This document shows positions 1 through 64,000 of a stretch of 64,000 nucleotides of DNA, piece by piece. Position 1 is the stretch's first letter. Each line of letters begins with the position of its first letter. Below the pieces are notes generated by a model. It worked only from the letters and a program-made list of their open reading frames with translations, was not told the origin of the DNA and made no database searches. The DNA lies in the NCBI RefSeq assembly GCF_035084215.1, contig NW_027139272.1, positions 124,001 through 188,000 on the forward strand, in the 5' to 3' direction. Origin of the DNA: Heptranchias perlo (taxonomy: Eukaryota). Made by a program: the position numbers and the translations under genes.

Positions 1-133
1 TAAACACATGAGGGAGAAAGGAATAGAAGGATATGCTGATCGGGGGAGATGAAGTAGGGAGGGTGCAGCAATAACACTGGCATAGACCTGTTGGGCCGAA
101 TGGCCTGTTTCTGTGTTGTAAATTCCATGTAAC
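1..133 (+). mobile_element. CR1 LINE 3' end fragment
   Basis: End of ORF2 (KHMREKGIEGY) followed by the typical CR1 3'UTR GGGCCGAATGGCCTGTTTCTGTG, seen in many copies in this window. Confidence 0.75.
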
Positions 134-159
134 GGGTCACGTTCCGGTAACGCACACAA

Positions 160-430
160 GCACCCAGTGTTCACGAGTGAGCCTTCACAGTGAGGACCAG
201 GAAGCTATTCAACCATGGGGGTATTACAATTTAGTTGAACCCCGTCCTCACCCGATGTCAACACGCACGGGCTTTCCAGCCGGGGAGACTGAGTAGGTCA
301 TCGGATTTAGGTCACCTGCCCGATTATCTCCCCCATCCCCACCCCACCCACCCCAAGGGGTACTGAGGCCAGGTGCAGCACCCCTCACTGCTACCCTGTC
401 CGGGAACAGCTGGCTCAGGACAGACTGGGA
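160..430 (-). mobile_element. Old SINE-like remnant in the alpha2-alpha3 intron
   Basis: Shares diverged motifs (GTGAGCCTT..CA, CC.GATGTC, CAGGGG..CTGAGGCCA..TG.AGC) with 16070-16310; family assignment is tentative. Confidence 0.35.
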
Positions 431-480
431 ATATAAACTTTGCCTGTACGGCACCTCCAGTTCCCGCTCGCTCGAGGTAC

Positions 481-756
481 CTTTCCTCTGTAGTGCTTCT
501 CGCCCAGCCCGAAGGTATATCAGCAGCCACTTCACACAGTCCTTTTCCAACAGGGTCTTGAAGTATTTGTTCATGAAGGTGTTCGCATTCCACCGGTCTG
601 CTAAAGTCTGGAACTCTGGATTCACCGCAATCCAACTCAATCTGTCCTTGTCAAAAACATACGCGTCCTCCCCGTCATATCCAAACTTTATAAACCCCTC
701 TGTGGAATTGTCGCTGTTCAGTTCGCAGCCACACATTCCCTGGACAAAGAAAACAC
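481..756 (-). CDS. MHC class I-like heavy chain, alpha2 domain exon
   Basis: Acceptor TTGTTTCTCCAG|GT at 756 and donor AAAG|GTACC at 481. Length is 276 bp, phase 1/1, the canonical class I alpha2 exon size. Encodes VFFVQGMCGCELNSDNSTEGFIKFGYDGED...RWNAN...LLEKDCVKWLLIYLRAGREALQRK with C101/C164, YDG and W147. Confidence 0.95.
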
Positions 757-811
757 CTGGAGAAACAACTCAAGTCAATTGAAAATGTGAAAAGGGTTCG
801 ATCGGGTACAT

Positions 812-1010
812 ACAACAACAACAACTTGCATTTATATAGCGCCTTTCACGGAGTAAAACATCACAAGGCACTTGACAAACAAAATTTGACACCGAGCCAC
901 ATGAGGAGATATCAGGACAGGTGACCAAAAGCTTGGACAAAGAGGTAGGTTTGAAGGAGCATCTTAAAGGAGGAGAGAGAGGTGGAGAGGTTTAGGGAGG
1001 GAATTCCAGA
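812..1010 (-). mobile_element. L2-type LINE 3' end
   Basis: (AAC)n tail plus TTGCATTTATATAGCGCC; reverse complement of the L2 3' ends at about 16780-16995 and 54900-55078. Confidence 0.75.
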
Positions 1011-1325
1011 GGGACTATTTCCTCAGGTGGGGGAATCAAGATCTTAGATTTAGAGCCAGGCCATTTAGGAGTGAAATCAGGAAGCACTTTATCACACAAA
1101 GGGGAGTGGGAATCAGGAACTCTCTCCCCCAAAAGGCTGTGGGATGCTGGGGACCCATTGGAGCTTTCAAGACTGAGATTGTTAAATTTTTGTTCGGTTA
1201 GGGTATCGATGGATAGGAAGCAAAGGCTGGAAAATGGAGTTACGGTGCAGATTAGCCATGATATAAATGAATGGTGGAGCAGGCTCGAGGGGCTGAATGG
1301 CCTCTTCCTCTTTCGATGCTCCTGA
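1011..1325 (+). mobile_element. CR1 LINE 3' fragment
   Basis: Similar to CR1 3' ends at 7290-7605 and 15120-15445 (RARPFR..RKHF, GGCTCGAGGGGCTGAATGGCCT). Confidence 0.75.
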
Positions 1326-1439
1326 GCAGCTGTGTTACGTTGAGGTTCCATTTATGCCCTGCTGTCTTGGACTTTAACCTTAGCAATAGGTTAGATTGTC
1401 ACAGAGAGTCATCGATCTCTGGAATTTCAGTGGGATGAG

Positions 1440-2727
1440 AACAGATCTGGTCCCGGGTAAATTGGAATCAAAGATTGTCAGGCAAAACTGTAATTGAACA
1501 GCGGGCGGCCTTTAAAGAGGAGATGGTTCGGGTACAGTCGAGGTACATTCCCAAGAGGGAGAAAGGTCGGGCAACTAAAGCCAGAGCTCCCTGGATGACA
1601 AAAGAGATAGAGAGTAAGATGAAACAGAAAAAAGGAGCATATTACAGATGTCAGGTTGATAACACAAGTGAGAACCAGGCAGAATATAGAAAGTTCAGAG
1701 GGGAAGTGAAAAAGGAAATAAGAGGGGCAAAGAGAGAGTCTGAGAATAGACTGGCGGCCAACATAAAAGGGAATCCAAAAGTCTTCTGCAGGCATCTAAA
1801 CAGTAAACAGGTAGTAAGAGGAGGGGTGGGGCCGATTAGGGACCATAAAGGAGATCTACTCATGGAGGCAGAAGAGATGGCCAAAGTACTAAATGAGTAA
1901 TTTGCATCTATTTTTACCAAGGAAGAAGATGCTGCCAGAGTCTCAGTAAAGGAAGATATAGTTAAGATACTGGATGGGCTAAAAATTGATATAGAAGAGG
2001 TACTGGAGGGCACAATTCTAAAAGGGTACAGGAACAGAGAGATCTGGGGGTATATGTGCACAAATCATTCAAGGTAGCAGGGCAGGTTCAGAAAGCAGTT
2101 AAAAAAACATCCTGGATCCTGGGCTTTTTAAATAGAGGCATAGAGTACAAAAGTGTGGAAGTCATGATGAACCTTTATAAAACATTGGTTCGGCCACAAC
2201 TGGAGTATGGTGCCCAGTTCTGGGCACCGCACTTTAGGAAGGATGTGAAGGCCTTAGAGAGGGTGCAGAATTGATTTACCAGAATGATTCCAGGGATGAG
2301 GGACTTTAGTTATGTGGATAGACTGGAGAAGCTGGGATTGTTCTCCTTGGAACAGAGACGGTTGCGAGGAGATTTGATAGAGGTGTTTAAAATCATGAAG
2401 AAACTATTCCCATTGATGGAAGAGTTAAAAACCAGAGGTCATAGATTAAAGGTGATTGGCAAAAGAACCAAAGGTGACTTGAGGAAAAACTTTTTTACAC
2501 AGCGAGTGGTTAGGATCTGGAATGCACGGCCCGAGGGGATGGTGGAGGCAGATTCAATCGTGGACTTCAAAAGGGAACTGGATAAGTAATGAAAGGAAAA
2601 AATTTGCAGGGCTACAGGGATAGGGAAGGGGAGTGGGACTAGCTGGATTGCTCTTGCATAGAACCAGCACGGACTCGATGGGCCGAATGGCCTCCTTCCG
2701 TGCTGTCACCTTTCTGTGATTCGATGA
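1440..2727 (+). mobile_element. CR1 LINE ORF2 remnant with internal deletion of the RT core
   Basis: Linker peptide APWMT...NPKVF...VGPIRD...LNE, then a jump near 2008 straight to DLGVYVH...LVRPQLEY...FFTQRVV and the 3'UTR. Confidence 0.85.
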
Positions 2728-3175
2728 ACAAGTTGCCTGCATGCACAGTGTGTGTGGGTGGACTGCAAGTGTTGGAAAGGGGACTGGCGACCAATAGAAA
2801 GTATCTCGAGTTATAGGAGGTGTGTGGGGTTAATGGGGACCAGTGATATCAGACACTGTGGTCTCCTGCACCTTCCTCGATTCCCTGGGGGGGGGGTCGC
2901 AGAGGAATCTCCCAGAGTGTTTGCTTTCCTAACTTGGCCTCAGTTTCATCCTCTTTCTTTGGCCTCTCCCAGGAGATTGTGTGACTGTGGGAGGGAGAGG
3001 GTGCTGATGGTGTGTGTGTGTGTGTTGTTTCACCGTGCCAAGACAGGACAGGCTTGATGGACCCGCCTGTCCTGATTTCATCTGTTTGTTAGTAACCCTG
3101 GCAACGCAGCTTTAGAAGAGGAGAAACAAGTGGCAGCGATGATTTCATTCCAACGTTCAAGGTGCTCACATCAAA

Positions 3176-4290
3176 TCCCTCAGTGCTGCCCCTCCCTCAG
3201 TGCTGCCCCTCCCTCAGTGCTGCCCCTCCCACAGTGCTGCCCCTCCCACAGTGCTGCCACTCCCTCAGTGCTGCCCCTCCCACAGTGCTGCCCCTCCCTC
3301 AGTGCTGCCCCTCCCACAGTGCTGCCCCTCCCTCAGTGCTGCCCTCCCTCAGTGCTGCCCCTCCCACAGTGCTGCCCCTCCCTCAGTGCTGCCCCTCCCA
3401 CAGTGCTGCCCCTCCCACAGTGCTGCCCCTCCCTCAGTGCTGCCCCTCCCACAGTGCTGCCCCTCCCTCAGTGCTGCCCCTCCCACAGTGCTGCCCCTCC
3501 CTCAGTGCTGCCCCTCCCACAGTGCTGCCCCTCCCTCAGTGCTGCCCCTCCCACAGTGCTGCCCCTCCCACAGTGCTGCCCCTCCCTCAGTGCTGCCCCT
3601 CCCACAGTGCTGCCCCTCCCTCAGTGCTGCCCCTCCCTCAGTGCTGCCCCTCCCACAGTGCTGCCCCTCCCTCAGTGCTGCCCCTCCCTCAGTGCTGCCC
3701 CTCCCACAGTGCTGCCCCTCCCTCAGTGCTGCCCCTCCCTCAGTGCTGCCCCTCCCTCAGTGCTGCCCCTCCCACAGTGCTGCCCCTCCCTCAGTGCTGC
3801 CCCTCCCTCAGTGCTGCCCCTCCCTCAGTGCTGCCCCTCCCTCAGTGCTGCCCCTCCCTCAGTGCTGCCCCTCCCTCAGTGCTGCCCCTCCCACAGTGCT
3901 GCCCCTCCCTCAGTGCTGCCCCTCCCACAGTGCTGCCCCTCCCTCAGTGCTGCCCCTCCCACAGTGCTGCCCCTCCCTCAGTGCTGCCCCTCCCACAGTG
4001 CTGCCCCTCCCTCAGTGCTGCCCCTCCCACAGTGCTGCCCCTCCCACAGTGCTGCCCCTCCCTCAGTGCTGCCCCTCCCTCAGTGCTGCCCCTCCCTCAG
4101 TGCTGCCCCTCCCTCAGTGCTGCCCCTCCCACAGTGCTGCCCCTCCCTCAGTGCTGCCCCTCCCTCAGTGCTGCCCCTCCCACAGTGCTGCCCCTCCCTC
4201 AGTGCTGCCCCTCCCTCAGTGCTGCCCCACCCTCAGTGCTGCCCCTCCCTCAGTGCTGCCCCTCCCTCAGTGCTGCCCCTCTCTCAGTGC
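3176..4290. repeat. 17-bp minisatellite CAGTGCTGCCCCTCCC(T/A), about 65 copies
   Basis: Direct periodicity of 17 bp. Confidence 0.95.
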
Positions 4291-4376
4291 TGCACTGGGA
4301 GTGCCAGCCGAGATTTTGTGCTCCAGTCTCTGGAGTGGGTCTTGAACCCACAACCTTCTGAACTAGAGGTGAGAGT
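3176..4376 (-). mobile_element. Deu-domain tRNA-derived SINE (SacSINE1/AmnSINE1-like), internally expanded and 3'-truncated
   Basis: Minus strand reads ACTCTCACCTCTAGTTCAGAAGGTTGTGGGTTCAAGACCCACTCCAGAGAC (B-box-like GGTTCAAG) and runs into the 17-bp array. Confidence 0.75.
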
Positions 4377-5648
4377 AAGAAGGTCGTGGTTTCAGGCCCC
4401 ACTCCAGAGATTTGAGCGCATAATCTGGGCTGACACTCCAGTGCAGGACTGAGGGAGCGCTGCACTGTCGGAGTGGCAGTACTGAGGGAGTGCTGCATTG
4501 TCGGAGGGGCAGTACTGAGGGAGTGATGCACTGTCGGAGGGGCAGCACTGAGGGAGTGATGCATTGTCGGAGAGGCAGTACTGAGGGAGTGATGCATTGT
4601 CGGAGGGGCAGTACTGAGGGAGCGCTGCACTGTCGGAGGGGCAGTACTGAGGGAGTGCTGCACTGTCGGAGGGGCAGTACTGAGGGAGTGCTGCACTGTC
4701 GGAGGAGCAGTACTGAGGGAGTGATGCATTGTCGGAGAGGCAGTACTGAAGGAGTGCTGCACTGTCGGCAGGGCAGTAGTGAGGGAGCGCTGCACTGTCG
4801 GAGAGGCAGTACTGAGGGAGTGCTGCACTGTCGGAGAGGCAGTACTGAGGGAGTGCTGCATTGTCGGAGGGGCAGTACTGAGGGAGTGATGCATTGTCGG
4901 AGGGGCAGTACTGAGGGAGTGATGCATTGTCGGAGAGGCAGTACTGAGGGAGTGCTGCACTGTCGGAGAGGCAGTACTGAGGGAGTGCTGCATTGTCGGA
5001 GGGGCAGTACTGAGGGAGTGATGCATTGTCGGAGGGGCAGTACTGAGGGAGTGATGCATTGTCGGAGGGGCAGTACTGAGGGAGTGATGCATTGTCGGAG
5101 GGGCAGTACTGAGGGAGTGATGCACTGTCGGAGGGGCAGTACTGAGGGAGTGATGCACTGTCGGAGGGGCAGTACTGAGGGAGTGATGCACTGTCGGAGG
5201 GGCAGTACTGAGGGAGTGATGCATTGTCGGAGGGGCAGTACTGAGGGAGTGATGCATTGTCGGAGGGGCAGTACTGAGGGAGTGATGCATTGTCGGAGGG
5301 GCAGTACTGAGGGAGTGATGCACTCTCGGAGGGACAGTACTGAGGGAGTGATGCACTATCGGAGATGCCGTCCTTCAGATGAGACGTTAAATCGAGGCCC
5401 CGTCTTCCTGTTCAAATGAACATAAAAAGAACCAATTGCTCCCATTTCTCCCTCAATCCACACCAATAAAAACAGATGAACAAATCAATCATCTCATTGC
5501 CATTTGCTGTGCTGAAAATGTCTGCCATGTTACTCCCAGATAGTGCCAATGACCAGGTCATTCCAAGTCATTTAATGGGTGTAAAGTGGTTCGGGACATT
5601 TCTCCGAGACAGGATAAGGCTCTATATGGATACAAATCCTTTCCTCCT
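4373..5648 (+). mobile_element. Deu-domain SINE with internal 33-bp expansion
   Basis: AGAAGGTCGTGGTTTCAGGCCCCACTCCAGAGA head, Deu-like core GCCGTCCTTCAGATGAGACGTTAAATCGAGGCCCCGTC, and a decayed tail ending about 40 bp from the alpha1 donor. Confidence 0.75.
4443..5363. repeat. 33-bp minisatellite GCAGTACTGAGGGAGTG(A/C)TGCA(C/T)TGTCGGAGGG, about 28 copies
   Basis: Direct periodicity of 33 bp (11-aa repeat ORFs). Confidence 0.95.
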
Positions 5649-5687
5649 GTCAGTCGATAGCTGCACCGGCTCTGTGAGGATACTCAC

Positions 5688-5948
5688 TCGAGGCACCGTG
5701 TTGCTGTCGGTAAAATATCTCGGCGTTTCCTCTGACCAGACCATGGAACCCCGCCATTGTGATGGCGATGGCGTCCCAGTGATGGTTGTCGAAGGAGTCG
5801 GCCATCCACTGCTGTCTGGGCACAGTCCGCTGCAGGGTGCTGTCGAAATACACTATCTCATAGTCATCGAGCATCGCGACCAAGCTGTACTCGGGCATCT
5901 CGGCCCCGCCACGGCTCAGTATGTAGTAAAATGCGAGGATGTGGAAAT
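5688..5948 (-). CDS. MHC class I-like heavy chain, alpha1 domain exon
   Basis: Acceptor CTGTGATCCTGCAG|AT at 5948 and donor TCGA|GTGAGTA at 5688; 261 bp, phase 1/1. Encodes FHILAFYYILSRGGAEMPEYSLVAMLDDYEIVYFDSTLQRTVPRQQWMADSFDNHHWD... with class I motifs H3, PEF-like, LDD, YFDS, PRQxW, WD. Splices in frame to the alpha2 exon (A+GT=Ser). Confidence 0.93.
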
Positions 5949-6036
5949 CTGCAGGATCACAGACAGAAACCAGTCTCAAAAATGACGTTAATCATAAGTA
6001 ACTCAAAGTGGAAACGACTAATGCTCAGCCTGGTTA

Positions 6037-6850
6037 GACCATAAGACCATAAGAGATAGCAGCAGGAGAAGGCCATTCAGCCCCTCGAGCCTGCTCCGCC
6101 ATTCAATGAGATCATGGCTGATCTGATTTTTACCTCAACTCCACTTTCCCGCCCTTTCCCCATATCGTTTGACTCCCTTGCTGATCAAAAATTTGTCTAA
6201 CTCAGCCTTGAATGTGTTCAATGACTCCACAGCTTTTTGGGATAAAGAATTCCAAAGATTCACAACCCTCTGGGAGAAGAAATTCCTCCTCATTTCCGTC
6301 TTAAACGGGCGACCCCTTATTCTGAGACTATGCCCCCTAGTTTTAGATTCCCCCATGAGGGGTAACGTCCTCTCAGCATCTACCCTATCGAGTCCCCTCA
6401 GAATCTTGTATTTTTCATAAGATCTCCTCTCATTCTTCTAAACTCCAATGAGTATAGACCCAACCTGTTCAATCTTTCCTCATAAGACAACCCTTCCATG
6501 CCTGGAATCAACCTCGTGAACCTTCTCTGAACTGCCTCCAATGCAAGTATGTCCTTCCTTAAATAAAGTCACCAGAACTGTACGCAGTGCTCCAGGTGTG
6601 GTCTCACCAGCACCCTGTGCAGTTGGAGCATGACTTCCCTGCTTTTATACTCCATCCCCCGAGAAATAAAGGCCAATACTCCGTTTGCCTTCCGGATTAC
6701 CTGCTGCACCTGTATGTTGACTTTTTGTGTTTCATGTAGGAGGACACCCAGATCCCTCTGTACCGCAGCATTTTGTAGTATTTCTCCATTCAAATAATAT
6801 TTTGCTTTTTTATTTTTCCTCCCAAAGTGGATGACTTCACATTTTCCCAT
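6037..6850 (-). mobile_element. CR1 LINE 3' part
   Basis: KCEVIHFG...LVRPHLEHCVQFW...FFSQRVVNLWNSL on the minus strand, with short tail repeats (GACCATAA)2. Confidence 0.9.
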
Positions 6851-6974
6851 ATTAGGCCACAGTGAGGACGTTGCGTCCGATTTTGGATACCATGTGTTGA
6901 AGAGGATGTCAAGCTCACGGAGAAGGTCGGGAAGAGATTTGCTCGGGCGATCCCAGGGAATCTGGTGGACAGCT

Positions 6975-7605
6975 ACAAAAATGGAATGGCTAATGGAACG
7001 TTGGCCTTTATCTCGGGGGCTGGAATACAAAGGGGAGGAAGTTATGTTCCAGCTGTTCAGAGCTCTGGTCAGACCACATCTGGAGATACTGTGTTCAGTT
7101 CTGGGAACCGCACCTCAGGAAGGATAGATTGGCCTTGGAGATTTAGCAGAATGATACTGGGGCTTAGAGGGTTAAATTATGAGGACAGGTTGCATCGACG
7201 AGGCTTGTATTCCCTTGAGTGTGGAAGATTAAGGGGTGATCCAATTGAGGTGTTTGAGATGATTAAAGGATTTGATAGGGGAGATAGAGAGAAACTATTT
7301 CCTCTGGTGGGGGGAGTCCAGAACAAGGGGGCGTAACCTTAAAATTAGAGCTAGGCCGTTCAGGGGTGATGTCAGGAAACTCTTCCACACACAAAGGGGA
7401 GTGGAAATCTGGAACTCTCTCCCCCGAAAAGCTGTTGAGGCTGGGGGTCAATTGAAAATTTCACAACTGAGATTGATGGATTTTTGTCAGGTAAGGGTAT
7501 TAAGGGTTACGGAATCAAGGCTGGTAGATGGAGTTAAGATATGCATCAAGCCATGATGTAATTGAATGGCAGAATAGGCTCGAGGGGCTGAATGGCCTCC
7601 TCCAA
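6975..7605 (+). mobile_element. CR1 LINE 3' part
   Basis: ANGTLAFIS..GLEYK..LVRPHLE motifs across frameshifts, followed by the 3'UTR. Confidence 0.85.
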
Positions 7606-7671
7606 CACCGAGGTTCCGATGAGAGGCTTCAGTTATGAGAACAGACTGGGATTCTTTTCACTGGTACAGAG

Positions 7672-8328
7672 ATAAGAACATAAGAAACAGGAACAGGAGT
7701 AGGCCATCCGGCCCCTCGAGCCTGCTCCACCATTCAATCAGATCATGGCTGATCTCCTACCTCAACGCCATTTTCCTGCACTATCCCCATATCCCTTGAT
7801 GCCTTTAATATCTGGAAATCTATCGATCTCTGTTTTGAATGTACTCAATGACTGAGCCTCCACAGCCCTCTGGGGTAGAGAATTCCAAAGATTCACCACC
7901 CTCTGAGTGAAGAAATTTCTCCTCATCTCAGTCCTAAATGACCTACCCCTTATTCTGAGACTGTGACCCCTGGTCCTAGACGCCCCAGCCAAGGGAAACA
8001 TCCTCCCTGCGTCTGCCCTGTCGAGCCCTGTTAGAATTTTGTATGTTTCAATGAGATCACCTCTCATTCTTCCAAACTCTAGAGAATACAGGCCTAGTCT
8101 ACTCAATCCCTCCTCATACGACAATCCCGCCATCCCAGGAATCAGTCTGGTGAACCTTTGTTGCACTCCCTCTATGACAAGTATATCCTTTCTTGGAGAC
8201 CAAAACTGCACACAATACTCCAGGTGTGGTCTCACCAAGGCCCTATATAATTGCAGTAAGACATCTTTACTCCTGCACTCAAATCCTCTTGTAATAAAGG
8301 CCGACATACCATTTGCCTTCCTAATTGC
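7672..8328 (-). mobile_element. CR1 LINE 3' part nested in an older plus-strand CR1 (about 7615-8500)
   Basis: ORF 7762-8307 LVRPHLEYCVQFWSP...FFTQRVVNLWNSL with TAAGAACA tail; the host CR1 sequence resumes at about 8330. Confidence 0.85.
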
Positions 8329-9879
8329 TAATGGTCAAGGGGATCTGATGGAGGGGTCCAAACTATCAGGGGTTTGGTAAAATAAAGAGAATAAACACTT
8401 TCCGTTGGTCAGTAAGTCGGAAACTAGAGGGCATAAATTTAAGATCAAGAGCAAAGGGAGAGATTAGGGGGAATTTTGTTAATGGAGAGGGATGTTCGGA
8501 GACGGAGGCTGGGATTTCCTGCTTCAGTGCTCCAAGCGGACACCACTAGCCCACGTTGGAAAATTCCTCAGCCGTGATTCTCCCACCATTCATTTTACTG
8601 GCTAGAAGTTCAGAGCTTTGTGAAGTGGCAGCTTCCGTTAGGAGCTCCCAGGAGTTCTGGAGCAGGAAAGCATTGGTCAGACTGCCCGACCAGAGGGCAG
8701 AACAGGTCCCACAATAGCTGCTCAAAGGAAAGTGGATAAATATTTTTTTTAATTTTTCTTTTTAAAAGAGTCTGGGCAAAGGTCAGGAGAAAGTGGGTAG
8801 CGCTTTCAGAGAGCCAGCATAGCATGATGGGCCAAATGGCCTTCTTCTGTGCTGTACAATGTTATGTTCCTACGATTCCTACTGTTAACAAGATGGCTCC
8901 TGGGCTGGCTGCTCCCTCGGGAGCTCCTTTGCTGGACAATCCTATCCTTGGTCATCCATTGCCATCCTTTGCCCTTTCTCCCCCAATCTCCTCTCTTCCA
9001 CTGTTTAAGTTCCCTGGCTCTAATAGTGGGTGCATTTTACCCCTACCCACAAGTTCAAGCTGCAAGTTTAAACTTACCTGGGCCCACTGCCCATTCCCCG
9101 ACCGGGCCTGCTCTTTGTTTACATCAGTGAAAACTGGATCTTTGCTCAAATTTGGCTTCTGAATTCCTCGACTTCTCAACACTACGCTACTCCACTGGAA
9201 GACTCAGCTGCTTAAGAGTTAAGGTAACTTTGTCCAGCCCACAGCCCATCCCCCAGCTATTACCTGCTGAGTTTATGACTGTACTACTGGTTTTTCAGCT
9301 TTATTTTTCTACAGTCTGGTTCCTGGCCAGAAATTCACTCCCCTGGGCCGAAGTCCATTCCTCCGCTGCTTCTAGATCTTACAGTGACCTCCATCTTCAC
9401 CATTGTTCTTCTGCTCTGCGATCGATTCTCCAAACCTCCTGGCTCTTCATCCCCACGGAAATCCCCCCCAGCAGTGCGTCCTCCGATAATCTACCCTTCA
9501 AATAGCTTCTGGACTCACTCACCCTCCACACCCTGTCACCGAACCTGGACATCAGTTGGTTGATGCTCCAAGCTGACTCCACCCTATCTACATCAACTTT
9601 ATCCCACCACAGGACCTCTGACTTTAACTGTGGACTCCCTCCTATTGTCTCCTCTCTGTTCCCCGTTTAGTAACAGGTCACATGGTTCGCCCTATTTATA
9701 CCCTGCCCGATTTTACGCTCCATTGAAGCTGAACCAAATCCATCCCATTCCCTCTGGACAGGTTAGGTTAAAATCGAGGCTTTAGCATGAGGAAGATATC
9801 ATCCTGACGTCTGTCCCAAGTCGCCTTTTACTAGTTTGAACCTAAGTCGTACTCCCACAATTTAGTGTGAAGTATTGTA

Positions 9880-12800
9880 AAAAAAAAACGGATGAGGTCC
9901 TGCAAGCAGAATATTGGGAGATTGGAAATAAATTAAAAAGCAGGACCTCTAAAGTAGTAATCTCAGGATTACTCCCAGTGCCACATGCCAGCGAGAGCAG
10001 AAAATAGGAGAATAGACCAGATGAATGCGTGGCTTGAGAGATGGTGTCGGAGGGAGGGGTTTAAATTCCTGAGGCATTGAGACCGATTCTGGGAAAGGCG
10101 GGACCTGTACAAGATGAAAGGATTGCACCCAAGCAGAACCGGGACCAGTATCCTCGTGGGGACATTTGCGAGTTGTGTTGGGGAGGGTTTAAACTAGTAT
10201 GGTGGGGGATGGGAACCAAAGGGCAGGTACAGATAGGACAAATTCAGACCAGGAAACGCAAAGTAGAAAAGCAGTTAGTGACGTAGTTAGCGACTCAGAA
10301 ATGCAAAAAAGCAAAGGTTAAATAGTGTTCAGCGCAGGAATTTGACGGGGTTAAAGGGTATATACTTCAATTCAAGGAGTATTACAAACAAAGCAGATGA
10401 GCTAAGGGCACAGATAGACACGTGGCAGCATGATATCATTGCTATAATGGAAACCTGGCTTAAAGAGGGGGATAACTGGCAGCTCAATATCCCTGGATAT
10501 AGAGTGTTCAAGCAGGATAGAGTGGGTGATATAAAAGGAGGGGGGTAGCATTATTGGTTAAATAATCAATTAGAGTTGTGAGAAGGGATGATGTGCTAAA
10601 TGGATCATCAATCGAGGCCGTATGGGTTGAGCTAAGGAATAAAAAAGGGGCAGTCACACTACTAGGAGTGTACTCTAGACCCCCGAATAGCGAAAGGGAG
10701 ATAGAAGAACAAATATGTAGGCAAATTTCTGAGTGCAAAAATAAGAGGGCAATAATAGTAGGGGACTTCAACCACCCTAACATCAACTGGGATTCAAACA
10801 GTGTGAGGGGCACAGAGGGCGCAAAATTCTTGATTGGTGTCCAGGAGAACTTTTTTAGCCAGTACGTGACAAGCCCAACAAGAGGGGATGCAATTCTAGA
10901 TTTAGTCCTGGGAAATGAAGATGGGCAAGTGGGTGAAGTGACAGTGGGTGACCATAATGGGGATAGTGACCACAATTCAGTTAGTTTTAGCATTATTATG
11001 GAAAGGGACAGTGTTAAATCAGGAGTAAATGTTTTCAATTGGGGGAAGGCAAATTTTACAGAACTTAGAGGTGATTTGGCAGAAGTGGACTGGACACAAC
11101 TCCTTGAGGAGAAATCAGTGGCAAGCCAGTGGGAGGCACTAAAAAGTGAAATTCTACGGGTACAATGCAGACACGTCCCCTCAAAGAAAAAGGGTGGCAC
11201 TGCCAAATTTAGAGCCCCCTGGTTGTCTAGAAGTATACGGGGCAAGATAAAGCAGAAAAAGAAAGCTTATGACTGTCACAGAAAACTAAATACTGCAGAA
11301 AGCCTGGAGGAGTATAGAAAGTACAGGGATGACGTAAAAAAGGAAATAAGGAAAGCAAAGAGCAGGCATGAAGAAATATTAACGAGTAAGATTAAAGAAA
11401 ACCCAAAGATGTTTTATCAGTACATTAAGAACAAGAGGATAGCTGAGGAAAAGGTGGGACCTATCAGGGATGATAAGGGTAACTTGTGTGTAGAAGCAGA
11501 GAATGTGGGTAGGGTTTTAAATGAATATTTTGTCTTCGTATTCATAAGGGAAAGGGATGATCTGGACGTAGTCGTTAAAGAGGAGAGGTGTGAAATATTG
11601 GATAAAATAAACATAACGAGAGAGGAAGTACTAGAGGGACTGGAATCCTTGAAATTTGATAAGTCACCAGAACCGGATGGATTGTTTCCTGGGCTATTGA
11701 AGGAAGCCAGTGAGGAAATAGCGGATGCTCTGAGGATCATTTTCCAATCCTCACCAGATACAGGGGAGGTACCGGAGGACTGGAAGACAGCAAACGTAGT
11801 ACCGTTGTTTAAAAAGGGTACGAGGGAAAGGCCGAACAATTATAGGCCGGTCAGTCTTACCTCGGTGGTGGGCAAACTATTAGAATCAATACTGAGAGAT
11901 AGGATAAACTGTCACTTGGAAAGGCATGGTTTAATCAGGGATAGTCAGCATGGATTTGTTCAGGGAAGGTCATGCCTTACAAATCTGATTAAACTCTTTG
12001 AGGAAGTGACAAGGAGGATTGATGAGGGGAGTGCAATGGATCCTGTCTACATGGATTTTAGTAAGGCATTTGACAAGGTCCCACATGGCAGACTGGTCAG
12101 AAAGGTAAAAGCCCATGGGATACAGGGAAATGTGGTGAATTGGATCCAAAATTGGCTCAGTAACAGGAAACAAATGGTAAAAGTCGATGGATGTCTTTGA
12201 GAATGGAAATCCGTTTCCAGTGGTGTGTCACAAGGCTCAGTGTTGGGTCCCTTGCTGTTTGTGGTATATATTAATGATTTGGACTTGAATGTAGGGGGCA
12301 TGATTGGCAAATTTATAGACGACAAAAATTGGCCGTGCAGTTGATAGTGAAGAGGATAGCTGTGGACTCCAAGAAGATATCAATGGGTTGGTGGAGTGGG
12401 CGGAAAAGTGGCAAATGGAGTTCAACCTGGAGAAGCGTGAGGTAATGCACTTAGGGAGGGCAAACAGTAAAAGGGAATACGCAGTAAACGGGAATATATT
12501 GAGAGAGGTAGAGGAAGTGAGAGACCTTGGAGTGCATGTGCACAGGTCCCTGAAGGTGGCAGTACAGGTAGATAAGGTTGTGAAGAAGGCATACGGAATG
12601 CCCACCGTTATTAGCAGAGGCATAGAATAATAAATCAGGGATGTAATGATGGAACTGTATAAAATGCTGGTCAGGCCACATCTGGAGTATTGTGCGCAGT
12701 TCTGGTCACCACATTACAGGAAGGACGTAATTGCTCTGGAGAGAGTGCAGAGAAGATTTACAAGAATGTTGCCAGGGCTTGAAAATTGCAGCTCGGAGGA

Positions 12801-13237
12801 GAGATTGGATAGGCTGGGGTTGTTTTCCTTGGAGCAGAGGAGGCTGAGGGGAGACTTGATTGAGGTGTACAAAATTATGAGGGGCCCAGATAGAGTAGAC
12901 AGGAAGTACCTGTTTCCCCTAGCGGAGAGTTCAAGAACTAGAGGACATAGATTTGAGCTGATTGGCGGAAGGATTAGAGGGGACATGAGGAAAAACTCTT
13001 TTACCCAGAGGGTGGTGGGTGTATGGAATTCGCTGCCTGAATTGGTGGTCGAGGCAGGGGCCCTCAACTCTTTTAAAAAGTACCTGGACCTGCATCTAAA
13101 GTGCTGTAAGCTGCAGGGCTACGGACCGGGTGCTGGAAGGTGGGATTAGAATGGGCACCTGGTTGTTCTTCGAGCCGGCACGGACACGATGGGCCGAATA
13201 GCCCCCTTCTGTGCTGTATCTTTTCTATGGTTCTATG
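9880..13237 (+). mobile_element. Near-full-length CR1 LINE (ORF1 SGNH-esterase-like C-terminus plus APE-RT ORF2), pseudogenised
   Basis: ORF1-like KVVISGLLPVP..NAWLERWCRREGF..GLHP. Endonuclease motifs YFNSRSI, IAIMETWL, VGDFNHP, SDHN. RT motifs NYRPVSLTS, QHGF, YMDFSKAFDKV, QGSVLGP. Stops at about 10548, 12198 and 12628 and a frameshifted ADD motif. 3'UTR with CTATG tail. Confidence 0.93.
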
Positions 13238-13802
13238 CCGTTAAAACCGGAAGTGGTCAGTTTGAAGGCGGGTTTTAGATTTTTACAATTTTTACCTTCC
13301 CACCTGCACCCAAACCCACCCGTTCATGGGGTTAAAATCGACCCCTTAGAGTTCACCTTGGCCTTGACATGCTCAGAGACTACAATAAACAGGCAGTGTT
13401 TGACCAGAAATAAATGTCAGTCATGGACACGGATTAACCAGGAGAGAAGCTGCTGTAACAGTAACTTAATCTCTTGCGCTTTTCAACACCACTCGAGTCT
13501 GAAGCTACTTATTGGTGCTTGTGTGCAGCAGGTCTGATAACCAGATCCAGTTAGAATGGAGGGACTTGTTCTGGTCACTGGGTCCCAGGGAGTGGAGTCT
13601 GAGCCTGCATCTTACAGCAGGGGTTCACACTGAGGCCCAGCCCAGTATTAACACCGAACCATCGCATCTGTTTACACCCCCTGTATTTCAATGGTCTATT
13701 CCAGACTCCCACTTTCACCCCTCCCATTCTCTTCTCAATGCACCGACTCTCACTGGCAATGGGACCACAAAGAAAAGAGAGACTCACATTCCTATTGTGA
13801 TT

Positions 13803-13948
13803 TCACCACCTCAGGACCTCCCAAAGAGTTTTACAGACAGTGAAGTATTAGTGAAGTGTAGTCACTGTTTTAATGTAGGAAACACGGCAGCCAATTTGCA
13901 CACAGCAAGATCCCACCAATAGCAACGAGATAATAGCCAGATAATCTC
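13803..13948 (-). mobile_element. SINE 3' tail fragment
   Basis: CCTCAGGAC.TCCCAAAG...GCAGCCAATTTGCACACAG, also present at 14855-14970 and 49285-49412. Confidence 0.65.
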
Positions 13949-14368
13949 CCACCCTCTCCCTGCCCACTCCCTCTCCCTCCACTCTCCCTCCTCATACCCC
14001 TCTCCCTCCCACAATCCCTCTCTGCCTCTCCCACCCTCTCCCTCTCCCTCCCCCTCCCCATCTGCCTTGTCCTCTTCCCTTTCCTCTCCCTCTCTTTGTC
14101 TGACTCCCCCTCTCCCTCCCCATCTCCCCACCTTTACCCTCTCTCTTCACTCACACACCCTCCCGCACCTCTCCCTCTCGCTCCCCTTCTCTGTCCCTTC
14201 CCCATCACCCTCCCTCTCTCCCTCTAGCTCCCCCAGCCTCTCCCTCCCCTCCACTCTCCCTCCCCTCCCCCTCAGCCTCTGCCTCCCACTCTCCCTCCGA
14301 CTCCCCCTCCCCTTCTCCCTCTCCATCTCCCTCCCACTAACCCTCTCCCTCCCTTTCCCCCTCCCCCT
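13948..14368. repeat. CT-rich low-complexity polypyrimidine tract
   Basis: Almost pure C/T on the plus strand. Confidence 0.85.
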
Positions 14369-14989
14369 CAGTTTGAGCATGACGTCCACTGACTGGATTT
14401 GGTGACATTGTTCAATGTTCTGTTATCCTCATGGATTGCTGTTCTGAGGAGCCTCATGTTAAGCGCGACTCGAAGACGGTGCATTGAAAATTAACATAAA
14501 AATCTGTCTGTGAATTTGCTTCGATGCCAATTTATTCTAATTCACCCAGATCAACATCACTGTGAGTATTTTTGCCTCGAGCACCAGTTGATTATTGAAG
14601 AGTCAGCAGCTCATTCTCCCCACAATCGGACACACAGAGTTCACTTTGGCCTTGACCCGCTCAGAGACTATAATAAACGGGCAGTGTTTGCTCAGAAATA
14701 AAAGTCAGTCGTGGGCCTGAGCAACACATCGGACATCGGACAGTCCAAAGTCCATTGTGTTGCTGTGAGGTGAAGGTGGGAACGGGGGGCCAGGCTTCGA
14801 ATCTGCTTCGATTTCAGTGTCACCCTGCTGAAGCAGCACAAGAAGGTTCGGAAAGAACAAAAGATCTTTTTATACATCACCTTTCACAACCTCAGGATGT
14901 CCCAAAGCGCTTCACAGAAAGTGAAGTAATGTGAAAGTGTCATCACTGTTGTAATGTGGGAAACGCCATTCATTATGAGAAGTACTTTC

Positions 14990-15443
14990 ATACTGGGGGC
15001 TGAAAGGGTTAAATTATGAGGACAGGTTGCACAGACTCGGCTTGTATTCCCTTGAGTGCAGAAGATTAACGGGTGCTGTAATTAAGATCATTGAAGGATT
15101 TGATATTGTAGATAGAGAGAAACTATTTCCTCCGGTGGGAGAGTCCAGAACAAGGGGGCGTCACCTTAAAATTAGAGCCAGGCCGTTCAGGGGTGATGTC
15201 AGGAAGCGTTTCTTCACACAAAGGGGAGTGGAAATCTGGAACTCTCTCCCCCAAAATGCTGTTGAGGCTGGGGGTCAATTGAAAATTTCACAACTGAGAT
15301 TTATCGATTTTTGTTAGGTCAGGGTATTATGGGATATGGCACCAAGGCGGGTGGGTGGAGTTAAGATACAGATTGGCCATGATCTAATTGAATGGCGGAA
15401 CAGGATCGAGGGGCTGAATGGCCTCCCCCTGTTCCTATGTTCC
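14990..15443 (+). mobile_element. CR1 LINE 3' fragment
   Basis: [35 protein letters not shown] followed by the 3'UTR. Confidence 0.85.
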
Positions 15444-15639
15444 AATGAGGTGCTTTGACTGTGTACAGCAACTTACAATAAAACAGTGTACTGGGAGACA
15501 CCTCAGAGCACAGAGCAGGAGGAAGGAGACCAAAGAGAGGATTTAAGAGGAGCCAGAATCACGGACAGAAGGGGAGTCAGGAACTGTGTGGAGACAGGAA
15601 GGAACAAGACAGGAATCCTGAGGGAGACTGCTGGAGAAC

Positions 15640-15930
15640 CAGAGAGGTTTAGGGAGGGAATTCCAGAGCTTAGCGTCTAGGCAGCTGAAGGCACGGCCGC
15701 CAATGGTGGAGCGATTAAAATCGGGGCTGCGTTAGAGGCCAGAATTGGAGGAACGCAGAGATCTCGGAGGGCTGGAGGAGGTTACAGGGATAGGGAGGGC
15801 GAGGCCATGGGGGGATTTAAAACAAGGATGAGAATTTTAAAATCGAGGCGTTCCCGGACCGGGGGCCAGTGTAGGTCAGCGAACGCAGGGGGTGATGGGA
15901 GAACGGGACTTGGTGCGAGTTAGAATACGG
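15640..15930 (-). mobile_element. L2-type LINE fragment
   Basis: Reverse complement of the L2 region seen at 54620-54930. Confidence 0.75.
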
Positions 15931-16457
15931 ATTTCAAGCGCTGAATCGAAAGCAAATTCTCGACACTCCTTCCCTCACCAACTCCCTTCTCTCCTCCTCC
16001 TCCTCTCTTGAATCCATTAACCTCTTGCTGGATAGGGTTCCACAGACAGGGGTCACTCTCCAGTATATCGCCCCAGTGACCATTAAACACCTGTGAGCCT
16101 TGACACTAAGCATCAATAGGCTTTTCAACACAGCCTGGCCAGATCCTGGCCCGTCCGATGTCCAGACACGCACAGTTCCAACACTGTTTGATTAAGAGTG
16201 GGGATAACAGTCCCCTCCCTAACCCAGGGGCCCTGAGGCCACATGTAGCGGCCCTACTACCATCACCCCAGTTGGGGTCAGTTTAAAGTGGCTTTTAACC
16301 ACCCAGCACAGAGAGTGTCTAAAACAGTGACTGGTGACCCTCTGTGCACAGTCTCTTTGAGTTACAGTCCAGTCTACCTCCAATCCTGAGATACCAGCCG
16401 AGTCACCCCACTGGCCACAGGTACTGGAGCATCATTCGATTGCTCAAGCCCACTTAC

Positions 16458-16506
16458 TCTTGCTCAGGCGACTATAAAATATGACCCAGAAACTACCGAA
16501 TAGCAT
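16458..16506 (-). CDS. Candidate leader (signal peptide) exon of the class I-like gene
   Basis: ATG CTA TTC GGT AGT TTC TGG GTC ATA TTT TAT AGT CGC CTG AGC AAG A|GTAAGTG: 16 codons plus 1 nt, consensus donor, phase 1 compatible with alpha1. The peptide MLFGSFWVIFYSRLSK is only moderately signal-like. Confidence 0.35.
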
Positions 16507-16529
16507 CCAGAAAATGTGGTGTTCCCTTC

Positions 16530-16992
16530 CCTCCCTGTCACCCGTTCCCCCCACACCCCGTGCTAGCTGACCTACATTGGCTCCCGATCCGGGAACACCT
16601 CGATTTTAAAATTCCTCCATGTGTTCAAATCCCTCCCTGGCCTCGCCCTTCCCTATCCCTGTGACCTCCTCCAACCCTACAACCCTCCGAGATCTCTGCA
16701 CTCCTCCAATTCTGGCCTCTTGCGCATCCCCAATTTTAATCTCTCCACCATTGGCGGCCGTGCCTTCAGCTGCCTCGGCCCTCAGCTCAGGAATTCCCTC
16801 CCTGAACCTCTCCGCCTCTCCACCTCTCTCTCCTCCTTTAAGATGCTCTTTCAAACCTACCTCTTTGACCAAGCTGTCCGAACATCTCCTTACGTGGCTC
16901 AGTGTCAAGTCTTGTTTGATAATCGCTCCTGTGAAGTGCCTTGGGACGTTAAAGGCGCTATATAAATGCAGGTAGTTGTTGTTGTTGTTGTT
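16530..16992 (+). mobile_element. L2-type LINE 3' end
   Basis: LHWLP..FKILL..VFKSL..LLQPYNPPRSLHSS..GGRAFS, ending in GCGCTATATAAATGCAG and a (GTT)n tail. Confidence 0.85.
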
Positions 16993-16993
16993 A

Positions 16994-17690
16994 CAGCGAC
17001 GATGAAAGAACAGCGATATATTTCCAAGTCGGGATGGTGTGTGACTTGGAGGGGAACGTGCAGGTGGTGTTGTTCCCATGTGCCTGCTGCTCTTGTCCTT
17101 CTAGGTGGTAGAGGTCGCGGGTTTGGGAGGTGCTGTCGAAGAAGCCTTGGCGAGTTGCTGCAGTGCATCCTGTGGATGGTACACACTGCAGCCACGGTGC
17201 GCCGGTGGTGAAGGGAGTGAATGTTTAGGGTGGTGGATGGGGTGCCAATCAAGCGGGCTGCTTTGTCCTGGATGGTGTTGAGCTTCTTAAGTGTTGTTGG
17301 AGCTGCACTCATCCAGGCAAGTGGAGAGTATTCCATCACACTCCTGACTTGTGCCTTGTCGATGGTGGAAAGGCTTTGGGGAGTCAGGAGGTGAGTCACT
17401 CACCGCAGAATACCCAGCCTCTGACCTGCTCTTGTAGACACAGTATTTATATGGCTGGTCCAGTTAAGTTTCTGGTCAATGGTGACCCCCAGGATGTTGA
17501 TGGTGGGGGATTCGGTGATGGTAATGCCGTTGAATGTCAAGGGGAGGTGGTTAGACTCTCTCTTGTTGGAGACGGTCATTGCCTGGCACTTGTCTGGTGC
17601 GAATGTTACTTGCCACTTATCAGCCCAAGCCTGGATGTTGTCCAGGTCGAGCTGCACGCGGGCACGGACTGCTTCATTATTTGAGGGGAC
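16994..17690 (-). mobile_element. Non-LTR retrotransposon fragment (CR1/Jockey-group, clade uncertain)
   Basis: DLDNIQAWADKWQVTF..ILGVTID..SLHHRRTVAA; close match to 57280-57975. Confidence 0.85.
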
Positions 17691-18689
17691 TGAGACTACA
17701 AAAACATCACCTGGTGTTTACGATGGTCTCCCACAATATTTCAAGGCCTCCTTATCTCTAGCCTTCCAGGCAGTTCGAATAACACTTTTCCAACGTGGCC
17801 AACCTGCCCAGCATGCCGCCTTGAACACTCAGTTCAAAAGTTCCGATGTTGAATTAATACTTTTAACCAAACTCAGCTCCTTTAGCAGGTAATTAATCCT
17901 TAAAACTGGTATTTAAAAGTCCAAAATCCTTCACTGTAAAGTGCTTTTGGTCACTTCCACGGGGATCTAGTCCTGATACGGACCCTACAGGAGTACTTAG
18001 TGTTGGGGGGCACTGGGGAGCGGAACTGAGGGAGTTCTGATGGATGGTGCCATGTTTACAGTCCCATCTCTTCCAATGATGTCCGCATGGAGTGGGGGTG
18101 GAGGGGACGGGGGGGTGGAAAGGACACAAGAGGTGACCCCTCACACTCTCGGTGAAATTTCCCAACTTTGGGGAAAAAAGGGATGGAGACCTGGAGCAGC
18201 CGGGTCCAGTTCCAGAATCCAGCCCCGATTACATTGCCTCTGCCACCACCCCACTCCCCAAAGGAATTTTGGGCTCAGATTTTGTGAGGAAAGCAGGGAC
18301 TTGAGAGAGGGAGAGGTTGGGGAGGGTGTCCGCCTGGAGAGAGATGGGGGCAGCGGGGCAGCCAAGGATCGTACAGCATAGGAGAGAAAACAGAAGCGGG
18401 AGCAGTCGGGAAAAATCAAATGAGGAGCAGTGTGAGAGACGGAGAGACCAGTAAAGAATGGGGCCCTGGGGTAGAGGTAGGGAGCAGCAGCAGAACGGAG
18501 GCCTGAAGAGGGAGGGAGTGGCAAGCAGATCATGGGCCTAGGAAGGAACTTTTAAATTCAAGTGCCAAGCCAGAAGTCTTGCATTACAGTCTCGTGCAGA
18601 ACCTCAGCGTCCGGGCACCGGGCTTTTTTTAATGGATGAAAGAGACCATTTTTATTTTCCCAACAGTATTCTCCATCTAATTATGTAGG

Positions 18690-20208
18690 AAACTAATTCT
18701 GAATCAGGGACGGGGACTTACCATAATTAACAGTAATGAAGAAAATAATGGCACTAAAGAGTGACAAATCCCCAGGACCAGATGGTTTCCATCCCAGGGT
18801 TTTAAAGGAAGTCGGTGAGAACATTCCAGAAGCCCTAACGAGAATCTTCCAAAGTTCTCTCGATTCAGGAACCGTTCCTTTAGATTGGAAAATTGCACAC
18901 GTCACTCCGCTATTTCAGAAAGGTGAGAGAGAGAAACCAGGGAATTATAGACCAGTTAGCCTAACATCTGTTGTTGGGAAATTACTCGAGTCTATAATTA
19001 AGGATGGAGTGACTGAACACCTCGAGAATTTTCAGCTGATCAGAGAGCCAGCATGGATTTGTAAAGGGTCATGCCTTGAAGAGGTGACTAAAGTAATGGA
19101 TGGGGGAATGTCTATGGATGTTGTTTATATGGACTTCCAGAAGGCAATTGATAAAGTCCCTCATAAGAGACTGTCAGCTAAAGCTGAAGCTCATGGAATT
19201 GAGGGCAAATTATTGACCTGGTTAGGAAGTTGGCTGAGCAGCAGGAGACAGGGAGTAGGGATAATGGGCAGGTACTCAAATAGGCAGGATGTGACTAGTG
19301 GTGTCCCACAGGGATCTGTGTCGGGGCCTCAACTATTCACTGTATTTATGATGACAGAAAGAAAGACAGCATTGTAAGCAGTGTAGATGGAAGCATAAAA
19401 TTACAGAGATATTAATAGATTATGTGAATGGGCAAAACTGTGGCAAATGGATTTCAGTGTAGGCAAATGTGAGGTCATCCACTTTGGACCTAAAAAGGAG
19501 AGATCAGAGTACTTTCTAAATGGTGAAAAGCTGGAAACAGTGAAGGTCCAAAGAGACTTAAGGGCCCCTGTACATAGATCATTAAAATGTTATGGACAGG
19601 TACAGAAAATAATCAAAAAGGCTAATGGGATGCTGGCCTTTATATCTAGAGGACTAGAATACAAGAGGGTAGAAGTTATACAGCTGTACAAAGCCCTGGT
19701 TAGACCACACCTGGAGTACTGTTCTGGGCACCGCACCTTAGGAAGGGAGAGCAGCGTAGATTTACTAGAATGATACCTGGGCTCCAAGGGTTAAATTACG
19801 AGGAGTGATTACACAAACTAGAGTTGTATTCTGTGGAATTTAGAAGATTAAGGGGTGATTTGATCGAAGTTTTCAAGATATTAAGGGGAACTGATCGGGT
19901 AGATTGAGAGAAACTATTTCCGCTGGTTAGGGAGTCCAGGACGAGGGGACACAGTCTAAAAATTAGAGCCAGGACTTTCAGGAGTGACGCAAAGGGCGGT
20001 AGAAGTTTGGAACTCTCTTCCGCAATCGGCAGTTAATGCTCGCTCCATTGGTTTTAAATCTGAGTTTGATAGATTTGTGGTAACCAAAGATATAAAGGGA
20101 TGTGGGGATAAGGCTGGTGTCTGGAGTCAGCTCACAGATCAGCCAGGATCTCAATGAATGGCAGAACAGGCTTGAGAGGCGAAATGGCCGATTCCTGTTC
20201 CTGTGTCC
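18690..20208 (+). mobile_element. CR1 LINE RT-to-3' remnant
   Basis: KSPGPDG, NYRPVSLTS, YMDFQKA, GVPQGSV and LVRPHLEY motifs with deletions, followed by the 3'UTR. Confidence 0.9.
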
Positions 20209-20324
20209 TGTGTCCCTCGGCGATCAGCGCCCCTGGACTGGGGGGGAAGCAGGTTGTGTGGGGAGAGGGGGCACATTAGGAAATTACACATTCCAGTCCA
20301 TGATTTTATGATCGTTAATTGAAA

Positions 20325-20480
20325 TAGATGGAAAGTCACGGGCTGTTGGGGGACAATTCTCTGACACTCAGAAGGGGAAAGACTCCTTGCTGAGCTGTGA
20401 GTTTCAATCACCCACTGATTCCTCTCCAATCAGCCCTGTGGGTCGCACATTTACTTTGTGGGAACTTGTTGATTTTCCTG
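20325..20480 (-). promoter_or_regulatory. Candidate promoter: Y-box CTGATTGG (20433-20426) and near-kB site GTGACTTTCC (20339-20330)
   Basis: Exact MHC Y-box consensus on the class I gene strand, in non-repetitive DNA beside the 57-bp array; motif evidence only. Confidence 0.25.
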
Positions 20481-20756
20481 AAACTAAAAGTATTTTACAG
20501 TTTTCTCTGTAAAAAGAATCTCTGCGTGGAATGGAATTCGAGCTGCTGAAGAACAACCTGGGCCAAGTGACAATTCCTCATGGAAGCCCATCAGTCTCAA
20601 ATGTAACGGGGAATCGATGGGGGAACTGGACACTTCCCGGATAATAATGTCTCTTGATCGGGAACTGGATTCTCTTTTCTCTCCATCCAATTCCACTTGG
20701 ATATTCACGGAAGATCGAGGCATGAAAGCGATCCAGCTTCACAGCGCATCCCGGCT

Positions 20757-23700
20757 GATCAATGGTGGGATTCCCCCCTGTCTGTCTGGTGTTTTGGTCA
20801 GTCTGGGAGCGGTCACTGATGGTGAGATTCCCCCCTGTCTGTCTGGTGTTTTGGTCAGTCTGGGAGCGGTGACTGATGGTGAGATTCCCCCTCTGTCTGT
20901 CTGGTGTTTTGGTCAGTCTGGGAGCGGTCACTGATGGTGAGATTCCCCCCTGTCTGTCTGGTGTTTTGGTCAGTCTGGGAGCGGTCACTGATGGTGAGAT
21001 TCCCCCCTGTCTGTCTGGTGTTTTGGTCAGTCTGGGAGCGGTGATTGATGGTGGGATTCCCCCCTGTCTGTCTGGTGTTTTGGTCAGTCTGGGAGCGGTG
21101 ATCGATGGTGGGATTCCCCTCTGTCTGTCTGGTGTTTTGGTCAGTCTGGGAGCGGTGACTGATGGTGAGATTCCCCCCTGTCTGTCTGGTGTTTTGGTCA
21201 GTCTGGGAGCGGTGACTGATGGTGAGATTCCCCTCTGTCTGTCTGGTGTTTTGGTCAGTCTGGGAGCGGTGATTGATGGTGAGATTCCCCCCTGTCTGTC
21301 TGGTGTTTTGGTCAGTCTGGGAGCGGTGATTGATGGTGAGATTCCCCCCTGTCTGTCTGGTGTTTTGGTCAGTCTGGGAGCGGTGATTGATGGTGAGATT
21401 CCCCCCTGTCTGTCTGGTGTTTTGGTCAGTCTGGGAGCGGTGATTGATGGTGAGATTCCCCTCTGTCTGTCTGGTGTTTTGGTCAGTCTGGGACAGGTGA
21501 TTGATGGTGAGATTCCCCCCTGTCTGTCTGGTGTTTTGGTCAGTCTGGGAGCGGTCTCTGATGGTGAGATTCCCCCCTGTCTGTCTGGTGTTTTGGTCAG
21601 TCTGGGAGCGGTGATTGATGGTGAGATTCCCCCCTGTCTGTCTGGTGTTTTGGTCAGTCTGGGAGCGGTGATTGATGGTGAGATTCCCCCCTGTCTGTCT
21701 GGTGTTTTGGTCAGTCTGGGACAGGTGATTGATGGTGAGATTCCCCCCTGTCTGTCTGGTGTTTTGGTCAGTCTGGGAGCGGTCTCTGATGGTGAGATTC
21801 CCCCCTGTCTGTCTGGTGTTTTGGTCAGTCTGGGACAGGTGATTGATGGTGAGATTACCCCCTGTCTGTCTGGTGTTTTGGTCAGTCTGGGAGCGGTGAT
21901 TGATGGTGAGATACCCCCCTGTCTGTCTGGTGTTTTGGTCAGTCTGGGAGCGGTGATTGATGGTGAGATTCCCCCCTGTCTGTCTGGTGTTTTGGTCAGT
22001 CTGGGAGCGGTGACTGATGGTGAGATTCCCCTCTGTCTGTCTGGTGTTTTGGTCAGTCTGGGAGCGGTGATCAATGGTGGGATTCCCCCCTGTCTGTCTG
22101 GTGTTTTGGTCAGTCTGGGAGCGGTGATTAATGGAGAGATTCCCCTCTGTCTGTCTGGTGTTTTGGTCAGTCTGGGAGCGGTGATTCATGGTGAGATTCC
22201 CCTCTGTCTGTCTGGTGTTTTGGTCAGTCTGGGAGCGGTGATCAATGGTGGGATTCCCCCCTGTCTGTCTGGTGTTTTGGTCAGTCTGGGAGCGGTGATT
22301 AATGGAGAGATTCCCCTCTGTCTGTCTGGTGTTTTGGTCAGTCTGGGAGCGGTGATTCATGGTGAGATTCCCCTCTGTCTGTCTGGTGTTTTGGTCAGTC
22401 TGGGAGCGGTGATTGATTGTGAGATTCCCCTCTGTCTGTCTGGTGTTTTGGTCAGTCTGGGAGCGGAGATTGATGGTGAGATTCCCCCCTGTCTGTCTGG
22501 TGTTTTGGTCAGTCTGGGAGCGGTGACTGATGGTGGGATTCCCCCCTGTCTGTCTGGTGTTTTGCTCAGTCTGGGAGCGGTGATTAATGGTGAGATTCCC
22601 CCCTGTCTGTCTGGTGTTTTGGTCAGTCTGGGAGCGGTGATTGATGGTGGGATTCTCCCCTGTCTGTCTGATGTTTTGGTCAGTCTGGGAGCGGTGATTC
22701 ATGGTGAGATTCCCCTCTGTCTGTCTGGTGTTTTGGTCAGTCTGGGAGCGGTGATTGATGGTGGGATTCTCCCCTGTCTGTCTGGTGTTTTGGTCAGTCT
22801 GGGAGCGGTGATTGATGGTGAGATTCCCCCCTGTCTGTCTGGTGTTTTGGTCAGTCTGGGAGCGGTGATTGATGGTGGGATTCTCCCCTGTCTGTCTGGT
22901 GTTTTGGTCAGTCTGGGAGCGGTGATTCATGGTGAGATTCCCCTCTGTCTGTCTGGTGTTTTGGTCAGTCTGGGAGCGGTGATTGATGGTGAGATTCCCC
23001 CCTGTCTGTCTGGTGTTTTGGTCAGTCTGGGAGCGGTGATTGATGGTGGGATTCTCCCCTGTCTGTCTGGTGTTTTGGTCAGTCTGGGAGCGGTGACTGA
23101 TGGTGGGATTCCCCTCTGTCTGTCTGGTGTTTTGGTCAGTCTGGGAGCGGTCACTGATGGTTAGATTCCCCTCTGTCTGTCTGGTGTTTTGGTCAGTCTG
23201 GGAGCGGTCACTGATGGTGAGATTCCCCCCTGTCTGTCTGGTGTTTTGGTCAGTCTGGGAGCGGTGACTGATGGTGGGATTCCCCTCTGTCTGTCTGGTG
23301 TTTTGTTCAGTCTGGGAGCGGTGACTGATGGTGAGATTCCCCTCTGTCTGTCTGGTGTTTTGGTCAGTCTGGGAGCGGTGACTGATGGTGAGATTCCCCC
23401 TCTGTCTGTCTGGTGTTTTGGTCAGTCTGGGAGCGGTGACTAATGGTGAGATTCCCCTCTGTCTGTCTGGTGTTTTGGTCAGTCTGGGAGCGGTGACTGA
23501 TGGTGAGATTCCCCTCTGTCTGTCTGGTGTTTTGGTCAGTCTGGGAGCGGTGACTGATGGTGAGATTCCCCTCTGTCTGTCTGGTGTTTTGGTCAGTCTG
23601 GGAGCGGTCACTGATGGTGAGATTCCCCTCTGTCTGTCTGGTGTTTTGGTCAGTCTGGGAGCGGTCACTGATGGTGAGATTCCCCCTCTGTCTGTCTGGT

Positions 23701-26700
23701 GTTTTGGTCAGTCTGGGAGCGGTCACTGATGGTGAGATTCCCCCCCGTGTCTGTCTGGTGTTTTGGTCAGTCTGGGAGTGGTGATTGATGGTGAGATTCC
23801 CCTCTGTCTGTCTGGTGTTTTGGTCAGTCTGGGAGCGGTGATTGATGGTGAGATTCCCCCCTGTCTGTCTGGTGTTTTGGTCAGTCTGGGAGCGGTGATT
23901 GATGGTGGGATTCCCCCCTGTCTGTCTGGTGTTTTGGTCAGTCTGGGAGCGGTGACTGATGGTGAGATTCCCCTCTGTCTGTCTGGTGTTTTGGTCAGTC
24001 TGGGAGCGGTCACTGATGGTGAGATTCCCCTCTGTCTGTCTGGTGTTTTGGTCAGTCTGGGAGCGGTCACTGATGGTGAGATTCCCCCTCTGTCTGTCTG
24101 GTGTTTTGGTCAGTCTGGGAGCGGTCACTGATGGTGAGATTCCCCCTTGTCTGTCTGGTGTTTTGGTCAGTCTGGGAGCGGTGATTGATGGTGAGATTCC
24201 CCTCTGTCTGTCTGGTGTTTTGGTCAGTCTGGGAGCGGTGATTGATGGTGAGATTCCCCTCTGTCTGTCTGGTGTTTTGGTCAGTCTGGGAGTGGTGATT
24301 GATGGTGAGATTCCGCCCTGTCTGTCTGGTGTTTTGGTCAGTCTGGGAGCGGTGATTGATGGTGGGATTCCCCCCTGTCTGTCTGGTGTTTTGGTCAGTC
24401 TGGGAGCGGTGATTGATGGTGAGATTCCCCCATGTCTGTCTGGTGTTTTGGTCAGTCTGGGAGCGGTGATTGATGGTGAGATTCCCCCCTGTCTGTCTGG
24501 TGTTTTGGTCAGTCTGGGAGCGGTGATTGATGGTGAGATTCCCCCATGTCTGTCTGGTGTTTTGGTCAGTCTGGGAGCGGTGACTGATGGTGAGATTCCC
24601 CTCTGTCTGTCTGGTGTTTTGGTCAGTCTGGGAGCGGTGATCAATGGTGGGATTCCCCCCTGTCTGTCTGGTGTTTTGGTCAGTCTGGGAGCGGTGATTA
24701 ATGGAGAGATTCCCCTCTGTCTGTCTGGTGTTTTGGTCAGTCTGGGAGCGGTGATTCATGGTGAGATTCCCCTCTGTCTGTCTGGTGTTTTGGTCAGTCT
24801 GGGAGCGGTGATCAATGGTGGGATTCCCCCCTGTCTGTCTGGTGTTTTGGTCAGTCTGGGAGCGGTGATTAATGGAGAGATTCCCCTCTGTCTGTCTGGT
24901 GTTTTGGTCAGTCTGGGATCGGTGATTCATGGTGAGATTCCCCTCTGTCTGTCTGGTGTTTTGGTCAGTCTGGGAGCGGTGATTGATTGTGAGATTCCCC
25001 TCTGTCTGTCTGGTGTTTTGGTCAGTCTGGGAGCGGAGATTGATGGTGAGATTCCCCCCTGTCTGTCTGGTGTTTTGGTCAGTCTGGGAGCGGTGACTGA
25101 TGGTGGGATTCCCCCCTGTCTGTCTGGTGTTTTGCTCAGTCTGGGAGCGGTGATTAATGGTGAGATTCCCCCCTGTCTGTCTGGTGTTTTGGTCAGTCTG
25201 GGAGCGGTGATTGATGGTGGGATTCTCCCCTGTCTGTCTGATGTTTTGGTCAGTCTGGGAGCGGTGATTCATGGTGAGATTCCCCTCTGTCTGTCTGGTG
25301 TTTTGGTCAGTCTGGGAGCGGTGATTGATGGTGGGATTCTCCCCTGTCTGTCTGGTGTTTTGGTCAGTCTGGGAGCGGTGATTGATGGTGAGATTCCCCC
25401 CTGTCTGTCTGGTGTTTTGGTCAGTCTGGGAGCGGTGATTGATGGTGGGATTCTCCCCTGTCTGTCTGGTGTTTTGGTCAGTCTGGGAGCGGTGATTCAT
25501 GGTGAGATTCCCCTCTGTCTGTCTGGTGTTTTGGTCAGTCTGGGAGCGGTGATTGATGGTGAGATTCCCCCCTGTCTGTCTGGTGTTTTGGTCAGTCTGG
25601 GAGCGGTGATTGATGGTGGGATTCTCCCCTGTCTGTCTGGTGTTTTGGTCAGTCTGGGAGCGGTGACTGATGGTGGGATTCCCCTCTGTCTGTCTGGTGT
25701 TTTGGTCAGTCTGGGAGCGGTCACTGATGGTTAGATTCCCCTCTGTCTGTCTGGTGTTTTGGTCAGTCTGGGAGCGGTCACTGATGGTGAGATTCCCCCC
25801 TGTCTGTCTGGTGTTTTGGTCAGTCTGGGAGCGGTGACTGATGGTGGGATTCCCCTCTGTCTGTCTGGTGTTTTGTTCAGTCTGGGAGCGGTCACTGATG
25901 GTGAGATTCCCCTCTGTCTGTCTGGTGTTTTGGTCAGTCTGGGAGCGGTGACTGATGGTGAGATTCCCCCTCTGTCTGTCTGGTGTTTTGGTCAGTCTGG
26001 GAGCGGTGACTGATGGTGAGATTCCCCTCTGTCTGTCTGGTGTTTTGGTCAGTCTGGGAGCGGTGACTGATGGTGAGATTCCCCTCTGTCTGTCTGGTGT
26101 TTTGGTCAGTCTGGGAGCGGTGACTGATGGTGAGATTCCCCTCTGTCTGTCTGGTGTTTTGGTCAGTCTGGGAGCGGTCACTGATGGTGAGATTCCCCTC
26201 TGTCTGTCTGGTGTTTTGGTCAGTCTGGGAGCGGTCACTGATGGTGAGATTCCCCCTCTGTCTGTCTGGTGTTTTGGTCAGTCTGGGAGCGGTCACTGAT
26301 GGTGAGATTCCCCCCCGTGTCTGTCTGGTGTTTTGGTCAGTCTGGGAGTGGTGATTGATGGTGAGATTCCCCTCTGTCTGTCTGGTGTTTTGGTCAGTCT
26401 GGGAGCGGTGATTGATGGTGAGATTCCCCCCTGTCTGTCTGGTGTTTTGGTCAGTCTGGGAGCGGTGATTGATGGTGGGATTCCCCCCTGTCTGTCTGGT
26501 GTTTTGGTCAGTCTGGGAGCGGTGACTGATGGTGAGATTCCCCTCTGTCTGTCTGGTGTTTTGGTCAGTCTGGGAGCGGTCACTGATGGTGAGATTCCCC
26601 TCTGTCTGTCTGGTGTTTTGGTCAGTCTGGGAGCGGTCACTGATGGTGAGATTCCCCCTCTGTCTGTCTGGTGTTTTGGTCAGTCTGGGAGCGGTCACTG

Positions 26701-29700
26701 ATGGTGAGATTCCTCCTTGTCTGTCTGGTGTTTTGGTCAGTCTGGGAGCGGTGATTGATGGTGAGATTCCCCTCTGTCTGTCTGGTGTTTTGGTCAGTCT
26801 GGGAGCGGTGATTGATGGTGAGATTCCCCTCTGTCTGTCTGGTGTTTTGGTCAGTCTGGGAGTGGTGATTGATGGTGAGATTCCGCCCTGTCTGTCTGGT
26901 GTTTTGGTCAGTCTGGGAGCGGTGATTGATGGTGGGATTCCCCCCTGTCTGTCTGGTGTTTTGGTCAGTCTGGGAGCGGTGATTGATGGTGAGATTCCCC
27001 CATGTCTGTCTGGTGTTTTGGTCAGTCTGGGAGCGGTGATTGATGGTGAGATTCCCCCCTGTCTGTCTGGTGTTTTGGTCAGTCTGGGAGCGGTGATTGA
27101 TGGTGAGATTCCCCCATGTCTGTCTGGTGTTTTGGTCAGTCTGGGAGCGGTGACTGATGGTGAGATTCCCCTCTGTCTGTCTGGTGTTTCGGTCAGTCTG
27201 GGAGCGGTGATTGATGGTGAGATTCCCCCCTGTCTGTCTGGTGTTTTGGTCAGTCTGGGAGCGGTGATTGATGGTGAGATTCCCCCATGTCTGTCTGGTG
27301 TTTTGGTCAGTCTGGGAGCGGTGATTGATGGTGGGATTCCCCTCTGTCTGTCTGGTGTTTTGGTCAGTCTGGGAGCGGTGATTGATGGTGAGATTCCCCC
27401 CTGTCTGTCTGGTGTTTTGGTCAGTCTGGGAGCGGTGATTGATGGTGAGATTCCCCTCTGTCTGTCTGGTGTTTTGGTCAGTCTGGGAGTGGTGACTGAT
27501 GGTGAGATTCCCCCTCTGTCTGTCTGGTGTTTTGGTCAGTCTGGGAGCGGTCACTGATGGTGAGATTCCCCCCCGTGTCTGTCTGGTGTTTTGGTCAGTC
27601 TGGGAGTGGTGATTGATGGTGAGATTCCCCTCTGTCTGTCTGGTGTTTTGGTCAGTCTGGGAGCGGTGATTGATGGTGAGATTCCCCCCTGTCTGTCTGG
27701 TGTTTTGGTCAGTCTGGGAGCGGTGATTGATGGTGGGATTCCCCCCTGTCTGTCTGGTGTTTTGGTCAGTCTGGGAGCGGTGACTGATGGTGAGATTCCC
27801 CTCTGTCTGTCTGGTGTTTTGGTCAGTCTGGGAGCGGTCACTGATGGTGAGATTCCCCTCTGTCTGTCTGGTGTTTTGGTCAGTCTGGGAGCGGTCACTG
27901 ATGGTGAGATTCCCCCTCTGTCTGTCTGGTGTTTTGGTCAGTCTGGGAGCGGTCACTGATGGTGAGATTCCCCCTTGTCTGTCTGGTGTTTTGGTCAGTC
28001 TGGGAGCGGTGATTGATGGTGAGATTCCCCTCTGTCTGTCTGGTGTTTTGGTCAGTCTGGGAGCGGTGATTGATGGTGAGATTCCCCTCTGTCTGTCTGG
28101 TGTTTTGGTCAGTCTGGGAGTGGTGATTGATGGTGAGATTCCGCCCTGTCTGTCTGGTGTTTTGGTCAGTCTGGGAGCGGTGATTGATGGTGGGATTCCC
28201 CCCTGTCTGTCTGGTGTTTTGGTCAGTCTGGGAGCGGTGATTGATGGTGAGATTCCCCCATGTCTGTCTCGTGTTTTGGTCAGTCTGGGAGCGGTGATTG
28301 ATGGTGAGATTCCCCCCTGTCTGTCTGGTGTTTTGGTCAGTCTGGGAGCAGTGATTGATGGTGAGATTCCCCCATGTCTGTCTGGTGTTTTGGTCAGTCT
28401 GGGAGCGGTGACTGATGGTGAGATTCCCCTCTGTCTGTCTGGTGTTTTGGTCAGTCTGGGAGCGGTGATTGATGGTGAGATTCCCCCCTGTCTGTCTGGT
28501 GTTTTGGTCAGTCTGGGAGCGGTGATTGATGGTGAGATTCCCCCATGTCTGTCTGGTGTTTTGGTCAGTCTGGGAGCGGTGATTGATGGTGGGATTCCCC
28601 TCTGTCTGTCTGGTGTTTTGGTCAGTCTGGGAGCGGTGATTGATGGTGAGATTCCCCCCTGTCTGTCTGGTGTTTTGGTCAGTCTGGGAGCGGTGATTGA
28701 TGGTGAGATTCCCCCATGTCTGTCTGGTGTTTTGGTCAGTCTGGGAGCGGTGATTGATGGTGAGATTCCCCCCTGTCTGTCTGGTGTTTTGGTCAGTCTG
28801 GGAGCGGTGATTGATGGTGAGATTCCCCCATGTCTGTCTGGTGTTTTGGTCAGTCTGGGAGCGGTGACTGATGGTGAGATTCCCCTCTGTCTGTCTGGTG
28901 TTTTGGTCAGTCTGGGAGCGGTGATTGATGGTGAGATTCCCCCCTGTCTGTCTGGTGTTTTGGTCAGTCTGGGAGCGGTGATTGATGGTGAGATTCCCCC
29001 ATGTCTGTCTGGTGTTTTGGTCAGTCTGGGAGCGGTGATTGATGGTGGGATTCCCCTCTGTCTGTCTGGTGTTTTGGTCAGTCTGGGAGCGGTGATTGAT
29101 GGTGAGATTCCCCCATGTCTGTCTGGTGTTTTGGTCAGTCTGGGAGCGGTGATTGATGGTGAGATTCCCCTCTGTCTGTCTGGTGTTTTGGTCAGTCTGG
29201 GAGCGGTCACTGATGGTGAGATTCCCCTCTGTCTGTCTGGTGTTTTGGTCAGTCTGGGAGCGGTGATTGAAGGTGAGATTCCCCCTCTGTCTGTCTGGTG
29301 TTTTGGTCAGTCTGGGAGCGGTCACTGATGGTGAGATTCCCCCTCTGTCTGTCTGGTGTTTTGGTCAGTCTGGGAGCGGTGACTGATGGTGAGATTCCCC
29401 CCTGTCTGTCTGGTGTTTTGGTCAGTCTGGGAGCGGTGATTGATGGTGAGATTCCCCCCTGTCTGTCTGGTGTTTTGGTCAGTCTGGGAGCGGTGACTGA
29501 TGGTGAGATTCCCCCTCTGTCTGTCTGGTGTTTTGGTCAGTCTGGGAGCGGTCACTGATGGTGAGATTCATCCCCGTGTCTGTCTGGTGTTTTGGTCAGT
29601 CTGGGAGTGGTGATTGATGGTGAGATTCCCCTCTGTCTGTCTGGTGTTTTGGTCAGTCTGGGAGCGGTGATTGATGGTGAGATTCCCCCCTGTCTGTCTG

Positions 29701-32700
29701 GTGTTTTGGTCAGTCTGGGAGCGGTGATTGATGGTGGGATTCCCCCCTGTCTGTCTGGTGTTTTGGTCAGTCTGGGAGCGGTGACTGATGGTGAGATTCC
29801 CCTCTGTCTGTCTGGTGTTTTGGTCAGTCTGGGAGCGGTCACTGATGGTGAGATTCCCCTCTGTCTGTCTGGTGTTTTGGTCAGTCTGGGAGCGGTCACT
29901 GATGGTGAGATTCCCCCTCTGTCTGTCTGGTGTTTTGGTCAGTCTGGGAGCGGTCACTGATGGTGAGATTCCCCCTTGTCTGTCTGGTGTTTTGGTCAGT
30001 CTGGGAGCGGTGATTGATGGTGAGATTCCCCTCTGTCTGTCTGGTGTTTTGGTCAGTCTGGGAGCGGTGATTGATGGTGAGATTCCCCTCTGTCTGTCTG
30101 GTGTTTTGGTCAGTCTGGGAGTGGTGATTGATGGTGAGATTCCGCCCTGTCTGTCTGGTGTTTTGGTCAGTCTGGGAGCGGTGACTGATGGTGAGATTCC
30201 CCTCTGTCTGTCTGGTGTTTTGGTCAGTCTGGGAGCGGTGATCAATGGTGGGATTCCCCCCTGTCTGTCTGGTGTTTTGGTCAGTCTGGGAGCGGTGATT
30301 AATGGAGAGATTCCCCTCTGTCTGTCTGGTGTTTTGGTCAGTCTGGGAGCGGTGATTGATGGTGAGATTCCCCTCTGTCTGTCTGGTGTTTTGGTCAGTC
30401 TGGGAGCGGTGATCAATGGTGGGATTCCCCCCTGTCTGTCTGGTGTTTTGGTCAGTCTGGGAGCGGTGATTAATGGAGAGATTCCCCTCTGTCTGTCTGG
30501 TGTTTTGGTCAGTCTGGGATCGGTGATTCATGGTGAGATTCCCCTCTGTCTGTCTGGTGTTTTGGTCAGTCTGGGAGCGGTGATTGATTGTGAGATTCCC
30601 CTCTGTCTGTCTGGTGTTTTGGTCAGTCTGGGAGCGGAGATTGATGGTGAGATTCCCCCCTGTCTGTCTGGTGTTTTGGTCAGTCTGGGAGCGGTGACTG
30701 ATGGTGGGATTCCCCCCTGTCTGTCTGGTGTTTTGCTCAGTCTGGGAGCGGTGATTAATGGTGAGATTCCCCCCTGTCTGTCTGGTGTTTTGGTCAGTCT
30801 GGGAGCGGTGATTGATGGTGGGATTCTCCCCTGTCTGTCTGATGTTTTGGTCAGTCTGGGAGCGGTGATTCATGGTGAGATTCCCCTCTGTCTGTCTGGT
30901 GTTTTGGTCAGTCTGGGAGCGGTGATTGATGGTGGGATTCTCCCCTGTCTGTCTGGTGTTTTGGTCAGTCTGGGAGCGGTGATTGATGGTGAGATTCCCC
31001 CCTGTCTGTCTGGTGTTTTGGTCAGTCTGGGAGCGGTGATTGATGGTGGGATTCTCCCCTGTCTGTCTGGTGTTTTGGTCAGTCTGGGAGCGGTGATTCA
31101 TGGTGAGATTCCCCTCTGTCTGTCTGGTGTTTTGGTCAGTCTGGGAGCGGTGATTGATGGTGAGATTCCCCCCTGTCTGTCTGGTGTTTTGGTCAGTCTG
31201 GGAGCGGTGATTGATGGTGGGATTCTCCCCTGTCTGTCTGGTGTTTTGGTCAGTCTGGGAGCGGTGACTGATGGTGGGATTCCCCTCTGTCTGTCTGGTG
31301 TTTTGGTCAGTCTGGGAGCGGTCACTGATGGTTAGATTCCCCTCTGTCTGTCTGGTGTTTTGGTCAGTCTGGGAGCGGTCACTGATGGTGAGATTCCCCC
31401 CTGTCTGTCTGGTGTTTTGGTCAGTCTGGGAGCGGTGACTGATGGTGGGATTCCCCTCTGTCTGTCTGGTGTTTTGTTCAGTCTGGGAGCGGTCACTGAT
31501 GGTGAGATTCCCCTCTGTCTGTCTGGTGTTTTGGTCAGTCTGGGAGCGGTGACTGATGGTGAGATTCCCCCTCTGTCTGTCTGGTGTTTTGGTCAGTCTG
31601 GGAGCGGTGACTGATGGTGAGATTCCCCTCTGTCTGTCTGGTGTTTTGGTCAGTCTGGGAGCGGTGACTGATGGTGAGATTCCCCTCTGTCTGTCTGGTG
31701 TTTTGGTCAGTCTGGGAGCGGTGACTGATGGTGAGATTCCCCTCTGTCCGTCTGGTGTTTTGGTCAGTCTGGGAGCGGTCACTGATGGTGAGATTCCCCT
31801 CTGTCTGTCTGGTGTTTTGGTCAGTCTGGGAGCGGTCACTGATGGTGAGATTCCCCCTCTGTCTGTCTGGTGTTTTGGTCAGTCTGGGAGCGGTCACTGA
31901 TGGTGAGATTCCCCCCCGTGTCTGTCTGGTGTTTTGGTCAGTCTGGGAGTGGTGATTGATGGTGAGATTCCCCTCTGTCTGTCTGGTGTTTTGGTCAGTC
32001 TGGGAGCGGTGATTGATGGTGAGATTCCCCCCTGTCTGTCTGGTGTTTTGGTCAGTCTGGGAGCGGTGATTGATGGTGGGATTCCCCCCTGTCTGTCTGG
32101 TGTTTTGGTCAGTCTGGGAGCGGTGACTGATGGTGAGATTCCCCTCTGTCTGTCTGGTGTTTTGGTCAGTCTGGGAGCGGTCACTGATGGTGAGATTCCC
32201 CTCTGTCTGTCTGGTGTTTTGGTCAGTCTGGGAGCGGTCACTGATGGTGAGATTCCCCCTCTGTCTGTCTGGTGTTTTGGTCAGTCTGGGAGCGGTCACT
32301 GATGGTGAGATTCCCCCTTGTCTGTCTGGTGTTTTGGTCAGTCTGGGAGCGGTGATTGATGGTGAGATTCCCCTCTGTCTGTCTGGTGTTTTGGTCAGTC
32401 TGGGAGCGGTGATTGATGGTGAGATTCCCCTCTGTCTGTCTGGTGTTTTGGTCAGTCTGGGAGTGGTGATTGATGGTGAGATTCCGCCCTGTCTGTCTGG
32501 TGTTTTGGTCAGTCTGGGAGCGGTGATTGATGGTGGGATTCCCCCCTGTCTGTCTGGTGTTTTGGTCAGTCTGGGAGCGGTGATTGATGGTGAGATTCCC
32601 CCATGTCTGTCTGGTGTTTTGGTCAGTCTGGGAGCGGTGATTGATGGTGAGATTCCCCCCTGTCTGTCTGGTGTTTTGGTCAGTCTGGGAGCGGTGATTG

Positions 32701-35700
32701 ATGGTGAGATTCCCCCATGTCTGTCTGGTGTTTTGGTCAGTCTGGGAGCGGTGACTGATGGTGAGATTCCCCTCTGTCTGTCTGGTGTTTCGGTCAGTCT
32801 GGGAGCGGTGATTGATGGTGAGATTCCCCCCTGTCTGTCTGGTGTTTTGGTCAGTCTGGGAGCGGTGATTGATGGTGAGATTCCCCCATGTCTGTCTGGT
32901 GTTTTGGTCAGTCTGGGAGCGGTGATTGATGGTGGGATTCCCCTCTGTCTGTCTGGTGTTTTGGTCAGTCTGGGAGCGGTGATTGATGGTGAGATTCCCC
33001 CCTGTCTGTCTGGTGTTTTGGTCAGTCTGGGAGCGGTGATTGATGGTGAGATTCCCCTCTGTCTGTCTGGTGTTTTGGTCAGTCTGGGAGCGGTCACTGA
33101 TGGTGAGATTCCCCCTCTGTCTGTCTGGTGTTTTGGTCAGTCTGGGAGCGGTCACTGATGGTGAGATTCCCCCCCGTGTCTGTCTGGTGTTTTGGTCAGT
33201 CTGGGAGTGGTGATTGATGGTGAGATTCCCCTCTGTCTGTCTGGTGTTTTGGTCAGTCTGGGAGCGGTGATTGATGGTGAGATTCCCCCCTGTCTGTCTG
33301 GTGTTTTGGTCAGTCTGGGAGCGGTGATTGATGGTGGGATTCCCCCCTGTCTGTCTGGTGTTTTGGTCAGTCTGGGAGCGGTGACTGATGGTGAGATTCC
33401 CCTCTGTCTGTCTGGTGTTTTGGTCAGTCTGGGAGCGGTCACTGATGGTGAGATTCCCCTCTGTCTGTCTGGTGTTTTGGTCAGTCTGGGAGCGGTCACT
33501 GATGGTGAGATTCCCCCTCTGTCTGTCTGGTGTTTTGGTCAGTCTGGGAGCGGTCACTGATGGTGAGATTCCCCCTTGTCTGTCTGGTGTTTTGGTCAGT
33601 CTGGGAGCGGTGATTGATGGTGAGATTCCCCTCTGTCTGTCTGGTGTTTTGGTCAGTCTGGGAGCGGTGATTGATGGTGAGATTCCCCTCTGTCTGTCTG
33701 GTGTTTTGGTCAGTCTGGGAGTGGTGATTGATGGTGAGATTCCGCCCTGTCTGTCTGGTGTTTTGGTCAGTCTGGGAGCGGTGATTGATGGTGGGATTCC
33801 CCCCTGTCTGTCTGGTGTTTTGGTCAGTCTGGGAGCGGTGATTGATGGTGAGATTCCCCCATGTCTGTCTCGTGTTTTGGTCAGTCTGGGAGCGGTGATT
33901 GATGGTGAGATTCCCCCCTGTCTGTCTGGTGTTTTGGTCAGTCTGGGAGCAGTGATTGATGGTGAGATTCCCCCATGTCTGTCTGGTGTTTTGGTCAGTC
34001 TGGGAGCGGTGACTGATGGTGAGATTCCCCTCTGTCTGTCTGGTGTTTTGGTCAGTCTGGGAGCGGTGATTGATGGTGAGATTCCCCCCTGTCTGTCTGG
34101 TGTTTTGGTCAGTCTGGGAGCGGTGATTGATGGTGAGATTCCCCCATGTCTGTCTGGTGTTTTGGTCAGTCTGGGAGCGGTGATTGATGGTGGGATTCCC
34201 CTCTGTCTGTCTGGTGTTTTGGTCAGTCTGGGAGCGGTGATTGATGGTGCGATTCCCCCCTGTCTGTCTGGTGTTTTGGTCAGTCTGGGAGCGGTGATTG
34301 ATGGTGAGATTCCCCCATGTCTGTCTGGTGTTTTGGTCAGTCTGGGAGCGGTGATTGATGGTGAGATTCCCCCCTGTCTGTCTGGTGTTTTGGTCAGTCT
34401 GGGAGCGGTGATTGATGGTGAGATTCCCCCATGTCTCTCTGGTGTTTTGGTCAGTCTGGGAGCGGTGACTGATGGTGAGATTCCCCTCTGTCTGTCTGGT
34501 GTTTTGGTCAGTCTGGGAGCGGTGATTGATGGTGAGATTCCCCCCTGTCTGTCTGGTGTTTTGGTCAGTCTGGGAGCGGTGATTGATGGTGAGATTCCCC
34601 CATGTCTGTCTGGTGTTTTGTTCAGTCTGGGAGCGGTGATTGATGGTGGGATTCCCCTCTGTCTGTCTGGTGTTTTGGTCAGTCTGGGAGCGGTGATTGA
34701 TGGTGAGATTCCCCCATGTCTGTCTGGTGTTTTGGTCAGTCTGGGAGCGGTGATTGATGGTGAGATTCCCCTCTGTCTGTCTGGTGTTTTGGTCAGTCTG
34801 GGAGCGGTCACTGATGGTGAGATTCCCCTCTGTCTGTCTGGTGTTTTGGTCAGTCTGGGAGCGGTCACTGATGGTGAGATTCCCCCTCTGTCTGTCTGGT
34901 GTTTTGGTCAGTCTGGGAGCGGTCACTGATGGTGAGATTCCCCCTTGTCTGTCTGGTGTTTTGGTCAGTCTGGGAGCGGTGATTGATGGTGAGATTCCCC
35001 TCTGTCTGTCTGGTGTTTTGGTCAGTCTGGGAGCGGTGATTGATGGTGAGATTCCCCTCTGTCTGTCTGGTGTTTTGGTCAGTCTGGGAGTGGTGATTGA
35101 TGGTGAGATTCCGCCCTGTCTGTCTGGTGTTTTGGTCAGTCTGGGAGCGGTGATTGATGGTGGGATTCCCCCCTGTCTGTCTGGTGTTTTGGTCAGTCTG
35201 GGAGCGGTGATTGATGGTGAGATTCCCCCATGTCTGTCTCGTGTTTTGGTCAGTCTGGGAGCGGTGATTGATGGTGAGATTCCCCCCTGTCTGTCTGGTG
35301 TTTTGGTCAGTCTGGGAGCAGTGATTGATGGTGAGATTCCCCCATGTCTGTCTGGTGTTTTGGTCAGTCTGGGAGCGGTGACTGATGGTGAGATTCCCCT
35401 CTGTCTGTCTGGTGTTTTGGTCAGTCTGGGAGCGGTGATTGATGGTGAGATTCCCCCCTGTCTGTCTGGTGTTTTGGTCAGTCTGGGAGCGGTGATTGAT
35501 GGTGAGATTCCCCCATGTCTGTCTGGTGTTTTGGTCAGTCTGGGAGCGGTGATTGATGGTGGGATTCCCCTCTGTCTGTCTGGTGTTTTGGTCAGTCTGG
35601 GAGCGGTGATTGATGGTGCGATTCCCCCCTGTCTGTCTGGTGTTTTGGTCAGTCTGGGAGCGGTGATTGATGGTGAGATTCCCCCATGTCTGTCTGGTGT

Positions 35701-37947
35701 TTTGGTCAGTCTGGGAGCGGTGATTGATGGTGAGATTCCCCCCTGTCTGTCTGGTGTTTTGGTCAGTCTGGGAGCGGTGATTGATGGTGAGATTCCCCCA
35801 TGTCTCTCTGGTGTTTTGGTCAGTCTGGGAGCGGTGACTGATGGTGAGATTCCCCTCTGTCTGTCTGGTGTTTTGGTCAGTCTGGGAGCGGTGATTGATG
35901 GTGAGATTCCCCCCTGTCTGTCTGGTGTTTTGGTCAGTCTGGGAGCGGTGATTGATGGTGAGATTCCCCCATGTCTGTCTGGTGTTTTGTTCAGTCTGGG
36001 AGCGGTGATTGATGGTGGGATTCCCCTCTGTCTGTCTGGTGTTTTGGTCAGTCTGGGAGCGGTGATTGATGGTGAGATTCCCCCATGTCTGTCTGGTGTT
36101 TTGGTCAGTCTGGGAGCGGTGATTGATGGTGAGATTCCCCTCTGTCTGTCTGGTGTTTTGGTCAGTCTGGGAGCGGTCACTGATGGTGAGATTCCCCTCT
36201 GTCTGTCTGGTGTTTTGGTCAGTCTGGGAGCGGTGATTGAAGGTGAGATTCCCCCTCTGTCTGTCTGGTGTTTTGGTCAGTCTGGGAGCGGTCACTGATG
36301 GTGAGATTCCCCCTCTGTCTGTCTGGTGTTTTGGTCAGTCTGGGAGCGGTGACTGATGGTGAGATTCCCTCCTGTCTGTCTGGTGTTTTGGTCAGTCTGG
36401 GAGCGGTGATTGATGGTGAGATTCCCCCCTGTCTGTCTGGTGTTTTGGTCAGTCTGGGAGCGGTGACTGGTGGTGAGATTCCCCCCTGTCTGTCTGGTGT
36501 TTTGGTCAGTCTGGGAGCGGTGATTGATGGTGAGATTCCCCCCTGTCTGTCTGGTGTTTTGGTCAGTCTGGGAGCGGTCACTGATGGTGGGATTCCCCCC
36601 CTGTCTGTCTGGTGTTTTGGTCAGTCTGGGAGCGGTGATTGATGGTGAGATTCCCCCCTGTCTGTCTGGTGTTTTGGTCAGTCTGGGAGCGGTGATTGAT
36701 GGTGAGATTCCCCCCTGTCTGTCTGGTGTTTTGGTCAGTCTGGGAGCGGTCACTGATGGTGAGATTCCCCTCTGTCTGTCTGGTGTTTTGGTCAGTCTGG
36801 GAGCGGTGATTGATGGTGAGATTCCCCTCTGTCTGTCTGGTGTTTTGGTCAGTCTGGGAGCGGTGACTGATGGTGAGATTCCCCTCTGTCTGTCTGGTGT
36901 TTTGGTCAGTCTGGGAGCGGTGATTGATGGTGAGATTCCCCCCTGTCTGTCTGGTGTTTTGGTCAGTCTGGGAGCGGTGATTGATGGTGGGATTCCCCCC
37001 TGTCTGTCTGGTGTTTTGGTCAGTCTGGGAGCGGTGACTGATGGTGAGATTCCCCCCTGTCTGTCTGGTGTTTTGGTCAGTCTGGGAGCGGTGACTGATG
37101 GTGAGATTCCCCTCTGTCTGTCTGGTGTTTTGGTCAGTCTGGGAGCGGTGATTGATGGTGAGATTCCCCCCTGTCTGTCTGGTGTTTTGGTCAGTCTGGG
37201 AGCGGTGACTGATGGTGAGATTCCCCTCTGTCTGTCTGGTGTTTTGGTCAGTCTGGGAGCGGTGATTGATGGTGAGATTCCCCCCTGTCTGTCTGGTGTT
37301 TTGGTCAGTCTGGGAGCGGTGACTGATGGTGAGATTCCCCTCTGTCTGTCTGGTGTTTTGGTCAGTCTGGGAGCGGTGATTGATGGTGAGATTCCCCCCT
37401 GTCTGTCTGGTGTTTTGGTCAGTCTGGGAGCGGTCACTGATGGTGGGATTCCCCCCCTGTCTGTCTGGTGTTTTGGTCAGTCTGGGAGCGGTGATTGATG
37501 GTGAGATTCCCCCCTGTCTGTCTGGTGTTTTGGTCAGTCTGGGAGCGGTGATTGATGGTGAGATTCCCCCCTGTCTGTCTGGTGTTTTGGTCAGTCTGGG
37601 AGCGGTCACTGATGGTGAGATTCCCCTCTGTCTGTCTGGTGTTTTGGTCAGTCTGGGAGCGGTGATTGATGGTGAGATTCCCCCCTGTCTGTCTGGTGTT
37701 TTGGTCAGTCTGGGAGCGGTCACTGACGGTGAGATTCCCCTCTGTCTGTCTGGTGTTTTGGTCAGTCTGGGAGCGGTCACTGACGGTGAGATTCCCCCCT
37801 GTCTGTCTGGTGTTTTGGTCAGTCTGGGAGCGGTGATTGATGGTGGGATTCCCCTCTGTCTGTCTGGTGTTTTGGTCAGTCTGGGAGCGGTGATTGATGG
37901 TGAGATTCCCCCCTGTCTGTCTGGTGTTTTGGTCAGTCTGGGAGCAG
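20757..37947. repeat. 57-bp minisatellite, about 300 units (17.2 kb), consensus GATGGTG(A/G)GATTCCCC(C/T)CTGTCTGTCTGGTGTTTTGGTCAGTCTGGGAGCGGTGA(T/C)T
   Basis: 57-bp period with occasional 58-bp units; rare variants recur at fixed offsets (higher-order repeats). Confidence 0.98.
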
Positions 37948-37949
37948 CA

Positions 37950-38020
37950 ATGGCGGTGGTCATTACCCACAAGGCCGCGCGGCTCGGAAAGCGGTCCGCC
38001 CGCGGCCCCGGTGCACTCTG
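37950..38020 (+). CDS. Candidate first coding exon (CpG-rich) of the downstream zinc-finger gene
   Basis: GCAGCAATGG Kozak context, MAVVITHKAARLGKRSARGPGAL, and a CTG|GTGAGA donor (phase 2). It is the only unique, CpG-rich island between two arrays. Confidence 0.35.
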
Positions 38021-38030
38021 GTGAGACGAG

Positions 38031-40376
38031 GACAGGTGAGGGGGAGAGAGAGGAGGACAGGTGAGGGGGAGAGAGAGGAGGACAGGTGAGGGGGAGAGAG
38101 AGGAGGACAGGTGAGGGAGAGAGAGGAGGAAAGGTGAGGGGGACAGGTGAGGGGGAGAGAGAGGAGGACAGGTGAGGGGGAGAGAGAGAGGACAGGTGAG
38201 GGGGAGAGAGAGGAGGACAGGTGAGAGAGAGAGAGAGGAGGACAGGTGAGAGAGAGAGAGAGGAGGACAGGTGAGGGGGAGAGAGAGGAGGACAGGTGAG
38301 GGGGAGAGAGGAGGACAGGTGAGGGGGAGAGAGAGGAGGACAGGTGAGAGAGAGAGAGAGGAGGACAGGTGAGGGGGAGAGAGAGAGGAGGACAGGTGAG
38401 GGGGAGAGAGAGGAGGACAGGTGAGGGGGAGAGAGAGGAGGACAGGTGAGGGAGAGAGAGGAGGACAGGTGAGGGGGAGAGAGAGGAGGACAGGTGAGGG
38501 GGAGAGAGAGAGGAGGACAGGTGAGGGGGAGAGAGAGGAGGACAGGTGAGGGGGAGAGAGGAGGAAAGGTGAGGGGGACAGGTGAGGGGGAGAGAGAGGA
38601 GGACAGGTGAGGGGGAGAGAGAGGAGGACAGGTGAGGTGGAGAGAGAGGAGGACAGGTGAGGGGGTGAGAGAGGAGGACAGGTGAGGGGGAGAGAGAGGA
38701 GGACAGGTGAGGGGGAGAGAGAGGAGGACAGGTGAGGGGGAGAGAGGAGGACAGGTGAGGGGGAGAGAGAGGAGGACAGGTGAGGAGAGAGAGAGTAGGA
38801 CAGGTGAGGGGGAGAGAGAGGAGGACAGGTGAGGAGAGAGAGAGGAGGACAGGTGAGGGGGAGAGAGGAGGACAGGTGAGGTGGTGAGAGAGGAGGACAG
38901 GTGAGGAGAGAGAGAGGAGGACAGGTGAGGGGGAGAGAGTGGAGGACAGGTGAGGAGAGAGAGAGGAGGACAGGTGAGGGGGAGAGAGAGGAGGACAGGT
39001 GAGGGGGAGAGAGAGGAGGACAGGTGAGGGGGAGAGAGAGGAGGAGGTCAGGTGAGGGGGAGAGAGAGGAGGACAGGTGAGGAGAGAGAGAGGAGGACAG
39101 GTGAGGGGGAGAGAGAGGAGGACAGGTGAGGAGAGAGAGAGGAGGACAGGTGAGGGGGAGAGAGAGGAGGACAGGTGAGGAGAGAGAGAGGAGGACAGGT
39201 GAGGGGGAGAGAGAGGAGGACAGGTGAGGAGAGAGAGAGGAGGACAGGTGAGGGGGAGAAAGAGGAGGACAGGTGAGGGGGAGAGAGAGGAGGACAGGTG
39301 AGGTGGAGAGAGAGGAGGACAGGTGAGGAGAGAGAGAGGGGGACAGGTGAGGGGAGAGAGAGGAGGACAGGTGAGGGGGAAAGAGAGGAGGACATTTGAG
39401 GAGAGAGAGAGGAGGATAGGTGAGGGGGAGAGAGTGGAGGACAGGTGAGGGGGAGAGAGGAGGACAGGTGAGGGGGTGAGAGAGGAGGACAGGTGAGGGG
39501 GAGAGAGAGGAGGACAGTTGAGGGGGAGAGAGGAGGACAGGTGAGGGGGAGAGAGAGGAGGACAGGTGAGGGAGAGAGAGGAGGACAGGTGAGGAGGAGA
39601 GAGAGGAGGACAGGTGAGGGGGAGAGAGAGGAGGACAGGTGAGGGGGAGAGAGAGGAGGACAGGTGAGGGGGAGAGAGAGGAGGACAGGTGAGGGGGAGA
39701 GAGAGGAGGACAGGTGAGGAGAGAGAGAGGAGGACAGGTGAGGAGAGAGAGAGGAGGACAGTTGAGGGGGAGAGAGAGGAGGACAGGTGAAGAGAGAGAG
39801 AGGAGGACAGGTGAGGGGGAGAGAGAGGAGGACAGGTGAGGGGGAGAGAGAGGAGGACAGGTGAGGGGGAGAGAGAGGAGGACAGGTGAGGGGGAGAGAG
39901 AGGAGGACAGGTGAAGAGAGAGAGAGGAGGACAGGTGAGGAGAGAGAGAGGAGGACAGGTGAGGGGGAGAGAGAGGAGGACAGGTGAGGGGGAGAGAGAG
40001 GAGGACAGGTGAGGGGGAGAGAGAGGAGGACAGGTGAGGAGAGAGAGAGGAGGACAGGTGAGGGGGAGAGAGAGGAGGACAGGTGAGGGAGAGAGAGAGG
40101 AGGACAGGTGAGGGGGAGAGAGGGAAGGCCAGGTGAGGGGGAGAGAGAGGAGGACAGGTGAGGGTGAGACAGAGCGGAGGACAGGTGAGGGTGAGAGAGG
40201 AGGACAGGTGAGGGGGAGAGAGAGAGGAGGACAGGTGAGGGGGAGAGAGAGGAGGACAGCTGAGGGGGAGAGAGAGGAGGAGGACAGGTGAGGGGGAGAG
40301 AGAGGAGGTCAGGTGAGGGAGGGAGAGGAGGAAAGGTGAGGGGGAGAGAGAGGAGGACAGGTGAGCGGGAGAGAGA
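38031..40376. repeat. 25-bp purine-rich minisatellite GACAGGTGAGGGGGAGAGAGAGGAG, roughly 95 copies
   Basis: Period of about 25 bp with +/-2 bp GA slippage. Confidence 0.95.
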
Positions 40377-40553
40377 CGGTTGGCCAGAGGGAGAGGGTCT
40401 GAGACTGACTGACTGAGTGAGTGAGTGAGTGAGTGTGTGCGAGTGAGTGTGCGACTGTGTGTGTGAGTCAGTGTGAGATCGTGACAGTGGATGTGATTGT
40501 GAGATTGAGCGAGTGTGAGATTGTGTGTGTGAGAGACTGACGGTGAGTGTGTG

Positions 40554-40708
40554 NNNNNNNNNNNNNNNNNNNNNNNNNNNNNNNNNNNNNNNNNNNNNNN
40601 NNNNNNNNNNNNNNNNNNNNNNNNNNNNNNNNNNNNNNNNNNNNNNNNNNNNNNNNNNNNNNNNNNNNNNNNNNNNNNNNNNNNNNNNNNNNNNNNNNNN
40701 NNNNNNNN
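40554..40708. other. Assembly gap (155 N); further gaps at 43924-44067 and 44292-44437
   Basis: N runs. Confidence 0.99.
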
Positions 40709-43700
40709 TGGGGAGTGAGTGTTTATGTGAGAGTGGGAGGGAGGGAGGGAGAGGGGGAGTGAGTGTGTATGTGAGAGTGGGTGGGAGGGAGGGAGAGGGG
40801 GGAGTGAGTGTGTATGTGAGAGTGGGAGGGAGGGAGGGAGAGGGGGGAGTGAGTGTGTATGTGAGAGTGGGAGGGAGGGAGGGAGAGGGGGGAGTGAGTG
40901 TGTATGTGAGAGTGAGAGGGAGGGAGGGAGAGGGGGGAGTGAGTGTGTATGTGAGAGTGGGAGGGAGGGAGGGAGAGGGGGGAGTGAGTGTGTGTGTGAG
41001 AGTGGGAGGGAGGGAGAGAGAGGGGGGAGTGAGTGTGTATGTGAGAGTGGGAGGGAGGGAGGGAGAGGGGGGAGTGAGTGTGTATGTGAGAGTGGGAGGG
41101 AGGGAGGGAGAGGGGGGAGTGAGTGTGTATGTGAGAGTGAGAGGGAGGGAGGGAGAGGGGGGAGTGAGTGTGTATGTGAGAGTGGGAGGGAGGGAGGGAG
41201 AGGGGGGAGTGAGTGTGTGTGTGAGAGTGGGAGGGAGGGAGGGAGAGGGGGGAGTGAGTGTGTATGTGAGAGTGGGAGGGAGGGAGGGAGAGGGGGGAGT
41301 GAGTGTGTATGTGAGAGTGGGAGGGAGGGAGGGAGGGAGAGGGGGGAGTGAGTGTGTGTGTGAGAGTGGGAGGGAGGGAGGGAGAGGGGGGAGTGAGTGA
41401 GTGTGTATGTGAGAGTGGGAGGGAGGGAGGGAGAGGGGGGAGTGAGTGTGTATGTGAGAGTGGGAGGGAGGGAGGGAGAGGGGGGAGTGAGTGTGTATGT
41501 GAGAGTGGGAGGGAGGGAGGGAGAGGGGGGAGTGAGTGTGTATGTGAGAGTGGGAGGGAGGGAGGGAGAGGGGGGAGTGAGTGTGTATGTGAGAGTGGGA
41601 GGGAGGGAGGGAGAGGGGGGAGTGAGTGTGTGTGTGAGAGTGGGAGGGAGGGAGGGAGAGGGGGGAGTGAGTGTGTATGAGAGAGTGGGAGGGAGGGAGG
41701 GAGAGGGGGGAGTGAGTGTGTGTGTGAGAGTGGGAGGGAGGGAGGGAGAGGGGGGAGTGAGTGTGTATGTGAGAGTGAGAGGGAGGGAGGGAGAGGGGGG
41801 AGTGAGTGTGTATGTGAGAGTGGGAGGGAGGGAGGGAGAGGGGGGAGTGAGTGTGTGTGTGAGAGTGGGAGGGAGGGAGGGAGAGGGGGGAGTGAGTGTG
41901 TATGTGAGAGTGGGAGGGAGGGAGGGAGAGGGGGGAGCGAGTGTGTGTGTGTGAGAGTGGGAGGGAGGGAGGGAGAGGGGGGAGTGAGTGTGTATGAGAG
42001 AGTGGGAGGGAGGGAGGGAGAGGGGGGAGTGAGTGTGTATGAGAGAGTGGGAGGGAGGGAGGGAGAGGGGGGAGTGAGTGTGTATGTGAGAGTGGGAGGG
42101 AGGGAGGGAGAGGGGGGAGTGAGTGTGTATGTGAGAGTGGGAGGGAGGGAGGGAGAGGGGGAGTGAGGTGTGTATGTGAGGTGGGAGGGAGGGAGGGAGA
42201 GGGGGGAGTGAGTGTGTGTGTGAGAGTGGGAGGGGATGGGAGGGAGAGGGGGGGAGTGGTGTGTATGTGAGAGTGGGAGGGAGGGAGGGTGAGGGGGGAG
42301 TGAGTGTGTATGTGAGAGTGGGAGGGAGGGAGGGAGAGGGGGGTGAGTGTGTGTGTGAGAGTGGGAGGGAGGGAGGGAGAGGGGGGGTGTGAGTGGTGTG
42401 TGAGTGTGGGAGGTGGGAGGGGAGGGGGGAGTGATGTTGTGTGTGGGTGGGTGGGAGGGGGGAGTGGGGGTGAGTGTGTGTGAGGTGGGAGTGGGTGGAG
42501 GGGGAGGGGTGGGTGGTGTGTGTGTGGGTGGTGGGGGGAGGGAGGGGGGGTGTGGTGTGTGTGTGGGTGGGAGGGAGGGGGGGGTGAGGGGTGAGAGTGG
42601 GTGGAGGTGAGGTGAGGGGGGAGAGGGGGGTGTGTGTGTGTGTGTGTGGGTGGGAGGGAGGGAGGGAGGGGGGGAGTGAGTGTGGTGTGAGTGTGGGAGG
42701 GAGGGGAGGGGAGGGAGTGGGGTGGTGTGTGGAGTGGGGGGAGGGAGGGAGAGGGGGGAGTGAGTGTGTATGTGAGAGTGGGAGGGAGGGAGGGAGAGGG
42801 GGGAGTGAGTGTGTATGTGAGAGTGGGAGGGAGGGAGGGAGAGGGGGGAGTGAGTGTGTATGTGAGAGTGGGAGGGAGGGAGGGAGAGGGGGGAGTGAGT
42901 GTTTATGTGAGAGTGGGAGGGAGGGAGGGAGAGGGGGGAGTGAGTGTGTGTGAGAGTGGGAGGGAGGGAGGGAGAGGGGGGAGTGAGTGTTTATGTGAGA
43001 GTGGGAGGGAGGGAGGGAGAGGTGGGAGTGAGTGTGTATGAGAGAGTGGGAGGGAGGGAGGGAGAGGGGGGAGTGAGTGTGTGTGTGAGAGTGGGAGGGA
43101 GGGAGGGAGAGTGGGGAGTGAGTGTGTGTGTGAGAGTGGGAGGGAGGGAGGGAGAGGGGGGAGTGAGTGTTTATGTGAGAGTGGGAGGGAGGGAGGGAGA
43201 GGGGGGAGTGAGTGTGTGTGAGAGTGGGAGGGAGGGAGGGAGAGGGGGGAGTGAGTGTGTATGAGAGTGGGAGGGAGGGAGGGAGAGGGGGGAGTGAGTG
43301 TGTATGTGAGAGTGGGAGGGAGGGAGGGAGAGGGGGGAGTGAGTGTGTATGAGAGAGTTGGAGGGAGGGAGGGAGAGGGGGGAGTGAGTGTGTGTGAGAG
43401 TGGGAGGGAGGGAGGGAGAGGGGGGAGTGAGTGTGTGTGTGAGAGTGGGAGGGAGGGAGGGAGAGGGGGGAGTGAGTGTGTATGAGAGAGTGGGAGGGAG
43501 GGAGGGAGAGGGGGGAGTGAGTGTGTATGTGAGAGTGGGAGGGAGGGAGGGAGAGGGGGGAGTGAGTGTGTATGTGAGAGTGGGAGGGAGGGAGGGAGAG
43601 GGGGGAGTGAGTGTGTGTGAGAGTGGGAGGGAGGGAGGGAGGGAGAGGGGGGAGTGAGTGTGTATGTGAGAGTGGGAGGGAGGGAGGGAGAGGGGGGAGT

Positions 43701-45410
43701 GAGTGTTTATGTGAGAGTGGGAGGGAGGGAGGGAGAGGGGGGAGTGAGTGTGTATGTGAGAGTGGGAGGGAGGCAGGGAGAGGGGGGAGTGAGTGTGTGT
43801 GTGAGAGTGGGAGGGAGGGAGGGAGAGGGGGGAGTGAGTGTGTATGTGAGAGTGGGAGGGAGGGAGGGAGAGGGGGGAGTGAGTGTGTGTGCGAGAGTGG
43901 GAGGGAGGGAGGGAGAGGGGGGANNNNNNNNNNNNNNNNNNNNNNNNNNNNNNNNNNNNNNNNNNNNNNNNNNNNNNNNNNNNNNNNNNNNNNNNNNNNN
44001 NNNNNNNNNNNNNNNNNNNNNNNNNNNNNNNNNNNNNNNNNNNNNNNNNNNNNNNNNNNNNNNNNNNTGTATGAGAGAGTGGGAGGGAGGGAGGGAGGGA
44101 GAGGGGGGAGTGAGTGTGTATGTGAGAGTGGGAGGGAGGGAGGGAGAGGGGGGAGTGAGTGTGTCTGTGAGAGTGGGAGGGAGGGAGGGAGAGGGGGGAG
44201 TGAGTGTGTATGTGAGAGTGGGAGGGAGGGAGGGAGAGGGGGGAGTGAGTGTGTCTGTGAGAGTGGGAGGGAGGGAGGGAGAGGGGGGAGTNNNNNNNNN
44301 NNNNNNNNNNNNNNNNNNNNNNNNNNNNNNNNNNNNNNNNNNNNNNNNNNNNNNNNNNNNNNNNNNNNNNNNNNNNNNNNNNNNNNNNNNNNNNNNNNNN
44401 NNNNNNNNNNNNNNNNNNNNNNNNNNNNNNNNNNNNNTGTCTGTGAGAGTGGGAGGGAGGGAGGGAGAGGGGGGAGTGAGTGTGTATGTGAGAGTGGGAG
44501 GGAGGGAGGGAGAGGGGGGAGTGAGTGTGTGTGTGAGAGTGGGAGGGAGGGAGGGAGAGGGGGGAGTGAGTGTGTATGTGAGAGTGGGAGGGAGGGAGGG
44601 AGAGGGGGGAGTGAGTGTGTATGTGAGAGTGGGAGGGAGGGAAGGAGAGGGGGGAGTGAGTGTGTCTGTGAGAGTGGGAGGGAGGGAGGGAGAGGGGGGA
44701 GTGAGTGTGTGTGTGAGAGTGGGAGGGAGGGAGGGAGAGGGGGGAGGGAGTGTGTGTGTGAGAGTGGGAGGGAGGGAGGGAGAGGGGGGAGTGAGTGTGT
44801 GTGAGAGAGTGGGAGGGAGGGGGGAGGGGAGGGGGGAGTGGGGGGAGGAGGGGGGTGTGGTGTGTGTGTGAGGTGGGAGGGAGGGAGGGAGAGGGGGGAG
44901 TGAGTGTGTGTGTGAGAGAGTGGGAGGGAGGGAGGGAGAGGGGGGAGTGAGTGTGTGTGTGGGAGTGGGAGGGTGGGAGGGGAGGGGGGGGGTGAGTGTG
45001 TGTGTGAGAGTGGTGGGGGGGGTGGGTGAGGGGGGAGTGAGTGTGTGTGTGGAGAGTGGAGGGAGGGAGGGAGGGGGGGGAGTGTGTGTGTGTGTGGGAG
45101 TGGTGGGAGGGAGGGGGGGTGGTGGGGGTGAGTGTGTGGTGGGAGGGTGGGAGGAGGGGGGGAGTGGGGTGTGTGTGTGGGAGGGAGGGAGGGAGAGGGG
45201 GGAGTGAGTGTGTATGTGAGAGTGGGAGGGAGGGAGGGAGAGGGGGGAGTGAGTGTGTGTGTGAGAGTGGGAGGGAGGGAGGGAGAGGGGGGAGTGAGTG
45301 TGTATGTGAGAGTGGGAGGGAGGGAGGGAGAGGGGGGAGTGAGTGTGTATGTGAGAGTGGGAGGGAGGGAGGGAGAGGGGGGAGTGAGTGTGCATGTGAG
45401 AGTGAGAGAG
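40709..45410. repeat. 45-bp G-rich minisatellite GGAGTGAGTGTGTATGTGAGAGTGGGAGGGAGGGAGGGAGAGGGG
   Basis: 45-bp period; each unit carries (GGGA)4 plus a G6 run; contains gaps and degraded patches. Confidence 0.95.
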
Positions 45411-45671
45411 TGAAGGAAGGCAGGGGGAGGGAGTGGGTGAGATCACAGCCAAGATAAAGTTGCATTAAAAGCTACAAAGAGACTGATCCTGGTCTGAATG
45501 GGATGAGCTCGGAGGAGAGATGAGAGAAACTTAAATTTTAGACTTTTGAAAAAAGGGCGCAAACTTAATATCAATCAGAAAAGAATAAAGGGACTTTTTT
45601 CATGCAGCGAGTTATTGAGAAATCCCCTTTTCAAAACCAGTGGTGGACACAGAGTCCAGAATCGCTTTGAT

Positions 45672-46547
45672 GAAGCCGTCTCTCTGTGGGGAGCGCACTC
45701 ACACCTGAGTCCGAGGTTATCAGTTCAACTCCCACTCCAGACACTTGACCAGATAATCCTGGCTCACACTCCAGTGCAGGACTGAGGGAGCGCTGCACTG
45801 TCTGAGGGGCAGTACTGAGGGAGCGCTGCACTGTCGGAGGGGCAGGACTGAGGGAGTGCTGTACTGTGGGAGGGGCAGTACTGAGGGAGCGCTGCACTGT
45901 GGGAGGGGCAGTACTGAGGGAGCGCTGTACTTTCTGAGGGACAGTGCTGAGGGAGCACTGCACTGTCGGAGGGGCAGTACTGAGGGAGTGCTGCACTGTC
46001 GGAGGGGCAGTACTGAGGGAGCGCTACACTGTCGGAGGGGCAGTCCTGAGGGAGTGCTGCACTGTCGGAGGGGCAGTACTGAGGGAGTGCTGCACTGTCG
46101 GAGGGGCAGTACTGAGGGAGCGCTACACTGTCGGAGGGGCAGTCCTGAGGGAGTGCTGCACTGTCGGAGGGGCAGTACTGAGGGAGTGCTGCATTGTCGG
46201 AGGGGCAGTACTGAGGGAGCGCTGTACTTTCTGAGGGACAGTGCTGAGGGAGCACTGCACTGTCGGAGGGGCAGTACTGAGGGAGTGCTGCACTGTCGGA
46301 GGGGCAGTACTGAGGGAGCGCTACACTGTCGGAGGGGCAGTCCTGAGGGAGTGCTGCACTGTCGGAGGGGCAGTACTGAGGGAGTGCTGCATTGTCGGAG
46401 GGGCAGTCCTGAGGGAGTGCTACACTGTCAGAGGTGCTGTGTTTCAGATGAGGCATTAATCCGAGACCCCGTCTGCGCTCTCAGTTGAACGTAAAAGATT
46501 CCACGGCACTATTTCGAAGAAGAGCAGGGGAGTTCTCCCCGGGCACC
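45672..46547 (+). mobile_element. Deu-domain SINE with internal 33-bp expansion (about 45775-46433)
   Basis: tRNA-like head, about 20 copies of the 33-mer, then the Deu-like core TTTCAGATGAGGCATTAATCCGAGACCCCGTCTGC...GAAGAAGAGCAGGGGAGTTCTCCCC. Confidence 0.8.
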
Positions 46548-46611
46548 GTACACGGGGGTGTGACTTACCCATCAATATCCCATAGTGTACAGTTGCCTTG
46601 GCAGCAGATAA

Positions 46612-47080
46612 AGATATAGAATCATAGATTGATACAGAGCAGAAGGAGGCCGTTCGTCCCATCGTGCCTGTACTGGCTCTTTGAAAGAGCTATCCAATTA
46701 GTCCCACTCCCCTGCAAATTTCCCCCCTTCATGTATTTATCCAATTCCCTTTTGAAAAGCAATCTGCTTCCACCACCCTTTCAGGCAGTGCATTGCAGAT
46801 CAGAACAACTCGCTGCATGAAAATATATTTCCTCATGTCGCCTCTGGTTCTTTTGCCAGTTATCTTAAACCTGCGACCCTTCTGCCAGTGGAAACGGTTT
46901 CTCCTTATTTGCTCGATCAAAACCCTGCATAATTTTGAACACCTCCACCAAATCTCCCCTTCACCTTCTCTGCCCTGAGGAGAACAACCCCAACCTCTGG
47001 ACAGCCCCGCATCCCTGGTACCATTCTCGTCAAACCTCCTCTGCGCCCTCTCCAAGGCCTTGACATCCTTCCTAAAGTGT
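46612..47080 (-). mobile_element. CR1 LINE 3' fragment
   Basis: RKDVKALERAQRR...TRGDMRK..QRVVLICNALPERVVEAD on the minus strand, with tail. Confidence 0.8.
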
Positions 47081-47543
47081 TCATTTGTTTCATTTGTTTC
47101 TCAGTTTTGGAGGAGACTCGAGGAGTCGAAGGACCCAGCTGAGCCCCCTTGGTGAGGGGTGGGATGGAAAAGCCACCCGTTCTCCGAGACAGTCCGTGCA
47201 AGGTGTCGGTATTGGTTGGATTTGGAGAGGGGCAGCTGTTGACAACGAAGAGACGTTCTCCTGCCTTGTCCAACTAGCCCGGACCCAGTGTGGGGGGTGG
47301 AGCATTGGCATTGCCTGGCAATTGAGTTGTCCTGTTGAACTCGTCCTCCTCTGATCTTCAGCAAGGGAAATGCATCCGGAGGAGGGGCTCTTTCGTGCCT
47401 AGGATTTGGGCAGCGTGCTTTGCCTGAGATCCACTGCCCTCGCTGCCTCGTCCTTTGTGCGGAGTCTCCTGTTGCTCATTTTCCACCCTCGCCTCCCCCC
47501 AAAGTGCGGAGTCTTGTTCCTCGTCGCAAGGGCAGGAGGGAGA

Positions 47544-48668
47544 ATGGATCCGCAAACCGCTGTTTCCCCGCCCTCCGACCTGCCAGGGGGCGAGCGCGCC
47601 CCCCGGGGGGACAAGAGGGTGCAGTGTCCCGACTGCGGGAAGATGTTCAGCCGCCCCTCCAACCTCAAGATCCACCGCTACATCCACCTGGGGCAGAAGC
47701 AGTTCCAGTGCCCGACCTGCGGCAAGGCCTTTGCCCAGCCCTCCGGCCTGCGCCAGCACCAGCGGGTACACTCCGGTGACAAGCCCTTCACCTGCCCCGT
47801 GTGCCACAAGACCTTCGCCTGGCTCTACGCCATGCGCCAGCACCAGCGTCTCCACACTGGCGAGAAGCCCTTCGCCTGCCCGGTGTGCCACAAGGCCTTT
47901 GCCCGCTCCTCCGACCAGCTGGTCCACCAGCGCATCCACATGAGGGAGAAGCCCTACCGCTGCTTGGCCTGCCCCATGAGCTTCGTCCGCTCCTCCTCGC
48001 TACTGATGCACCAGCGGGTCCACACCGGCATGAAGATCTACAAGTGCCCCATTTGCGCCAAGATGTACAGCCACCTGTCACCCTTCTCCACGCACAGGTG
48101 CTGCCACTCCGGGGAAAGCTCCGACAGATCTCCGGCCCAGGCGAAGACCCCTGGTCCCAACGGGGACCCTTCACCTTCCTCCTCTTCCTCCCCCCGCCCA
48201 CCGAAGCAGCACCTGTGCTCGGTGTGCGGGAAGAGCTTCTCCCGGCCGTACAGCCTCACCGTCCACCGGCGCGTCCACACCGGCGAGCGGCCCTACAAGT
48301 GCACGCTGTGCGACCAGGCCTTCGCCCGCGCCTACAGCTTCCTGAACCACCAGCGCCTGCACAGCGGGGACAAGGCCTACAAGTGCTCGATGTGCGGGAA
48401 GGCCTTCCTCCGCTCGACGGCCCTCCTGGTCCACGAGCGCATCCACTCAGAGTGGCCTCGGCGGGCCTTCAGCCGGCGGTCGCAGCTGTTCCGGCGCCGT
48501 GCGGCGAGGTCCGGTTCGACCCCTCCCCCACCCGCCTCCGGTCACTCGGTTACCCCTCCGACCTCTCGCGGGATCGGCGCGCCCTCTGAGGGGAGGAGCT
48601 CTCCAAATGCTGGGCGTGTGAGAAGGACTTCACCTCGTCTCCTGAAACGTCACCAGACGCAGGAGTAG
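47544..48668 (+). CDS. C2H2 zinc-finger protein (9 fingers in a 6+3 arrangement, S/P-rich spacer); start may lie in an upstream exon
   Basis: AGAATGG Kozak ATG at 47544, with an in-frame stop upstream at 47400. Nine CxxC-x12-HxxxH motifs with TGEKP-like linkers. GC3-rich coding-style codon use. Confidence 0.9.
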   Translation: MDPQTAVSPPSDLPGGERAPRGDKRVQCPDCGKMFSRPSNLKIHRYIHLGQKQFQCPTCGKAFAQPSGLRQHQRVHSGDKPFTCPVCHKTFAWLYAMRQHQRLHTGEKPFACPVCHKAFARSSDQLVHQRIHMREKPYRCLACPMSFVRSSSLLMHQRVHTGMKIYKCPICAKMYSHLSPFSTHRCCHSGESSDRSPAQAKTPGPNGDPSPSSSSSPRPPKQHLCSVCGKSFSRPYSLTVHRRVHTGERPYKCTLCDQAFARAYSFLNHQRLHSGDKAYKCSMCGKAFLRSTALLVHERIHSEWPRRAFSRRSQLFRRRAARSGSTPPPPASGHSVTPPTSRGIGAPSEGRSSPNAGRVRRTSPRLLKRHQTQE

Positions 48669-48696
48669 AAATCCAACTTGGGCGGCAGCGCATCAG

Positions 48697-49110
48697 CCAC
48701 CCGTTATACGCCCGGCCCGATATTGGGTTCCATTGGCTATACCGCCCGTTATACACCCGGCCCGATATTGGGTTCCGTTGGCTATGCCACCCGTTATACA
48801 CCCGGCCCGATATTGGGTTCCATTGGCTATACTGCCCGTTATACGCCCGGCCCGATATTGGGTTCCGTTGGCTATACCGCCCGTTATACGCCCGGCCCGA
48901 TATTGGGTTCCATTGGCTATGCCGCCTGTTATACGCCCGGCCCGATATTGGGTTCCATTGGCTATACTGCCCGTCATACACCTGGCCCGATATTGGGTTC
49001 CGTTGGCTATACCGCCCATTATACGCCCGGCCCGATATTGGGTGCCATTGGCTATACTGCCCGTCATACACCTGGCCCGATATTGGGTTCCGTTGGCCAT
49101 ACCCCCCGTT
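48697..49110. repeat. 45-bp CpG-rich tandem repeat TATACGCCCGGCCCGATATTGGGTTCCATTGGCTATACCGCCCGT, about 9 copies
   Basis: 45-bp period, starting about 30 bp after the ZNF stop codon. Confidence 0.9.
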
Positions 49111-49414
49111 TCACGCTTCCGCTCGAGATGGATTTCTGCCCCACATTATATAAACCATAGTTTCTCAGCTTCAACTCTCCCAACTCGTTGACTGCTGCCA
49201 AGAGGTACAACCTTCACAGGAGACATTGCAGCCAGGAAGCTTCTGACACAAGCAACAAGAGAACATGTTCGAAAGAAGGACAGAAAAAGAACTTGCATTT
49301 ATTTAAAGCACCTTTCATGACCTCAGGATGTTCCAAAGCGCCTCACAGAAAATGAAATACTTTTTAACGTGTCGTCACTGCTGTCGGCAAATGCAGCAGC
49401 CAATTTGTGCACAG

Positions 49415-49830
49415 GTGCGGGGTTCAGGGTGAGGGGAAGGTGAGGGGTGAGGGGTTCAGGGTGAGGGGAAGGTGAGGGGTGAAGGGAAGGTGAGGGGTGA
49501 GGGGAAGGTGAGGGGTGAAGGGAAGGTGAGGGGTGAAGGGAAGGTGAGGGGTGAAGGGAAGGTGAGGGGTGAGGGGAAGGTGAGGGGTGAGGGGAAGGTG
49601 AGGGGTGAAGGGAAGGTGAGGGGTTCAGGGTGAGGGGTTCAGAGTGAGGGGCTCGGGGTGAGGGGTTCAGGGTGAGGGGCTCAGGGTGTGGGGCTCAGGG
49701 TGAGGGGCTCAGGGTGAGGGGAGGGTGAGGGGCTCGGGGTGAGGGGTTCAGGGTGAGGGGCTCAGGGTGTGGGGTTCAGGGTGAGGGGTTCTGGGTGAGG
49801 GGAGGGTGAGGGGCTCGGGGTGAGGGGAAT
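49415..49830. repeat. G-rich degenerate repeat (GGTGAGG, GGGTTCA, GGGCTCA units)
   Basis: Direct observation. Confidence 0.85.
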
Positions 49831-50213
49831 GGGGTAAGAATCCCGGAGAGTGGAAGGTCTCATTCAGACTGTGTTTGGCCTCGAGCTCACTAACTGTGAC
49901 CTTGCTTCAAGCTGTTTAATTATGGGATGCTCAATACTGCCTACAAACAGTTTCAAAGTCCGGTGGATTAGAGCAGGTTACTTGAATTAACCATTGCTTA
50001 CCAGCATAATAAATATGTATCAAATATCTGTAAAATGAGTGTTTTGGATGATTTAACCCCTCGCACACCTCCCCCTCTCAGGCTAATGTGCAATATTGTT
50101 GTCCAGAGCTCTGGTTAGTCCCCATCTGGAGTACTATCTTGTGTTGTGGACACTGCAGCTCAGGAAGGATATATTGGCCTTGGAGGGGGTGCAGTGCAGA
50201 TTCCCCAGAATGA

Positions 50214-50700
50214 TACAGTGGAACCTGCTTAGTTGCAATCGTTTGGGACAACCTCGCAAATTGCGATGAAACGGAAATTTTTATCAAGCGGGAAGCAACA
50301 AAAATGAAGGCTGGTCTGGTGCACAACAATTTTTATTTGTCTGGATTTCTTCCAACATCTTGCTGAAGGCTGAAGGCAGGAGAGCATCTTAAAAAGTGAT
50401 GGAAAATGCTCCCGTCTCGGGAGTTTTTTTAATGTTGCGAAGTCAGTTCTAGTTTGGCGGGGATTGGAAATCATCAAACCTTCGCCCTCTCCCTCCCTGC
50501 ACGTAGAATTCAACAAACCTTTCGCGACCTATTGCCTCGATGTATCGAGGCAGAACGCACAGTTGCTCTCTAACTTTGGGAATTACCAGCTCAGGCCCAT
50601 CTTCGTTCACACCCTCTCCGGCCTCTGTTTCCAAGTCATTCAGAAAAGAAACCATTTCTGCGTCTCTCCGTACTTTCCCCGCCGAGTTCTGTGGCCAGCT
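50214..50700 (-). mobile_element. Tigger/pogo-like DNA transposon 3' remnant inserted at TA in a CR1 fragment (50075-50215)
   Basis: TA|CAGTGGAACCTGCTTA resembles a Tigger TIR; the minus strand has an acidic, decayed transposase-like tail (ETEAGEGVNEDGPELVIP..RQTRTDF). Confidence 0.5.
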
Positions 50701-50755
50701 CGAAAGCAAAATACTGCGGTTGGGGGAAATCAGACATAAAAACAGATAATGCTCG

Positions 50756-51191
50756 AGCGACTGGAGAAACTGGGGTTGTTCTCCTTTGAGCAAAGGTGGT
50801 TATGGAGAGATTTGATCGAGGTGTTCAAAATCATGAATTGTTTTGACAGAGTAAATAAGCAGAAACTGTTTGCAGTGGTAGAGGGGTCAGTAACCAGAGG
50901 ACACAGTTTTAAGGTTAATGGCAAAAGAATCAGAGGGGAGATGAGGAAACATTTTTTTACGCAGCGAATTGTTCTGATCTGGAATGCACTGCCTGAAAGG
51001 GCGGTGGAAGCAGATTCAATAGTAACTTTCAAATGGGAATTGGATAAATACTTGAAGGGGAAAGATTTACAGGGCTATAGGGAAAACACAGGGGAGTGGG
51101 ACTAATTGGATCGCTCTTTCAAAGAGCTAGCACAGGCACGATGGGCTGAATGACTTCCTTCTGTGCTGAACTATACTATGATACGACTATG
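50756..51191 (+). mobile_element. CR1 LINE 3' fragment
   Basis: RLEKLGLFSFE..FFTQRIVLIWNAL..LQGYRENTGEWD*, then 3'UTR and ACTATG tail. Confidence 0.9.
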
Positions 51192-51234
51192 AAATACTCA
51201 GCAGGTCAGGCAGCATCTGTGGAGAAAGAAACAG

Positions 51235-51271
51235 AGTTAACGTTTCAGGTCGATGACCTTTCATCAGAACT
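51235..51271 (-). ncRNA. Minimal type I hammerhead ribozyme motif
   Basis: Minus strand reads AGTT-CTGATGA-A-AGGTC-ATC-GACCT-GAAA-CG-TT-AACT: catalytic core, stem II hairpin, palindromic ACGT helix III and a 4-bp stem I. Confidence 0.65.
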
Positions 51272-51666
51272 GAGTTGTGCAACTGGTTCTGTGACTCAGA
51301 CTGTGGACAGAGACTGTCGAGAGGAGAGGTGAACAGCTTTTAAACAAGTGCAATCAGGCAAAAGGGAAAGAACAAAAGGGAAGGTCTGTGGTAGGGCGGG
51401 GAGCAGGAGTGGTTAAATGGCAAAAGGAGGTGATAATTGGACAAATGTGGGCAGAGGAGGTGGAAATGGTGACAGCAGAATAACAGAGGGGGAAGGGAGC
51501 AGTGAAAATCGGTCAAAGTGGAGAGGGTTGACATGGCCCCGGGAATGTGGCGGACAAAAGACAGGGAGACCCCAGGGGTGCGGACCACCCCACCGGCCAT
51601 GTACTGACAGGGGATCCCCACCCCAAGTACCAGCTACAGGGCCCTGGGGATAGAGCAGGGCCAAGG

Positions 51667-52930
51667 GATTGGTTTAGGATTGATACAGGGCTATGGGGAG
51701 AGAGTGGGACAGTGAGATTAGTTTTGGATTGATACAGGGTTATGGGGGGAGAGTGGGGCAGTGGGATTAGTTTGGGATTGATACAGGGCTATGGGGGGAG
51801 AGTGGGGCAGTGGGATTAGTTTGGGATTGATACAGGGCTATGGAGGGAGAGTGGGGCAGTGGGATTAGTTTGGGATTGATACAGGACTATGGAGGGAGAG
51901 TGGGGCAGTGGGATTAGTTTGGGATTGATACAGGGCTATGGAGGGAGAGTGGGGCAGTGGGATTAGTTTGGGATTGATACAGGGCTATGGGGAGAGAGTG
52001 GGACAGTGGGATTAGTTTCGGATTGATACAGGGCTATGGGGGGAGAGTGGGACAGTGAGATTAGTTTTGGATTGATACAGGGTTATGGGGGGAGAGTGGG
52101 GCAGTGGGATTAGTTTGGGATTGATACAGGGCTATGGGGGGAGAGTGGGGCAGTGGGATTAGTTTGGGATTGATACAGGGCTATGGAGGGAGAGTGGGGC
52201 AGTGGGATTAGTTTGGGATTGATACAGGACTATGGAGGGAGAGTGGGGCAGTGGGATTAGTTTCGGATTGATACAGGGCTATGGGGGGAGAGTGGGGCAG
52301 TGGGATTAGTTTGGGATTGATACAGGGCTATGGAGGGAGAGTGGGACAGTGGGATTAGTTTCGGATTGATACAGGGCTATGGGGGGAGAGTGGGGCAGTG
52401 GGATTAGTTTGGGATTGATACAGGGCTATGGAGGGAGAGTGGGGCAGTGGGATTAGTTTGGGATTGATACAGGGCTATGGGGAGAGAGTGGGACAGTGGG
52501 ATTAGTTTCGGATTGATACAGGGCTATGGGGGGAGAGTGGGACAGTGGGATTAGTTTGGGATTGATACAGGGCTATGGAGGGAGAGTGGGACAGTGGGAT
52601 TAGTTTCGGATTGATACAGGGCTATGGGGGGAGAGTGGGGCAGTGGGATTAGTTTTGGATTGATACAGGGCTATGGGGAGAGAGTGGGGCAGTGGGATTA
52701 GTTTTGGATTGATACAGGGCTATGGGGAGAGAGTGGGGCAGTGGGATTAGTTTCGGATTGATACAGGGCTATGGGGAGAGAGTGGGGCAGTGAGATTAGT
52801 TTTGGATTGATACAGGACTATGGGGAGAGCGCAGGGCATTGTAGTTATTTTGGGATTGAAACAGGGTATGGAGAGGGCGGGACAGTGGGATCAGTTTGTG
52901 ATTGACAGAGGGCTGTGGGGAGAGAGTCAG
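51667..52930. repeat. 49-bp minisatellite GATTGATACAGGGCTATGGGGAGAGAGTGGGGCAGTGGGATTAGTTTGG, about 25 copies
   Basis: 49-bp period; the unit resembles the CR1 ORF2 terminus. Confidence 0.93.
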
Positions 52931-53599
52931 GGAGAGTGCGGGAAGGATTAGTTTGCTCTGTTTCCATCTCAACTTTTGTGTTTCGATATCCCAGGTTGCC
53001 GATTTACCTGTCAGCTTGTCTCAGTGTTTCTAATTATGATTGACTCAGGAAGCAGATATATTTGAATTAATTCCTTTTCTGAATTGATGTATTGTTTCTA
53101 CATTTGATCATACCGTGTTATTCTTACATGACCCAAGAACCCTCTGCACCTTTTCTCCCACCTGGAATGCCAATTGTTAAATTTGTTGACTATTTTTTCC
53201 CACATTAATTGACCAAACCTGCCTTGACAGACTCTCTGCACAGTCTGAATCACACAACCAGTTGGACAACTTGTCTCAGCTTCTATTTTTATTCTCAATG
53301 TGACTCAGGAAGCGAGGAGGACAAAGACTCGAACTTCTTTTATTTCTGAATGTAAACATAATGACTCAACTTAACACATTATATCCAGCCGCCTTCTCAC
53401 TTTCCTCCGAGAGAACCTGGGTCACATCATCTGAAAGGTCTGTTGCCTCTTCTACCCTGACCGTCCTGGTCTGCTGCTCCTCTTGTCCGAGACAGAAATG
53501 TCAACTCTCTTCCAACTATTATAACCCACTTGTTTACGACTAATTTTCTTCCTGACCTTGGTTTTAACCATCCTCAATGTCTTTTTATCTTGTTCTCTT

Positions 53600-56500
53600 T
53601 TCTCAGGTACTGTCCCCCTCCCCTTCAAATCTGCCGTCATCACCCCCTCCTCAAAAAACCCACCCTTGACCCCTCTGTCCTTGCAAACTACCGCCCCATC
53701 TCCAACCTCCCTTTCCTCTCCAAAGTCCTTGAACGTGTTGTCGTCTCCCAAATCCGTGCCCATCTTTCCCGCAACTCCATGTTTGAATCCCTCCAATCAG
53801 GTTTCCACTCCTGTCACAGCACTGAAACGGCCCTAATCAAAGTCACAAATGACATCCTCTGTGACTGTGACCGTGGTAAACTATCCCTCCTCATCCTTCT
53901 CCACCTGTCTGCAGCCTCTGACACGGTTGACCACACCGTCCTCCTCCAATGCCTCTCCTCCGTCATCCAGCTGGGTGGGACTGCCCTCGCCTGGTTCCAT
54001 TCTTGTCTATCCAGTCGTAGCCAGAGAATCACCTGCAGTGGGTTCACTTCCTGCTCCTGCATCGTTATCTCTGGAGTTCCCCAAGGATCTATCCTTGGTC
54101 CCCTCCTATCTACACGCTGCCCCTCGACAACATCATCCAATAAACGTGAGGTTCCACAAGTACACTGACGACACTCAGCTCTACCTCACCACCACCTCTC
54201 TCGACCCCTCCACTGTTTCCGATTTGGCACACTGCTTGTCCAACATCCAGTATTGGATGAGCAGAAATTTCCTTCAATTAAACATTGGGAAGACTGAAGC
54301 CATTGTCTTCGGTCCCCACCACAAACTCCGTTCCCGAGACCCCCGACTCCATCCCTCTCACTGGCCACTGTCTGAGGCTGAACCAGACCGTTCACAACCT
54401 TGGCGTCCTATTTGACCCTGAGAGGAGCTTCTGACCCCATATCTACTTCATCATCAAGGCCACCTAATTCCACCTTCGTAACACCGCCCGTCCCCGCCCC
54501 TACCTCAGCCCATCTGCTGCTGAAACCCTCATCTATGTTTATTACCTCGAGACTTGACCATTCCAATGCTCTCTTGGCCAGCCTCCCATCTTCCACCCTC
54601 TACAAACTTGAGCTCATCCAAAACTCTGCTGCCCGTATCCTAACTCACACCAAATCCCGTTCACCCAACTCCCCTGTGCTCACTGATCTACATTGGTTCC
54701 CGGTCTGGCAAAGTCTCGATTTTAAAATTCTCATCTTTGTTTTCAAATCCTTCCATGGCCTCGCCCCTCCCTCTCTCTGTAACCTCCTCCAGCCCTACAG
54801 CCATCCAAGAACTCTGCGCTCTCCCAATTCTTGCCTCTTGTGCATCCCCGATTTTAATCGCTCCACCATTGGCAGCCATGCCTTCAGCGACCTCGGCCCT
54901 AAGCTCTGGAATTCCTTCCACGACCTCTCCGCCTCTCTACCTCTCTCTCCTCCTTTAAGATGCTCCTTAAAACCTACCTCTTTGACCAAGCTTTTGGTCA
55001 CCTGTCCTAATATCTCATGTGGCTCGGTGTCAAATTTTGTTTGATAATCGCTGCTGTGAAACGCCATGGGACGTTTTAAGAATAATAGGAGCAGGAGTAG
55101 GCCATACGGCCCCTCGAGCCTGCTCCACCATTCAATAAGATCATGGCTGATCTTCAACCTCAAATCCACTTTCCCGCTCGATCCCCATATCCCTTGATTC
55201 CCCTAGAGTTCAAAAATCTATCGATCTCAGCCTTGAATATACTCAATGACTCAGCATCCACAGCCCTCTGGGGTAGAGAATTCCAAAGATTCACAACCCT
55301 CTGAGTGAAGAAATTCCTCCTCATCTCAGTCTTAAATGGCCGACCTCTTATCCTGAGACTGTGCCCCCGAGTTCTAGACTCTCCAGCCAGGGGAAACAAC
55401 CTCTCAGCATCTACTCTGTCGAGCCCCCTCAGAATCTTTTATGTTTCAATGAGATCACCTCTCACTCTTCTAAACTCCAGAGAGTATATGCCCATTCTAC
55501 TCAATCTCTCCTCATAGGACAACCCTCTCATCCCAGGAATCAATCTAATGAACTTTCACTGCACTGCCTCCAAGACAAGTACATCCTTCCTAAGATAAAG
55601 AGACAAAAACTGTACACAATACTCAGATGAGGTCTCACCAAAGCCCTGTACAACTGTAGCAAGACTTCCTTATTCTTGTACTCCAATCCCCTTGCAATAA
55701 AGGCCAACATGCCATTTGCCTTCCTAATTGCTTGCTGTACCTGCATGTTAACTTTATGTGTCACTTGTACGAGGACACCCAAATCTCTCTGAACACCAAC
55801 ATTTAATAGTTTCTCACCATTTAAAAAATATTCTGTTTTTCTATTCTTCCTACCAAAGTGAATAACCTCATATTTCCCCACATTATACTCCATCTTCTTG
55901 CCCACTCACTTAACTCTCCATATCCCTTTGCACACTCTTTGTGTCCTCCTCACTGCTTACTTTCCCACCTAGCTTTTTGTCATCAGCAAACTTCAATATG
56001 CTACACTCGGTCCCTTCATCTAAGTCATTAATATAGATTGTAAATAGCTGAGGCCCAAGCACTGATCCTTGCAGCACCCCACTAGTTACAGCCTGCCAAC
56101 CTGAGAATGACCCGTTTATCCCTACTCTCTGTTTTCTGTCCATTAACCAATCCTCTATCCATGCTAATATTTTACCCCCAACCCATGAGCCCATATCTTG
56201 TGTAACAACCTTTTATGTGGCACCTTATCAAATGCCTTTTGAAAATCCAAATATACTACATCTACTGGTTCCCCTTTGTCTACCCTGCTAGTTACATCCT
56301 CAAAAATCTCCAATACATTTGTCAAACACTATTTCCCTTTCATAAAATCATGTTGACTCTGCCTAATCATATTATGATTTTCTAAGTGCCCTGTTACCGC
56401 TTCCTTAATAATGGATTCCAGCATTTTTCCGACGACTGATGTCAGGCTAACTGGTCTGTGGTTCCCTGTTTTCTCTCTCCCTCCTTTCTTGAATAGCGGG

Positions 56501-57072
56501 GTAACATCTGCTACATTCCAGTCCACTGGGACCATTCTAGAATCTAGGGAATTTTGGAAGATCATAACCAATGCAACCACTATCTCCACAGCCACCTCTT
56601 TAGAACACTTGGATGTAGGCCATCAGGTCCAGGGGATTTATTGGCTTTTAGTCCCATTAGCTTCTCCAGTAGTTTTTCTCTACTGATATTAATTACTTTA
56701 AGTTCCTCACTCTCATTAGCCCCTTGATTCCCCACTATTTCTGACACGCTTCCACTGTGAAGACAGATACAAAATATTTGTTTAACGTCTCTGCCATTTC
56801 CTTATTCCCCGTTATAATTTCTCCTGTCTCAGCCTCGAAGGGACCAACGTTTACTTTTGCTGCTCTCTTCCTTTTTACAAACTTGTAGAAGATCCTACAA
56901 TCTGTTTTTATATTTCTTGATAGTTTACTTTCATATTCTATTTTCTCCCTTCTTATCAATTTTTTGGTCATCCTTTGCTGGTTTCTAAAACTCTCCCAAT
57001 CCTCAGGCTTAGTACTCTTCTTGGCAACATTTTACTACATTAAAGGCACTATATAAATGCAAGTTGTTGTTG
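53600..57072 (+). mobile_element. L2-type LINE (RT to 3' tail), interrupted near its tail by a CR1
   Basis: NYRPISNLPFLSKVLE, QSGF..HSTETAL, GVPQGSILGPLL, YTDDTQLY and LHWFPV motifs; the tail resumes at 57031 and ends in (GTT)n. Confidence 0.9.
55079..57029 (-). mobile_element. CR1 LINE (linker-RT-3' end) nested in the L2 tail
   Basis: NHRPVSLTS, QGSVLGP, KFADD and LVRPHL motifs on the minus strand; TTTTA duplicated at 55074-55078 and 57030-57034. Confidence 0.9.
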
Positions 57073-57103
57073 TTTTAACCATCCTCAATGCCTTTTTATC
57101 TTG

Positions 57104-59485
57104 TTTTTTTTCAAACGTTCATGGGATGCGGACATCGCTGGCGAGGCCGGCATTTATTGCCCATCCCTAATTGCCCTTGAGAAGGTGGTGGTGAGCTGCC
57201 TTTTTGAACCGCTGCAGTCCGTGTGGTGAAGGTTCTCCCACAGTGCTGTTAGGAAGGGAGTTCCAGAATTTTGACCCAGCGACGATGAAGGAACGGCGAT
57301 ATATTTACAAGTCGGGATGGTTTGTGACTTGGAGGGGAACGTGCAGGTGGTGTTGTTCCCATGTGCCTGCTGCTCTTGTCCTTCTAGGTGGTAGAGGTCA
57401 CGGGTTTGGGAGGTGCTGTTGAAGAAGCCTTGGCGAGTTGCTGCAGTGCATCCTGTGGATGGTACACACTGCAGCCACGGTGCGCCGGTGGTGAAGGTAG
57501 TGAATGTTTAGGGTGGTGGATGGGGTGCCAATCAAGCGGGCTACTTTGTCCTGGATGGTGTCGAGCTTCTTGAGTGTTGTTGGAGCTGCACTCATCCAGG
57601 TAAGTGGAGAGTATTCCATCACACTCCTGACTTGTGTCTTGTAGATGGTGGAAAGGCTTTGGGGAGTCAGGAGGTGAGTCACTCGCTGCAGAATACCCAG
57701 CCTCTGACCTGCTCTTGCAGACACAGTATTTATATGGCTGGTCCAGTTAAGTTTCTGGTCAATGGTGACCCCCAGGATGTTAATGGTGGGGGATTCGGCG
57801 ATGGTAATGCCGTTGAATGTCAAGGGGAGGTGGTTAGACTCTCTCTTGTTGGAGATGGTCATTGCCTGGCACTTGTCTGGCGCGAATGTTACTTGCCACT
57901 TATCAGCCCAAGCCTGGATGTTGTCCAGGTCTTGCTGCATACGGGCTCAGACTGCGTCATCATTTGAGGGGTTGCGAATGGAACTGAACACTGTGTAATC
58001 ATCAGCAAACATCCCCATTTCTGACCTTATGATGGAGGGAAGGTCATTGATGAAGCAGCTGAAGATGGTTGGGCCGAGGACACTGACCTGAGGGACTCCT
58101 GCAGCAATGCCTTGGGGCTGAGATGATTGGCCTCCAACAACCACTACCATCTTCCTTTGTGCTAGGTATGACTCCAGCCACTGGAGAGTTTACTCGCTGA
58201 TTGGCTCCTTGGTGCCACACACGGTCAAATGCTGCCTTGATGTCAAGGGCAGTCACTCTCATCTCACCTCTGGAATCCAGCTCTTTTGTCCATGTTTGGA
58301 CCAAGGCTGTAATGAGGTCTGAAGCTGAGTGGTCCTGGCGGAACCCAAACTGAGCATCGGTGAGCAGGTTATTGGTGAGTAAGTGCCGCTTGATAGCACT
58401 GTCGACGACTTACATCACTTTGCTGATGATTGAGAGTAGACTGATGGGGCGGTAATTGGCTGGATTGGATTTGTCCTGCTGTTTGTGGACAGGACATACC
58501 TGGGCAATTTTCCACATTGTCGGGTAGATGCCAGTGTTGTAGCAGTACTGGAACAATTTGGCTGGAGGCGCAGCTAGTTCTGGAGCACAAGTCTTCAGCA
58601 CTACAGCTGGGATGTTGTCGGGGCCCACAGCCTTTGCTGCATCCAGTGCACTCAGCCGTTTCTTGATATCACGTGGAGCGAATCGAATTGGCTGAAGACT
58701 GGCTTCTATGATGGTGGGGGTATTGGGAGGAGGCCGAGATGGATCATCCACTCGACACTTCTGGCTGAAGATGGTTGCAAACGCTTCAGCCTTGTCTTTT
58801 GCACTCACGTGCTGGACTCTGCCATCATTGAGGGTGGGGATGTTTACAGAGTCTCCTCCTCCCGTTAGTTGTAAATTGTCCACCACCATTCACGACTGGA
58901 TGTGGCAGGACTGCAGAGCTTTGATCTGATCCGTTGGTTGTGGAATCGCTTAGCTCTGTCTATAGCATGTTGCTTCCACTGTTTACCATGCATGTAGTCC
59001 TGAGTTGTAGCTTCACCAGGTTGGCACCTCGTTTTTAGGTACACCTGGTGCTGCTCCTGGCTTGCTCTTCTACACTCCTCATTGAACCAGGGTTGATCCC
59101 CTGGCTTGTTGGTAATGATAGAGTGAGGAATATGCCGGGCCATGAGGTTACAGATTGTGCTGGAATACAATTCTGCTGCTGCTGATGGCCCGCAGCGCCT
59201 CATGGATGCCCAGTTTTGAGTTGCCAGATCTGTTCTGAATCTGCCCCATTTAGCACGGTGATAGTGCCACACAACACGTTGGATGGTGTCCTCAGTGTGA
59301 AAACGGGACTTCATCTCCACAAGGACTGTGCGGTGGTCACTCCGACTAATACTGTCATGGACATATGCATTTGCGACAGGTAGATTGGTGAGGACGAGGT
59401 CAAGTAAGTTTTTCCATCGTGTTGGTTCGCTCACCACGTGCCGCAGGCCCAGTCTGGCAGCAATGTCCTTTAGGACTCGGCCACA
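57104..59485 (-). mobile_element. Non-LTR retrotransposon (APE end plus RT plus 3' end; CR1/Jockey-group, clade uncertain), 5' part lost at the 22-bp array
   Basis: LDLVLTN, SDH, NYRPISLL, LDIKAAFDRVWH, GVPQ.SVLGP and MFADD motifs; short poly(A) tail. Confidence 0.9.
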
Positions 59486-62186
59486 ACACTCTCTATATAA
59501 ACACACACCACTCTATATATAAACCCACACCACTCTATATATAAACCCACACCACTCTATATATAAACCCACACCACTCCATATATAAACCCACACCACT
59601 CTATATATAAACCCACACCACTCTATATATAAACCCACACCACTCTATATATAAACCCACACAACTCTATAAATAAACCCACACCACTCCATATATAAAC
59701 CCACACCACTCTATATATCAACCCACACCACTCCATATATAAACCCACACCACTCTATATATAAACCCACACAACTCTATAAATAAACCCACACCACTCC
59801 ATATATAAACCCACACCACTCTATATATAAACCCACACCACTCCATATATAAACCCACACCACTCGATATATAAACCCACACAACTCTATAAATAAACCC
59901 ACACCACTCAAGATATAAACCCACACCACTCTATATATAAACCCACACCACTCCATATATAAACCCACACCACTCTATGTATAAACACACACCACTCTAT
60001 ATATAAACCCAAACCACTCGATATATAAACCCACACCACTCTATATATAAACCCACACCACTCTCTATATAAGCCCACACCACTCTATAAATAAACCCAC
60101 ACCACTCTATATATAAACCCACACCACTCTATATATAAACCCACACCACTCTATATATAAACCCACACCACTCTATACATAAACACACACCACTCTATAT
60201 ATAAACCCACACCACTCGATATATAAACCCACACCACTCTATATATAAACCCACACCACTCTATATATAAACCCACACCACTCGATGCATAAACCCACAC
60301 CACTCTATATATAAACACACACCACTCTATATATAAACCCACACCACTCTATATATAAACACACACCACTCGAAACATAAACACACACCACTCTATATAT
60401 AAACCCACACCACTCTATATATAAACACATAACACTCTATACATAAACACACACCACTCTATATATAAACCCACACCACTCGATATATAAACCCACACCA
60501 CTCTATATATAAACCCACACAACTCGATATATAAACCCACATCACTCTATATATAAACCCACACCACTCTATATATAAACACACACCACTCTATACATAA
60601 ACACACACCACTCTATATATAAACCCACACCACTCTATATATAAACACACACCACTCTATATATAAACCCACACCACTCTATATATAAACACACACCACT
60701 CTATATATAAACCCACACCACTCTATACATAAACACACACCACTCTATATATAAACCCACACCACTCTATATATAAACACACACCACTCTATATATAAAC
60801 ACACACCACTCTATACATAAACACACACCACTCTATATATAAACCCACACCACTCTATATATAAACACACATCACTCTATATATAAACCCACACCATTCT
60901 ATATATAAACACACACCACTCTATATATAAACCCACACCACTCTATATATAAACCCACACCACTCTATATATAAACACACACCACTCGATATATAAACCC
61001 ACACCACTCTATATATAAACCCACACCACTCTATATATAAACCCACACCACTCTATATATAAACACACACCACTCTATATATAAACCCACACCACTCTAT
61101 ATATAAACCCACACCACTCTATATATAAACCCACACCACTCTATATATAAACCCACACCACTCTATGTATAAACACACACCACTCTATATATAAACCCAC
61201 ACCATTCTACATATAAACACACGCCACTCTATATATAAACACACACCACTCGATATAAAACCCACACCATTCTATATATAAACACACACCACTCTATATA
61301 TAAACCCACACCACTCTATATATAAACCCACACCACTCTATATATAAACACACACCACTCTATATATAAACCCACACCACTCTATATATAAACCCACACC
61401 ATTCTACATATAAACACACACCACTCTATATATAAACACACACCACTCTATATAAAACCCACACCATTCTATATATAAACACACACCACTCTATATATAA
61501 ACACACACCACTCTATATATAAACCCACACCACTCTATATATAAACACACACCACTCGAAATATAAACCCACACCACTCTATATATAAACCCACACCACT
61601 ATATACATAAACCCACACCACTATATATGTAAACACACACCACTCTATATATAAACCCACACCACTCGATATATAAACCCACACCACTATATACATAAAC
61701 CCACACCACTCTCTCTATAAACCCACACCACTATATACATAAACCCACACCACTATATGTATAAACACACACCACTCTATATATAAACCCACACCACTCT
61801 ATATATAAACCCACACCACTGTATACATAAACCCACACCACTCTGTATATAAACATACACCACTCTATATATAAACCCACACCACTCTATATATAAACCC
61901 ACACCACTCTATATATAAACCCACACCACTCTATATATAAACCCACACCACTCTATATATAAACCCACACCACTCTATATATAAACACACACCACTCTAT
62001 ATATAAACCCACACCACTCTATATATAAACCCACACCACTCTATATATAAACCCACACCACTCTATACAAAAACACACATCGCTCTGCACATGAACACAT
62101 ACCACTCGATACATAAACATGCACCACTCTGTAGATAAACCCACACCACTCTGTAGATGAACCCACACCGCTCTATAGATGAACCC

Positions 62187-62958
62187 AATGGCAGGGCGTT
62201 GGGGAGAGTTATAGAACAAAGAGATCTAGGAGTACAGGTTCATAGCTCCTTGAAAGTGGAGTCACAGGTGGATAGGGTGGTGAAGAAGGCATTCAGCATG
62301 CTTGGTTTCATTGGTCAGAACATTGAATACAGGAGTTGGGATGTCTTGTTAAAGTTGTACAAGACATTAGTACGGCCACACTTGGAATACTGTGTACAGT
62401 TCTGGTCACCCTATTATAGAAAGGATATTATTAAACTGGAAAGAGTGCAGAAAAGATTTACTAGGATGCTACCGGGACTTGATGGTTTGACTTATAGGGA
62501 GAGGTTAGATAGACTGGGACTGTTTTCCCTGGAGAGTAGGAGGTTTAGGGGTGATCTTATAGAAGTCTATAAAATAATGAGGGGCATAGATAAGGTAGAT
62601 AATCAAAATCTTTTCCCAAAGGTAGGGGAGTCTATAACGAGGGGACATAGATTTAAGGTGAGAGGGGAGAGATACAAAAGGGTCCAGAGGGGCAATTTTT
62701 TCACTCAAAGGATGGTGAGTGTCTGGAACGAGCTGCCAGAGGCAGTAGTAGAGGCGGGTACAATTTTGTCCTTTAAAAAGCATTTGTACAGTTACATGGG
62801 TAAGATGGGTATAGAGGGATATGGGCCAAGTGCAGGCAATTGGGACGAGCTTAGTGGTATAAACTGGGCGACATAGACATGTTGGGGTGAAGGGTTAGGG
62901 TTAGGGTTAGGGTTAGGGTTAATGCAGCGTTTCCATGTTGTAAACTTCTATGATTCTA
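62187..62958 (+). mobile_element. 5'-truncated CR1 LINE with an open ORF2 C-terminus
   Basis: DLGVQVH..LVRPHLEYCVQFWSP..FFTQRMVSVWNEL..GYGPSAGNWD, then 3'UTR and TTCTATGA tail. Confidence 0.92.
62891..62921 (+). repeat. Short interstitial telomeric sequence AGGG(TTAGGG)4TTA
   Basis: Perfect vertebrate telomeric hexamers inside the CR1 3'UTR. Confidence 0.92.
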
Positions 62959-64000
62959 TATAAATCCACACCACTCCGTGCATAAACCCACACTAATCTA
63001 TATATAAACCCACACCACTCTATATATAAACCCACACCACTCTATATATAAACCCACACCACTCTATGTATAAACCCACACCACTCTATATATAAACACA
63101 CACCACTCTATATATAAACCCACACCACTATATACATAAACCCACACCACTCTATATATAAACACACACCACTCTATATATAAACCCACACCACTCTATA
63201 TATAAACCCACACCACTCTATATATAAACCCACACCACTCTATATATAAACCCACACCACTCCATATATAAACCCACACCACTCTATACATAAACCCACA
63301 CCACTCTGTGTATAAACCCACACCACTCTATGTATAAACCCACACCACTCTATTTATAAACCCACACCACTCTATACATAAACCCACACCACTCTGTGTA
63401 TAAACCCACACCACTCTATATATAAACCCACACCACTCTATATATAAACACGCACCACTCTATATATAAACCCACACCACTCTATATATAAACCCACACC
63501 ACTCTATATATAAACACGCACCACTCTATATATAAACCCACACCACTCTGTGTATAAACACACACCACTCTATAGATAAACCCTCACCACTCTATATATA
63601 AACAAACACCACTCTATATATAAACCCACACCACTCTATATATAAACCCTCACCACTCTATATATAAAGCCACACCACTCTATATATAAACCCACACCAC
63701 TCGATATATAAACACGTACCACTCTATATATAAACCCACACCACTCTGTGTATAAACCCACACCACTCTATATATAAACCCACACCACTCTATACATAAA
63801 CCCACACCACTCTATACATAAACCCACACCACTCTATATATAAACACACACCACTCTATATATAAACACACACCACTCTATATATAAACCCACACCACTC
63901 CATATATAAACCCACACCACTCTATATATAAACCCACACCACTCTATATATAAACCCACACCACTCTATATATAAACCCACACCACTCTGTATATAAACA

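What the first reader, a model, noticed from the sequence alone, without database searches (positions are those of the whole stretch)
481..5948. Nonclassical MHC class I-like gene with a hydrophobic, non-peptide-type groove
Seen: intact in-frame alpha1 and alpha2 exons. By-eye alignment to HLA-A2 numbering gives F7, H59, Q84, A123, L143, R146, W147, L159, Y171. Established: classical class I keeps Y7, Y59, Y/R84, Y/F123, T143, K146, W147, Y159, Y171 to hold peptide termini; here only W147 and Y171 are unchanged. Groove-facing positions are largely apolar (L5, F7, Y9, L24, I63, M67, F70, L73, V74, I80, F81, V95, I114, F116, F156), while beta2m-contact residues Q96, D119, G120 and D122 are kept. 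Inference: a beta2m-binding nonclassical molecule that presents lipid or another hydrophobic ligand, like CD1 or chicken YF1. It may be a member of a described cartilaginous-fish nonclassical lineage or an undescribed one.
Basis: partly seen in the sequence, partly recalled or inferred. Interest (0 to 1): 0.8.

Follow-up and report, generated by a model that had tools for sequence, protein, structure and literature searches.

The report
Amplified shark lipid-type MHC sister lineage
This is a shark immune gene of a class I family kept in both sharks and rays, with an unusually greasy binding groove that likely displays lipids rather than peptides; this genome's assembly holds twelve near-identical copies, and the copy in this window lacks its first exon and is probably inactive.

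Summary
Observation confirmed: intact alpha1 (5688-5948) and alpha2 (481-756) exons, minus strand, canonical splice sites, 2 of 9 peptide anchors kept. Alpha3 and transmembrane exons lie just beyond the window start. An identical protein is named from Heptranchias perlo; orthologs occur in 17 shark and ray species. The closest structure is shark UGA (9CH4, 41%), reported by a review to bind lipids, but the true UGA ortholog is a separate neighbouring gene. This gene forms its own clade (100/100), grouped with UGA and UFA (99/99), and is absent from the one published lineage query set I could read. Its groove is more apolar than UGA's; its tail lacks the YxxPhi motif most UGA tails carry. Alpha1/alpha2 are under purifying selection among copies; DNA depth suggests about 7-fold. 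The family is spliced in RNA contigs. Five of 12 copies, including this one, lack the leader exon, here lost between 2.2-kb direct repeats. Lipid binding is inferred, not shown; unseen UFA/UGA papers may already name the lineage.

The parts
5688..5948 (-). alpha1 exon of the nonclassical class I gene (86 codons, phase 1/1)
   Evidence: protein identical in 10 of 12 copies
481..756 (-). alpha2 exon (C101-C164 pair kept, extra C99, N-glycan sequon in the beta1-beta2 loop)
   Evidence: RNA contig covers exactly 481-756; protein identical in 12 of 12 copies
757..5687 (-). alpha1-alpha2 intron with LINE-like reverse-transcriptase fragments and 17-bp (3176-4293) and 33-bp (4443-5364) minisatellites
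1..480 (-). start of the alpha2-alpha3 intron; alpha3 (C1105:121687-121959) and TM/cytoplasmic exon (C1105:117098-117288) lie beyond the window start and are intact
13432..15637 (.). single 2.2-kb repeat where the copy on C1080 has two direct repeats (95.7% alike) flanking the 1080-bp segment that holds the leader exon; likely crossover product marking loss of exon 1
   Evidence: intron-side alleles at the low end, promoter-side alleles at the high end, mosaic between
20762..37945 (.). 57-bp satellite (301 copies), part of the amplified unit
47544..48665 (+). single-exon C2H2 zinc-finger ORF (374 aa, 9 fingers) co-amplified with the class I gene
   Evidence: 12 copies at about 100% identity, ORF open in 11 of 11 full-length copies

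Best explanation
The exons belong to a nonclassical MHC class I lineage shared by sharks and rays and distinct from its neighbour UGA, whose product likely pairs with beta2-microglobulin and likely holds a lipid or similar apolar ligand in a groove that has lost 7 of 9 peptide anchors. Shown: gene structure, orthologs, tree position, groove chemistry, splicing, 12 assembled copies, loss of the leader exon in this copy. Inferred: the ligand would load without the peptide pathway (N86 glycan site lost); lacking a tyrosine sorting motif, the protein would stay at the surface or in early endosomes while UGA would recycle through late endosomes. In this shark a 151-172 kb unit (class I + zinc finger + TRIM) was amplified, likely as one inverted array between UFA and UGA; unequal crossover at 2.2-kb repeats adds or removes the leader exon, so the window copy is likely silent while leader-bearing copies are expressed.
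For: Anchors 2/9; mean hydropathy of 39 groove positions 1.11-1.59 in 11 orthologs, 10 of 11 above all 52 other rows (UGA 0.36-1.17, UAA-like -0.03). 22 of 39 groove residues identical to this genome's UGA versus 9 to UAA-like, 8 to MR1-like. Best fold match shark UGA 9CH4: Foldseek rank 1, 41% identity; VIA Z 28.7, rmsd 2.0, 268 aligned. Trees: own clade 100/100, UGA 100/99, joined with UFA 99/99 on alpha1+alpha2, 92/89 with groove columns removed. A review states UFA and UGA bind CD1d-like lipids (PMC12562908, passage, personal communication). Alpha1/alpha2 are more conserved across species (74/76%) than alpha3 (64%). Among 12 copies alpha1+alpha2 show 6 synonymous and 2 non-synonymous variant sites (p=0.0014; flanking introns vary at about 5% of sites, synonymous 5.5%, non-synonymous 0.5%). 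YxxPhi in 0 of 17 tails versus 11 of 16 UGA tails, 10 of them membrane-proximal. RNA contig ends exactly at the alpha2 splice sites. C1203 carries ZNF+/TRIM+ then TRIM-/ZNF-, as an inversion centre would.
Against: The alpha3 tree does not join this clade to UGA or UFA, and UFA is a single long branch. CD1 itself was not in the trees. Groove positions are not significantly more invariant than other alpha1/alpha2 positions (22/39 vs 59/139, p=0.15). Fold Z-scores of classical bird class I (27.9) and MR1 (27.1) are within about 1-2 of UGA. DNA depth gives about 7-fold (101.7 vs 14-15), not 12, and contig depth is a weak copy measure. Tails come from automatic gene models; the H. perlo UGA isoform retrieved has no YxxPhi. 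All runs are one sample.
Confidence: 0.68

Rival explanations
1. The protein is a class I fold with a closed or non-presenting apolar groove, acting as a carrier or receptor partner like HFE, FcRn or ZAG, not as a T-cell ligand.
For: Strong conservation of alpha1/alpha2 and no polymorphism fit a fixed partner; bulky F7, Y9, Y22, F70, F116, F156, W167 could fill the groove; ZAG Z 26.2 and HFE Z 25.6 are close in fold score.
Against: Small floor residues G97 and C99 are invariant in 11 of 11 orthologs and A26 nearly so, which would leave a cavity; nearest relatives UGA/UFA are reported to bind lipids; it sits in the class Ib cluster.
Confidence: 0.15
2. It binds a small aromatic metabolite or a lipopeptide, MR1-like, as the automatic RefSeq name suggests.
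For: MR1 is the best PDB sequence hit for alpha2 alone (E=2e-21); H59 is shared with the MR1-like row; W147, W167 and Y171 are kept.
Against: MR1's K43 and R9 positions are T and Y (MR1 roles recalled); only 8 of 39 groove residues match; trees place MR1-like far away.
Confidence: 0.1
3. The 12 copies are largely an assembly artefact (uncollapsed haplotypes or mis-joins) of a one- or two-copy gene.
For: All copies are on small unplaced contigs; depth ratio about 7 is below 12.
Against: Three copies in tandem on each of C1105 and C1097; copies differ at about 5% of intron sites collectively, in leader number (0-4) and in TRIM stops (4 of 11); depth is about 7 times that of single-copy UGA in the same run.
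Confidence: 0.08

Closest known systems
Shark UGA (PDB 9CH4, nurse shark label in PMC10751288 supplement)
   Same: Best sequence and fold match (41-45%); adjacent gene in this genome, skate and sawfish; shared G97, F70, M152, Y155, F156, L159, L160, D163; apolar groove; beta2m contacts.
   Different: Separate clade in sharks and rays (about 40% identity; within-clade 64-76%); the UGA ortholog is another gene (C1080:363-370 kb); C99 vs F99, I80 vs mostly charged 80, M/V67 vs mostly polar 67; N86 sequon lost; no YxxPhi tail; amplified here while UGA is single.
Shark UFA (PDB 8GM8)
   Same: Same alpha1+alpha2 clade; apolar groove; same class Ib cluster (UFA-type gene at C1101:256-263 kb).
   Different: 26% alpha1+alpha2 identity to the UFA-like row, 5 of 39 groove residues; fold Z 22.5; UFA has a reshaped alpha2.
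CD1 (chicken CD1-1 3JVG, human CD1d) and chicken YF1 (3P73)
   Same: Loss of peptide anchors, apolar groove, glycine at 97; fold Z 26.4, 23.9 and 26.9.
   Different: 21-27% identity; orthology not tested; no tyrosine tail motif; W147, W167, Y171 kept.
Classical UAA, UDA, UEA-like, MR1
   Same: Class I fold, alpha2 disulfide (absent in the UEA-like rows), exon structure.
   Different: UAA-like 8/9 and UDA 7/9 anchors with polar grooves; separate branches in all trees.

Membership tests
Classical class I (UAA) | Conserved peptide-terminus anchors (list recalled) | tested here: not met
   2 of 9 versus 8 of 9 in the UAA-like row
Classical class I (UAA) | Clusters with UAA; variable groove | tested here: not met
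   Separate branches; groove residues unchanged in 12 of 12 copies; population polymorphism not tested
UGA | Orthology to the sequences labelled UGA | tested here: not met
   Labelled nurse shark and skate UGA match the neighbouring gene and P0181, not this one (by eye); two clades, each with sharks and rays
UGA | Apolar non-peptide groove | tested here: met
   More apolar than UGA; 22 of 39 positions identical
UGA | Location in the class Ib cluster | tested here: met
   On contigs with UGA (C1080) and with UDA, UEA-like, UFA (C1101); sawfish gene inferred to lie between B2M and COL11A2/RXRB
UFA/UGA lipid-type clade | Common ancestry of the groove domains | tested here: met
   99/99 on alpha1+alpha2, 92/89 without groove columns, 96 on the ectodomain; unresolved on alpha3
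UFA/UGA lipid-type clade | Binds lipid | not testable with these tools
   Needs lipidomics or a structure
UFA | Orthology to labelled UFA | tested here: not met
   UFA-type gene is separate (C1101:256-263 kb); 26% identity
UDA | Most anchors kept, polar groove | tested here: not met
   UDA rows 7/9 anchors, hydropathy -0.25 to -0.55
UEA/UCA | Shark-only range (recalled from Almeida 2021, paper not readable) and clustering with the UEA-like row | tested here: not met
   Orthologs in 6 rays and skates; separate branch
CD1 | Orthology to tetrapod CD1 | not tested
   No CD1 among the stored proteins; only fold scores
CD1 | Tyrosine endosomal sorting motif (most CD1; recalled) | tested here: not met
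   0 of 17 tails
MR1 | K43 and R9 (recalled) | tested here: not met
   T and Y at these positions
beta2m-associated class I | Binds beta2m | tested here: inconclusive
   Q96, D119, G120, D122, Y35, R48 kept; binding itself not modelled or measured
Functional class I gene (this copy) | Leader exon with ATG and signal peptide | tested here: not met
   Absent here and in 4 other copies; present in 7 of 12

The most novel reading that the evidence does not exclude
Sharks and rays carry a third, unnamed lipid-presenting class I lineage that has split the work with UGA since before they diverged, as CD1a does with CD1b/d: UGA sorted to late endosomes by a tyrosine motif, this one sampling surface lipids with the most apolar groove of the family. 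In this shark it has been raised in dosage by an inverted amplicon of about 2 Mb, with active copy number tuned by gain and loss of the leader exon.
Probability: 0.3. Interest if true: 0.75.

Novelty: new variant of a known kind. Interest (0 to 1): 0.55.

Why it matters
Whether lipid presentation is as old as peptide presentation, and whether shark UFA/UGA are related to CD1, is open (PMC10751288, PMC12562908). A third, more conserved and more apolar member gives a better outgroup for that question and a direct test of compartment-specific lipid sampling in the oldest jawed vertebrates. The papers read call UFA and UGA single- or low-copy; a homogeneous 7-12-fold amplification of their relative under purifying selection is an exception a specialist would note.

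Tried and rejected
Single-sequence fold failed (pLDDT 35); the 90-row alignment gave pLDDT 86.7 but no coordinates, so groove collapse could not be tested. A strict Ig-C1 pattern missed alpha3; tblastn found it. Apparent TRIM and zinc-finger breaks were artefacts of repeat masking, corrected. My first array model (tandem only, C1101 following C1080) found no support at the C1101 start and was replaced by the inverted model. The idea that C99 is unique was dropped: 4 matches among the 149 representatives scanned, and nurse shark UAA has it. The holocephalan sequence labelled UGA joins neither clade; no holocephalan or Heterodontus ortholog was listed, which shows no absence. No Rfam match in 144 kb. 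The ESM atlas gave only generic class I clusters. Earlier scan notes: nothing. The run search listed no holder on record as RNA; the three RNA labels are guesses, backed by exon-only cover. No complex prediction with beta2m was run: it would pass by likeness to solved structures. The RNA contig has the majority alleles at 701/707, not this copy's, but contigs drop rare variants, so this does not show this copy silent.

Full report
Observation. The two exons are real: alpha1 at 5948-5688 and alpha2 at 756-481 on the minus strand, AG/GT-bounded, phase 1/1, in frame. Pfam MHC_I and PDB class I hits confirm the family. The anchor and groove position lists are recalled textbook sets.

Rest of the gene. 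Alpha3 (C1105:121687-121959) and the TM/cytoplasmic exon (117098-117288) lie beyond the window start and are intact. The leader exon, found 10.7 kb upstream of alpha1 in the C1080 copy, is missing here. On C1080 it sits in a 1080-bp segment between two 2.2-kb direct repeats (95.7% alike); the window has a single repeat at 13432-15637 and lacks the segment. That repeat carries intron-side alleles at its low end and promoter-side alleles at its high end, mosaic between, as a crossover product would. A genome search finds 11 leader exons, none in the window; 7 of 12 gene copies have at least one (up to four), 5 have none. This copy is therefore likely silent as a surface protein (inference).

Identity. 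[quoted passage not shown] Orthologs at 59-72% occur in named records of 11 sharks and 6 rays and skates. The best PDB sequence match of the whole protein is 9CH4 (E=1.8e-70), titled shark nonclassical class I UGA; the AlphaFold model (pLDDT 86.7) matches it best (41%, rmsd 2.0, Z 28.7), though classical bird class I and MR1 follow within 1-2 Z units. The UGA ortholog, however, is another gene, at C1080:363-370 kb, whose exons resemble the labelled nurse shark UGA (by eye). In trees of stored proteins (63 rows quick; 36 of these careful; 27 without groove columns) this lineage and UGA are separate clades, each with sharks and rays, so the split predates the shark-ray divergence. They join with a UFA-like row at 99/99 on alpha1+alpha2 and 92/89 without groove columns; alpha3 alone does not resolve the join. 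Labels for UAA, UBA, UDA, UEA, UFA, MR1 rows were given by eye; CD1 was not available. In skate the two genes have consecutive accessions on one 127-kb contig; in the sawfish table one 'class I-related' gene precedes three 'F10-like' genes between B2M and COL11A2/RXRB, which I infer to be this gene and UGA paralogs.

Groove and tail. Two of nine anchors remain. Mean hydropathy over 39 groove positions is 1.11-1.59 in 11 orthologs; 10 of 11 exceed all 52 other rows. 22 of 39 positions equal this genome's UGA. G97 and C99 on the floor are invariant in 11 of 11. Alpha1/alpha2 are better conserved than alpha3 (74/76% vs 64%), but groove positions are not significantly more invariant than other alpha1/alpha2 sites (p=0.15). 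The N86 sequon, present in 13 of 13 UGA rows, is absent in 11 of 11, replaced by one in the alpha2 beta1-beta2 loop; YxxPhi is in 0 of 17 tails against 11 of 16 UGA tails, one of those distal. Tails come from automatic models.

Amplification. Twelve copies with identical alpha2 protein lie on eight unplaced contigs, three in tandem on each of C1105 and C1097 at 151-172 kb spacing. The unit also holds a 374-aa C2H2 zinc-finger ORF (12 copies, open in 11 of 11 full-length ones) and a TRIM gene (11 copies, 4 with a stop in exon 1). C1101 joins the array to UDA, UEA-like and UFA genes, C1080 joins it to UGA, both on the gene's 3' side; C1203 has ZNF and TRIM in mirror order with no class I gene. 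One inverted array between UFA and UGA fits all this (inference). Among 12 copies alpha1+alpha2 have 6 synonymous and 2 non-synonymous variant sites (p=0.0014), alpha3 1 and 4 (p=0.73); introns vary at 57 of 1221 and 14 of 281 sites. Some variants may predate the amplification. DNA contig depth is 101.7 here against 14-15 at UGA in the same run, about 7-fold; the tool warns that depth is no copy number, and 7 versus 12 is unexplained (unequal haplotypes, or both haplotypes assembled).

Expression. In a run guessed to be RNA a 1438-nt contig covers exactly 481-756 and continues on both sides; two more such runs start at 481. The 350 nt on the 5' side would fit alpha1, leader and 37 nt of UTR (lengths only). 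It bears the alleles of 9 of 12 copies, not this one's; the three copies with this copy's alleles are all leaderless. One sample only.

Literature. PMC10751288: passages and supplement parts 18, 97, 98 plus searches read; its query set names UAA, UAA-2, UBA, UCA, UDA, UFA, UGA, UHA and contains no sequence of this lineage, while its tables mark cluster genes only as MHC-Ib. PMC12562908: passages read; lipid binding by UFA/UGA is cited as personal communication. Almeida 2020 and 2021 were not held; what I say of UEA range is recalled. Nine searches (listings only) found no primary UFA/UGA paper and nothing on this species' MHC; subscription journals, a thesis and bioRxiv supplements are outside my view, so the lineage may already be named as a UGA sublineage (I put this near even odds).

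Verdict. A real, conserved, UGA-related but distinct nonclassical class I lineage that works most likely as a lipid presenter (0.68), amplified in this genome; the window copy itself is likely a leaderless, inactive member. New variant of a known kind; interest 0.55.

Noticed in passing
G000:C1105:294501-304500 (L129) and C1486:21342-42459: The leader exon is itself tandemly repeated at about 6.9-kb spacing (2 on one C1105 copy, 4 on C1486), so leader number runs 0-4 among copies.
   Followed up: partly
window 47544-48665: C2H2 zinc-finger ORF kept open in 11 of 11 full copies while the TRIM passenger has a stop in 4 of 11; it could also be a target of the amplification.
   Followed up: partly
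G000:C1203:1-277147: Mirror arrangement ZNF+/TRIM+ ... TRIM-/ZNF-, the likely centre of a large inverted array; sequence not fetched.
   Followed up: partly
L054:2900-3800 (C1080:362900-363800): The UGA ortholog is spliced in two RNA-type runs; most UGA tails carry a CD1-like YxxPhi motif, a point I did not see in the passages read.
   Followed up: partly
G000:C1101:13812-263087: Class Ib cluster: UDA, five UEA-like genes lacking the alpha2 cysteine at 101, and a UFA-type gene with a LINE in its first intron.
   Followed up: partly
G000:C1050:45932-374239: Cluster of at least 7 class I genes with a shared alpha3 resembling the 'UAA-2' query, one with a stop in alpha2.
   Followed up: no
proteins P0130 and P0065: The holocephalan sequence labelled UGA in the 2023 supplement joins neither elasmobranch UGA nor this lineage in my trees; that label may need review.
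   Followed up: partly
proteins P0104 and P0140: Unnamed class I proteins with apolar grooves (3/9 and 2/9 anchors) branch next to the UGA/UFA/this-lineage clade at 86 SH-aLRT; source unknown.
   Followed up: no
window 20762-45408, 51665-52927, 59481-63999: Long satellites of 57, 25, 45, 49 and 22 bp make up much of the unit; C1080 ends inside the 57-bp array.
   Followed up: no
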